Source: a virus (Duplodnaviria > Heunggongvirae > Uroviricota > Caudoviricetes). Taken from it: a stretch of 22,529 nucleotides of DNA. How positions within the stretch are numbered: the stretch's first letter is position 1; each line of letters starts with the position of its first letter. Positions 1-22,529 of this stretch are shown one piece after another. The stretch lies in IMG/VR virus record IMGVR_UViG_3300029417_000071. One strand, given 5' to 3'. The translations under genes were made by a program, and so were the position numbers. The notes beneath the pieces were generated by a model, which saw only the letters and a program-made list of their open reading frames with translations, had not been told where the DNA came from and made no database searches.

Positions 1-2608
1 ACAGCACAGAAGAGGTGAAGGATTTGAAATTGAGTTTGCCGGTAGTGACAAAAGTTGCCAGGCCATTTCCCATGTTGCTGAAGGCTGACGAGAACACCTG
101 TTCTGCTGTTCCTGCCGTATTATCTGCATCCACGGTAAAATCCTGAAATGCACGCAGGACTCCGTTTTTCCAGTTACCCTGCACAACTTCAAGCTGTTGC
201 CAGTAACGGCGATTCTCATTCAGTTGTCGGTTCAGGCTCTCCGTCAGCGCCTGCTCGGCCTTTCTGTAGTCATCCGTGTTATATGTTCCTTTCTGCTCAC
301 TATCCCGCCTCAACTGCTCCAGCTGTTGCTGGTATTTCTGGCGAAGACTCAGTTGTACCTGATATCGCTGCCGCTGCTGATCACCCATACCCACCGTGGC
401 GATATCCAGGTCATGTTGCTGACGCTGAGCGCGCTCTTCTTCAGCCAGTTGACTGGTCAGCTGAATTGTTTTTTTCTTCAGCTCGTTGAGTGCCGTCTGT
501 TTCTGAAGCTCCTGCTGTTTTACATCCAGCAGCGTCAGTGCCTGAATCAGTTCATCTTTACGGGCCAGCACACTCTTTTCATCTGCCGTCAGTTTTTTCC
601 CGTCCAGGTCGCTGATGCGCTGCTGCAGAGCCAGAAGCTGTTTATGCGCTTCTGTCATCCTTTCCGTGGCAATGCCTGCTGACTGTCTGGCAGCAGCAAT
701 CTGTCCTTCCACCTGTGCCTGTTGCTGACTGTACTGCAGCAATAACCGGGTGGCCTCATCATTACGGGGTTCGCGTGTTTTTTTCTTACCGGATGCCAGG
801 GCTTTCTCGTAACGTTCATTTTCACGTTGTATCGCTGCATCCCTGACAGCCTGATCGGCGTACTGCATGGAATTAATACGCGCAATTTCACGCTGATGTC
901 GTGCTGCTTCCGTTTCATTCATCCGGTTCAGTGCAGCATTTTCAGCATTACGTCGTTTCTGTTGCTCCTGATAATTCCGCTCTGCCTGCTCTTTTGCATC
1001 CTGCAAATCCTTCTGGCGTTTTTTCTCCTGAAGATCGTTAAGACGCTGCTGATCGTATTCAACCTGAGAAGATGATGCCGTCCAGGGGAGTCTTTTCGCC
1101 CGCGACACTTTCTCCTGTAAAGCGGCAATCTGTTCATCCAGCGAGTCTTCACGACCAATATTCATGGCCGCATCCCAGAAACGACTCCACAAATCAGACA
1201 GATACTTCAGCGTACTGCCAAGCGCATTGAGGTTATTATCAATATCCGCAGTACGCCGACCGGTTTCCTCTGCCAGTGCAGACATGGCTATCCGTGCAGC
1301 ATCACTGGACCGTCCCTGATCCCCAAGGACACGTATCTGCTCAAGCTGAGTGGCAGTAAGAAAATGCAGCTCATTGTCCAGAGCCTTCGCGGCATTTACA
1401 GGATCATCCTTCAGCCGCTTAAACTGATTTATGGTATCGCTGACCGACTGGCCAACCGATCGCTCCATCTGTGCGGCAGCTCTCGCCACCATACCGATAT
1501 CGTTTCCACGAAATGCACCACTCCCCACCACCTGAGCCAGCGCACCGGCTGCAGCATGTTGCGTGATACCATTCCCGGAAATAGCACGACTGAGCGTCCA
1601 CAGCTGCCCGGCAGTGACTCCGGCATAATGCCCCGTCAGCGACAACTGGCGGTTAAATTCTTCCCCCTCCTTCTGACCGTCATACCAGGCTTTACCCAGA
1701 CCATAGACGGACGCGGCAATACCGCCAATAACCCCGCCAAGCATCATGCCTTTCGGTGACATCAGAGTGTCTATCCATCCGGCACGGTTAGCCAGCGTTA
1801 TCCCGGATCCCCTCAGCGCCCCTAAATTGCCGCGGGCCAGTTCACCTATCAGAACGCCAATCTCCTGGCGGGCCGCTGCACTTTTCAGACCCAGCGAATG
1901 CGTGGCTTTTCCTGCCTGCTCCATTTTGCGGATATACACTTCTGCAGCACTGCTTACCCCCAGCTGGGCAGCCTTAGCACGAAGCAACTCAGAAGAAGAA
2001 AGATTCTGGCGGGTTGCCTGCTCTTTAAGCTGACGGATAAACGCCACTTTCTGTCGGGTAGCCTCTTCCTCAGCCTGCGTAAGAACACGGGTTTTCGCCG
2101 TAACCTCAGAAATCAGCGCCAGATAATCCTGCTGACCAATCCCGCCACTGTTTCTGGCCTGTCGGATCTGCTGCTGAATACGCTGTAATTCCTGCAGCCC
2201 CGCACTGGCCTGTTTCACACTGTCAATCTGACGATAAAACGCGGCAGCCGCTTTATCCTGAGCCTCCGCCAGAGCCATGGCCTGCGCCTGTTCCTCGCGC
2301 ATTTTCTGGCTCAGTGCCTCCATACGCTGGCGGGTTTGCTCCACCTCGCGGGCCATGCGTTCATGAGCCTGTGCGCTCTTCTCCACCGTCTGCGCATGGA
2401 CGGATGCGGCTGTTGCAGCCGAAGAAGCCGCCTGCATTGTCTGCCGGGCGGCCTGAGTCTGACGCTCCATAAAACGCTGCATACGGGCAGAAGACCGTTC
2501 TGCATCGCTGGCTGCACCATTCAGAAGGTTTTTGATACGGGGAATTTCATTTTTAAACTCTGCCGCATCAATCCCCAAATCAATGACCAGGTTGGCTATC
2601 TGGTCCAT
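1..2608 (-). CDS. tail tape measure protein (lambda gpH-like); partial, 3' end beyond the left window edge
   Basis: Minus-strand frame is open from ATG at 2608 (SD GGAGGTG about 7 nt upstream) to position 1; no track ORF has a stop in this frame. My translation starts MDQIANLVIDLGIDAAEFKNE and is Ala/Gln/Glu/Arg-rich and coiled-coil-like. It sits immediately after G/G-T as in lambda. Confidence 0.85.
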   Translation of the reverse strand, partial: MDQIANLVIDLGIDAAEFKNEIPRIKNLLNGAASDAERSSARMQRFMERQTQAARQTMQAASSAATAASVHAQTVEKSAQAHERMAREVEQTRQRMEALSQKMREEQAQAMALAEAQDKAAAAFYRQIDSVKQASAGLQELQRIQQQIRQARNSGGIGQQDYLALISEVTAKTRVLTQAEEEATRQKVAFIRQLKEQATRQNLSSSELLRAKAAQLGVSSAAEVYIRKMEQAGKATHSLGLKSAAARQEIGVLIGELARGNLGALRGSGITLANRAGWIDTLMSPKGMMLGGVIGGIAASVYGLGKAWYDGQKEGEEFNRQLSLTGHYAGVTAGQLWTLSRAISGNGITQHAAAGALAQVVGSGAFRGNDIGMVARAAAQMERSVGQSVSDTINQFKRLKDDPVNAAKALDNELHFLTATQLEQIRVLGDQGRSSDAARIAMSALAEETGRRTADIDNNLNALGSTLKYLSDLWSRFWDAAMNIGREDSLDEQIAALQEKVSRAKRLPWTASSSQVEYDQQRLNDLQEKKRQKDLQDAKEQAERNYQEQQKRRNAENAALNRMNETEAARHQREIARINSMQYADQAVRDAAIQRENERYEKALASGKKKTREPRNDEATRLLLQYSQQQAQVEGQIAAARQSAGIATERMTEAHKQLLALQQRISDLDGKKLTADEKSVLARKDELIQALTLLDVKQQELQKQTALNELKKKTIQLTSQLAEEERAQRQQHDLDIATVGMGDQQRQRYQVQLSLRQKYQQQLEQLRRDSEQKGTYNTDDYRKAEQALTESLNRQLNENRRYWQQLEVVQGNWKNGVLRAFQDFTVDADNTAGTAEQVFSSAFSNMGNGLATFVTTGKLNFKSFTSSVL

Positions 2609-2942
2609 AACGCACACCTCCGGAAATACCTTCCCCAAGATGCATCAGTTCTTCGTCCGTTCGCTCCGGTATCCCGTTCTCTTCCGGTAAAAGGCTGAAA
2701 TCAGCCACCGCAGCATCACTGCTACCGGACACCATTCTCACGATCAATGCCTTCAGCGAGGCAAACTGCGCATCCATCCACACATCACTGAAGCTCTGCA
2801 TCCGGAAATAATCGCCCCACTCACCAAGCTCAGTGGCCGACATTTCCGACAGCATCCGCCGCCAGTCTGCCCGCCGGAACTCCCGGGCAAGCCGCATGAC
2901 AAACTGCATTTCCCGCGTCAGGACTTTTCCGGCGTCAGCACC
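2580..2942 (-). CDS. tail assembly chaperone T frame, expressed as a G-T fusion by -1 frameshift
   Basis: Track ORF 2580..2909 lies in the -1 frame relative to G; that frame is open upstream to about 2942, overlaps the G 3' end, and ends 28 nt inside the TMP start. This is the classical G/GT arrangement upstream of the tape measure gene. Confidence 0.7.
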   Translation of the reverse strand, partial: GADAGKVLTREMQFVMRLAREFRRADWRRMLSEMSATELGEWGDYFRMQSFSDVWMDAQFASLKALIVRMVSGSSDAAVADFSLLPEENGIPERTDEELMHLGEGISGGVRYGPDSQPGH

Positions 2943-3304
2943 TCATGCTCCAAATCCCCGGCATTCTCAATGACTCCCATACCGCTCAGCGACAGAACCA
3001 TCTCCGCCCCCGCTCCCAGGGCATCATACGACCATGTTGTAATAACGGATGCGCAAAGCGTCTCAACATCCTGAGACTGTTCCGCATTCCACAGTGAGCG
3101 GGAAACCAGCCAGGCATTGATATCCATCCCCATCCGCAGAAAAGCAATCTGTCGTTCAGCCTCCGGCAGTTCTCCCTCTTCGGCATCAAACTTTGCCGTT
3201 CGCTGCTGAACAAACGCCAGATATTCAATTCTCTGCAGCCCGGACAGCTCACTGAGCACCACGGACTGCTTTTCATAATTAAACGTGCCCTGTTTCAGAA
3301 ACAT
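2918..3304 (-). CDS. tail assembly chaperone G (lambda gpG-like)
   Basis: Track ORF 2918..3346; internal start MFLKQGTFNYEKQSVVLSELSGLQRIEYL resembles the lambda gpG N-terminus as I recall it (MFLKTESFEHNGVTVTLSELSALQRIEHL). SD GGTGGAG upstream of the tandem ATGs at 3307/3304. Confidence 0.8.
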   Translation of the reverse strand: MFLKQGTFNYEKQSVVLSELSGLQRIEYLAFVQQRTAKFDAEEGELPEAERQIAFLRMGMDINAWLVSRSLWNAEQSQDVETLCASVITTWSYDALGAGAEMVLSLSGMGVIENAGDLEHEVLTPEKS

Positions 3305-3318
3305 CATGTTCTCCACCT

Positions 3319-3346
3319 GCAAAAAAGCCCCGGATAACCGGGGCAA
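3319..3346 (-). terminator. putative intrinsic terminator or attenuator between major tail gene V and G
   Basis: Minus strand reads GCCCCGG ttat CCGGGGC followed by TTTTTT (plus 3321-3344), located between the V stop (3365) and the G start. Confidence 0.5.
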
Positions 3347-3364
3347 ATGATGAGTATCGTCCTG

Positions 3365-4108
3365 TTAACCTGCGGCGCTGACAGCCACCGCAGCCACTGC
3401 CACAAAATCGCCGTCAGAAGTCATGCCCACAATGCTGACACTGCCCTGCTTCACGCCTTTCACCGTGGCCACAAGCCCGTTCAGGGTCACCGTGGCAGTC
3501 TGTGGATCTGTCGAATGCACACTGATCGCTTTGTCACTGGCTCCGTCAGGTTTTACTGTAAAGGTCAGCGTGGTGGTTGCTCCCACTTTTACACTGGCAG
3601 ATGCCGGTGCCACCGTCAGCCCGGTAACGCTCACTGTTTCAGTGCCTTCCTCTGCCAGATACGGACGCCCCACACCGCTGATTTTCACTGTGCGGGTCAT
3701 CACGTCTTTTGAGGCAATGGTTTTACCCAGTGAGCTCAGCCAGCCACGGAAAACATCAACAGTGCCGTTGGGATATTTGATACGAAACGCGCAGACTTCA
3801 CCGGAGTCGAACAACTGAACCAGTTTTTTCTGCCCGCTGTCACCCGGACGCCAGGCCAGCGTCGCCGAAGTATCACCGACGGATTTCTGCCCCTGGGTTG
3901 TCGTTTTCCAGTCTGCATCTTCATCATCGAGATAAGTGTCATCTTCTGCATCAGCGGTCATTTCGCCAGGTTGCAGATCCTTCACCATCGCAAGACGCAG
4001 CCAGTCAGTGTCCGATAAAGGGTTCGCAAACGCATCGCCCTTGCCGGTGTACATCCAGAACGTCGTTCCCGCACCTTTCGTTTTTGCCAGTGGATTTGGT
4101 GTGGTCAT
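3365..4108 (-). CDS. major tail protein (lambda gpV-like) with C-terminal Ig-like domain
   Basis: Track ORF 3365..4114 starts at GTG; ATG at 4108 has SD AAGGAGGTG. MTTPNPLAKTKGAGTTFWMY...YLDDEDADW...YPNGTVDVFRGW matches the lambda V pattern [20 protein letters not shown]...YLDDEDADW...FPNGTVDVFRGW as I recall it. Confidence 0.9.
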   Translation of the reverse strand: MTTPNPLAKTKGAGTTFWMYTGKGDAFANPLSDTDWLRLAMVKDLQPGEMTADAEDDTYLDDEDADWKTTTQGQKSVGDTSATLAWRPGDSGQKKLVQLFDSGEVCAFRIKYPNGTVDVFRGWLSSLGKTIASKDVMTRTVKISGVGRPYLAEEGTETVSVTGLTVAPASASVKVGATTTLTFTVKPDGASDKAISVHSTDPQTATVTLNGLVATVKGVKQGSVSIVGMTSDGDFVAVAAVAVSAAG

Positions 4109-4119
4109 TGCCACCTCCT

Positions 4120-4521
4120 TTAATTCGTGTACGTGATCTGGTACGTGATTTCCGCCATCGCCCAGGTGGCCATCTCATTATCACGTTGATAGTTAAAACC
4201 GAGAGGGATCAGGGTGTCGATGAGTCCGGAAAGTGCCGGTATATCATTCAGGGCCGGGAAAATGGTGCTCTCCATCCACATATCCAGCTCTGAATCCGGT
4301 GCCTGTGCCCGGATGAAGACAGCAATATGCAGAACAGCCTGCCAGTCATCTTCATCCGTCATTTTTCCGGTGTACTGAGCATCACTCAGCCACACCGCCA
4401 CGGCAGGCAGTTCCTGCGCATCAATAAATGCCGGAAGCCCGTCAAAAAACGTGGCGCTGTCTCCACACTGTTCCCGAAGGCGTGCCAGTACGGCCTGGCG
4501 GATTTGTGTATGTCGGTTCAT
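4120..4521 (-). CDS. tail terminator protein (lambda gpU-like)
   Basis: Track ORF 4120..4533. The ATG at 4521 overlaps the Z stop (ATGA). Motifs ATFFDG, PAVAVWL, PDSELD.WMES and IPALS.LI parallel lambda U. Confidence 0.85.
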   Translation of the reverse strand: MNRHTQIRQAVLARLREQCGDSATFFDGLPAFIDAQELPAVAVWLSDAQYTGKMTDEDDWQAVLHIAVFIRAQAPDSELDMWMESTIFPALNDIPALSGLIDTLIPLGFNYQRDNEMATWAMAEITYQITYTN

Positions 4522-5096
4522 CGGGTCAGCCATAACCTCAGTTGTTGTTTCAGTGCATACCCCAGCTGTTTCGGCATTTCCGCAGCAATAATGCGGTCGC
4601 GGGCATCTTCAAATGCCTGTGTCAGCGGTCCGGACAGCGGGACTTTCACCACATCAATGGGGTAACGATTTTTGCCATCAATACGCCGCATCACATGCCA
4701 GCGACCATTCGCCAGTTGCTGAATAAACGCATCCCGGAAAAGATATTTACCCACCTTCAGCACACTGCCACGGTACTGCAGTTTTCCACCACGCCGGGCC
4801 AGTCTGACCCGGGCTGTCCCCAGCTTAATAGCGGGCAGATTGCCCCGGTTAACGCGGATCCTGGCCGTCATTTTTCCTGACGGACTGGCTTTAAACACCC
4901 GGACACGCTGACGTACCAGTTTCAGGGGGATCCCTTTCACCTGGTTATCTCCCGCAACGGTATTCCCGGCAACCTGCCGGGTGGCGACCGAGACCGCTTT
5001 CTGTGCCACACGGTTTATCGCCCATGCGCTGGCCTGTGGCACCATACGGGTATCAAGGCTGTTCAGATTACGGATGGCATTCTCAAGCCCCTTCAT
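4518..5096 (-). CDS. tail completion protein (lambda gpZ-like)
   Basis: 192 aa ORF between the FII-like gene and U; SD AAAGAGGTG upstream; the size and position match lambda Z. Confidence 0.7.
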   Translation of the reverse strand: MKGLENAIRNLNSLDTRMVPQASAWAINRVAQKAVSVATRQVAGNTVAGDNQVKGIPLKLVRQRVRVFKASPSGKMTARIRVNRGNLPAIKLGTARVRLARRGGKLQYRGSVLKVGKYLFRDAFIQQLANGRWHVMRRIDGKNRYPIDVVKVPLSGPLTQAFEDARDRIIAAEMPKQLGYALKQQLRLWLTR

Positions 5097-5107
5097 CCCA
5101 CACCTCT

Positions 5108-5383
5108 TTACTCAATAAAGATCATTGGCTTACCGTTAAAACGTTCATGCCGTGTGACCGTCCATTGTTGTCCGTCATAAACAACGCGATCCCCGCGCCG
5201 TGGGCGGTATCCCGAAGAAAACACCACCAGAGAGACCGCAGGTCCGGACAGAGCATTCAGCTCTGCCAGTGTTTCTCCCGGGATCACAGTCATATCGACA
5301 TCATTAATCGAGGCTGTCTTTCCCATCTTTCTGACCGTGATAGCATCCATACGCGCTGCCAGCCGGGAAAAGGGATCAGACAT
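5108..5383 (-). CDS. head-tail joining protein (lambda FII-like)
   Basis: 91 aa; C-terminal PRRGDRVVYDGQQWTVTRH resembles lambda FII LRRGDTLTIGEENFWVDRV; located between the capsid genes and Z. Confidence 0.6.
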   Translation of the reverse strand: MSDPFSRLAARMDAITVRKMGKTASINDVDMTVIPGETLAELNALSGPAVSLVVFSSGYRPRRGDRVVYDGQQWTVTRHERFNGKPMIFIE

Positions 5384-5699
5384 TGAGTTTTACCGGCACT
5401 TCTTCTGCACTGGTTCCGGCATCTGCCCAGACAACCCCGACCAGCGGATCAGAGCCGCTGTTAGTCAGCTGAACTTTTCCGGACTTCAGATAAACCTTCT
5501 TACCCGTTTTCATGTCATCCGTTTTCAGCTTAGGCAGCATAAACACACCTTCGGTCATGCCGTCGCCTGTTTCACCCTGTGGAATATCGGTCAGCGCCAC
5601 CGCAAAAACATCGCCCACCTGCACCAGATCTCCGCTGCTGATGGCTGCACTGGCAACAATCGCCACCGTTTTTCCTTCTTCTACAAAATTCTTTGCCAT
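5376..5699 (-). CDS. DUF2190-like small head protein (capsid cement/decoration candidate)
   Basis: Track ORF 5376..5744; ATG at 5699 with SD GGAGA; 107 aa, Gly/Val-rich; immediately downstream of the capsid gene; overlaps the FII-like start (ATGTCTGA). Confidence 0.55.
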   Translation of the reverse strand: MAKNFVEEGKTVAIVASAAISSGDLVQVGDVFAVALTDIPQGETGDGMTEGVFMLPKLKTDDMKTGKKVYLKSGKVQLTNSGSDPLVGVVWADAGTSAEEVPVKLNV

Positions 5700-5740
5700 A
5701 ACTGTCTCCGCACAGCCCCGTTCAGGGGCTGATTTCAGGT

Positions 5741-5763
5741 ACAAAAAAAGCCCTTACGGGCCA
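5741..5763 (-). terminator. putative attenuator stem-loop with T-run after the capsid gene
   Basis: Minus strand has a short GC stem (GCCC gtaa GGGC) followed by TTTTTTT just after the capsid stop (5786); a second 6-bp stem AGCCCC/GGGGCT lies at about 5714-5730. Confidence 0.35.
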
Positions 5764-5785
5764 TCAGAGTTGTTGTCTGCGACGT

Positions 5786-7744
5786 TTACGCCGTACATTT
5801 CACCAGACCGCGGTGATCAACTGGCGCGACACCGGCGTCAATACGCACTTTCGTTGTCACGCCATCCACACTGAAGCCCTCCATCTGATCAATATATGGC
5901 GTATCCACACCGTTGAGATAAGCCACTTCAATCGTATCGGAGCCTTTTGACGCAGCCAGGTAGAAGGTGGTCTGGCTGTTATCATCAAGACGAGGCTCTG
6001 CAATAACGGTCGCAAAATCTTTCACCGGGTTAATAATACCGGCGTTAATGTCAGCCCCCTTGACACTTGAGGAGCGAATGACCTGGTTAGCAACAGACTC
6101 CATCGCCGTCGGTACCAGTACGAACGCAGGACGAATATTCAGATGACGCTCCCCCTCTTTCTGAACGCGCATCAACTGGCGGGCTTTATCCAGCGATGCC
6201 ACGTCCATTGCAGCGCTCTCCAGTACGTTTGCATGTTTCGCTTTATCGAACAGACTTACATTATCTGTGGAGATTTTCGGGTTAGACGTCAGAATGGCAT
6301 AAACCAGATCGGCAATAGTGGATTTCGCCGCACGGCCCAGTTTCATCGGGACATCGGTCAGCATATTCAGATCATCATTGATAATGGCCTGACGGGTGAT
6401 ACTGAACAGCTCGCCATAGGTCGCCAGTGCAATAGTGGCCTGTTTATCTCCGGTGGTGACGTATTTATATTCCGCCCCTTCACGCACCTGACGTAGAGCA
6501 CTGAAGCCCCCCATACCCACACGATGGGCAATTTTAAAATCAGACAACTGACCTTTCCGCGTCCACTGTTCATAGGTTTCAGGGGCATCTTCCCAGCCCT
6601 GCAGAATGGCTTTGTTCGCAACATCCAGCAGAATATTACCGAAGTCAGACGTACTGTGTGTGAACGCCGCACCGACCATCTGCATCGGGTTATAACCGGA
6701 AACCCCAATACCCCGTTCAGTTAGTGACATACGGGCATATTCACGCAGGGTCATCCCGTTGTAGACATTATCACGTTCGGTTTTTTCAAATCCGGCACGC
6801 GCCATCAGCGCCTGGCGAATCCCGTCCCCCACAAAATTACCGTTACCGGCATAAATATGAGCCGGGGTATTTTTATTGGATGGCGTGGACTCGCGCCCCA
6901 TCTCGTTCAACAGCTTTTCACGGGCCTGCTCCAGCGAACATTCAGGATCGGCAAGACACTGGGCCTGCAGCGTCTGATAACGCCCGCCAAACATGGCAAA
7001 CAGATCATTAATACCGTTTACACGCGCTTTTTGCTCTGCCAGTACCTGCGCACGGATACTGTTTTCATCCACCACGGGTGCTGCTGCCTGCACTGGCGTC
7101 CGGGAGGCTGCAGGTTCATCATCCTGTACGCGTGGAGCACTGTTGCGTGGCGGAGTAATCATGTTTCGAATGGATTCCGGCATCTTTTTAAATTCCTCTG
7201 TACGTTTTGACTGAATACATGCCATTGCCTTAACGGCTGGTGTCACCTGATCAGCAAATCCCTGTGCCAGACATTCGGCACCGGACATCCAGGTCTCATC
7301 CGCCAGCATGGCAGCAATTTCATCGGTGGTTTTCCCGGTTTTCTGTGCATAAGCGGGTAACAGAACCGCCTCAACTTTATCGAGCAGGTCGGCATAGGTG
7401 CGCATGTCCTCCGCATCACCGCCCGTAAAGCCAAATGGTTTATGAATCATCATGAAGGAGTTTTCCGGCATAATGACCGGGTTTCCCACCATCGCAATGA
7501 CCGACGCCATTGACGCCGCCACACCGTCGACATAAACGGTAATGGACGCACCATGTGTTTTCAGTGCATTAAAAATGGCGATGCCTTCAAAGACATCGCC
7601 ACCCGGTGAATTAATATGGAGATTAATGTGGGTGATATCGCCCAGTGCATTCAGATCACTGATAAACTGCTTCGCTGTAACACCCCAGAAACCAATCTCG
7701 TCATAAATATAAATATCCGCGTCACTCTGGTGACCTGCCTGCAT
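5786..7744 (-). CDS. prohead protease (ClpP/S49-like) fused to scaffold and major capsid protein
   Basis: Track ORF 5786..8005 (739 aa), but the first 87 codons overlap the portal 3' end. The ATG at 7744 (MQAGHQSDADIYIYDEIGFWG) lies 13 nt after the portal stop. N-terminal block INSPGGDVFEGIAIFNAL...ASMASVIAM is ClpP-like; a Pro/Ala/Gln-rich linker follows, then a roughly 400 aa capsid-like domain. Confidence 0.8.
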   Translation of the reverse strand: MQAGHQSDADIYIYDEIGFWGVTAKQFISDLNALGDITHINLHINSPGGDVFEGIAIFNALKTHGASITVYVDGVAASMASVIAMVGNPVIMPENSFMMIHKPFGFTGGDAEDMRTYADLLDKVEAVLLPAYAQKTGKTTDEIAAMLADETWMSGAECLAQGFADQVTPAVKAMACIQSKRTEEFKKMPESIRNMITPPRNSAPRVQDDEPAASRTPVQAAAPVVDENSIRAQVLAEQKARVNGINDLFAMFGGRYQTLQAQCLADPECSLEQAREKLLNEMGRESTPSNKNTPAHIYAGNGNFVGDGIRQALMARAGFEKTERDNVYNGMTLREYARMSLTERGIGVSGYNPMQMVGAAFTHSTSDFGNILLDVANKAILQGWEDAPETYEQWTRKGQLSDFKIAHRVGMGGFSALRQVREGAEYKYVTTGDKQATIALATYGELFSITRQAIINDDLNMLTDVPMKLGRAAKSTIADLVYAILTSNPKISTDNVSLFDKAKHANVLESAAMDVASLDKARQLMRVQKEGERHLNIRPAFVLVPTAMESVANQVIRSSSVKGADINAGIINPVKDFATVIAEPRLDDNSQTTFYLAASKGSDTIEVAYLNGVDTPYIDQMEGFSVDGVTTKVRIDAGVAPVDHRGLVKCTA

Positions 7745-7757
7745 CCTGAACCAGGAA

Positions 7758-9266
7758 TTATTCTTCGGACTGGTCGTCGGTGTGCTGCGGCTCCTGTCGT
7801 TTCGTTGCGGCACTGCTGCCTCCTTTATCACTGGCCGGATCGGTATCAAATACCAGATCCAGCTTGCGGTTTTCATCAATTTCGGCCTTGCGCCGACGTT
7901 TGACATCATCCGGATTACGACCACCTGCACGTACCCAGTCTGATTCTGTCGCCGCTCCACCACGAATCTGAATTTTCCAGGCCTCAGCCTCCTTAACAGG
8001 GTCAATCCACGGCATCACCGGTCCGGAATACACCGCGGTATACAGTGAAGAACGATCAAGATCGCGGGGTAGCCTGATAACACCGGATGCCACAGCCTGT
8101 TTCAGCCAGGCACGATACATCGGGCGGGTGACGGCACCAATAAACCAGTCCTGCAGGATCAGGTAGCCATCAGTGGATTCAACCAGCTCCTGACGCTGGG
8201 CGCTGTAAGTGCCGTTATAGTTGCGTGCCGTACTGGAAAAACTCAGACGACTGCCCGCCGCCACGGCACGCAACTGACCATTACGAAAAGTTTCAAGGTT
8301 AGGATTGGGACGATCCGACTTCACCATTCCGATTTCTTCGCCGGGTTTCAGATCGTCGTAAATAATGCCTGGCTGAATGGTAAGCTCGCGTTCATTCTCC
8401 TTGCTGCCATTACCATCCGGTTCATAGCTCTGCCCGTCGCCTTTCCGGATGTACATCCCCAGAGCAGCGGCGATCCTTGCTGCAGTCAGCTCAGAATCTT
8501 CATACTCTTTCAGGGCACTGAGGCGGATCAGCACACCGGACAACAAAGACGTCCCGCGCATCTGGTGCAGACGGCGAACAAATTTAAGATGCAGCATTCG
8601 CTCTGCATCCACTTCTTTGGTTTCCATCTGCCGCCCGGATACGGGACGGCTTTTATACACCAGATATTTTTCGGGACGCCCCCAGTCATCAACAAACACG
8701 CCCTGATTCAGCCTGTTGCTCTCATCACTGGTCATGGGAATAAAGTCCGGCTCGAGCGCCTCCAGCCAGAAATGAACACCGGCAGAAGGCGTCAGGCTGT
8801 TTATGCGCCCGGAAACCATCTGGGCAAACACCTCACCATCGCGCAGCCAGGTACGCAGCATCAGACGTTCCAGCATCGGACGGGTAAACTGCCCGGTGAC
8901 TTCCGGACTGACAGACCATTCACTCCATCGGGTGCGTATCTCCGCTGCCAGATCACGGGCAATGGCCCCATTGCGTAATACCGGATGTGGCTCGACAATA
9001 ATCCCGTTTTTCCCCACCACCCGTTCTTCCAGCTTGTCAAATACACCAATAACCAGATCGTGGTTGTTATCAAGGTAACGGGCCTGCTCACGTAACGACA
9101 CGGCCCCGTACTGGCTTAACTGGTCGGCAGTTCGGTTTTCCCGCCGGGCTTTGTGTGTCCGTGTCGTTTTTACGGCCTCATAAGCCTGGATCACCGCACG
9201 GGAACGCAGCCTTGCCGCTTTCCATCCTGGTGAAAAAACGCCAATCACATCATCAAGAATTGCCAT
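7758..9266 (-). CDS. portal protein (lambda gpB family)
   Basis: Track ORF 7758..9338; Met25 at 9266 (MAILDDVIGVF) overlaps the W stop (TGATG). About 500 aa, between W and the protease-capsid gene; acidic C-terminus. Confidence 0.85.
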   Translation of the reverse strand: MAILDDVIGVFSPGWKAARLRSRAVIQAYEAVKTTRTHKARRENRTADQLSQYGAVSLREQARYLDNNHDLVIGVFDKLEERVVGKNGIIVEPHPVLRNGAIARDLAAEIRTRWSEWSVSPEVTGQFTRPMLERLMLRTWLRDGEVFAQMVSGRINSLTPSAGVHFWLEALEPDFIPMTSDESNRLNQGVFVDDWGRPEKYLVYKSRPVSGRQMETKEVDAERMLHLKFVRRLHQMRGTSLLSGVLIRLSALKEYEDSELTAARIAAALGMYIRKGDGQSYEPDGNGSKENERELTIQPGIIYDDLKPGEEIGMVKSDRPNPNLETFRNGQLRAVAAGSRLSFSSTARNYNGTYSAQRQELVESTDGYLILQDWFIGAVTRPMYRAWLKQAVASGVIRLPRDLDRSSLYTAVYSGPVMPWIDPVKEAEAWKIQIRGGAATESDWVRAGGRNPDDVKRRRKAEIDENRKLDLVFDTDPASDKGGSSAATKRQEPQHTDDQSEE

Positions 9267-9478
9267 CAGAACCTCGCCAGCCGGTACCCGGGATGCCCCC
9301 GTCGTCGTGTAATCAGAGCCGCAAGGCGGCGCTCCCACTCCTGCCGTCCCTGCCGGATCTCAGATAAGTTTTCCATGGTCATCTGCTGACCATTAAAGGT
9401 GACGGATTTTCCGTCCAGCACCGCCATTTCAGCTTCCGTATAACGCTGAATCATGGCTTCGATATCATTCTGGTTCAT
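9266..9478 (-). CDS. head-tail joining protein W (lambda gpW-like)
   Basis: Track ORF 9266..9484; about 70 aa; C-terminus RRRGHPGYRLARF resembles lambda W RRRGPAGFYV; SD GGAGG; start overlaps the terminase stop (ATGA). Confidence 0.75.
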   Translation of the reverse strand: MNQNDIEAMIQRYTEAEMAVLDGKSVTFNGQQMTMENLSEIRQGRQEWERRLAALITRRRGHPGYRLARF

Positions 9479-11577
9479 AACCATCCTCCGGAAGTCAGCC
9501 AGGGGTTAACATCGTCAGTTACTGTTTTCTTCCGTTTTTGTTTTTTAACAGGCGTGGATACCGGTTCCGGTGTGGGTGACGGTTCGGTACTGTCCGGGAC
9601 ACACTCCAGCCAGGTTTCCCGGCTCGCCCACTCCGGTGCATCCGGCCAGCGGATCTTTTCGTATCCATGCAGAATGACCAGAGCCTCGGCATACACCATC
9701 AGGTCAAAAGCTTCGTTGGCACCGCGACCCGGCTTACTCCATTTCCCGTCACTGCTCCGCTCTTCATACGTCAGTTCGTCGTAAAACCAGCTCCCCAGCC
9801 AGTCAGGGAAATGCACATAGCCGGGACCTGGCGAGTCACGCCATAACGCGTTATTCACCCGGTCTTTCAGGGCATCCGTCTGAAGAAGCCAGAGCGGCAC
9901 ATCACCTGCGGCCTGCGCCCGGCGGCCCGTTCGTCCGGTGTTATCAGGGAATGTACGGCTGATCAGTTTTGCGCGCCGGATGCTGTCACCCTTAAACAGG
10001 TAAATACGTTTACCAAGGCCATCACGACGGCAACGACGCCAGAATTTATAGGCATTATCAGTGACCCCGTCTTCACCGCCGGAGTCCACCGCCATTGCCA
10101 TCAGTCGCATTTGTTGAGAAGGATCGGAGGCCAGCGGCCAGCTTTTATGAAAAACATCCGTCAGCAGGACATCCCAGTCTTCCGGATAGCTGGCCGGATC
10201 AATTCGCTGGCTCTCCCCGTCGCTGTCACCGCGCAATGACTGCGTGATGTTGTAACGATCAATAATCCAGCGTTCGCCACGGCTGCCATAGCCCGTTACC
10301 TGAACCACAAAACGGCGATGACGTCCCGCCTGCACATCCACTGTCGCCACAAGGAAATTAACGCCATCCGGCACACTGCGGGAAGGAACTGGCTCTGCCC
10401 GCTGCTCAAGCAATTCACTTTTTCGTTGCTCCATGCTGGCGCGGGGAAGATAAGGTAATCCCCAGTCGGTATTGATAACCGTCTTGAGTGTCTCTTCACT
10501 TCCGGTTGTCTCGTATTCCTGTTCTGCAGTAAGCAGTTTGTAAACGAGTTGCGAGAGTGTCTGATAAGCAGCTGCCGGACCCTCCATCCAGAATGACGCA
10601 ATACGTGAACGCCGGGGATCACCATAACGACTGCCATCTGCATTGATGGATTCACCATCCCGTAACCAGACCCCACGTCCGTTCAGCTCGCGTTTTTGTT
10701 CAGGCAAAATCCGTCCTGAACAGGAAGGACACTGAATATAAGCCGCCTCACTTGCCAGCACAGGATCGGCAATATCACGGAAACCAGCAACCACATCGCC
10801 GCAGGGCTGAAAATACTCACCACAGTGTGGACAGGGCCAGTACCAGCGACGGCGATCGCCACGGTTATAGAGCGACAGGATCCCCGTGGTTGGTGGAGCC
10901 TCATGCGGTGAAGTCCGTCGCCATTTCACATCCTTCACATCCCTGCCGGGGGAACTCTCCACCAGCGTCATACCACTGGACATAAATGTGGTGGTACGTT
11001 TTGAGGCAAGAGAGAAGGCATCCCCCTCACCATCAATATCTTCCGGAAAACGGTCATAATCCGTCAGCGCCACGCATTTATAATCTGATGAAGACATGAT
11101 ATTGACTGACGGCCAGCCGATTTTCAGGTAGTTGCCAGCAAGGAATGTTCTGTCATAAACGTTGTTGTCATTTTTGTTCGGACTCAGGCGACTGACCACT
11201 TCCGGGCTGACGCGAAACGTTCTGGCGAGTCGTTTTTTGGAGTGTTCGCGGGCTTTTTCCTCCGTCATCTGAATGATCAGCATATCAGCAGGATCGCAAA
11301 TCACGTTGTAAATCACCCAGCCGTCAATCAGGCCGATAGTCTTGCCGGTTCGTGCCGGGCCAACAAATATCACTGCGTCGTATTCACGCGAGGCCAGGCA
11401 GTTCATAGGCTCAATAACATACGGTGCCACCAGCGGATCCCACGGGACTGAGTTCCCTGCCCCCATAGGCACCCGCATATACTGAGCAACGGCATCAGCA
11501 ACCCGCATTCGTCTCGGTGCGCGAAGGATATAACCTGAATCGGTTCGTGCTGCCTTTGCGGTTTCCTGATTCAGCAT
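9475..11577 (-). CDS. terminase large subunit (lambda gpA family)
   Basis: 700 aa; zinc-finger-like CPHCGEYFQPC parallels lambda A CPHCGEEQY; Walker-type FVGPARTGKT; start overlaps the small-subunit stop. Confidence 0.9.
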   Translation of the reverse strand: MLNQETAKAARTDSGYILRAPRRMRVADAVAQYMRVPMGAGNSVPWDPLVAPYVIEPMNCLASREYDAVIFVGPARTGKTIGLIDGWVIYNVICDPADMLIIQMTEEKAREHSKKRLARTFRVSPEVVSRLSPNKNDNNVYDRTFLAGNYLKIGWPSVNIMSSSDYKCVALTDYDRFPEDIDGEGDAFSLASKRTTTFMSSGMTLVESSPGRDVKDVKWRRTSPHEAPPTTGILSLYNRGDRRRWYWPCPHCGEYFQPCGDVVAGFRDIADPVLASEAAYIQCPSCSGRILPEQKRELNGRGVWLRDGESINADGSRYGDPRRSRIASFWMEGPAAAYQTLSQLVYKLLTAEQEYETTGSEETLKTVINTDWGLPYLPRASMEQRKSELLEQRAEPVPSRSVPDGVNFLVATVDVQAGRHRRFVVQVTGYGSRGERWIIDRYNITQSLRGDSDGESQRIDPASYPEDWDVLLTDVFHKSWPLASDPSQQMRLMAMAVDSGGEDGVTDNAYKFWRRCRRDGLGKRIYLFKGDSIRRAKLISRTFPDNTGRTGRRAQAAGDVPLWLLQTDALKDRVNNALWRDSPGPGYVHFPDWLGSWFYDELTYEERSSDGKWSKPGRGANEAFDLMVYAEALVILHGYEKIRWPDAPEWASRETWLECVPDSTEPSPTPEPVSTPVKKQKRKKTVTDDVNPWLTSGGWL

Positions 11578-12071
11578 TACTCCTCCTGCTGTAATTCCTC
11601 CTCATCATCCGCACCTGCTTCAGTCACCCGCAGGGCTATCTGATCGCGCAGATCATCAATAATGGACTGAACACGGCTCACAGCGGCAGGCTGCAGACCG
11701 CAGTCACGTTCAAGAATATCCGGTAATGTCTCCAGCACCTGCACGACCGCTTTTGCCCAGATGGCAAACTCCCGTCTGACATCACTGGCCGGAATGAGTT
11801 GTGCCGTTTCCTGTTCGAACTTAAGACGCTCACGTTCAGACTGATACCAGGCTTTGCGCTCATGCGCGTCCATTTCGCCTTCTGCAACCGGCGGTGGTAA
11901 TGCCAGAAATGCCGACACAATATCAACCACCCGATAAAGCTTGAGGTTGCTTTCATGCCCCCCTGCAACGGGTAGATTTTGCAGCCTTGCCGCAGCAGTC
12001 TGGCGATGTACACCTGACAATGCCGCCAGTTGACTGATATTCAGCGTCAGATTTTTTAACTCTCGATCCAT
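11577..12071 (-). CDS. terminase small subunit (Nu1/NohA-like)
   Basis: 164 aa immediately upstream of terminase large; N-terminal HTH-like LNISQLAALSGVHRQTAAARL; acidic C-terminus; lies next to the putative cos site. Confidence 0.8.
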   Translation of the reverse strand: MDRELKNLTLNISQLAALSGVHRQTAAARLQNLPVAGGHESNLKLYRVVDIVSAFLALPPPVAEGEMDAHERKAWYQSERERLKFEQETAQLIPASDVRREFAIWAKAVVQVLETLPDILERDCGLQPAAVSRVQSIIDDLRDQIALRVTEAGADDEEELQQEE

Positions 12072-12169
12072 ACCCGCTCCAGAATGTTTTAAACATGCAT
12101 CTTGCGAACAACTTTAGGCAAACGGTGTTAGTGATGAACAAAAAACAATCAGAATCGACACCATAAAAA

Positions 12170-12310
12170 TAAATCCACTGTAATATCAATCAATTACAGT
12201 AGTGGTGATGACGAATAAAATTTCAAAAACTAGCCTTTTTCCGCGACGCTCCCGCCCCGTGGCAGGGGCCCCCACCGGGAGGACCCGACAGCCTGACAGC
12301 CTGACAGCCG
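12170..12310 (-). other. putative cos region (cosQ-cosN-cosB)
   Basis: About 170-190 nt upstream of the Nu1-like ATG the minus strand reads ACGGGGCGGGAGCGTCGCGGAAAAAGG (plus about 12236-12262), resembling the lambda cosN end GGGCGGCGACCTCGCGGG. Flanked by three tandem GACAGCCT repeats (12286-12309) and an 8-bp perfect inverted repeat ACTGTAAT n9 ATTACAGT (about 12177-12203). Confidence 0.45.
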
Positions 12311-12445
12311 TGACGAGCATCTGATACAGCGCTTTACATAATGGCATAGGAATAATTCAGAAGGACATCACAGCATGCCCACACAAATTAGTGTGAGTGT
12401 CCTGTTTCTTCCTACGCACAGGACTGACGAGCATGAGGGGAAAAT

Positions 12446-12613
12446 ATGCGAACCATAAATGCCTCATCTTCAGCAATGCAGCCGGCATCCGAACAGGACG
12501 ATATTGTAAATTCACCTAATTACGAGGACATTGCAGTAGTTGAATTGCAGCTCTGTATTAGCCTGACAGTGACAGAATGCGATATTGACTCTGTCACAGG
12601 TGAAATAGTTTGA
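12446..12613 (+). CDS. candidate small acidic protein (55 aa), hypothetical
   Basis: Hand-translated: MRTINASSSAMQPASEQDDIVNSPNYEDIAVVELQLCISLTVTECDIDSVTGEIV; SD GAGGGG about 5 nt upstream; below the track length threshold. Confidence 0.25.
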   Translation: MRTINASSSAMQPASEQDDIVNSPNYEDIAVVELQLCISLTVTECDIDSVTGEIV

Positions 12614-12633
12614 ATGATTAGCAGTTATGGTGC

Positions 12634-12840
12634 TCAGTCAACCACCAGGGAATAATCCTTCGAATTCTTATCGTGCTTCACCAACGCTGCCTCAATTGCC
12701 CTGAATGCTTCCAGAGACACCTGATGTTCTATACATGCAATTACAACATCCGGGTAACTCATAGAAATGGTGCTATTAAGCATATTTTTTACACGAATCA
12801 GATCCAACGAGAGTTCATCAGCAGATTGTTCTTTATTCAT
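12634..12840 (-). CDS. hypothetical small protein (YnfO-like by position next to the Nu1/NohA gene)
   Basis: Track ORF of 68 aa, [23 protein letters not shown]...; AT-rich moron region between cos and ydfO. Confidence 0.5.
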
Positions 12841-13140
12841 TTTGTCGCTCCATGCGTTTGCTCGTCATCTAGCGGTTAAAATATTACTTCAAATCTTACT
12901 GCATAAAAGAGGAAAAGTATGAAAGTTTGAGTACATCGACCTTACATACATCTGTCGGTTGCATATCCCTCCTGGATGCCAGCAAGGCTCAATTTTGTTA
13001 CGCAATCAACACTATTCATTAAAAACAGGCTTAATATTTGACATAAATCATCAACAAAACACAAAGAGGTCAGACCAGATTAAAACAATAAACACGATAA
13101 TGCAAACTACGCGCCATCGTATCACATGGAAGGTTTACCA

Positions 13141-13551
13141 ATGGCTCAGGCTGCCATTTTTAAAGAAATATTCGATCAAGTGCGTAAAGATTTAAACTGT
13201 GAATTATTTTATTCTGAGCTAAAACGTCACAATATCTCACTTTATATTTACTATTTAGCCACAGATAATATTCACATTGTGTTAGAAAACGACAACATAG
13301 TGTTAGTAAAAGGACTCAAAAAGGTTGTAAATGTTAAATTCTCCAGAAACAAACATCTTATAGAGACCTCCTATAATAAGTTGAAATCAAAAGAAATCAC
13401 ATTTCAACAATACAGGGAAAATCTTGCTAAAGCAGGAGTTTTCCGATGGGTTACAAATATCCAGGAACACCAAAGATATTACTATGCCTTTGATAACTCA
13501 TTACTATTTACTGAAAGCATCCAGAAAACTACACAGATCTTACCACGCTAA
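13141..13551 (+). CDS. ydfO: DUF1398-family protein YdfO-like
   Basis: Track ORF 13126..13551; ATG at 13141 with SD GGAAGG; 136 aa [30 protein letters not shown]...; recalled as Qin prophage ydfO. Confidence 0.65.
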
Positions 13552-13644
13552 ACCATAACGTCCGGCTTCTCTCACTCCTGAGCCGGACTGCATTGGTTTA
13601 ATAAAAACCATCAACAATTGTGATTTAGATATTCGGAACCATTC

Positions 13645-13675
13645 AAATATAACAAAACCCCGTAAAAACGAGGTT
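13645..13675 (-). terminator. putative terminator downstream of gnsB
   Basis: Minus strand reads CCTCG TTTTTA CGGGG followed by TTTTGTT, about 30 nt after the gnsB stop. Confidence 0.35.
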
Positions 13676-13702
13676 TATGGATAAATTTTATTATTGAATA
13701 CA

Positions 13703-13876
13703 TCAGATTAAATTAATCTTGACATCATAGCTTTCAAGACCCGTCATTTTTTCCCGTGCGGTAAACTGAATACTGGTAACTTCTTTCCCGGTCTTTTTCT
13801 TAAGTTCAATAATTTTTTTTGTTATATATTCAGAAATATCTGCTTCTGCTTTTGTTTTTAAGTTTTCAATATTCAT
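13703..13876 (-). CDS. gnsB: GnsB (GnsA/GnsB family small protein)
   Basis: Hand-translated 57-58 aa: (M)MNIENLKTKAEADISEYITKKIIELKKKTGKEVTSIQFTAREKMTGLESYDVKINLI, closely resembling the GnsA/GnsB family; below the track threshold; tandem ATG at 13879/13876. Confidence 0.75.
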   Translation of the reverse strand: MNIENLKTKAEADISEYITKKIIELKKKTGKEVTSIQFTAREKMTGLESYDVKINLI

Positions 13877-14047
13877 CATTTCCTCTTTTAGTCTGTTATG
13901 ACTTTCCAGTTACACAGTAAGTCGATTATATGGTGCAAACGTGTAAAAGATAAGATGAAACATCGCAATAATCAACATACGATAGTCTAAATTTTACACA
14001 AACAGACAAAGAGAATTTTCCTGAATTATCAATACAATAGCATCAAA

Positions 14048-14278
14048 TCAACTCAAGAGCCTTATTGCTGCTTCCAGAATTTCTTCTGAAGTAACATGTC
14101 GATCCGCGGCTACATAAATGACTTTATGATCTCCGGTCAGAGATGGAAACCCTGCGGCCATTACAGTAAGGTGTGTTTTTTCGCCATTTGGATATTCACG
14201 CATGATGGTGTTAACTCCAGTCATCGCTGGCACTACCACTGCTGGTTCAGAGTTAAAAAAAACTATGATTTTTTTCAT
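14048..14278 (-). CDS. hypothetical protein (YnfN-like by position between gnsB and cspI)
   Basis: Track ORF 14048..14320 starts at TTG; the first ATG is at 14278 (MKKIIVFFNSEPAVVVPAMTGVNTIMREYPNGEK...). It sits directly downstream of the cspI terminator. Confidence 0.45.
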   Translation of the reverse strand: MKKIIVFFNSEPAVVVPAMTGVNTIMREYPNGEKTHLTVMAAGFPSLTGDHKVIYVAADRHVTSEEILEAAIRLLS

Positions 14279-14321
14279 GATGTTACCGTAGTATGTGAGT
14301 ATCCATCGAATAGATACCAAG

Positions 14322-14350
14322 CAAAAAAGCTCCCGAAGGAGCCTTCATTT
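14322..14350 (-). terminator. intrinsic terminator after cspI
   Basis: Minus strand reads GCTCC TTCG GGAGC followed by TTTTTTGC (plus about 14329-14342 with A-run 14323-14328). Confidence 0.6.
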
Positions 14351-14549
14351 TCACTTTTTTAAATCCAACGACAGACGGCTGGCATTTAAGTATTGTGAAA
14401 TATTATCAAATGTAATCATCATTGATTTACAAAAGATACATTTTGCCCCGAAAGGATTCATGTCAGAAACATCAAAAGATGATGTTCTATACTGGGAACC
14501 ATGACAACACGGGCATCTAAAGTGAATATGGTTTGTAATATTGTCTACC

Positions 14550-14762
14550 TCAAAGCGCCACTACATGAACAGCGGCAGGACCTTTAGGTCCGTTCTCAAT
14601 ACCAAATTCAACTTCCTGATTCTCAGTTAATGTTTTGAAATCGTTGCTCTGAATTGCTGAGAAATGGACAAACACATCTTTGCTGCCATCTTTCGGCGTG
14701 ATGAAACCAAAACCTTTTTCAGGGTTAAACCATTTCACTAAACCAGTCATTTTGTTAGACAT
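14550..14762 (-). CDS. cspI: cold shock protein CspI
   Basis: 70 aa [70 protein letters not shown]; canonical cold-shock domain with RNP motifs; long AT-rich 5' leader (14763-15125). Confidence 0.9.
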
Positions 14763-15125
14763 AATTATTACCTTTTGAAGAAATTAGCCCTTGGGCAGAA
14801 TGGTCCGAAAAAAAATATCAGAGAGAAAAACCAACAAGGAAATCTCAAGAGGTACAAATAATAAAATTATAACAATGACTGCTTCAGATAAATTTGTAAC
14901 AAACCAGAACACCATTAACGCATGATTAACCACCCATAGCAAGGATTACTTTTGTAAAGAAAAACACAGCAATGAAAGAATAGCTTTATTTATTAATAAT
15001 AACGTGTCATTCTGATTAAGACCTTTTATCTTACCCTTAAGATTTCAGGAATTTTGGCTCATGGAAGAGTCCTTTTTATTTAAATTTTACATTCCGCGAT
15101 GTAAATGTTCCGATTTAATATTACC

Positions 15126-16149
<1,024 letters not shown>

Positions 16150-16153
<4 letters not shown>

Positions 16154-16437
16154 ATATATTTATGATGAGGACGCTCGTGCTTATTGGCAGGATTTTCAAT
16201 CTTAAAGGAGTACTGATGCTGCAGATAAGACTCAACTTTTTCTGACAATTTTTCTGCTACTTCCAGGAAGACTTGCCGGACGCTCCTTCTGGCTGCTGCC
16301 TCATAAAACTCCAGCGCAGCTCCTTCAACACGGTCCATGGCGACATCCAGGTCAAAAATTTCACCGTCAAAGCGTTCTTTGTCCTGTAAGGCTACAGTTA
16401 CCGTAACTTTATTCTCAAAATTACGGACTCCTTTCAC
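16150..16437 (-). CDS. hypothetical protein between holin and endolysin (YdfR-like)
   Basis: Track ORF of 95 aa with a non-ATG first codon; acidic; same position as ydfR in Qin; start uncertain. Confidence 0.5.
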
Positions 16438-16465
16438 AACCAGTTCATAGTCTTGAGTCGTTGGA

Positions 16466-16681
16466 TTACTCTCCTCTCGCAGCCTTACGCCTGTCTTCTT
16501 TAATCTTGAAATAAAGATTTGTCAGATACGTCAGCAGGCCAAAAACCAGGCTACCCAGCACACCGATTGCAGCCCACTGTGACGGAGTTACTTTATCGAG
16601 TAACTGCAATGCCCAGAAACCAGCATTACCCGCCGATGTGCCATAGGCAACACCTGTTGTTAACTTATCCATTGATTTCAT
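16466..16681 (-). CDS. essQ: pinholin (phage 21 S21-like class II holin) with dual-start motif
   Basis: Track ORF 16466..16756; Met26 at 16681 gives 71 aa [71 protein letters not shown], near-identical in pattern to S21; Met1/Met4 dual start; SD GGTGAGG. Confidence 0.85.
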
Positions 16682-16900
16682 ATCCTCACCCCGATGTACA
16701 CGGATGGTGCAATATGTTTGAAAAGATCGGAGTCTACGGGGTAGTTTTGACAGCACACGTTGTTCTCAACGGCGCTAAAAAAACATACACATTAAAAATG
16801 TGGGTAATTATTTTGAAAGAAAGTCATATATAAAATAATAATACGAGAAATGTTTTCATATTTAGTGTACTGTATACGGCCATTTATACAGGAAAAGCCT

Positions 16901-17071
16901 ATGTCAGAACGTAAAAACTCAAAATCACGCCGTAATTATCTCGTTAAATGTTCCTGCCCAAACTGCACCCAAGAGTCAGAACACAGTTTTTCAAGAGTAC
17001 AAAAAGGTGCCCTTTTGATCTGCCCTCATTGCAACAAAGTATTCCAGACAAATCTTAAAGCTGTAGCCTGA
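16901..17071 (+). CDS. ynfU: small zinc-ribbon protein (56 aa), possibly YnfU-like
   Basis: Track ORF 16850..17071; ATG at 16901 with SD AGGAAAAG; MSERKNSKSRRNYLVKCSCPNCTQESEHSFSRVQKGALLICPHCNKVFQTNLKAVA with CxCxxC...CxxC. The symbol is from memory of Qin small proteins and is tentative. Confidence 0.5.
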   Translation: MSERKNSKSRRNYLVKCSCPNCTQESEHSFSRVQKGALLICPHCNKVFQTNLKAVA

Positions 17072-17130
17072 TTGATTTTATTAGTAACAAGTATTTTTTA
17101 TATTTTAATAATATATTTAAAGCAGATAAT

Positions 17131-17156
17131 AAAAAACCCGCCTGAGCGGGTTTGAG
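17131..17156. terminator. bidirectional intrinsic terminator (cspB on minus, zinc-ribbon gene on plus)
   Basis: CCCGC ctga GCGGG flanked by an A-run on plus (T-run on minus, TTTTTTATTAT) and TTTG on plus. Confidence 0.6.
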
Positions 17157-17434
17157 ATTGTGGTGCTTTTTGTGGGAGTCATCCACTTACGCACTTTGTT
17201 TTGCCATGCCAGCAGTTAGCTTCTGCTGTAAAACTATTCATGCAGCAAACCTGCACTTCACCACAATGGTTAGCATACTTTTCCTGATTAAGATTTTGCC
17301 AAATATGCTAGCCATTGTTTCATGTATTGGACCTCCTTACTTTTTATTAAAGAGATCCAATATTCACTACTCTGTCCGTATCTCTACTCAGGCATCAGCC
17401 TTCTTCGTTATCGTATACAGACGAGCGATGAATT

Positions 17435-17650
17435 TTAATCAGTAATGATGACATTTGCTGCTGCAGGACCTTTAGCACCACTCTCTATAGAGAAGGTAAC
17501 CTTTTGACCTTCAAATAAGGTTCGATAATTATCATTCTGAATCGCAGAAAAATGCACAAACACATCTTTACTACCATCAACAGGAGAAATAAAGCCGAAA
17601 CCTTTATCAGCGTTAAACCATTTTACTAAACCAGTCATTTTATTTGACAT
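17435..17650 (-). CDS. cspB: cold shock protein CspB
   Basis: 71 aa [71 protein letters not shown]. Confidence 0.9.
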
Positions 17651-17950
17651 TCTACATTCCTTAACTTGAGCCTTTCGGCATAAATGGTTTGCATAACAGA
17701 AACGACTTCGTACTTAATTGGAGAGACTCAAAGAAGGAATAAGTGAATAACACCTGAAATGAGAACTGCTTTAGTAAACTACTTCGTATATCGTCTGTTC
17801 TTCAAACCGACGCAATCATTAACGCATAGTTGAACATATGAAGCAATGTTTATTTTAGACATCCAGCCATCTTCAACCCCATCAAAAAACTATAGCTTTC
17901 TTCAGGAACGTGTGTATAGTGCGCCAAGTTATCAGTATTAAGGAATTTTT

Positions 17951-18163
17951 TTGTCCCGTAAAATGACAGGAATTGTCAAAACCTTTGACGGCAAAAGCGG
18001 CAAGGGTCTTATCACCCCATCCGATGGTCGTATCGATGTCCAGCTTCATGTTTCAGCGCTCAATCTCCGCGATGCAGAAGAAATTACCACCGGATTACGC
18101 GTGGAATTTTGCCGGATAAATGGTCTGCGTGGCCCTTCAGCTGCCAATGTTTACCTTTCATGA
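17951..18163 (+). CDS. cspF: cold shock protein family member CspF/CspH-like
   Basis: 70 aa [70 protein letters not shown]; a divergent CSD lacking the canonical aromatic RNP residues; divergent from cspB. Confidence 0.85.
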
Positions 18164-18217
18164 GCTATATTAAAGCTTTAATTTCAGGCCCCATCGGATC
18201 ACACATGGAGAGTTTTT

Positions 18218-18307
18218 ATGAATAACCCCGTCTGTCTTGATGACTGGTTGATTGGCTTTAAAAGCTTATGCTGTACTTTGGCCGTAATAGCTCTGCTAAT
18301 AATATAA
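18218..18307 (+). CDS. candidate small hydrophobic peptide (29 aa)
   Basis: Hand-translated [29 protein letters not shown]; SD GGAGAG about 6 nt upstream; between cspF and the Q-proximal terminator; below the track threshold. Confidence 0.25.
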
Positions 18308-18447
18308 TAAGCAGACTCATTGTGTTTAGGGACATTGTACTGGAAGAAAATATTTTAAACATCAGGCAAATAACCAAGTCACCAGCTAAATAATAAGTTA
18401 ACAGACATGAGTCCCGGGATGAGATTCAACATTACCATTGCCCCATT

Positions 18448-18482
18448 TAAAGCACAAAACCCGCTCATCAGCGGGTTTTCTA
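18448..18482. terminator. bidirectional intrinsic terminator (tR'-like for the short late transcript on minus; cspF terminator on plus)
   Basis: CCCGCT catc AGCGGG with TTTTCTACTTTTTC on plus and TTTTGTGCTTT on minus. Confidence 0.6.
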
Positions 18483-18515
18483 CTTTTTCTTAACGTCGGG
18501 TATACAAAGCCCATC

Positions 18516-18553
18516 GTTGAAAAAATTTTATCCATATTTTTTGAAAAATGCAA
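18516..18553 (-). promoter_or_regulatory. putative late promoter PR' (Q-utilization region)
   Basis: On minus: -35 TTGCAT (18553-18548), 17-nt spacer, -10 TAAAAT (18530-18525). It lies about 30 nt downstream of the Q stop and about 65 nt upstream of the terminator, the lambda PR'/qut/tR' layout. Confidence 0.45.
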
Positions 18554-18584
18554 ACATCATGTCGCCATCTTCAGCAAAAATCAT

Positions 18585-19337
18585 TTATCTCGTCACCTTC
18601 CTCAATTGCGCTTCCGCGTATGCTTCTTCCTGCCAGCACTTTGTTACCAGTTTATCAATGACGTCCGCATACCCCTTATACCACTGATAATCGGTCAGGT
18701 CTGGTACCAGCTTCTGGACATGACGTCGTGCCAGCGTGGTCGGTAAACGACTAAATCGGTTTCCATTACAACGCCCACAAATCTTATATACCGGTACGCC
18801 ATGAAACCGGGTTCTTTTTTCATCCAGAACAATCCCTTTACCCTTACACCCTCTGCACGCTGTGCTGACTTCGCCCTTACCATGGCAATGCTGACATAGT
18901 TCCTTCACCCATTCTTCCTTGATTACAGATTCCCCGCGTCTGTAGTGTTTCACCACTTCGCGCAATACATTATAAAATCCCGTACCTGAACAATGCTCAC
19001 AGCGAGCCTTACTTGCCGCAGACCTGGAGTAATCAGCAAAGGCAAAATTCACAAGGTAAGGAATAATCTGTAACCGGATTTCTTCACTCAATTTGTTCAA
19101 TGTCGGGTTATCCAGTGCCATCGCGTAATTTAGCAGGCCTTCAATCGCAAACTGAGGGTCCTGAACACCAACTTTTGCCAGAAATAAGGCCAACCCAAGT
19201 GGTGCTTTCGACTGCACCATCCCCTGCGCTGCCATTACATCCGTAATTGTTAAACAACCGGTGCCTGTCGCTGGAGCGTCATCGCTCAATTTTGGAGATT
19301 TTGGGGAGTAATATTTTGGTAAGGCTTCAAGGTTCAT
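18585..19337 (-). CDS. quuQ: late antiterminator Q
   Basis: 250 aa; Cys-rich zinc-binding region CEHCSGTGF...CQHCHGKGE...CRGCKGKG...CGRCNGN; position immediately upstream of PR' and the lysis genes. Confidence 0.85.
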   Translation of the reverse strand: MNLEALPKYYSPKSPKLSDDAPATGTGCLTITDVMAAQGMVQSKAPLGLALFLAKVGVQDPQFAIEGLLNYAMALDNPTLNKLSEEIRLQIIPYLVNFAFADYSRSAASKARCEHCSGTGFYNVLREVVKHYRRGESVIKEEWVKELCQHCHGKGEVSTACRGCKGKGIVLDEKRTRFHGVPVYKICGRCNGNRFSRLPTTLARRHVQKLVPDLTDYQWYKGYADVIDKLVTKCWQEEAYAEAQLRKVTR

Positions 19338-19350
19338 GCTCGTTCTCCAC

Positions 19351-20400
19351 TTACGCCAGTACGCCAGTTGCCAGCGCGCGATCGATAAAACGAAATATCA
19401 GCTCCAGTTGGGAGCCATACTTCTCTTCAAATGCCACTGTATCCGTATGCAGCTCGTTGTGATGCTTTCTGCACAAAGGCAACACAAAGAGATCATGTGC
19501 TTTTGTTCCCATTCCGCCCTGCCCGTGACCAATCAGATGATGCGGATCGTCGGCTGGCATACCGCAGCAAGCACACGGCTGTGTCTTAACCCAACGAGTG
19601 TATTTCTCCTTAACCCAGCGGCGACGTTTAGGCAGCTTCATGAAAGATTCCGGAGACTCTGGATCAACGGTGATGCTTACCACCGTCTTTTCCTGTGGTG
19701 GTTTTTGTTGCTGGTGGGCGTAAGGCAACGGTGCAAGATTTTCTGTGCGTTGTTTCAATATGCTGGTGGCGGTCTGCTCTCCCTGTACGATGTCGCTTTC
19801 GCGGTACACCGAGCAGATTTTTTCCGCTGGTAATCCCAGCGAACGACGCGATACAGCCTCAGGTAGTGCATCCACCACCTGATTGCAGACCGCCCACCAG
19901 GATAATTCAGCCAAAGATAATTCCCGCTCCTGCGTACCGCTTATTGCGTGACGGATGACGTCAATCACCCATGCTGTCAGATTTTGTTGAGCAAGCAGCT
20001 CCAGTGATTCCGATGTCTGGTCACGCAGTTGGTTGTCGCAGTGCCAGCACAACACCATTGCGCCGGTACCATAACGGTGAATGACTGTTTCAGTGTGATG
20101 GTAATCGCCATTAGGCCACTGGCAGGATGTAACATGACGTAATAGCCAGTCAGACAATGCGCCAACGCCGCCAGTAGCACGAATCACCCGTTCGTTACTA
20201 AAAAACGGCAGCAATGTTTTGTCTTCTGCCAGCGGCTGGCGAACGGCAGGAACGACTCCGGATGGCAGATTTCGCATGCTTTTTGGTTCCGGTTCCACCA
20301 GCACTCGAGGATTATGAAATATCTGTATGGATTCACGGCCCGGCTTAAGGACCACCAGCCCAAGCTCAGGCACCAGAACAGGTCTAAGTAATACCCGCAC
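19351..20400 (-). CDS. ydfU: DUF968 protein YdfU-like with C-terminal HNH-like Cys/His motif
   Basis: Track ORF 19351..20439; GTG at 20400 has a perfect SD GGAGGT 5 nt upstream that overlaps the stop of the upstream gene, giving 349 aa. C-terminus QPCACCGMPADDPHHLIGHGQGG...PLCRKHHNELH. Confidence 0.75.
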   Translation of the reverse strand: MRVLLRPVLVPELGLVVLKPGRESIQIFHNPRVLVEPEPKSMRNLPSGVVPAVRQPLAEDKTLLPFFSNERVIRATGGVGALSDWLLRHVTSCQWPNGDYHHTETVIHRYGTGAMVLCWHCDNQLRDQTSESLELLAQQNLTAWVIDVIRHAISGTQERELSLAELSWWAVCNQVVDALPEAVSRRSLGLPAEKICSVYRESDIVQGEQTATSILKQRTENLAPLPYAHQQQKPPQEKTVVSITVDPESPESFMKLPKRRRWVKEKYTRWVKTQPCACCGMPADDPHHLIGHGQGGMGTKAHDLFVLPLCRKHHNELHTDTVAFEEKYGSQLELIFRFIDRALATGVLA

Positions 20401-20401
20401 G

Positions 20402-20680
20402 TTACCTCCAGATCCGTTGCTGGAAAGTGCGGGACGCACGTGGTGGGCGTTCGGAATAAGGCAGCCTGACAGAGATTATCCAGTGCCGATAGTCGAGACT
20501 GAGAGCTTTCTTAACCTCGAACCCGCGCCTGCGGTAAGAATGAATCAGCCATTCGGCCTGTTCTGCAGTGCATGGAGGGTGCTGGAACCATTCAGACTTG
20601 AATGCGTGAGAATACCGCCCGTGCGTGCAGGCAAGAACGGGCGAATTATCAGAATTGTAATATTTTACGTTGCGTGCCAT
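20402..20680 (-). CDS. hypothetical Cys/His-containing protein (92 aa), translationally coupled to ydfU
   Basis: MARNVKYYNSDNSPVLACTHGRYSHAFKSEWFQHPPCTAEQ...; SD GGAG upstream; stop TAA sits inside the ydfU SD. Confidence 0.6.
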   Translation of the reverse strand: MARNVKYYNSDNSPVLACTHGRYSHAFKSEWFQHPPCTAEQAEWLIHSYRRRGFEVKKALSLDYRHWIISVRLPYSERPPRASRTFQQRIWR

Positions 20681-20746
20681 CGGTTTTCTCCGGTGGCACG
20701 GTGTTACTCAGCGGGAGTTCAGCCCCGCGCAAGATTGTAGATGAGT

Positions 20747-20998
20747 TTATTCTTCTGCAAAAGCAGAAAAGCCAGCTTTTATTCCGATCTCTTTCAATGC
20801 CTGTAATGAAGTGACAAACTCACCTTCGCGCAAGATAAATCCGTCCGTGACCCGAGCATCCACAAAATTAATTAACGCAGCCCCATTCTTTCGCAAACAC
20901 ATAATGCGGTAATGACTAACAAGATTTCCATTTTCAACGCACACAGCATAGAGGCCATCTTCACAAAAAATTTTACGCAGTTCTTCGATGTTCATCAT
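20747..20998 (-). CDS. hypothetical protein (83 aa), possibly Rem-like by size and position
   Basis: MMNIEELRKIFCEDGLYAVCVENGNLVSHYRIMCLRKNGAALINFVDARV...; located between hokD and ydfU as rem is in Qin, from memory. Confidence 0.5.
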   Translation of the reverse strand: MMNIEELRKIFCEDGLYAVCVENGNLVSHYRIMCLRKNGAALINFVDARVTDGFILREGEFVTSLQALKEIGIKAGFSAFAEE

Positions 20999-21117
20999 CA
21001 GAATCCTTCCGGATAATTAGCTCTCCCCTTTAAGGGACCATCCCTCTTATCCCTGCGCGCTACTTAAGTATTTTTGATTCTATTCCGGCACCGTCCAGAT
21101 CTTCAAACGCGTTGAAA

Positions 21118-21146
21118 ATAAAAACAAAAACCCGCCGAAGCGGGTT
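21118..21146 (-). terminator. intrinsic terminator after hokD
   Basis: Minus strand reads CCCGCTTCGGCGGG followed by TTTTTGTTTTT. Confidence 0.6.
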
Positions 21147-21214
21147 AAGTGCGGGTGCGTTGAGGATGCCTGCCACATCAGAGGTGGCGAGGGATTTCTC
21201 CCTCGCCGGGTCTC

Positions 21215-21370
21215 TTACTCCTCAGGTTCGTAAGCTGTGAAGACAGCGACCTCCGTCTGGCCGGTTCGGATTCGTACCTCGCAGAGGTCTTTCCTCGTTA
21301 CCAGTGCCGTCACTATGACGGTTAAACAGATGACGATCAGGGCGATTAACATCGCCTTTTGCTGCTTCAT
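21215..21370 (-). CDS. hokD: Hok-family type I toxin HokD (RelF)
   Basis: Track ORF 21215..21427; Met20 at 21370 gives 51 aa MKQQKAMLIALIVICLTVIVTALVTRKDLCEVRIRTGQTEVAVFTAYEPEE; SD AAGGAG; followed by a hok-mRNA-like 3' stem-loop GGCGAGGGA tttc TCCCTCGCC (about 21186-21207). Confidence 0.85.
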   Translation of the reverse strand: MKQQKAMLIALIVICLTVIVTALVTRKDLCEVRIRTGQTEVAVFTAYEPEE

Positions 21371-22044
21371 AGCCTGCTTCTCCTTGCCTTTCGGCTCGTA
21401 AGAGGCTAACCTACATGTGTCTAGCATGAAATTGGCCTCAGATTAATGTTAAGCGTCTTGCAGGACGCGTAATGTTAACTGGGGCTTTTCTCTATCTGCC
21501 TTTGGTGTTCATGCCCGAGGCAGATAGCCTCAAGCACCCGCAGCCATTCTACTTAACTACCGTTACCTCGCCAATATGAAATCAGTCAGAAAGGCGATCC
21601 ATAAGAACAATAGCAAGACAATAAATCGCCATTACAGCCGTAATAGCCAGCGCACATTTGAGAACCAGCACCACAACCTCCTGTATTGGACGTAGACCAG
21701 TCCTGATGAATATGAGGCTGTCTCGTCAGTGATTCAATACAACTATTGGGTATAGTTTCTCTGATTTTTTCTGTGGAAATGGGGCACAACCACTAGTCAC
21801 CACCAGCACTTCTTTTAATACGCAAAGTCCGACACAAGCTAACCTTCTAGTCCGCTTTGAGCGAAAAACAGCCATAATTTAGTGCCACGTATATAATGAT
21901 AGAGCTATTCAAGCTAGCAATTCACATGTAAAAATTCAGAGGGTAGAAGCACATAGTTATAAATGTTGGCTCCATCGACAAATTGCGGTCTCAAGTACAT
22001 TTATTAATGTTGCCCCCGCATTAACAAATCATCAAGGTGACGAC

Positions 22045-22503
22045 ATGGACGATATTAATATCAGCCTCGACGAACTTAACACTATTGATTTATCCCCCTT
22101 AATCCAGAGTAAGCTGCCAGTTACCTGCTTTGATATCACAAAGTATCTTTCTAGCCTAGGTGATGGAAGAGCGGAGATAAGACTGCTAACCCATATTTGC
22201 GGTTTTCACTTTCGTCCCGAAAATCCACAGGTACCATTTGGTCCGTGCTTTCAAAGCAGCCAAGGTAGATCTGCAATTCCGGATGACATTAACGGGTTGT
22301 CGCTGGAGGTACTTTCTCAATTTTGCCCGACGATAGAGCTACCCGAACTTCAAGCTCGTATTGCTGATACACTTTGGGTTCGTAAAATTGGTGGAATCCG
22401 TTTTCCTTTGCTGGCAGTCCGTGCTTATTATGCGTCCAGTATAGCTATTATGACTGAACCGCCCCGGGAATCCTGGAGACTAAACTTCCTGAGAAAGAGG
22501 TAA
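22045..22503 (+). CDS. hypothetical protein (152 aa), first gene of an unknown plus-strand operon
   Basis: MDDINISLDELNTIDLSPLIQSKLPVTCFDITKYLSSLGDGRAEIRLL...; SD AAGGTG; preceded by an AT-rich promoter-like region; no family recognised. Confidence 0.55.
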   Translation: MDDINISLDELNTIDLSPLIQSKLPVTCFDITKYLSSLGDGRAEIRLLTHICGFHFRPENPQVPFGPCFQSSQGRSAIPDDINGLSLEVLSQFCPTIELPELQARIADTLWVRKIGGIRFPLLAVRAYYASSIAIMTEPPRESWRLNFLRKR

Positions 22504-22508
22504 ACAGG

Positions 22509-22529
22509 ATGACTAAAAATACTCGTTTT
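22509..22529 (+). CDS. 5' end of a downstream gene (MTKNTRF...), truncated by the window edge
   Basis: ATG at 22509 follows SD AAGAGG and lies 5 nt after the stop of the 152 aa gene, suggesting an operon. Confidence 0.3.

What the first reader, a model, noticed from the sequence alone, without database searches (positions are those of the whole stretch)
17100..18500. Cold-shock gene pair cspB/cspF sits between the Q-dependent late promoter and the lysis cassette
The late transcript from the PR'-like promoter (about 18517, minus) must cross the tR'-like terminator, read antisense through cspF, sense through cspB, and cross the cspB terminator before reaching the holin at 16681. Each csp gene has its own long AT-rich leader. 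Cold-shock protein expression is therefore physically intertwined with the lysis timing genes. CspF also lacks the canonical RNP aromatic residues ([14 protein letters not shown] instead of KWFN.KGFGFI).
Basis: partly seen in the sequence, partly recalled or inferred. Interest (0 to 1): 0.45.

Follow-up and report, generated by a model that had tools for sequence, protein, structure and literature searches.

The report
Cold-shock cargo genes in prophage late operon
The window is a Qin-type lambda-like prophage of E. coli in which the known cold-shock genes cspB and cspF sit as self-contained passenger genes between the late promoter and the lysis genes, an arrangement already annotated in E. 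coli K-12 and ordinary for this kind of phage.

Summary
cspB (17435-17650, -) and cspF (17951-18163, +) lie between a lambda-family Q gene (18585-19337, -) and a phage-21-type holin (16466-16681, -). The late promoter can be placed by homology to lambda PR': -35 TTGCAT, -10 TAAAAT, +1 at 18518, and the same AACGATGGG start as lambda. A strong tR' hairpin follows at 18479-18456.

This is the Qin prophage layout. It is 99.7% identical to K-12 and present in about 1,600 of 5,426 complete E. coli genomes and in viable phages (2H10, PhiR42_1). Sibling phages share the same Q-PR'-tR' module but carry other cargo in this slot: stx2c with tRNAs, a methylase, or an esterase.

The csp pair is a portable unit. 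It also occurs beside the integrase of phage PHB10 and as chromosomal cspG-cspH. cspF is a pseudogene in the viable phage Tritos. The late transcript almost certainly crosses the pair, but nothing points to a dedicated link with lysis timing.

Two details need correcting:
- cspF has room only for a short leader.

CspF's missing aromatic residues are already published. Verdict: already known, low interest.

The parts
18585..19337 (-). Late-gene antiterminator Q (ydfT/quuQ), lambda-Q family, with an extra DnaJ-type CxxCxGxG zinc-finger insertion
   Evidence: Pfam PF03589 E=8e-55 and PF00684 E=8e-9. Lambda Q structure 7UBM matches at E=6e-37 in two blocks, flanking an insertion of about 40 aa. 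Annotated as ydfT antitermination protein.
18525..18553 (-). PR'-type late promoter: -35 TTGCAT (18553-18548), 17-bp spacer, -10 TAAAAT (18530-18525)
   Evidence: Found by the consensus scan. Same architecture as lambda PR' (TTGACT, 17 bp, TAAATT). Almost invariant in six phages and prophages. The core motif occurs once in the window and 0 times in 100 shuffles.
18510..18518 (-). Predicted +1 (18518) and initial transcribed AACGATGGG. This is identical to lambda PR' +1..+9, which holds the -10-like sigma70 pause element AACGAT
   Evidence: Direct comparison of lambda 44587 onward with the window. The pause function is from my own knowledge of lambda and was not tested here.
18445..18479 (-). 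tR'-type intrinsic terminator: 10-bp GC-rich stem at 18479-18456, then TTTTGTGCTTT. It also scores as a terminator on the + strand, facing cspF-ynfS
   Evidence: Terminator scan. The fold of the 74-nt leader is -30.4 kcal/mol, z = -6.7. Annotated as a terminator in phages SfV and Ayreon. Homology to sibling phages ends just after its T-tract.
18218..18307 (+). ynfS, a 29-aa small membrane protein gene, antisense to the late transcript
   Evidence: Pfam YnfS PF23697 E=5e-23. Annotated. Synthesis shown by epitope tagging in K-12 (PMC6001520). Deleted in phage Tritos.
17951..18163 (+). cspF, a divergent cold-shock-domain protein lacking the RNP aromatic residues. TTG start; antisense to the late transcript
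   Evidence: Pfam CSD E=6e-22. Alignment with CspA, CspB, CspI, CspG and CspH. PDB CspA and CspE match at about 1e-12. It is a pseudogene in phage Tritos.
17915..17920 (+). Conserved -10-like TATAGT upstream of cspF, the candidate cspF promoter. It implies a leader of only about 25 nt
   Evidence: Conserved in the Qin, PHB10 and chromosomal cspG-cspH copies of the pair. Sequence shown. Promoter activity not tested.
17818..17846 (-). cspB promoter of cspA type: -35 TTGCTT (17846-17841), 17 bp, -10 GTTAAT (17823-17818)
   Evidence: Read from the sequence. It lies immediately upstream of the Rfam cspA-thermoregulator match, which starts at 17811. Conserved in the cspG and PHB10 copies. The comparison with the cspA promoter is from memory.
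17651..17811 (-). cspB 5'UTR, a cspA-type RNA thermosensor
   Evidence: Rfam RF01766 at 17811-17419, 158.8 bits against a gathering score of 78, E=6e-42.
17435..17650 (-). cspB, a canonical CspA-family cold-shock protein, in sense with the late transcript
   Evidence: Pfam CSD E=1e-31. 80% identical to CspA with all RNP residues present. Annotated as cspB.
17154..17434 (-). Long, highly structured cspB 3'UTR with three long hairpins. Unannotated and single-copy
   Evidence: Fold gives -105.2 kcal/mol against -70.3 +/- 5.3 for shuffles, z = -6.6. Four of four substitutions at paired positions in hairpin 1 of phage 2H10 keep pairing. One place per genome and no annotation.
17128..17153 (-). cspB intrinsic terminator: 8-bp stem with 5 GC pairs, then a T-run
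   Evidence: Terminator scan and fold.
16901..17071 (+). ynfU, a 56-aa putative zinc-ribbon protein, antisense to the late transcript. Its candidate promoter is at 16813-16842 (+)
   Evidence: Pfam YnfU PF23499 E=4e-31. Annotated. The best promoter-like match in the region, 10 of 12, is at 16813-16842.
16466..16681 (-). Phage-21-type holin (essQ/essD) with an MKSM dual-start motif. It is the first gene of the lysis cassette (holin, ydfR, lysozyme, Rz)
   Evidence: Pfam PF04971 E=4e-34. Annotated. No promoter region is conserved with other phages carrying this holin.
14523..14908 (-). cspI with its own cspA-type 5'UTR, on the far side of the lysis cassette and in the same orientation as cspB
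   Evidence: Rfam RF01766 at 112.8 bits. Pfam CSD E=2e-31. Annotated.

Best explanation
The window is an apparently intact Qin-type (mEp460-like) lambdoid prophage of E. coli. Its late operon is controlled as in lambda.

Late control (inferred from lambda):
- A lambda-family Q protein is encoded just upstream of a constitutive PR'-type promoter with +1 at about 18518.
- Without Q, transcripts from that promoter should stop at tR' after about 65-70 nt.
- With Q, RNA polymerase should become terminator-resistant and read through to the holin and on to the morphogenesis genes.

The cargo slot:
- The 1.75 kb between tR' and the holin ribosome-binding site is the usual cargo ('moron') slot of lambdoid phages.
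- Here it holds four small passenger genes. cspB has its own cspA-type promoter, a 161-nt thermosensor leader, a long structured 3'UTR and its own terminator.
- cspF, ynfS and ynfU sit on the opposite strand.
- cspB is therefore expressed autonomously from the repressed prophage on cold shock.

Consequences during lytic growth:
- The Q-modified late transcript also copies cspB in sense, and cspF, ynfS and ynfU in antisense.
- This follows from where the cargo landed. It is not a dedicated timing device.

Shown here: the identities, coordinates, module boundaries, portability of the pair and dispensability of cspF. Inferred: promoter activity, Q-dependent read-through and its effects on csp expression.
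For: Identity of the region:
- The window is 100% identical over 22.45 kb to many E. coli chromosomes. There it is annotated as a complete prophage between pinQ/tfaQ and integrase/rspB.
- The 3-kb Q-to-holin segment is 99.7% identical to K-12-like strains. It covers at least 80% of the query in 1,608 of 5,426 genomes.
- The same arrangement occurs in sequenced phages PhiR42_1, 2H10, HannyBb and PhiR63_1.
- The structural genes are 96-99% identical to those of viable phages.

Late control module:
- Q belongs to the lambda Q family.
- PR' matches lambda PR' in layout and shares the AACGATGGG start.
- The tR' hairpin is strong.

Cargo slot:
- Homology with SfV, Ayreon, mEp460, Stx2c phages and an O157-type prophage (about 91%) stops right after tR'.
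- Their slots hold orf47 plus a methylase, or a lipoprotein, methylase, two tRNAs and stx2cAB, or a SASA esterase.
- Homology on the holin side starts about 20 nt before the ATG.

cspB autonomy: Rfam thermoregulator match at 158.8 bits, plus its own terminator.

Portability: the 0.74-kb divergent pair, including its intergenic region, recurs next to the integrase of phage PHB10 and as chromosomal cspG-cspH.

Dispensability: in phage Tritos, cspF has lost its start and is frameshifted, and its 3' end plus ynfS are deleted. cspB and its leader are untouched there.

Precedents for antisense cargo: lambda bor and DLP12 nmpC.

Literature: papers already list cspB and cspF as Qin prophage genes acquired horizontally (PMC6379469; PMC5493296).
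Against: - No transcript data were available. PR' activity, termination at tR' and Q-dependent read-through across 1.8 kb and two terminators are inferred by homology only.
- Two cspA-type genes bracket the lysis cassette in the sense orientation, cspB upstream and cspI downstream. cspB is perfectly conserved even where cspF has decayed. This could mean the phage benefits from them during lytic growth.
- cspF, cspH and cspI respond to DNA damage in K-12 (PMC11228462). That response is unexplained and could reflect prophage-linked regulation.
Confidence: 0.8

Rival explanations
1. The csp genes are a working part of the late programme. Q-driven read-through delivers CspB (and CspI) as RNA chaperones or antiterminators that help late gene expression or lysis, especially at low temperature. 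Antisense transcription meanwhile shuts off cspF, ynfS and ynfU.
For: - cspB and cspI are both in sense with the late transcript and bracket the lysis cassette.
- cspB plus its leader is 100% conserved in Tritos although the neighbouring cspF has decayed.
- The arrangement persists in viable phages.
- CspA-family proteins are reported to act as transcription antiterminators (cited in PMC11228462; also from my own knowledge).
Against: - Sibling phages with the same Q-PR'-tR' module and related lysis genes carry no csp genes in the slot.
- The pair also lives outside any late operon.
- cspB keeps a full autonomous promoter, thermosensor and terminator.
- No experimental link was found in the searched literature.
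Confidence: 0.12
2. Cold shock couples directly to lysis without Q. The very strong cold-induced cspB promoter, helped by Csp-mediated antitermination, leaks through the cspB terminator into the holin 450 nt downstream.
For: cspB, its terminator and the holin are co-oriented, with only the antisense ynfU between them. No other evidence was found.
Against: - The cspB terminator is a canonical strong hairpin plus T-run.
- K-12 and about 1,600 other genomes tolerate the arrangement.
- No report of cold-induced essQ or rrrQ expression was found.
Confidence: 0.05
3. The late transcript does not cross the csp genes. The lysis genes use a separate promoter downstream of cspB, or PR' is inactive in this prophage.
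For: A weak promoter-like match (9 of 12) lies at 16834-16807 (-), upstream of the holin. An AT-rich region gives many such matches.
Against: - That match is no better than chance: 10 were found against 6.8 +/- 2.2 expected.
- It lies in sequence not conserved with other phages carrying the same holin.
- PR' is intact, lambda-like and nearly invariant in six phages, some of them viable.
Confidence: 0.04

Closest known systems
Qin cryptic prophage of E. coli K-12 (essQ - ynfU - cspB - cspF - ynfS - quuQ/ydfT)
   Same: Gene order, orientation and sequence are the same: 99.7% identity over 16400-19400, with the same protein accessions for CspB, CspF, YnfU and the holin.
   Different: K-12 Qin is truncated, with no terminase-to-tail genes and a disrupted integrase. 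The window's prophage keeps the full morphogenesis module and lies in a record with an intact integrase and excisionase.
Lambda late control region (Q - PR' - 6S RNA/tR' - S)
   Same: Same Q family. Same promoter layout: -35, 17 bp, -10, 6 nt, then AACGATGGG at +1. Both have a terminator before the lysis genes, and both have antisense cargo next to the lysis genes (bor).
   Different: - The leader RNA is about 65-70 nt here against 194 nt in lambda.
- PR'-to-holin distance is 1.84 kb here against 0.6 kb.
- Q carries an extra zinc-finger insertion.
- The holin is of the phage 21 type, not the lambda S type.
Stx2c-converting phages, SfV, mEp460, Ayreon (same Q-PR'-tR' module, other cargo)
   Same: About 91% nucleotide identity across ydfU-Q-PR'-tR'. 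The cargo is inserted at the same point, just after tR'.
   Different: The cargo there is stx2cAB with tRNAs and a methylase, or a methylase with small ORFs, all in sense with the late transcript. Here the cargo is cold-shock and small-protein genes, three of four antisense.
Chromosomal cspH-cspG locus of E. coli, and the csp pair of phage PHB10
   Same: Same divergent two-gene unit, with a roughly 300-bp shared control region, conserved promoter elements and a TTG start for the CspF-like gene.
   Different: Neither lies in a late operon. cspG-cspH sits between appA and yccM with no Q or lysis genes. The PHB10 pair sits next to the integrase and umuDC.
DLP12 prophage (quuD - nmpC - essD)
   Same: Cargo in the Q-to-holin slot is oriented against the late transcript, and the holin is nearly identical.
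   Different: The Q type differs: it is 127 aa, and the PR' motif of this window is absent. The cargo is a porin gene interrupted by IS5.

Membership tests
Lambda-type Q/PR'/tR' late-control module | Q protein homologous to lambda Q | tested here: met
   PF03589 E=8e-55. Lambda Q structure 7UBM matches at E=6e-37 over both halves.
Lambda-type Q/PR'/tR' late-control module | Sigma70 promoter directly downstream of Q, with a -10-like pause element in the initial transcribed region | tested here: met
   TTGCAT, 17 bp, TAAAAT, 6 nt, then AACGATGGG. The last nine bases are identical to lambda +1..+9. This is sequence evidence only.
Lambda-type Q/PR'/tR' late-control module | Intrinsic terminator between PR' and the late genes | tested here: met
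   10-bp stem plus T-tract at 18479-18445. The leader folds at -30.4 kcal/mol, z = -6.7. Annotated as a terminator in SfV and Ayreon.
Lambda-type Q/PR'/tR' late-control module | Q-binding element between -35 and -10 | tested here: inconclusive
   The 17-bp spacer matches lambda's at 11 of 17 positions by eye. No binding-site model was available.
Lambda-type Q/PR'/tR' late-control module | Q-dependent read-through of downstream terminators in vivo | not testable with these tools
   Needs transcript mapping with and without Q.
Prophage moron (autonomous cargo transcription unit) | Lies between genes that are adjacent or differently separated in related phages | tested here: met
   Homology with sibling phages breaks right after tR' and resumes about 20 nt before the holin. 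The slot content differs among phages.
Prophage moron (autonomous cargo transcription unit) | Own promoter and own terminator | tested here: met
   For cspB: a cspA-type promoter and 5'UTR (Rfam 158.8 bits) and a terminator. For cspF, ynfS and ynfU there are only candidate promoters.
Prophage moron (autonomous cargo transcription unit) | Base composition differs from the surrounding phage genes | tested here: met
   The non-coding segments of the slot are 63-65% A+T against 51% for the window.
Prophage moron (autonomous cargo transcription unit) | Expressed from the repressed prophage | not tested
   Papers report cold induction of cspB in K-12, which carries defective Qin (reference list; PMC9947658). 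Nothing was measured here.
CspA family of cold-shock proteins | Cold-shock domain (OB fold) of about 70 aa | tested here: met
   PF00313: CspB E=1e-31, CspF E=6e-22. PDB CspA and CspE match CspF at about 1e-12.
CspA family of cold-shock proteins | RNP1 (KGFGFI) and RNP2 (VFVHF) aromatic nucleic-acid-binding residues | tested here: not met
   Met for CspB, not met for CspF. In CspF, W11T, F18K, F20L, F31Q and F34V are changed, and only F12 and H33 are kept. CspF is a cold-shock-domain protein but not a canonical RNA chaperone, as already published (PMC10819108).
CspA family of cold-shock proteins | Long cspA-type thermosensing 5'UTR | tested here: not met
   Met for cspB and cspI (Rfam RF01766). 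For cspF there is no Rfam match even at E<=1 and room for only a short leader.

The most novel reading that the evidence does not exclude
The two cspA-type genes that bracket the lysis cassette in the sense orientation, cspB upstream and cspI downstream, may be more than passive cargo.

First, they may be delivered by the late transcript to support late expression or lysis in the cold.

Second, they form direct repeats across which the lysis cassette can be deleted. The chromosomal cspH-cspG-ymcF-ymcE-gnsA locus looks like the product of such an event. cspG resembles cspB up to about nt 70 of the coding sequence and resembles cspI beyond that. The locus is flanked by the cspF-like and ynfQ/ynfN/gnsB-like partners. 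If so, core E. coli cold-shock genes would be domesticated phage cargo.
Probability: 0.15. Interest if true: 0.5.

Novelty: already known. Interest (0 to 1): 0.12.

Why it matters
It matters little beyond annotation. The finding restates the known Qin prophage layout and the known oddity of CspF.

The second look adds three things:
- A base-accurate placement of the Qin-type PR', the pause element and tR' by homology to lambda.
- A clear definition of the cargo slot boundaries.
- Evidence that the csp pair is a portable unit, not part of lysis control.

If the side observation about cspG being a cspB/cspI chimera holds, it would say something about how phage cargo becomes core stress-response genes. 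That is a modest evolutionary point, not a new mechanism.

Tried and rejected
- **Recent cspB x cspI recombinants.** I searched 5,426 E. coli genomes with a synthetic junction query for recombinants that would have deleted the lysis cassette. No place covered 80% or more of the query.
- **Further RNA families.** A permissive Rfam search of 16400-18700 found only the cspA thermoregulator above threshold. The rest were sub-threshold chance-level hits.
- **tRNA genes in the slot.** Stx phages have them there. None were found in the 2H10, Tritos or HannyBb versions of this slot, and the window-wide Rfam scan reported none.
- **A conserved holin-proximal promoter.** I aligned holin-upstream regions from four contexts and found none.
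- **A coding ORF in the cspB 3'UTR.** An 11-codon ORF (17323-17288, -) follows a perfect Shine-Dalgarno sequence. It is probably not coding: the Shine-Dalgarno sequence is one arm of a 14-bp hairpin, and the few substitutions are non-synonymous.
- **A repeat element in the cspB 3'UTR.** It is single-copy.
- **Literature on Qin late transcription, quuQ, or cold-induced essQ.** Nothing relevant turned up.
- **Python access to loci.** Several fetched loci were not visible to the Python sandbox, so I made those comparisons with the alignment tool.
Full report
**What is there**

ORF listing and Pfam scans identify the following genes:
- cspB at 17435-17650 (-), CSD domain E=1e-31.
- cspF at 17951-18163 (+), TTG start, CSD domain E=6e-22.
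- An antiterminator Q at 18585-19337 (-), PF03589 E=8e-55.
- A phage-21-type holin at 16466-16681 (-), PF04971.

ynfS is at 18218-18307 (+) and ynfU at 16901-17071 (+). YnfS synthesis has been shown in K-12, where it is listed between cspF and ydfT (PMC6001520).

**Where it comes from**

The 3-kb segment 16400-19400 is 99.7% identical to K-12-like strains. There it is annotated as the Qin prophage genes essD/essQ, ynfU, cspB, cspF and ydfT. At least 80% of the segment is present in 1,608 of 5,426 complete E. coli genomes.

The window is 100% identical over 22.45 kb to many non-K-12 chromosomes. In those the prophage is complete, from tail fibres and terminase to integrase next to rspB. Its structural genes are 96-99% identical to viable mEp460-like phages. 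The exact Q-cspF-cspB-holin arrangement occurs in the sequenced phages PhiR42_1, 2H10, HannyBb and PhiR63_1.

**The late promoter and terminator**

Q matches lambda Q (PDB 7UBM) at E=6e-37 in two blocks. These flank an insertion of about 40 aa that carries an extra DnaJ-type zinc finger.

Downstream of the Q stop codon the minus strand reads TTGCAT, 17 bp, TAAAAT, TTTTTC, AACGATGGGC. Lambda PR' reads TTGACT, 17 bp, TAAATT, TGACTC, AACGATGGGT, with its start at 44587. By this homology:
- +1 is 18518.
- The -35 is 18553-18548 and the -10 is 18530-18525.
- AACGAT corresponds to the sigma70 pause-inducing element of lambda. That function is from my own knowledge and was not tested.

The stretch from the Q stop to +16 is almost invariant in six phages and prophages. 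Its core motif occurs once in each of nine loci with this Q type and once in the window, against 0 in 100 shuffles.

A 10-bp GC-rich hairpin at 18479-18456 plus a T-tract follows. The 74-nt leader folds at -30.4 kcal/mol, z = -6.7. The same feature is annotated as a terminator in SfV and Ayreon. The hairpin also scores as a terminator on the + strand, so it may also end the cspF-ynfS transcript.

**The slot is a cargo slot**

Megablast matches to SfV, mEp460, Ayreon, Stx2c phages and an O157-type prophage (about 91%) all begin at window 18456. The alignment shows identity collapsing a few bases after the tR' T-tract. Downstream of this shared module the phages differ:
- SfV and Ayreon carry small ORFs, a DNA methylase and further annotated terminators.
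- A Stx2c phage carries a lipoprotein, a methylase, two tRNAs and stx2cAB.
- An STEC prophage carries a SASA-family esterase.

On the other side, homology between holin-upstream regions from four contexts begins only about 20 nt before the holin ATG. There is therefore no conserved holin promoter. The lysis genes depend on transcription coming from upstream.

For comparison:
- Lambda has 0.6 kb between PR' and S, and carries bor antisense after Rz.
- DLP12 has the porin gene nmpC antisense between quuD and essD.

Crossing terminators and antisense cargo is thus normal for lambdoid late operons.

**The csp genes as autonomous units**

Rfam's cspA thermoregulator matches 17811-17419 at 158.8 bits against a gathering score of 78. 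It also matches the cspI leader at 14908-14523 at 112.8 bits. A cspA-like promoter lies just upstream of cspB: TTGCTT at 17846-17841 and GTTAAT at 17823-17818. cspB ends with a canonical terminator at 17153-17128. cspB therefore has everything needed for independent cold induction, as reported for K-12 (PMC9947658).

cspF has no cspA-type leader. There is no Rfam hit even at E<=1. Only about 105 bp separate the cspB -35 from the cspF start. The only conserved element in that space is a -10-like TATAGT at 17915-17920.

**CspF residues**

Alignment with CspA (sequence confirmed against PDB 2L15), CspB, CspI, CspG and CspH shows W11T, F18K, F20L, F31Q and F34V in CspF. This is correct but published. 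CspF and CspH are described as lacking the RNP aromatic residues and as being of unknown function (PMC6719143; PMC10819108; PMC9947658).

**Is there functional coupling to lysis?**

The evidence argues against a dedicated link.
- The divergent pair, with its roughly 300-bp control region, is a portable 0.74-kb unit.
- It recurs next to the integrase and umuDC of phage PHB10 and as chromosomal cspG-cspH between appA and yccM.
- In the viable phage Tritos, cspF has lost its TTG start and carries a 1-nt deletion.
- Tritos also lacks 258 bp that cover the cspF 3' end and ynfS, while cspB and its leader are 100% conserved.
- CspF-like genes are rare in sequenced phages: 14 records.

No paper in the searched library reports Qin late transcription, or cold induction of essQ or rrrQ. 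Several papers simply list cspB and cspF as Qin genes acquired horizontally. Read-through remains an inference from homology.

**Side observations**

- *cspG looks chimeric.* It resembles cspB in its promoter, 5'UTR and first 70 nt or so of coding sequence, and resembles cspI beyond that.
  - The maximum chi-square breakpoint has 83/35 cspB-like/cspI-like sites on the left and 27/59 on the right. None of 2,000 permutations reached it.
  - Its neighbours cspH, ymcF, ymcE and gnsA parallel cspF, ynfQ, ynfN and gnsB.
  - This fits an old deletion of ynfU and the lysis cassette by cspB x cspI recombination.
  - No recent event of this kind exists in 5,426 genomes.
- *The cspB 3'UTR is unusual.* It runs 17434-17154, is unannotated and single-copy, and is very structured (z = -6.6).

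**Verdict**

The arrangement is already known, so interest is low.

Noticed in passing
window 14450-15125 and 17330-17950, compared with L008:3300-3900: Chromosomal cspG looks like a cspB/cspI chimera. It is cspB-like upstream and through about nt 70 of the coding sequence, and cspI-like beyond. Its locus (cspH-cspG-ymcF-ymcE-gnsA) parallels cspF-cspB ... cspI-ynfQ-ynfN-gnsB with ynfU and the lysis cassette removed. No recent recombinant was found in 5,426 genomes.
   Followed up: partly
window 17154-17434 (-): The cspB 3'UTR of about 280 nt is unannotated, single-copy and very structured: -105.2 kcal/mol, z = -6.6, three long hairpins. One hairpin sequesters a perfect TAAGGAGGT (17339-17331) in front of an 11-codon ORF, MKQWLAYLAKS (17323-17288), which is probably not coding.
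   Followed up: partly
L011:1541-2245 (phage Tritos), compared with window 17640-18600: In the viable phage Tritos, cspF is a pseudogene (TTG to CTG, 1-nt deletion). A 258-bp deletion also removes its 3' end and ynfS. cspB, PR' and tR' are intact.
   Followed up: yes
window 18456-18479: The tR' hairpin also scores as an intrinsic terminator on the + strand. It could end the convergent cspF-ynfS transcript and shield Q from antisense transcription.
   Followed up: no
window 18585-19337 (-): Relative to lambda Q, this Q carries an insertion of about 40 aa (roughly residues 121-159). It lies within the region matched by the DnaJ-type CxxCxGxG zinc-finger domain, PF00684.
   Followed up: no
L013:3490-4220 (phage PHB10): A homologous divergent csp pair (cspB-like and CspF-like, 64% aa identity to CspF) sits next to the integrase, an SOS-response peptidase and umuDC. 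It is not in the late operon.
   Followed up: yes
L012:2430-4180 (phage HannyBb; also PhiR63_1): About 1.7 kb of extra DNA lies between the Q stop codon and the single PR' copy. Q is therefore separated from its promoter in these phages.
   Followed up: partly
window 21365-21539 (-): Rfam sok antitoxin RNA matches at 116 bits, next to hokD. The hok/sok module of this prophage looks complete at the RNA level.
   Followed up: no
window 13700-14908 (-): Downstream of the lysis cassette lies a second block of cold-related cargo, in sense with the late transcript: cspI with its own thermosensor leader, ynfQ (a ymcF-like cold-shock small protein), ynfR, ynfN and gnsB.
   Followed up: partly
window 16400-19400, compared with NZ_CP063515.1: In strain EH01-18-04-A the otherwise identical 3-kb segment is split by an IS200C insertion. 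The match comes in two pieces spanning 3.7 kb, with tnpA annotated under it.
   Followed up: no

What the first reader, a model, noticed from the sequence alone, without database searches (positions are those of the whole stretch)
19351..20680. Translationally coupled pair: Cys/His 92 aa protein and DUF968 YdfU with an HNH-like C-terminus
The stop codon of the 92 aa gene lies inside the GGAGGT SD of a GTG-initiated ydfU, which implies coupled expression. YdfU ends in a CxCC...HH...H...C...HH...H arrangement reminiscent of HNH/zinc-finger nucleases. The 92 aa protein has its own C-x-H...H...H...C cluster. Both lie in the nin-like region just upstream of Q, and as far as I know both are functionally uncharacterised.
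Basis: partly seen in the sequence, partly recalled or inferred. Interest (0 to 1): 0.5.

Follow-up and report, generated by a model that had tools for sequence, protein, structure and literature searches.

The report
Coupled small protein and HNH nuclease
Two tightly packed genes of a Qin-like prophage of E. coli are real and probably translated as a unit; the larger one (YdfU) is an already-classified HNH-type nuclease, and the small one is an uncharacterised basic protein with no conserved zinc site, so the pair is ordinary for this part of a lambdoid phage.

Summary
The sequence observation holds. A 92-aa gene (20402-20680, minus strand) ends in TGG AGG TAA. One base later comes the GTG start of ydfU (19351-20400), so the GGAGGT Shine-Dalgarno overlaps the stop codon. 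This junction is identical in 8 of 8 divergent E. coli loci and 79 of 80 viral contigs.

The GTG start is right. The first 42 residues are conserved, and distant homologues align from residue 1 with ATG starts.

YdfU's C-terminus is an HNH (His-Me finger) motif. It scores 256 bits against Pfam DUF968 and matches PHROG 96 'HNH endonuclease'. The catalytic and zinc ligands do not vary among the enterobacterial homologues. A 2017 classification of the superfamily already lists YdfU by name.

The Cys/His cluster of the 92-aa protein is not conserved, and no zinc or nuclease fold is supported. The protein is a 26-residue variable extension, a confident beta-alpha-beta-beta core and a basic tail. 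It belongs to an uncharacterised family of about 66 residues (PHROG 1212).

Members of that family open the nuclease block upstream of Q (YdfU, YbcO, NinG, RusA). However, YdfU homologues often lack this partner.

Verdict: real and ordinary, mostly already known. The small protein's function remains open.

The parts
20402..20680 (-). 92-aa protein gene (ATG 20680, TAA 20404-20402). It has a variable N-terminal extension (codons 1-26, 20603-20680), a beta-alpha-beta-beta core (codons 27-75, 20456-20602) and a basic tail PPRASRTFQQRIWR (codons 76-92, 20405-20455).
   Evidence: ORF. PGAP CDS WP_001309521. PHROG 1212 at E 1.7e-35 over residues 27-92. dN/dS 0.12-0.31 in frame. AF2 core pLDDT above 90, residues 1-26 below 50.
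20688..20691 (-). GGAG Shine-Dalgarno of the 92-aa gene, 7 nt before its ATG
   Evidence: Read from the sequence.
20404..20409 (-). GGAGGT Shine-Dalgarno of ydfU, made of codons W91 and R92 plus the first base of the TAA stop of the small gene
   Evidence: Invariant in all junction variants. In other clades the small gene ends TGG GGG TGA, which is also SD-like, 2 nt before the next start.
20398..20400 (-). GTG start codon of ydfU, one base after the stop of the small gene
   Evidence: PGAP start. Residues 1-42 are conserved. Homologues at 48-55% identity align from residue 1 with ATG starts.
20394..20433 (-). Predicted RNA hairpin (-18.6 kcal/mol). Codons 83-87 of the small gene pair with the GGAGG and with the GUG start of ydfU.
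   Evidence: Present in the MFE and centroid structures. MFE in 13 of 14 junction variants. Energy. No compensatory changes, and the energy is not better than shuffles (z -0.64), so it remains a prediction.
19351..20400 (-). ydfU, 349 aa, DUF968 family protein
   Evidence: Pfam PF06147 at 1.8e-76 over residues 160-346. PHROG 96 'HNH endonuclease' at 6.4e-170 over the full length. PGAP 'ydfU'.
19447..19575 (-). HNH / His-Me finger core of YdfU, residues 276-318. The zinc knuckles are C276-x2-C279 and C310-x2-H313 (Cys in most homologues). The core also holds H287, H288, K300, D303 and H318.
20032..20124 (-). Second conserved Cys/His site in the N-terminal domain of YdfU (C93, H101, C118, C121, D122, N123)
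   Evidence: Invariant columns. Position 101 is Cys in Vibrio phage Her and P1 PdcB, and position 121 is His in Yersinia. AF2 places a beta hairpin 105-118 and a helix there with pLDDT 70-90.
18585..19337 (-). Q antiterminator (ydfT), the next gene downstream (context)
   Evidence: Pfam Antiterm at 7.7e-55. PGAP annotation.
20747..20998 (-). rem, the gene upstream of the small gene (context)
   Evidence: PGAP annotation.

Best explanation
These are two genuine early-right ('nin region') genes of a Qin-like lambdoid prophage. They are transcribed together with rem and Q and are translated as a coupled pair.

Coupling. A ribosome finishing the 92-aa gene stops on TAA inside the GGAGGT that serves ydfU. 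It would also melt a predicted hairpin that otherwise covers that Shine-Dalgarno and the weak GTG start. YdfU synthesis would then follow translation of the small gene. The anatomy and its conservation are shown; the dependence is inferred.

YdfU. It is a zinc-stabilised HNH / His-Me finger nuclease of the DUF968 family, with H288 as the likely general base and H318 as a metal ligand. An N-terminal domain carries a second structural Cys/His site. YdfU occupies the slot that NinG/Rap or YbcO plus RusA fill in other lambdoid phages. Its most likely job is therefore to cut branched or recombination/replication intermediates of phage DNA before late gene expression (inferred from family and position).

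The 92-aa protein. It is not a metal-binding protein. It is a member of an uncharacterised family of about 66 residues (PHROG 1212). It has a small beta-alpha-beta-beta core, a very basic conserved C-terminal tail (PR..R..QQR.W) and, in E. coli, an extra weakly constrained N-terminal arm. Members of this family recurrently open the nuclease block upstream of Q. It most likely acts as a nucleic-acid-binding or partner-binding accessory of that recombination module (inferred, weak).
For: Anatomy and conservation of the junction.

GTG start.

Hairpin.

YdfU as an HNH nuclease:
- DUF968 scores 256 bits against a cut-off of 27.8. There are sub-threshold hits to HNHc_6 and RecA_dep_nuc.
- PHROG 96 match.
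- Invariant C276, C279, H287, H288, K300, D303, C310 and H318.
- The motif aligns to YbcO 3g27.
- Literature: PMC5714182 and PMC4118853.

Position next to RusA and Q in many phages.

Small protein:
- Family and its limits.
- Fold.
- Purifying selection.
- pI 10.2, tail pI 12.
- The pairing with YdfU-like genes recurs in lineages where both partners have diverged (small protein 41-44% identical, YdfU 48-55%).
- Elsewhere it precedes YbcO, NinG, RusA or an Rv2179c-like exonuclease.
Against: - No biochemical data exist for YdfU or for any DUF968 protein. YdfU is still listed as uncharacterised (PMC11551758).
- The P1 homologue PdcB is dispensable and of unknown function.
- The SD-to-GTG spacing is short (4 nt after GGAGG).
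- The hairpin has no covariation support, and its energy is not unusual.
- The small protein has no recognisable functional domain and no structural neighbour.
- In some phages the small protein is followed by non-nuclease genes such as YfdP, a PerC-like gene or unknown ORFs.
- Tight packing of genes is the rule in nin regions, so adjacency alone says little.
Confidence: 0.6

Rival explanations
1. The two genes are functionally independent. They are neighbours only because nin-region genes are packed end to end and lambdoid phages reshuffle modules at gene boundaries. The coupling merely economises on ribosome binding sites.
For: YdfU homologues follow KilA-N regulators, RusA, a LexA-like gene, a deoxyribosyltransferase-like gene or PdcA instead, often with the same overlap or 1-nt spacing. 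Homologues of the small protein precede YfdP, a PerC-like gene, unknown ORFs or an exonuclease.
Against: The small-gene/YdfU adjacency persists in at least four lineages while both proteins diverge to about 41-55% identity. In phage genomes, Qin-type small genes and Qin-type ydfU occur in equal numbers, 20 records each. Whether they are the same 20 records was not cross-checked. The gene that follows the small gene is a nuclease in most of the loci sampled.
Confidence: 0.3
2. The 92-aa protein is an inhibitor (an immunity or antitoxin-like partner) that keeps the YdfU nuclease harmless until it is needed. The gene order and coupling would resemble those of a type II toxin-antitoxin module.
For: The small gene comes first and is translationally coupled to a nuclease gene. 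The region is rich in addiction modules such as hokD, and relBE in K-12. The two partners diverge together.
Against: Many full-length YdfU homologues have no such partner. The same small family precedes unrelated nucleases and non-nucleases. The small protein is basic (pI 10.2), whereas known nuclease inhibitors that mimic DNA are acidic (general knowledge). No PADLOC hit.
Confidence: 0.1
3. YdfU is a defence, exclusion or anti-defence nuclease of the prophage rather than a recombination enzyme.
For: HNH nucleases are common effectors of defence systems; Cap5 and McrA are among the structural hits. The gene is kept in most E. coli genomes: 4925 of 5426 have a match.
Against: No PADLOC match. 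The position is conserved inside the early-right operon next to RusA and Q, where recombination functions sit. The high prevalence simply follows the prevalence of lambdoid prophages.
Confidence: 0.08
4. One reading: the 92-aa protein is a Cys/His metal-binding protein, possibly itself nuclease-related.
For: C18, H20, H25, H34 and C37 are present in this copy. There is a weak single-sequence match to the active-site region of plant T2 RNases at E 0.09.
Confidence: 0.03

Closest known systems
YbcO of prophage DLP12 (DUF1364, PDB 3g27) with its neighbours ybcN-ninE-ybcO-rusA-quuD
   Same: His-Me finger nuclease of the same published group (group 7, PMC5714182). It shares the motif H..G..G.GTK..DL...C..CH.E. 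It sits in the same place, just before RusA and Q. In mEp237, phiES15 and Klebsiella phages, the homologue of the small protein lies directly upstream of a YbcO gene.
   Different: YbcO has 96 residues, the nuclease domain only. YdfU has 349 residues, with an extra N-terminal Cys/His domain and a long linker. Sequence similarity is marginal (E 0.39 with the profile).
Lambda NinG / Rap, the branch-specific endonuclease
   Same: It is an HNH-superfamily nuclease of the nin region upstream of Q (PMC5714182). In 58 of 80 loci of the mEp237/Gifsy clade, the small-protein homologue is immediately followed by NinG.
   Different: It belongs to a different Pfam family (PF05766), with no detectable sequence similarity to YdfU outside the motif. 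Rap activity has been shown experimentally; YdfU activity has not.
Phage P1 PdcB (and, more distantly, P1 Ref, the RecA-dependent HNH nuclease, PDB 3plw)
   Different: PdcB lacks the residues equivalent to H314 and H318. It follows pdcA, which is not related to the 92-aa protein (PHROG 3345). The Ref family score of 18.7 is below its cut-off of 26.9, so YdfU is not a Ref family member.
PHROG 1212, a family of about 66 residues (mEp237 gp51, Gifsy-2 STM1021.1n, N15 Orf QD1, PY54 ORF47)
   Same: The 92-aa protein matches it over residues 27-92 at E 1.7e-35. The conserved W-F...Y-R..G...W.VSV.LP...PR..R..QQR.W pattern is shared. The position in the nin region is the same.
   Different: The E. coli Qin-type members carry an extra 24-26 residue N-terminal arm that is variable (dN/dS about 0.5) and predicted to be disordered. 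No function is known for any member.

Membership tests
Pfam DUF968 (PF06147), for YdfU | Score above the family's gathering threshold | tested here: met
   256.4 bits against a cut-off of 27.8, over residues 160-346 and the full model 1-171.
His-Me finger / HNH nuclease superfamily, for the YdfU C-terminus | Catalytic His at the end of the first strand (the HH or DH motif) | tested here: met
   D285-P-H287-H288 is invariant in 29 homologues down to 45% identity. It aligns with the AH of YbcO.
His-Me finger / HNH nuclease superfamily, for the YdfU C-terminus | Treble-clef zinc site made of two CxxC-type knuckles that flank the beta-beta-alpha unit | tested here: met
   C276-x2-C279 and C310-x2-[C/H]313 are present. 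C276, C279 and C310 are invariant. Zinc binding itself was not measured.
His-Me finger / HNH nuclease superfamily, for the YdfU C-terminus | Metal-ligand His or Asn on the helix | tested here: met
   H314 is nearly invariant and H318 invariant in enterobacterial homologues. Both are replaced in P1 PdcB.
His-Me finger / HNH nuclease superfamily, for the YdfU C-terminus | Beta-beta-alpha fold | tested here: inconclusive
His-Me finger / HNH nuclease superfamily, for the YdfU C-terminus | Metal-dependent nuclease activity | not testable with these tools
   No experimental report was found.
RecA-dependent nuclease Ref (PF16786) | Score above the gathering threshold | tested here: not met
   18.7 bits against a cut-off of 26.9.
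HNHc_6 (PF16784) | Score above the gathering threshold | tested here: not met
   25.7 bits against a cut-off of 26.6, which is borderline. The SfIV homologue reaches 26.9.
Orf / NinB recombination mediator, proposed for the N-terminal part of Gram-positive DUF968 proteins (PMC4118853) | Detectable similarity to NinB, or to DUF1367 Orf-like proteins | tested here: not met
PHROG 1212, for the 92-aa protein | Significant match to the family profile over its whole length | tested here: met
   E 1.7e-35, with residues 27-92 matching profile positions 1-66 of 66. A profile search of 1.84 billion proteins finds 73 clusters, mostly 65-70 aa.
Zinc-binding small protein, for the 92-aa protein | Four conserved Cys/His ligands | tested here: not met
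   C18, H20 and H25 vary within E. coli. H34 and C37 are not conserved in the family. Residues 1-26 are predicted to be disordered.
RNase T2, for the 92-aa protein | CAS I and CAS II active-site motifs in a domain of about 200 residues | tested here: not met
   There is only a CAS II-like stretch at E 0.09. The hit is lost with the family profile. The protein is too short, and no structural match was found.
Translationally coupled gene pair | The upstream stop lies within a few bases of the downstream start, with the SD inside the upstream ORF | tested here: met
   The junction reads TGG AGG TAA C GTG. It is identical in 87 of 88 loci examined.
Translationally coupled gene pair | Downstream translation depends on upstream translation | not testable with these tools
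   Only a predicted hairpin that masks the SD and the GUG start supports this.
Known anti-phage defence or toxin-antitoxin systems | Match to a PADLOC model | tested here: not met
   No hit for YdfU, the 92-aa protein or Rem.

The most novel reading that the evidence does not exclude
The PHROG 1212 small protein would be a dedicated, portable partner of the nin-region recombination nucleases (YdfU, YbcO, NinG/Rap, RusA). It could be a targeting or regulatory subunit that docks through its conserved basic C-terminal tail ending in an invariant Trp. The terminal Trp and Gly/Arg codons would have been co-opted as the ribosome binding site of whichever nuclease follows.
Probability: 0.2. Interest if true: 0.5.

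Novelty: new member of a known kind. Interest (0 to 1): 0.25.

Why it matters
Copies of this pair are found in most E. coli genomes: 4925 of 5426 complete genomes have a match, often several per genome. Even so, neither protein has been studied, and the 92-aa gene is missing from the K-12 list of uncharacterised genes.

Showing what YdfU cuts would fill a gap in how lambdoid phages other than lambda process recombination intermediates. It would also show whether the small protein modulates that activity. The result would be incremental rather than surprising. The nuclease class is already assigned in the literature, and coupled genes are normal here.

Tried and rejected
1. T2 RNase lead for the 92-aa protein. 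The single-sequence PDB hit had E 0.09. It was not reproduced with the family profile or by fold search.
2. A zinc site in the 92-aa protein. Rejected on conservation.
3. The longer ydfU ORF from GTG 20439 (362 aa). That start codon is absent in other loci. Database proteins with N-terminal extensions (P0128, P0154) look like gene-caller artefacts.
4. An ATG 20277 start for ydfU. Rejected because residues 1-42 are conserved and distant homologues align from residue 1.
5. The N-terminal Cys/His domain of YdfU as a duplicate of the HNH domain. hhalign gives a probability of about 1%.
6. YdfU N-terminus as an Orf/NinB or DUF1367 homologue. No similarity.
7. Similarity of the small protein to NinG, suggested by a shared weak PHROG 4916 hit. 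BLASTP and hhalign are negative.
8. P1 PdcA as a relative of the small protein. It belongs to a different PHROG.
9. Defence-system membership. No PADLOC hits.
11. One database protein (P0122) fuses the two ORFs through a 13-nt deletion. It is a singleton, so it was not used as evidence.
12. A profile-based locus search with the diverse alignment failed for lack of a conserved stretch.

Full report
**What is there**

The window is 100% identical over this stretch to the chromosome of E. coli strain 118UI and about 99% identical to K-12 derivatives. It is a Qin-like lambdoid prophage.

On the minus strand the order is hokD, rem (20747-20998), a 92-aa ORF (20402-20680), ydfU (19351-20400) and the Q antiterminator ydfT (18585-19337). 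Head and tail genes lie further left.

**The junction**

Read on the minus strand, the small gene ends ...CAA CGG ATC TGG AGG TAA. One C follows, and then GTG CGG GTA TTA CTT opens ydfU. GGAGGT (20409-20404) is therefore built from the last two sense codons and the first base of the stop codon. The spacing to GTG is short, 4 nt after GGAGG.

- The 16-nt core of this junction is identical in eight E. coli loci whose flanks differ by up to about 16%, and in 79 of 80 IMG/VR viral contigs that carry the small gene.
- Across 14 distinct junction variants, a 28-nt stretch from ATC to CTT is invariant apart from one base in one variant (L098), although codons on both sides vary at synonymous sites.
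- RNA folding puts the GGAGG and the GUG in a 14-bp hairpin. The opposite arm is codons 83-87 of the small gene (20394-20433, -18.6 kcal/mol). The same hairpin is the minimum-energy fold in 13 of 14 variants.
- The few changes in the stem are C-to-U changes opposite G. There are no compensatory pairs, and the energy is not better than that of shuffled sequence (z -0.64). The hairpin therefore remains a prediction.

This arrangement is what translational coupling looks like. Whether YdfU synthesis actually depends on the upstream ribosome was not testable here.

**The start of ydfU**

The ORF finder extends ydfU to a GTG at 20439, but that codon is missing in the other loci. The downstream ATG at 20277 (M43) is also not the start:

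- Residues 1-42 are conserved as protein while their codons vary.
- Homologues at 48-55% identity from metagenomic contigs align from residue 1 to residue 1, start with ATG and overlap their own upstream small gene.

**YdfU**

- Pfam gives DUF968 at 1.8e-76 for residues 160-346, and just-sub-threshold hits to HNHc_6 and to the Ref family of RecA-dependent nucleases.
- PHROG 96, 'HNH endonuclease', matches the full length at 6.4e-170.
- In an alignment of 29 homologues down to 45% identity, these residues are invariant: C276, C279, D285, H287, H288, K300, D303, C310 and H318. Position 313 is Cys or His. That is the two-knuckle zinc site plus the catalytic His and the metal-ligand His of an HNH motif.
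- The family profile finds only one solved structure, YbcO (3g27), aligned exactly on this motif but at a marginal E of 0.39.

None of this is new. The 2017 classification of the His-Me finger superfamily puts DUF968 and DUF1364 together as group 7, names YdfU of prophage Qin, notes RusA and Q as neighbours and proposes a recombination role (PMC5714182). A 2014 paper had already described the HNH zinc-finger tail of DUF968 proteins (PMC4118853). No experiment on YdfU was found, and it is still listed among the uncharacterised genes of K-12.

Two side observations on YdfU:

- Residues about 55-190 are the best-modelled part. They carry a second conserved site: C93, H101, C118 and C121, followed by invariant D122 and N123. 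Position 101 becomes Cys in Vibrio phage Her and P1 PdcB, and position 121 becomes His in Yersinia. Such swaps are typical of a structural zinc site. A profile comparison gives no support for this being a copy of the C-terminal HNH unit.
- Phage P1 PdcB is a full-length homologue. It lies just before the late activator Lpa. It is dispensable and of unknown function.

**The 92-aa protein**

It has no Pfam, NCBIfam or PADLOC match. It matches PHROG 1212 (unknown function), but only over residues 27-92. Close relatives are confined to Escherichia and Shigella and are 90-92 residues long. A profile search of 1.84 billion representative proteins finds just 73 clusters, most of them 65-70 residues.

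The protein is thus a 66-residue family core with an E. coli-specific N-terminal arm. The arm evolves fast (dN/dS about 0.5, against about 0.1 for the core) and is modelled as disordered. The core is a confident strand-helix-strand-strand unit (pLDDT above 90), followed by a basic tail.

C18, H20 and H25 vary among E. coli copies, and H34 and C37 are replaced in the wider family. What is conserved is F32, Y49, L73-P74, the PR..R..QQR.W tail and the near-terminal Trp.

**Is it a pair?**

For:
- Every Qin-type small gene examined is followed by ydfU.
- Phage genomes hold 20 records of each type. Whether these are the same 20 records was not cross-checked.
- Three further lineages have a small gene only 41-44% identical to this one, followed, overlapping or within 4 nt, by a YdfU-like gene 48-55% identical.

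Against:
- Full-length YdfU homologues in SfIV, KpF5, YeP1, EPP-1, Vibrio phage Her and P1 have quite different upstream genes.
- The small family is found in front of other genes. These include YbcO plus RusA (mEp237, phiES15, a Klebsiella phage), NinG (Gifsy-2, GF-2; 58 of 80 loci of that clade) and RusA followed by YdfU (Citrobacter phage Chris1). They also include an Rv2179c-like exonuclease (N15/PY54 type), YfdP, and a PerC-like gene followed by a Ref-like HNH and RusA.

The common thread is that the small gene tends to open the block of recombination nucleases just upstream of Q. In several clades its last codons (TGG GGG TGA or TGG AGG TAA) double as the ribosome binding site of the next gene. 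That is suggestive of a shared role in DNA processing, but it is also what positional conservation in a mosaic region would produce.

**Conclusion**

The HNH reading of YdfU is right but already published. The metal-cluster reading of the small protein is wrong. Coupling is plausible but ordinary for a nin region.

The most likely mechanism is a coupled pair in which YdfU is a zinc-stabilised HNH nuclease acting on phage recombination or replication intermediates, in the role Rap or YbcO plays elsewhere. The small basic protein would be an accessory of that module.

The only reading with some novelty is that this small family is a portable partner of several unrelated nin-region nucleases. I put that at about one in five.

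Noticed in passing
window 20032-20124 (minus strand; YdfU residues 93-123): There is a second conserved Cys/His site in the N-terminal domain of YdfU: C93, H101, C118 and C121, then invariant D122 and N123. His/Cys swaps occur at two ligand positions in distant homologues. This is probably a structural zinc site, and it is not mentioned in the papers read here.
   Followed up: partly
L019 2405-3448 (phage P1 pdcB): P1 PdcB is a full-length homologue of YdfU (26% identity, DUF968). It lies immediately upstream of the late promoter activator lpa, mirroring YdfU's place upstream of Q. It lacks the His residues equivalent to H314 and H318. Published screens report it as non-essential.
   Followed up: partly
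window 20394-20433 (minus strand): A predicted 14-bp hairpin pairs the end of the small ORF with the Shine-Dalgarno and GUG start of ydfU. It is conserved in 13 of 14 junction variants but has no compensatory changes.
   Followed up: yes
window 20402-20680: The 92-aa gene is called by PGAP (WP_001309521 here, WP_012304870 in K-12 derivatives). However, no gene appears between ydfU and rem in the 2024 list of uncharacterised K-12 genes, so the reference K-12 annotation appears to lack it.
   Followed up: partly
protein P0122 (database, 438 aa): One deposited E. coli protein is an in-frame fusion of the 92-aa protein and YdfU, created by a 13-nt deletion across the junction. It is a singleton, so it could be a mutation or an assembly error.
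   Followed up: partly
window 22045-22529 (+ strand) compared with L002: In this strain the relBE toxin-antitoxin genes that follow hokD in K-12 Qin are replaced by an oppositely oriented DUF4209 gene.
   Followed up: no
window 21129-21146 and 21077-21106 (minus strand): A terminator-like hairpin with a T run lies downstream of hokD. A sigma-70-like promoter match follows it just upstream of rem, and a second promoter-like match lies at 20734-20761 upstream of the small gene. The total of six promoter-like matches in the scanned region is not above the shuffled expectation.
   Followed up: no
L014 1124-1939 and L016 1141-1950: In SfIV and Yersinia phage YeP1, the gene coupled upstream of the YdfU homologue is a KilA-N domain protein of about 270 aa (PHROG 129, 'transcriptional regulator') in place of the small protein.
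   Followed up: partly

What the first reader, a model, noticed from the sequence alone, without database searches (positions are those of the whole stretch)
21118..21600. hokD toxin locus with hok-mRNA-like 3' structures and an in-frame upstream ATG
The 51 aa Hok toxin is intact with a good SD. Downstream are a perfect 9-bp stem-loop and an intrinsic terminator, resembling the 3' fold-back elements of hok mRNAs. An in-frame ATG at 21427 extends the ORF to 70 codons; in plasmid hok/sok the mok frame overlaps hok out of frame, so an in-frame extension is unusual. No sok-like antisense promoter or relBE upstream is evident. How this toxin is kept silent in the prophage is unclear.
Basis: partly seen in the sequence, partly recalled or inferred. 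Interest (0 to 1): 0.5.

Follow-up and report, generated by a model that had tools for sequence, protein, structure and literature searches.

The report
Intact prophage hok/mok/sok toxin–antitoxin locus
This is an ordinary, complete copy of the well-known hok/mok/sok RNA-controlled toxin–antitoxin module in a Qin-like prophage; the "unusual" in-frame upstream ATG is the normal mok start of this branch, and the "missing" antisense antitoxin gene is present.

Summary
On the minus strand there is a 51-aa Hok identical to K-12 HokD, a good SD, a perfect 9-bp stem-loop, an intrinsic terminator and an in-frame ATG at 21427. relBE is absent. The locus is a complete hok/mok/sok type I toxin–antitoxin module. 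Rfam's sok/hok-leader model matches at full length (116 bits, cutoff 59). A sok promoter (TTGCCT-17 nt-TAACCT) and a hairpin plus U-tail RNA lie antisense to the mok start. The mRNA 5' end (tac) pairs with a 3' element (fbi). A 3'-trimmed RNA is predicted to refold into tac/ucb and mok-SD/dcb stems. Covariation in 93 distinct copies supports the fold. The in-frame ATG is the mok start. RefSeq K-12 mokC/hokC and phage "MokW" records have the same in-frame layout, and so do 54 of 70 distinct leaders surveyed. K-12 hokD is the exception: it is cut about 15 nt upstream of hok and fused to relE. The locus is 100% identical in E. coli 118UI, present at 80% coverage or more in 2554 of 5426 complete genomes, and about 94% identical to the experimentally characterised hokW-sokW of prophage Sp5. 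It is already known and of low interest.

The parts
21546..21574 (-). hok promoter: -35 TTGGCG (21574-21569), 17-nt spacer, -10 TAGAAT (21551-21546)
   Evidence: Consensus scan, although the number of such sites in the region is not above chance. The -10 aligns with TATAAT of K-12 hokC. The assignment therefore rests on homology.
21121..21539 (-). Full-length hok mRNA (about 419 nt), from the 5' GGGUGCUUGAGG to the terminator U-run
   Evidence: Rfam RF01794 full-length hit 21539..21365, 116 bits against a gathering score of 59. MFE -175.1 kcal/mol, z = -7.8. Fold supported on 93 copies: 93.1% of cells paired against about 40% for slid controls. The ends are inferred and not mapped.
21528..21539 (-). 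tac (translational activator element), the mRNA 5' end
   Evidence: Pairs with 21165-21153 in the full-length MFE and with 21487-21481 in the 3'-trimmed RNA.
21481..21487 (-). ucb (upstream complementary box), AAGCCCC
   Evidence: Pairs with the mok SD in the full-length fold and with tac in the truncated fold.
21436..21439 (-). mok Shine-Dalgarno, GAGG, 8 nt upstream of the mok ATG
   Evidence: Sequence. (C/T)GAGG is conserved in all aligned copies. Sequestered by ucb in the full-length fold and by dcb in the truncated fold.
21215..21427 (-). mok ORF, 70 codons, in frame with hok and sharing its stop (MLDTCRLASYEPKGKEKQA + Hok)
   Evidence: Its start projects exactly onto the K-12 mokC start. 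PHROG 251 'MokW-like host killing', E = 7.6e-33.
21402..21405 (-). dcb (downstream complementary box), core of GCCUC
   Evidence: Pairs with the mok SD in the predicted truncated fold.
21215..21370 (-). hok CDS, 51 aa, preceded by SD GGAG at 21383-21380
   Evidence: Identical to K-12 HokD. Pfam HOK_GEF 82.9 bits against a cutoff of 22. The hok SD is paired with 21226-21225 in both predicted folds.
21186..21207 (-). Perfect 9-bp stem-loop in the 3' UTR
   Evidence: Helices 19 and 20 are 98% paired, with compensatory changes.
21153..21165 (-). fbi (fold-back inhibitory element), CCUCAACGCACCC
   Evidence: 12 pairs with one bulge to tac. Helix 1 is 98.2% paired in 93 copies, with G-C changed to A-U in 5.
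21121..21146 (-). Intrinsic terminator of the hok mRNA (stem 21146-21129 plus U-run)
21384..21412 (+). sok promoter: -35 TTGCCT (21384-21389), 17-nt spacer, -10 TAACCT (21407-21412)
   Evidence: Conserved in 93/93 copies with an invariant 17-nt spacer. It is the same segment that is replaced in the sokW promoter-less mutant, inferred from primers YO-421 and YO-422 (PMC8621323 Table 2). The K-12 hokD junction destroys the -35.
21419..21495 (+). Sok antisense RNA (about 77 nt): 5' tail complementary to the mok start, long hairpin, U-rich tail
   Evidence: Projection of RefSeq sokC and sokB. Fold -30.5 kcal/mol, z = -4.6. Helix 5 has 6 pairs with compensatory changes. The ends are inferred.

Best explanation
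The interval is a complete hok/mok/sok type I toxin-antitoxin module carried by a Qin-like lambdoid prophage. It is the intact form of the locus that in E. coli K-12 survives only as the truncated hokD (relF) behind relBE.

Proposed mechanism, which is the canonical R1 hok/sok scheme:
1. A stable hok mRNA of about 419 nt is made from the minus strand.
2. Its 5' end (tac) pairs with a 3' element (fbi). In this closed form the mok SD is held by ucb and the hok SD is buried, so nothing is translated and Sok cannot bind.
3. Slow 3' trimming removes fbi. tac then pairs with ucb, and the mok start region forms a hairpin that is both translatable and the Sok target.
4. While the prophage DNA is present, the short-lived Sok RNA binds the mok start region. 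Sok is transcribed from the + strand from about 21419. It blocks mok translation and triggers degradation of the duplex.
5. Hok synthesis depends on ribosomes reading through mok. Because mok is in frame here, those ribosomes also make a 70-aa extended form.
6. If Sok falls, Hok is made and depolarises the inner membrane.

Shown here: presence, order, conservation and covariation of every sequence and structure element, and near-identity to an experimentally validated relative. Inferred: transcript ends, processing, coupling and toxicity in this strain.
For: - Rfam RF01794 matches at full length, 116 bits against a cutoff of 59.
- Pfam HOK_GEF scores 82.9 bits. PHROG 'MokW-like host killing' matches.
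- The locus aligns element for element with the RefSeq-annotated K-12 hokC/mokC/sokC. The sokC, mokC start and hokC start project onto 21419-21495, 21427 and 21370.
- The full-length MFE shows tac/fbi and mok-SD/ucb pairing. The trimmed RNA shows tac/ucb and mok-SD/dcb pairing, as described for R1 (PMC9841398).
- Covariation on 93 distinct copies: 93.1% paired against about 40% for slid controls; 42 pairs with double changes against 22.8 +/- 2.6 in shuffles, 0/500 reaching the observed value.
- The sok promoter is conserved with an invariant spacer.
- K-12 hokD homology starts only at about 21386, with the relE 3' end upstream of that.
- The locus is about 93.5% identical to hokW-sokW of Sp5/VT2-Sakai. 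That system was shown to be a functional type I TA dependent on RNase III and Hfq (PMC8621323).
- It is 100% identical in strain 118UI, where it is annotated hokD.
Against: - There are no expression data for this strain.
- The promoter scan finds no more sites than chance, so both promoters rest on homology.
- The 5' tac columns of the survey alignment were selected with a motif, so their invariance is partly by construction. The fbi side is independent.
- The tested structure was derived from the window sequence, which inflates the 'cells paired' measure relative to the slid controls.
- Chromosomal hok loci tested earlier did not mediate post-segregational killing (as cited in bioRxiv 10.1101/2025.08.07.668861), so intact architecture does not prove activity.
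- The host prophage carries an IS insertion nearby and may be defective.
Confidence: 0.9

Rival explanations
1. K-12-type hokD (relF). The toxin gene is an orphan third cistron of a relBE operon. It has no mok, sok or leader of its own, and it is silent because it lacks independent translation signals.
For: The Hok peptide and 3' UTR are essentially identical to K-12 hokD. RefSeq names the gene hokD.
Against: relB and relE are absent from the window. Upstream of about 21386 the window carries a full hok leader instead of the relE 3' end. Rfam matches that leader at full length. Only about 6 of 141 fetched loci have relE upstream.
Confidence: 0.01
2. The locus looks architecturally intact but is functionally inert. 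It would be a relic in a decaying cryptic prophage that no longer kills or stabilises anything. Its conservation would reflect recent spread rather than selection.
For: Earlier work found that chromosomal hokA, hokB and hokC loci did not mediate post-segregational killing (cited). K-12 hok loci are inactive (PMC1635323). An IS3-family element sits about 900 bp away in the neighbouring gene. Many copies are near-identical, which limits the power of the covariation test.
Against: No inactivating lesion is visible in any element. Compensatory changes maintain the helices out to Kluyvera and Photorhabdus copies. The close relative hokW-sokW is functional and assists phage release (PMC8621323). ECOR-strain hok loci are reported to be active.
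Confidence: 0.07
3. The 70-aa in-frame ORF is the real and only toxin gene, an N-terminally extended Hok, and the internal 51-aa start is an annotation artefact.
For: The ATG at 21427 has a conserved SD and is in frame in 54/70 distinct leaders. Some phage records annotate only the long ORF.
Against: 15 of 70 close relatives have the mok ATG shifted by +/-1 nt. That gives an out-of-frame ORF or a 19-codon ORF, yet they keep an identical or similar Hok with its own conserved SD and ATG. K-12 hokB/mokB is likewise offset by 58 nt. Codons 2-5 of the extension are hypervariable. HokW expressed from the 51-aa start alone is toxic (PMC8621323).
Confidence: 0.02

Closest known systems
hokW-sokW (with MokW) of Sakai prophage 5 / VT2-Sakai and other Stx2 phages
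   Same: About 93.5% DNA identity over the mRNA. Same 70-aa in-frame mok and 51-aa hok sharing a stop. Same sok -10 hexamer TAACCT. The published primers match the window almost base for base. Also carried on a prophage.
   Different: The Hok C-terminus differs (…VFVDYESEK against …VFTAYEPEE here). The Sok-target codons differ (MLNTC against MLDTC). The 3' terminator region diverges. It sits at another position in the phage genome, next to a YgiW/YdeI-family gene near the genome end, whereas here it lies between a DUF7380/DUF4209 gene and rem.
E. coli K-12 hokC/mokC/sokC (gef)
   Same: Same order of elements, same 57-nt in-frame mok-hok spacing, homologous tac, ucb, mok start and sok.
   Different: About 82% Hok identity. 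The Sok hairpin is 18 nt shorter. The K-12 copy has IS186 immediately downstream and its 3' region does not align with fbi.
E. coli K-12 hokD (relF) in the Qin prophage
   Same: Identical Hok peptide. The 3' UTR including fbi and the terminator is near-identical, with 1 mismatch in the stem-loop. Same downstream neighbours: rem, ydfU, ydfT, cspF, cspB.
   Different: K-12 lacks everything upstream of about 15 nt before the hok ATG: the promoter, tac, ucb, the mok start, the Sok coding region and the sok -35. relE abuts instead, and hokD is co-transcribed with relBE (PMC3598666).
hok/sok (parB) of plasmid R1
   Same: Same regulatory logic and the same named elements (tac, fbi, ucb, dcb, mok, Sok), as described in PMC9841398. 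Same Pfam and Rfam families.
   Different: By my recollection, R1 mok starts 58 nt upstream of hok and is out of frame. The R1 sequence was not fetched here; the K-12 hokB/mokB annotation shows that 58-nt layout. R1 is plasmid-borne. HokW, a close relative of this Hok, shares about 44% identity with R1 Hok (PMC8621323).

Membership tests
[quoted passage not shown] | Small hydrophobic Hok/Gef toxin peptide | tested here: met
   Pfam HOK_GEF 82.9 bits against a cutoff of 22, covering the full 42-position profile.
[quoted passage not shown] | mok reading frame with its own SD, starting upstream of hok and overlapping it | tested here: met
   ATG at 21427 with GAGG 8 nt upstream. It projects onto the K-12 mokC start. 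It is conserved at -56, -57 or -58 in 69/70 leaders.
[quoted passage not shown] | cis-encoded antisense Sok gene (promoter, 5' tail over the mok start, hairpin, U-tail) | tested here: met
   TTGCCT-17-TAACCT on the + strand is conserved in 93/93 copies. Hairpin fold z = -4.6. Coincides with the projection of annotated sokC and sokB. Transcription itself was not tested.
[quoted passage not shown] | Long-range 5'-3' pairing (tac/fbi) that closes the full-length mRNA | tested here: met
   12 bp with one bulge in the MFE. 98.2% paired across 93 copies, with one compensatory pair.
[quoted passage not shown] | Alternative tac/ucb and mok-SD/dcb pairings after 3' trimming | tested here: met
   Predicted fold of 21539-21170. 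This is a thermodynamic prediction only.
[quoted passage not shown] | Leader RNA matches the curated covariance model | tested here: met
   RF01794 positions 1-157 of 157, 116 bits against a gathering score of 59, E = 3.7e-26.
[quoted passage not shown] | 3' exonucleolytic processing, RNase III cleavage of the Sok-mRNA duplex, unstable Sok against stable mRNA, and killing when Sok is lost | not testable with these tools
   These need northern blots, RACE and genetics. They were shown for the close relative hokW-sokW (PMC8621323).
K-12-type hokD/relF (third gene of the relBEF operon) | relB-relE immediately upstream, and a hok leader replaced by the relE 3' end | tested here: not met
   No relB or relE match in the window. 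Homology to K-12 begins at about 21386.
K-12-type hokD/relF (third gene of the relBEF operon) | HokD peptide sequence | tested here: met
   51/51 identical.

The most novel reading that the evidence does not exclude
Two linked, untested readings remain open. First, the segment matching the Sok 5' tail (the mok start and its first codons, 21434-21413) may be under diversifying selection, so that several prophage-borne hok/sok copies in one cell are regulated orthogonally. Second, in the in-frame majority of this clade, the 70-aa Mok-Hok read-through product may be a functional proteoform of its own and not merely a by-product of translational coupling.
Probability: 0.2. Interest if true: 0.4.

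Novelty: already known. Interest (0 to 1): 0.12.

Why it matters
It matters little beyond correct annotation. The locus should be labelled hok/mok/sok (intact hokD-type), with the Sok RNA and the mok frame annotated. RefSeq annotates only 'hokD' at this locus in the records examined. It is a useful reminder that the K-12 reference hokD is the truncated exception. At least 2554 of 5426 complete E. coli genomes carry a copy covering 80% or more of the 601-nt query, which a K-12-type junction cannot reach. The survey made here could seed a small study on antitoxin specificity among co-resident prophages. It covers the mok frame polymorphism (spacing of 56, 57 or 58 nt) and the hypervariable Sok-target segment.

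Tried and rejected
- The consensus promoter and terminator scan gave no enrichment over shuffles. I used it only for coordinates and based both promoter calls on homology.
- I considered that the Rfam 'sok' hit on the minus strand meant Sok is encoded on the same strand as hok. I rejected this because the model ends at the hok AUG and aligns to the sense leader, so it models the hok 5' leader. The real antisense strand was placed by projecting the annotated sokC and sokB.
- I considered K-12-like relBEF organisation and rejected it.
- I considered the 70-aa ORF as the sole toxin gene and rejected it because of the frame polymorphism in close relatives.
- Pfam, NCBIfam and PHROG searches with the 30-aa upstream ORF found nothing.
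- NCBIfam Hok models matched the Hok peptide only below their curated cutoffs (48.5 bits against 73), so I relied on Pfam.
- I did not use structure prediction, fold search or the large protein databases. The family is unambiguous without them.

Full report
OBSERVATION. All features lie on the minus strand.
- The 51-aa ORF 21370..21215 reads MKQQKAMLIALIVICLTVIVTALVTRKDLCEVRIRTGQTEVAVFTAYEPEE. It is identical to K-12 HokD.
- It matches Pfam HOK_GEF at 82.9 bits, against a cutoff of 22.
- It is preceded by AAGGAG, 9 nt from the ATG.
- Downstream there is a perfect 9-bp stem-loop at 21207..21186 and a terminator at 21146..21129 followed by a T run.
- An ATG at 21427 is in frame and gives a 70-codon ORF.
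- relB and relE have no match anywhere in the window.
So the raw observations are correct.

- Rfam's RF01794 ('sok') matches 21539..21365 over all 157 model positions, at 116 bits against a gathering score of 59. The match is on the hok-sense strand and ends at the hok AUG, so the model describes the hok 5' leader.
- K-12 hokD aligns with the window only from about 21386 onward, which is 15 nt before the hok ATG. Upstream of that point K-12 has the relE 3' end, whereas the window has a complete leader.
- The leader aligns element by element with the RefSeq-annotated K-12 hokC/mokC/sokC locus.
- Projecting the annotated features places the mokC start at 21427, the hokC start at 21370, and sokC at 21419-21495 on the + strand.
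- On that strand there is a promoter: TTGCCT (21384-21389), 17 nt, TAACCT (21407-21412).
- The RNA from 21419 has a free 5' tail, a long hairpin and a U-rich tail (-30.5 kcal/mol, z = -4.6).
- In 93 distinct homologous copies the spacer is always 17 nt. The hexamers are TTGCCT or TTGACC, and mostly TAACCT or TAATCT.
- The K-12 hokD junction removes the sok -35 and everything beyond it.

RNA ARCHITECTURE.
- The RNA 21539-21121 folds at -175.1 kcal/mol (z = -7.8). Its first 12 nt (GGGUGCUUGAGG) pair with CCUCAACGCACCC at 21165-21153.
- In this full-length fold the mok SD (GAGG, 21439-21436) pairs with 21485-21481.
- If the RNA is cut at 21170, the 5' end pairs with AAGCCCC (21487-21481) instead. 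The mok SD then pairs with GCCUC (21405-21402), and the mok AUG sits in a hairpin.
- These are the tac/fbi, ucb and dcb interactions described for R1 hok mRNA (PMC9841398).
- The hok SD is paired in both forms. This fits a need for mok translation to open it.

CONSERVATION.
- I fetched 133 related loci plus reference records, and aligned 93 distinct mRNAs.
- With the window's MFE as the test structure, 93.1% of cells pair, against about 40% when partners are slid by 1-3 columns.
- 42 pairs change on both sides, against 22.8 +/- 2.6 in shuffles (0/500 reach the observed value).
- The tac/fbi helix is 98.2% paired, with G-C changed to A-U in five Kluyvera-type copies.
- The Sok hairpin has six pairs with compensatory changes.
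- Two caveats apply. The structure came from one of the aligned sequences. The 5' columns were pre-selected with a motif.

THE IN-FRAME ATG.
- RefSeq K-12 mokC (210 nt) and hokC (153 nt) share a stop codon, so they are in frame.
- VT2-Sakai and Stx2a_F422 annotate a 213-nt 'MokW-like' or 'host cell-killing modulation protein' ORF that shares its stop with the 156-nt hok.
- Among 70 distinct leaders, the mok ATG is 57 nt upstream of hok (in frame, same stop) in 54.
- It is 58 nt upstream (out of frame) in 9. The same 58-nt offset is annotated in K-12 hokB/mokB and in the 'Rac' phage record.
- It is 56 nt upstream in 6, giving a 19-codon ORF that ends about at the hok start.
- The in-frame state is therefore the norm of the hokC/hokD clade. 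The ±1-nt variants among near-identical loci argue that what matters is translation through the region, not the Mok peptide.

HOW COMMON AND HOW WELL KNOWN.
- The 601-nt query 21100-21700 is 100% identical in E. coli 118UI. There it lies in a Qin-like prophage in the order DUF4209 gene, hokD, rem, ydfU, ydfT, cspF, cspB.
- 4741 of 5426 complete genomes have a match, and 2554 have a match at 80% coverage or more.
- The locus is present in 110 phage records, annotated as MokW, HokD, gef or 'mok/hok'.
- hokW-sokW of prophage Sp5 is about 93.5% identical. Its published primers match the window almost exactly, including the segment mutated to inactivate the sokW promoter.
- hokW-sokW has been shown to be a type I TA whose antitoxin activity partly requires RNase III and Hfq. 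HokW is induced by mitomycin C in a RecA-dependent manner and helps release of phage progeny (PMC8621323).
- K-12 relF/hokD is co-transcribed with relBE (PMC3598666).
- K-12 hok loci are described as inactive, while those of ECOR strains are described as active (PMC1635323).

MECHANISM AND CONFIDENCE.
- I conclude with about 0.9 confidence that this is an intact hok/mok/sok module working by the canonical scheme.
- In that scheme the full-length mRNA is closed. Slow 3' processing produces an mRNA that is both Sok-sensitive and mok-translatable. Sok blocks mok, and through coupling it blocks hok. Loss of Sok leads to Hok synthesis and membrane damage.
- The elements, their arrangement, their conservation and the near-identity to a validated system are shown here.
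- Transcript ends, processing, coupling and activity in this strain are inferred.
- The main residual uncertainty is whether this chromosomal copy is active or a silent passenger. An IS3-family element interrupts the neighbouring gene at 22455.

VERDICT. This is already known and ordinary. The finding's 'unusual' points come from comparing with R1 and with the truncated K-12 hokD instead of with the hokC/hokW-type loci.

SIDE OBSERVATIONS.
- Among 67 copies encoding an identical HokD, variability peaks sharply at the segment matching the Sok 5' tail (21434-21413).
- Co-resident copies usually differ there at 3-8 of 17 nt.
- A small hydrophobic ORF just upstream of the hok promoter is conserved in a subset of loci.

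Noticed in passing
window 21582-21674 (-): A small hydrophobic ORF of 29-30 aa (M/VLVLKCALAITAVMAIYCLAIVLMDRLSD) with a strong SD (AGGAGG). Its stop lies 8 nt before the hok -35. It is kept open in about 22 fetched loci, including a divergent version (…LAMEGALAVIAVVGVYCLVVFLMDRLGN). It has no Pfam, NCBIfam or PHROG match and is not annotated in strain 118UI. It could be an unannotated small membrane protein.
   Followed up: partly
window 22455-22529 (+), and the gene starting at 22045 (+): Identity to strain 118UI stops at 22454. The last 75 nt are the end of a multi-copy IS3-family element whose transposase ORF begins MTKNTRF. It truncates a DUF7380/DUF4209 gene, leaving 152 aa here against a 1788-nt CDS in 118UI.
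   Followed up: partly
window 21413-21434 (-); alignment A3: Among 67 distinct mRNAs encoding an identical HokD, entropy peaks at the mok start and the segment matching the Sok 5' tail (0.59-0.81 bits per column, against 0.05 or less in the CDS). There are 35 distinct 17-mers among 70 leaders. Copies in the same genome differ at 3-8 of 17 positions, except one pair at 0/17. This fits selection for antitoxin specificity, but no phylogenetic null was tested.
   Followed up: partly
loci L006, L016, L017, L063, L073 and others against window 21427: The mok-hok spacing is polymorphic at 56, 57 or 58 nt among loci that are about 90-99% identical, so the mok frame relative to hok flips between close relatives. 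The 56-nt form gives a 19-codon ORF that ends about at the hok start.
   Followed up: yes
window 21227-21232 (-): TACGAA (the Tyr47 codon followed by GAA) is invariant in all 93 aligned copies. The UACG motif is the context reported for TadA A-to-I recoding (Tyr to Cys) of hok mRNAs, according to the introduction of bioRxiv 10.1101/2025.08.07.668861.
   Followed up: no
window 21365-21539 (-): Rfam RF01794, named 'sok antitoxin', matches the hok-sense strand and ends at the hok AUG. In practice it detects the hok leader rather than the antisense strand, so strand calls from this family are misleading.
   Followed up: yes
window 14523-14908 (-) and 17419-17811 (-): Two cspA-thermoregulator (RF01766) matches, at 112.8 and 158.8 bits. 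The second corresponds to one of the csp genes (cspB/cspF) annotated in the identical 118UI Qin-like prophage. The first lies outside the 118UI stretch fetched. The prophage also carries the rem, ydfU and ydfT (Q-like antiterminator) genes.
   Followed up: no
L023, L028 (genome contigs); H33 (phages): Very short contigs labelled Acinetobacter idrijaensis (275 bp) and Xanthomonas pisi (431 bp), and an 'Actinobacillus phage' record, carry E. coli-type hok at 96-100% identity. This is probably contamination or mislabelling in public data.
   Followed up: no

What the first reader, a model, noticed from the sequence alone, without database searches (positions are those of the whole stretch)
21790..22529. 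Unknown AT-rich operon next to hokD, where K-12 Qin carries relBE
After hokD the window has about 600 bp with no convincing ORF. A plus-strand operon then starts at 22045: a 152 aa protein I cannot assign to any family, followed 5 nt later by a second gene (MTKNTRF...) that is cut by the window edge. By eye the region is noticeably more AT-rich than the structural module, as expected for horizontally acquired cargo. Prophage slots like this often hold anti-phage defence or toxin-antitoxin modules. From memory, Qin in K-12 has relB-relE directly upstream of hokD; I see no RelE/RelB-like ORF here.
Basis: partly seen in the sequence, partly recalled or inferred. Interest (0 to 1): 0.6.

Follow-up and report, generated by a model that had tools for sequence, protein, structure and literature searches.

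The report
IS629-broken candidate phage-defence gene beside hokD
The "unknown operon" is one 595-residue candidate anti-phage RNase gene of a Qin-like prophage, cut after codon 137 by an IS629 insertion sequence, so the "second gene" is just the IS transposase and the locus is a broken copy of a catalogued but untested gene.

Summary
The sequence observations hold: a 152-aa ORF at 22045-22503, an ATG 5 nt later (MTKNTRF), lower GC, and no relBE. The interpretation as a two-gene operon does not hold.

- **Break point.** The window is 100% identical to an intact 1,788-bp gene, present in about 150 complete E. coli genomes, only up to 22454.
- **The insertion.** 22455-22529 is the left end of a 1,310-bp IS629, and MTKNTRF is its orfA. 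A complete genome (CP164011.1) shows the whole insertion with a 3-bp GAC target duplication. Removing the IS and one GAC copy restores the intact gene with 0 mismatches.
- **The intact protein.** It has an N-terminal DUF7380, a TPR-like solenoid and a C-terminal DUF4209 domain. The latter has an invariant RNxxxH motif and a predicted HEPN fold. It matches PADLOC candidate PDC-S39 (E 1e-103) and was scored defensive by DefensePredictor. I found no experimental test.
- **The slot.** The gene sits in a cassette-swapping slot between hok/sok and DUF977. K-12 carries relBE there; other strains carry PDC-S33 or other cargo, with PD-T7-1 nearby in one.

The most likely function of the intact gene is an abortive-infection HEPN RNase; this is inferred. 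In this window it is inactivated. Interest is low to moderate.

The parts
21215..21370 (-). hokD coding sequence (51 aa). The overlapping mok-type ORF extends to 21427.
   Evidence: ORF list. RefSeq annotates the identical stretch as 'type I toxin-antitoxin system toxin HokD' in L001.
21365..21539 (-). hok leader / sok antisense-RNA region. It is present here but replaced by relBE in K-12.
   Evidence: Rfam RF01794 sok, 116 bits (gathering score 59), E 3e-27. K-12 homology ends at 21384. A promoter-like site lies at 21574-21546 on the minus strand.
21540..21865 (.). Conserved flank of the cargo slot, shared with Qin-like prophages that carry other cargo. It contains a 29/30-aa hydrophobic ORF at 21582-21674 (-).
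   Evidence: About the first 325 nt of the query 21540-22044 match in 1,783 genomes, while the full length matches in only 151. Breakpoints fall at L001 9463-9470, which is window 21862-21869. The small ORF stays intact across 4 diverged copies.
21866..22044 (+). Cassette-specific upstream region of the DUF7380/HEPN gene. This is the presumed promoter region, but the scan found no consensus sigma-70 site.
   Evidence: It co-occurs only with the gene. The promoter scan found nothing on the + strand.
22045..22454 (+). Native 5' part (codons 1-136 plus 2 nt) of a 1,788-bp DUF7380-TPR-like-DUF4209(HEPN) gene, PADLOC candidate PDC-S39.
   Evidence: 100% identical to the intact alleles up to 22454. 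Pfam DUF7380, E 4e-28. PADLOC PDC-S39, E 8e-19 for the fragment and 8e-103 for the intact protein.
22045..22503 (+). Chimeric 152-aa ORF: 137 native residues plus EPPRESWRLNFLRKR read from the IS629 left end.
   Evidence: The same ORF is deposited as WP_250222559.1 and seen on 27 contigs.
22452..22454 (.). Left copy of the 3-bp target-site duplication (GAC).
   Evidence: In L003 (CP164011.1), GAC flanks both ends of the IS. The intact allele has a single GAC.
22455..22529 (+). Left end of IS629. The terminal inverted repeat starts TGAACCGCCCCGGG, and the orfA ATG is at 22509 (MTKNTRF...). It is cut by the window edge, which is probably an assembly break at a multicopy repeat.
   Evidence: The 75 bp are 100% identical to IS3-family elements in 3,553 E. 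coli genomes. The full 1,310-bp element in L003 is 99.5% identical to one annotated 'insertion sequence:IS3 family IS629'. The terminal 14 nt of the inverted repeats are perfect. orfA matches NCBIfam's IS3 transposase model.

Best explanation
**What is in the window (shown).** The region is the 5' third of a single cargo gene of a Qin-like lambdoid prophage, interrupted by a recent simple transposition of IS629. The insertion lies after nucleotide 410 of the 1,788-bp gene. It truncates the reading frame into a 152-aa chimeric ORF, and the IS transposase orfA follows 5 nt later. That arrangement imitates an operon. The gene is therefore inactivated in this lineage.

**What the intact gene encodes (shown).** It encodes a 595-aa protein with three parts: an N-terminal DUF7380 domain, a central TPR-like alpha-solenoid, and a C-terminal DUF4209 domain. 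The C-terminal domain has a HEPN fold with an invariant R-N-x-x-x-H-G motif.

**How the intact protein most likely works (inferred).** It is probably a stand-alone abortive-infection effector. The DUF7380/TPR part would sense a phage cue. The HEPN domains of two protomers would then form an active RNase that cuts cellular or phage RNA and stops phage production.

**Where it sits (shown).** It occupies a cassette-exchange slot between hok/sok and the DUF977 gene next to the prophage's YdaT/Cro-type early genes. Other strains carry relBE (K-12), PDC-S33 or other cargo in that slot; PD-T7-1 lies a little beyond it in E. coli 042.
For: **The insertion**
- Identity to intact alleles stops at exactly 22454.
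- The complete genome CP164011.1 (L003) shows the 152-aa ORF, a 1,310-bp IS at 10411-11720, and then the rest of the gene. The IS has a GAC target duplication.
- Removing the IS and one GAC copy gives the intact 1,788-bp gene with 0 mismatches.
- The IS is 99.5% identical over its full length to an annotated IS629.
- The chimeric ORF was read on 23 contigs from NCBI and ENA assemblies; the index lists it in 31 blocks.

**The intact protein**
- Pfam: DUF7380, E 2e-34, and DUF4209, 34 bits against a cut-off of 22.3.
- PADLOC PDC-S39, E 8e-103, covering residues 43-581.
- R546 and H551, plus Q482, E484, S486 and R488, are invariant in 40 homologues down to 24% identity.
- AlphaFold2 models have pLDDT 89.7 and 89.6.
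- DUF4209 was assigned to the HEPN superfamily (C6orf70/ERMARD family), with a note that it occurs in R-M-related operons (PMC3710099).

**Defence context**
- PDC systems were derived from genes embedded in BREX, DISARM and type I R-M loci (bioRxiv 10.1101/2024.01.29.577857).
- DefensePredictor lists this protein cluster as a predicted defence gene, with log-odds 4.34 and 5.72 against a cut-off of 4 (PMC13092281 Tables S5 and S10).
- Homologues sit in prophage accessory-gene slots, next to a TIR-domain gene and near a cloacin-type bacteriocin with its immunity gene, near CBASS, or in small islands.
- Alternative cassettes at the same boundaries include PDC-S33. PD-T7-1 lies nearby in E. coli 042.
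Against: - No experiment on this protein or on PDC-S39 was found. The PDC sets are described as untested. The accessions of this cluster do not appear in DefensePredictor's tables of cloned systems.
- RNase activity, dimerisation and the trigger are all inferred.
- No sequence relative has a solved structure.
- The DefensePredictor score for the 595-aa allele (4.34) is only just above the cut-off.
- Some homologues lie among housekeeping genes with no other defence gene within 8 kb.
- The fold of the N-terminal DUF7380 domain could not be searched on its own.
Confidence: 0.9

Rival explanations
1. One reading: a genuine two-gene plus-strand operon, made of a 152-aa protein and a partner, that forms a new toxin-antitoxin or defence module.
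For: The 5-nt spacing and the shared strand look operon-like.
Against: The second ORF is IS629 orfA. The last 15 codons of the first ORF lie inside the IS inverted repeat. About 150 genomes carry the uninterrupted 595-aa gene at the same place.
Confidence: 0.01
2. The intact gene is not an anti-phage system. It could instead be a HEPN toxin that stabilises the prophage or acts in competition (an addiction-type or selfish element). It could also be an RNA-processing factor that serves the prophage's own life cycle.
For: HEPN domains also occur in toxin-antitoxin toxins and in RNA-processing enzymes (one search hits; PMC3710099). The gene sits beside hok/sok, in the slot where K-12 has the relBE toxin-antitoxin pair. 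Some homologues have no neighbouring defence genes. At least three independent IS disruptions would fit a costly or dispensable gene.
Against: No conserved neighbouring gene that could act as an antitoxin was found; the downstream genes in Vibrio and Aeromonas are unrelated. Two independent defence-prediction approaches flag the family. The large sensor-like TPR region resembles the layout of known single-protein defence effectors (my inference).
Confidence: 0.3
3. The split gene still does something. One possibility is that the 152-aa N-terminal fragment, or a 479-aa C-terminal fragment translated from an in-frame ATG inside the IS629 right end, is expressed. Another is that rare precise excision of the IS turns the gene back on.
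For: An in-frame ATG at L003 11662, inside the IS right end, opens a 479-aa ORF that continues into the native frame. The disrupted gene carries no other mutation, so excision would restore it.
Against: The break lies inside the DUF7380 domain, at residue 137 of about 175, so both fragments lack a whole domain. There is no evidence of expression. Precise excision of IS3-family elements is rare (general knowledge). Zero further mutations is equally what a recent insertion would give.
Confidence: 0.05
4. The junction is an assembly artefact: a contig end falsely joined to a multicopy IS.
For: The window ends 75 bp into a repeat found in thousands of places. Several draft contigs stop at the same point.
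Against: A closed 5.15-Mb genome carries the whole insertion with a target-site duplication. The same junction is seen in independent NCBI and ENA assemblies, including metagenomes.
Confidence: 0.01

Closest known systems
IS629 (IS3 family; I recall IS1203 and IS3411 as isoforms)
   Same: 1,310 bp long and 99.5% identical over its full length to an element annotated as IS629. The ends are TG...CA inverted repeats, and the target duplication is 3 bp. An identical copy is annotated with orfA/orfB and a programmed frameshift.
   Different: Nothing of note. Only the first 75 bp lie inside the window.
PADLOC phage defence candidate PDC-S39 (single-gene candidate; Payne et al., bioRxiv 10.1101/2024.01.29.577857)
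   Same: The intact allele matches both PDC-S39 models almost end to end, at E 8e-103 and 3e-102. It is a single gene with no conserved partner.
   Different: PDC-S39 is itself an untested prediction. The copy in this window is truncated at residue 137 and cannot be functional as such.
HEPN RNases of defence and toxin-antitoxin systems: the HEPN-MNT toxin (7ae2, 5yep), Csm6/Csx1, the AbiA HEPN domain, RnlA/LsoA, and AbiJ-type HEPN
   Different: Sequence identity is only 7-17%, and there are no sequence-level hits to the PDB. The HEPN domain is fused to DUF7380 and a TPR-like solenoid, not to MNT, CARF or RT partners. Activity and trigger are unknown.
Eukaryotic ERMARD / C6orf70 (the family that gives Pfam PF13910, formerly DUF4209, its name)
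   Same: Same Pfam family for the HEPN domain. Anantharaman et al. 2013 place the bacterial and eukaryotic members in one HEPN family.
   Different: The paper describes the eukaryotic protein as having a single transmembrane region. I did not test the bacterial protein for membrane segments. I made no direct comparison with a eukaryotic sequence.
K-12 Qin relBE-hokD (relBEF) arrangement
   Same: Same prophage backbone, 99.5% identical from ydfR to hokD. Both have a toxin-type cargo directly upstream of hokD.
   Different: K-12 has relE-relB-ydfV-flxA-ydfW and lacks the hok leader/sok region. This window keeps hok/sok and instead carries the DUF7380/HEPN cassette on the opposite strand.

Membership tests
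IS629 (IS3 family insertion sequence) | Near-identity over the full length to a reference IS629, with a length of about 1.3 kb | tested here: met
   L003 10411-11720 is 1,310 bp and 99.5% identical to an element annotated 'IS3 family IS629' in LC567824.1. Window 22455-22529 is identical to its first 75 bp.
IS629 (IS3 family insertion sequence) | Terminal inverted repeats (TG...CA) and a short (3-bp) target-site duplication | tested here: met
   The terminal 14 nt are a perfect inverted repeat, and about 23 of the first 25 match. GAC is duplicated on both sides and present once in the intact allele.
IS629 (IS3 family insertion sequence) | orfA/orfB transposase with a programmed -1 frameshift | tested here: met
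   RefSeq annotation of a copy whose first 75 bp are identical to the window's IS end: 'IS3 family transposase, programmed frameshift'. orfA matches NF033516. The Pfam families HTH_Tnp_1 and rve hit the L003 product.
Pfam DUF7380 (PF24098) | HMM score above the gathering threshold | tested here: met
   98.7 bits against 27 for the 152-aa ORF, covering profile positions 4-147 of 177. The intact protein scores 119 bits.
DUF4209 / ERMARD-type HEPN domain (PF13910) | HMM score above the gathering threshold | tested here: met
   The intact allele scores 34 bits against 22.3, over residues 484-573. This part of the gene lies outside the window, downstream of the IS.
HEPN superfamily | Conserved Rx4-6H motif | tested here: met
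   R546-N-Q-L-A-H551-G. R, H and G are invariant in 40 sequences down to 24% identity.
HEPN superfamily | Helical HEPN fold | tested here: met
HEPN superfamily | Metal-independent RNase activity, usually from a dimer | not testable with these tools
   This needs biochemistry. No multimer prediction tool was available.
PADLOC PDC-S39 | Full-length match to the PDC-S39 HMMs | tested here: met
   E 8.4e-103, with residues 43-581 against profile positions 54-602 of 615.
Anti-phage defence system (validated) | Protection against phage when expressed | not testable with these tools
   No report was found. PDC systems are described as untested. The cluster's accessions appear in the stored text of DefensePredictor's prediction tables but not of its tables of cloned systems.
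RelBE toxin-antitoxin (K-12 Qin arrangement) | relE and relB ORFs upstream of hokD | tested here: not met
   K-12 homology ends at window 21384. No part of K-12 L011 5290-7357 (relE, relB, ydfV, flxA, ydfW) matches the window or L003.
hok/sok type I toxin-antitoxin | Hok toxin ORF with an overlapping mok frame and a sok/leader RNA element | tested here: met
   The Hok CDS and the 70-aa overlapping ORF, the hokD annotation, and Rfam sok at 116 bits.

The most novel reading that the evidence does not exclude
The intact form of this gene is a real, so far unvalidated, single-protein abortive-infection system. A DUF7380/TPR sensor would gate a HEPN RNase of the same family as eukaryotic ERMARD. 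The boundary-defined slot between hok/sok and DUF977 in Qin-like lambdoid prophages would be an undescribed exchange hotspot for defence cassettes (relBE, PDC-S39, PDC-S33 and unassigned genes). The repeated IS hits on the gene would reflect its fitness cost.
Probability: 0.4. Interest if true: 0.5.

Novelty: already known. Interest (0 to 1): 0.27.

Why it matters
For this window, the result mainly prevents a mis-annotation. An IS junction produces a fake "operon" and a fake 152-aa protein, which is already deposited as WP_250222559.1. The window edge is probably an assembly break at a repeat.

Three things are useful beyond that:
- **A tractable test case for PDC-S39.** The intact allele is a well-defined E. 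coli representative of an untested defence candidate. It is present, for example, in the common laboratory strain ATCC 25922 at 99.8% identity. Its predicted catalytic residues, R546 and H551, are clear targets for mutation.
- **A slot that can be mined.** The hok/sok-DUF977 slot has sharp, conserved boundaries and several alternative cassettes. Some of these have no family assignment and could be screened for further candidates.
- **A possible link to eukaryotes.** The HEPN domain belongs to the same family as eukaryotic ERMARD. A demonstrated immune RNase function in bacteria would bear on the origin of that protein.

Tried and rejected
- **Junction search.** An exact 40-mer spanning the junction found nothing in genome contigs, which holds one genome per species. 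The source lineage was found instead by exact look-up of the 152-aa protein.
- **Complete E. coli genomes.** None contains this junction; the best coverage was 93%.
- **Sequence searches of the PDB.** The single protein, the full-length profile and the C-terminal profile gave nothing significant. Only weak TPR-like hits appeared, at E 0.03 or worse.
- **NCBIfam.** No family matched the intact protein.
- **PHROGs.** Only families of unknown function matched.
- **A conserved downstream partner.** The roughly 160-aa genes that follow the homologues in Vibrio cholerae and Aeromonas are unrelated to each other. I therefore rejected a two-gene system.
- **Literature.** 'PDC-S39' and 'DUF7380' did not appear in any of the top-ranked papers of the combined search. 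'DUF4209' occurs in the main text of one paper only. The supplements of the PDC preprint contain neither PDC-S39 nor DUF4209 as stored.
- **Promoter.** The simple scan found no sigma-70 consensus promoter on the + strand upstream of 22045.

Full report
**1. The observation**

The sequence-level claims are correct.
- ORF 22045-22503 (+) encodes 152 aa.
- Its stop is at 22501-22503, and an ATG at 22509 opens MTKNTRF..., which runs off the window.
- hokD lies at 21215-21370 (-), with an overlapping 70-aa mok-type frame.
- GC is 0.44 in the ORF and 0.42 in the intergenic stretch, against 0.537 in the structural module at 1-12000.
- K-12 Qin does have relE-relB directly upstream of hokD.
- The window is 99.5% identical to K-12 Qin over 16096-21384. 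It diverges 14 nt upstream of the hokD start codon. relBE is therefore truly absent.

**2. What the "operon" is**

A megablast of 21400-22529 against 5,426 complete E. coli genomes gave 148 genomes with 100% identity. In every one, the match covered only the first 1,055 bases, up to window 22454. In those genomes the ORF continues as a 1,788-bp gene encoding 595 aa, annotated "DUF4209 domain-containing protein".

A direct alignment shows that identity stops exactly at 22454. The last 75 bases (22455-22529) match IS3-family elements in 3,553 genomes, usually in several copies each. They begin 54 bp upstream of an "IS3 family transposase, programmed frameshift" CDS.

An exact look-up of the 152-aa protein found it on 23 contigs, including the closed genome CP164011.1 (L003). 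The order there is:
- the 152-aa ORF;
- a 404-aa transposase;
- a 479-aa ORF carrying PF13910;
- the DUF977 gene.

The element spans L003 10411-11720, which is 1,310 bp. It has TGAACCGCCCCGGG... inverted repeats and is flanked by a duplicated GAC. Deleting it together with one GAC copy reproduces the intact gene with 0 mismatches in 1,788 nt. It is 99.5% identical over its full length to an element annotated "IS3 family IS629".

MTKNTRF is therefore IS629 orfA. The 152-aa product is 137 native residues followed by 15 residues (EPPRESWRLNFLRKR) translated from the IS left end. The window probably ends where an assembler stopped at the repeat.

**3. The intact gene**

*Family assignments*
- Pfam assigns DUF7380 to residues 4-166 and DUF4209 to residues 484-573. 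Both score above the gathering threshold.
- PADLOC's PDC-S39 models match almost end to end, at E 8e-103.
- PHROGs gives only families of unknown function, and NCBIfam gives nothing.

*Family size and conservation*
- The family is large and uniform in architecture. There are 3,319 representatives of 50% clusters at E <= 1e-3 and 844 at E <= 1e-30. Most of the 150 best hits listed are about 600 aa.
- Named members include Enterobacterales, Vibrio, Aeromonas, Shewanella, Pseudomonas and cyanobacteria.
- In 40 sequences down to 24% identity, the invariant residues include R546, H551 and G552 (motif LRNxxxHG). Q482, E484, S486 and R488 on an earlier helix are also invariant.

*Predicted structure*
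- AlphaFold2 gives a confident model, with pLDDT 89.7.
- This agrees with Anantharaman et al. 2013. They placed DUF4209 in the HEPN superfamily (C6orf70/ERMARD family), predicted it to be catalytically active, and noted its occurrence in R-M-related operons.

**4. Evidence on function**

No experiment was found.
- PDC systems are 145 untested candidates. They were derived from genes embedded in BREX, DISARM and type I R-M loci. Later papers still treat them as unvalidated.
- DefensePredictor (Science 2026) lists this protein cluster as a "predicted novel defense gene". WP_021514655.1 (595 aa) has log-odds 4.34. WP_001429192.1 has 5.72, and one search places it in the same 90% cluster as my query. 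The cut-off is 4.
- Those accessions occur only in the prediction tables (S5, S10). They do not occur in the tables of cloned systems (S6, S7).

The genomic context is compatible with defence.
- In Enterobacter kobei the homologue lies between antiterminator Q and the lysis genes.
- In E. hormaechei it lies in a prophage, next to a TIR-domain gene and near a cloacin-type bacteriocin gene with its immunity gene.
- In Oleispira it lies among transposases, about 6 kb from CBASS genes.
- In Vibrio cholerae, Aeromonas and Pseudomonas it forms small insertions among housekeeping genes.
- There is no conserved partner gene.

**5. The slot**

- The first ~325 nt after the hok leader (window 21540-~21865) occur in 1,783 genomes. 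The remaining ~180 nt co-occur only with this gene, in 151 genomes.
- Pairwise comparison places the cassette at L001 ~9466-11530. That is about 2.06 kb: 180 bp upstream, the gene, and about 97 bp downstream.
- Homology to prophages with other cargo resumes just before DUF977.
- At the same boundaries, other strains carry different cargo:
  - a RelA/SpoT-domain gene that matches PADLOC PDC-S33 at E 5e-119;
  - two unassigned genes, one with a weak HEPN_RES_NTD1 hit;
  - in E. coli 042, an unassigned gene, an integrase fragment and a PD-T7-1 homologue (E 7e-157).
- K-12 carries relE-relB-ydfV-flxA-ydfW in place of both the hok leader and the cassette.

**6. Disruption is recurrent**

- The gene is present in 152 of 5,426 complete genomes. 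All copies are chromosomal and at least 99% identical.
- JNEC-KY174 has an IS3-family element in the opposite orientation, near nucleotide 1281.
- MEI1-1023 has ISEc23 near nucleotide 1589.
- Several non-partial truncated proteins exist in RefSeq.
- Together with the window's lineage, this makes at least three independent IS hits. Whether this reflects a cost of the gene or simply IS preference for AT-rich cargo is open.

**7. Mechanism**

*Shown*
- The IS629 insertion and its consequences for the reading frame.
- The domain architecture.
- The conserved Rx4H motif.
- The predicted HEPN fold.
- The cassette behaviour of the locus.

*Inferred*
- The intact protein is a phage-triggered RNase that acts through HEPN dimerisation.
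- DUF7380/TPR is the sensing or autoinhibitory part.
- Activation aborts infection.

I put about 0.9 on the anatomical explanation. I put roughly 0.5-0.6 on the intact gene being a true anti-phage system. In this window the gene is broken inside DUF7380, at residue 137 of about 175, so I expect no function. An in-frame ATG inside the IS right end could in principle give a 479-aa C-terminal fragment. I consider that unlikely to matter.

**8. Verdict**

The finding is an IS-disrupted copy of a catalogued but experimentally untested candidate defence gene. Nothing in the window itself is new. The chimeric ORF, the gene family, the IS and the hok/sok module are all in public databases. The useful outputs are the corrected annotation, a clear E. 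coli test case for PDC-S39, and a sharply bounded prophage cassette slot that could be mined.

Noticed in passing
window 21582-21674 (-): A 29/30-aa hydrophobic ORF, M(V)LVLKCALAITAVMAIYCLAIVLMDRLSD. A perfect AGGAGG lies 5 nt before the second GTG. The ORF ends just upstream of the hok promoter-like site. It stays open in four copies that differ by 4 synonymous and 4 conservative changes, and PGAP does not annotate it. It could be a small membrane peptide.
   Followed up: partly
window 21365-21539 versus K-12 L011 5276-5346: This prophage keeps the hok leader/sok element that K-12 Qin lacks. K-12 homology stops 14 nt upstream of the hokD ATG, where relE begins. K-12's relBE-hokD arrangement therefore looks like a replacement of hok's own regulatory region.
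   Followed up: partly
L026 5066-6091 (-); L025 4949-6928 (-); L024 5060-8669: Alternative cassettes occupy the same hok-DUF977 slot. One is a RelA/SpoT-domain protein matching PADLOC PDC-S33. Another is two unassigned proteins, one with a weak HEPN_RES_NTD1 hit and one with a weak GNAT hit. In E. coli 042 there is an unassigned 326-aa protein, an integrase fragment and a PD-T7-1 homologue.
   Followed up: partly
L022 (NZ_AP045170.1) 2784-3997; L023 (NZ_CM149556.1) 4120-6536: Independent IS insertions in the same gene in other strains. One is an IS3-family element in the opposite orientation near nucleotide 1281. The other is ISEc23 (IS66 family) near nucleotide 1589.
   Followed up: partly
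L008 (ENA ERZ27310226 k141_153161) 780-4263: In one metagenome assembly, the IS629 copy at this same junction appears to be split itself by a group II intron-type reverse transcriptase gene (RVT_1 + GIIM).
   Followed up: no
L003 11662-13101 (+): An in-frame ATG inside the IS629 right end opens a 479-aa ORF. Twenty IS-derived residues are followed by native residues 138-595, which include the TPR-like region and the HEPN domain.
   Followed up: no
L020 10926-11348 (+): In the cyanobacterium Trichocoleus, the homologue overlaps by 4 nt a downstream 140-aa gene with a weak PIN-domain hit. This may be a lineage-specific partner.
   Followed up: no
window 21125-21206 (-): A sub-threshold Rfam match to isrK Hfq-binding RNA (25.7 bits against a gathering score of 50). 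It lies just downstream of hokD and next to a terminator-like hairpin at 21146-21129. It is probably chance.
   Followed up: no
window 12500-15000 and 16500-18000: These are the most AT-rich parts of the window (GC 0.33-0.40). They correspond to the gnsB/ynfN/cspI and cspB/cspF accessory-gene regions of Qin, and are more AT-rich than the region in the finding.
   Followed up: no
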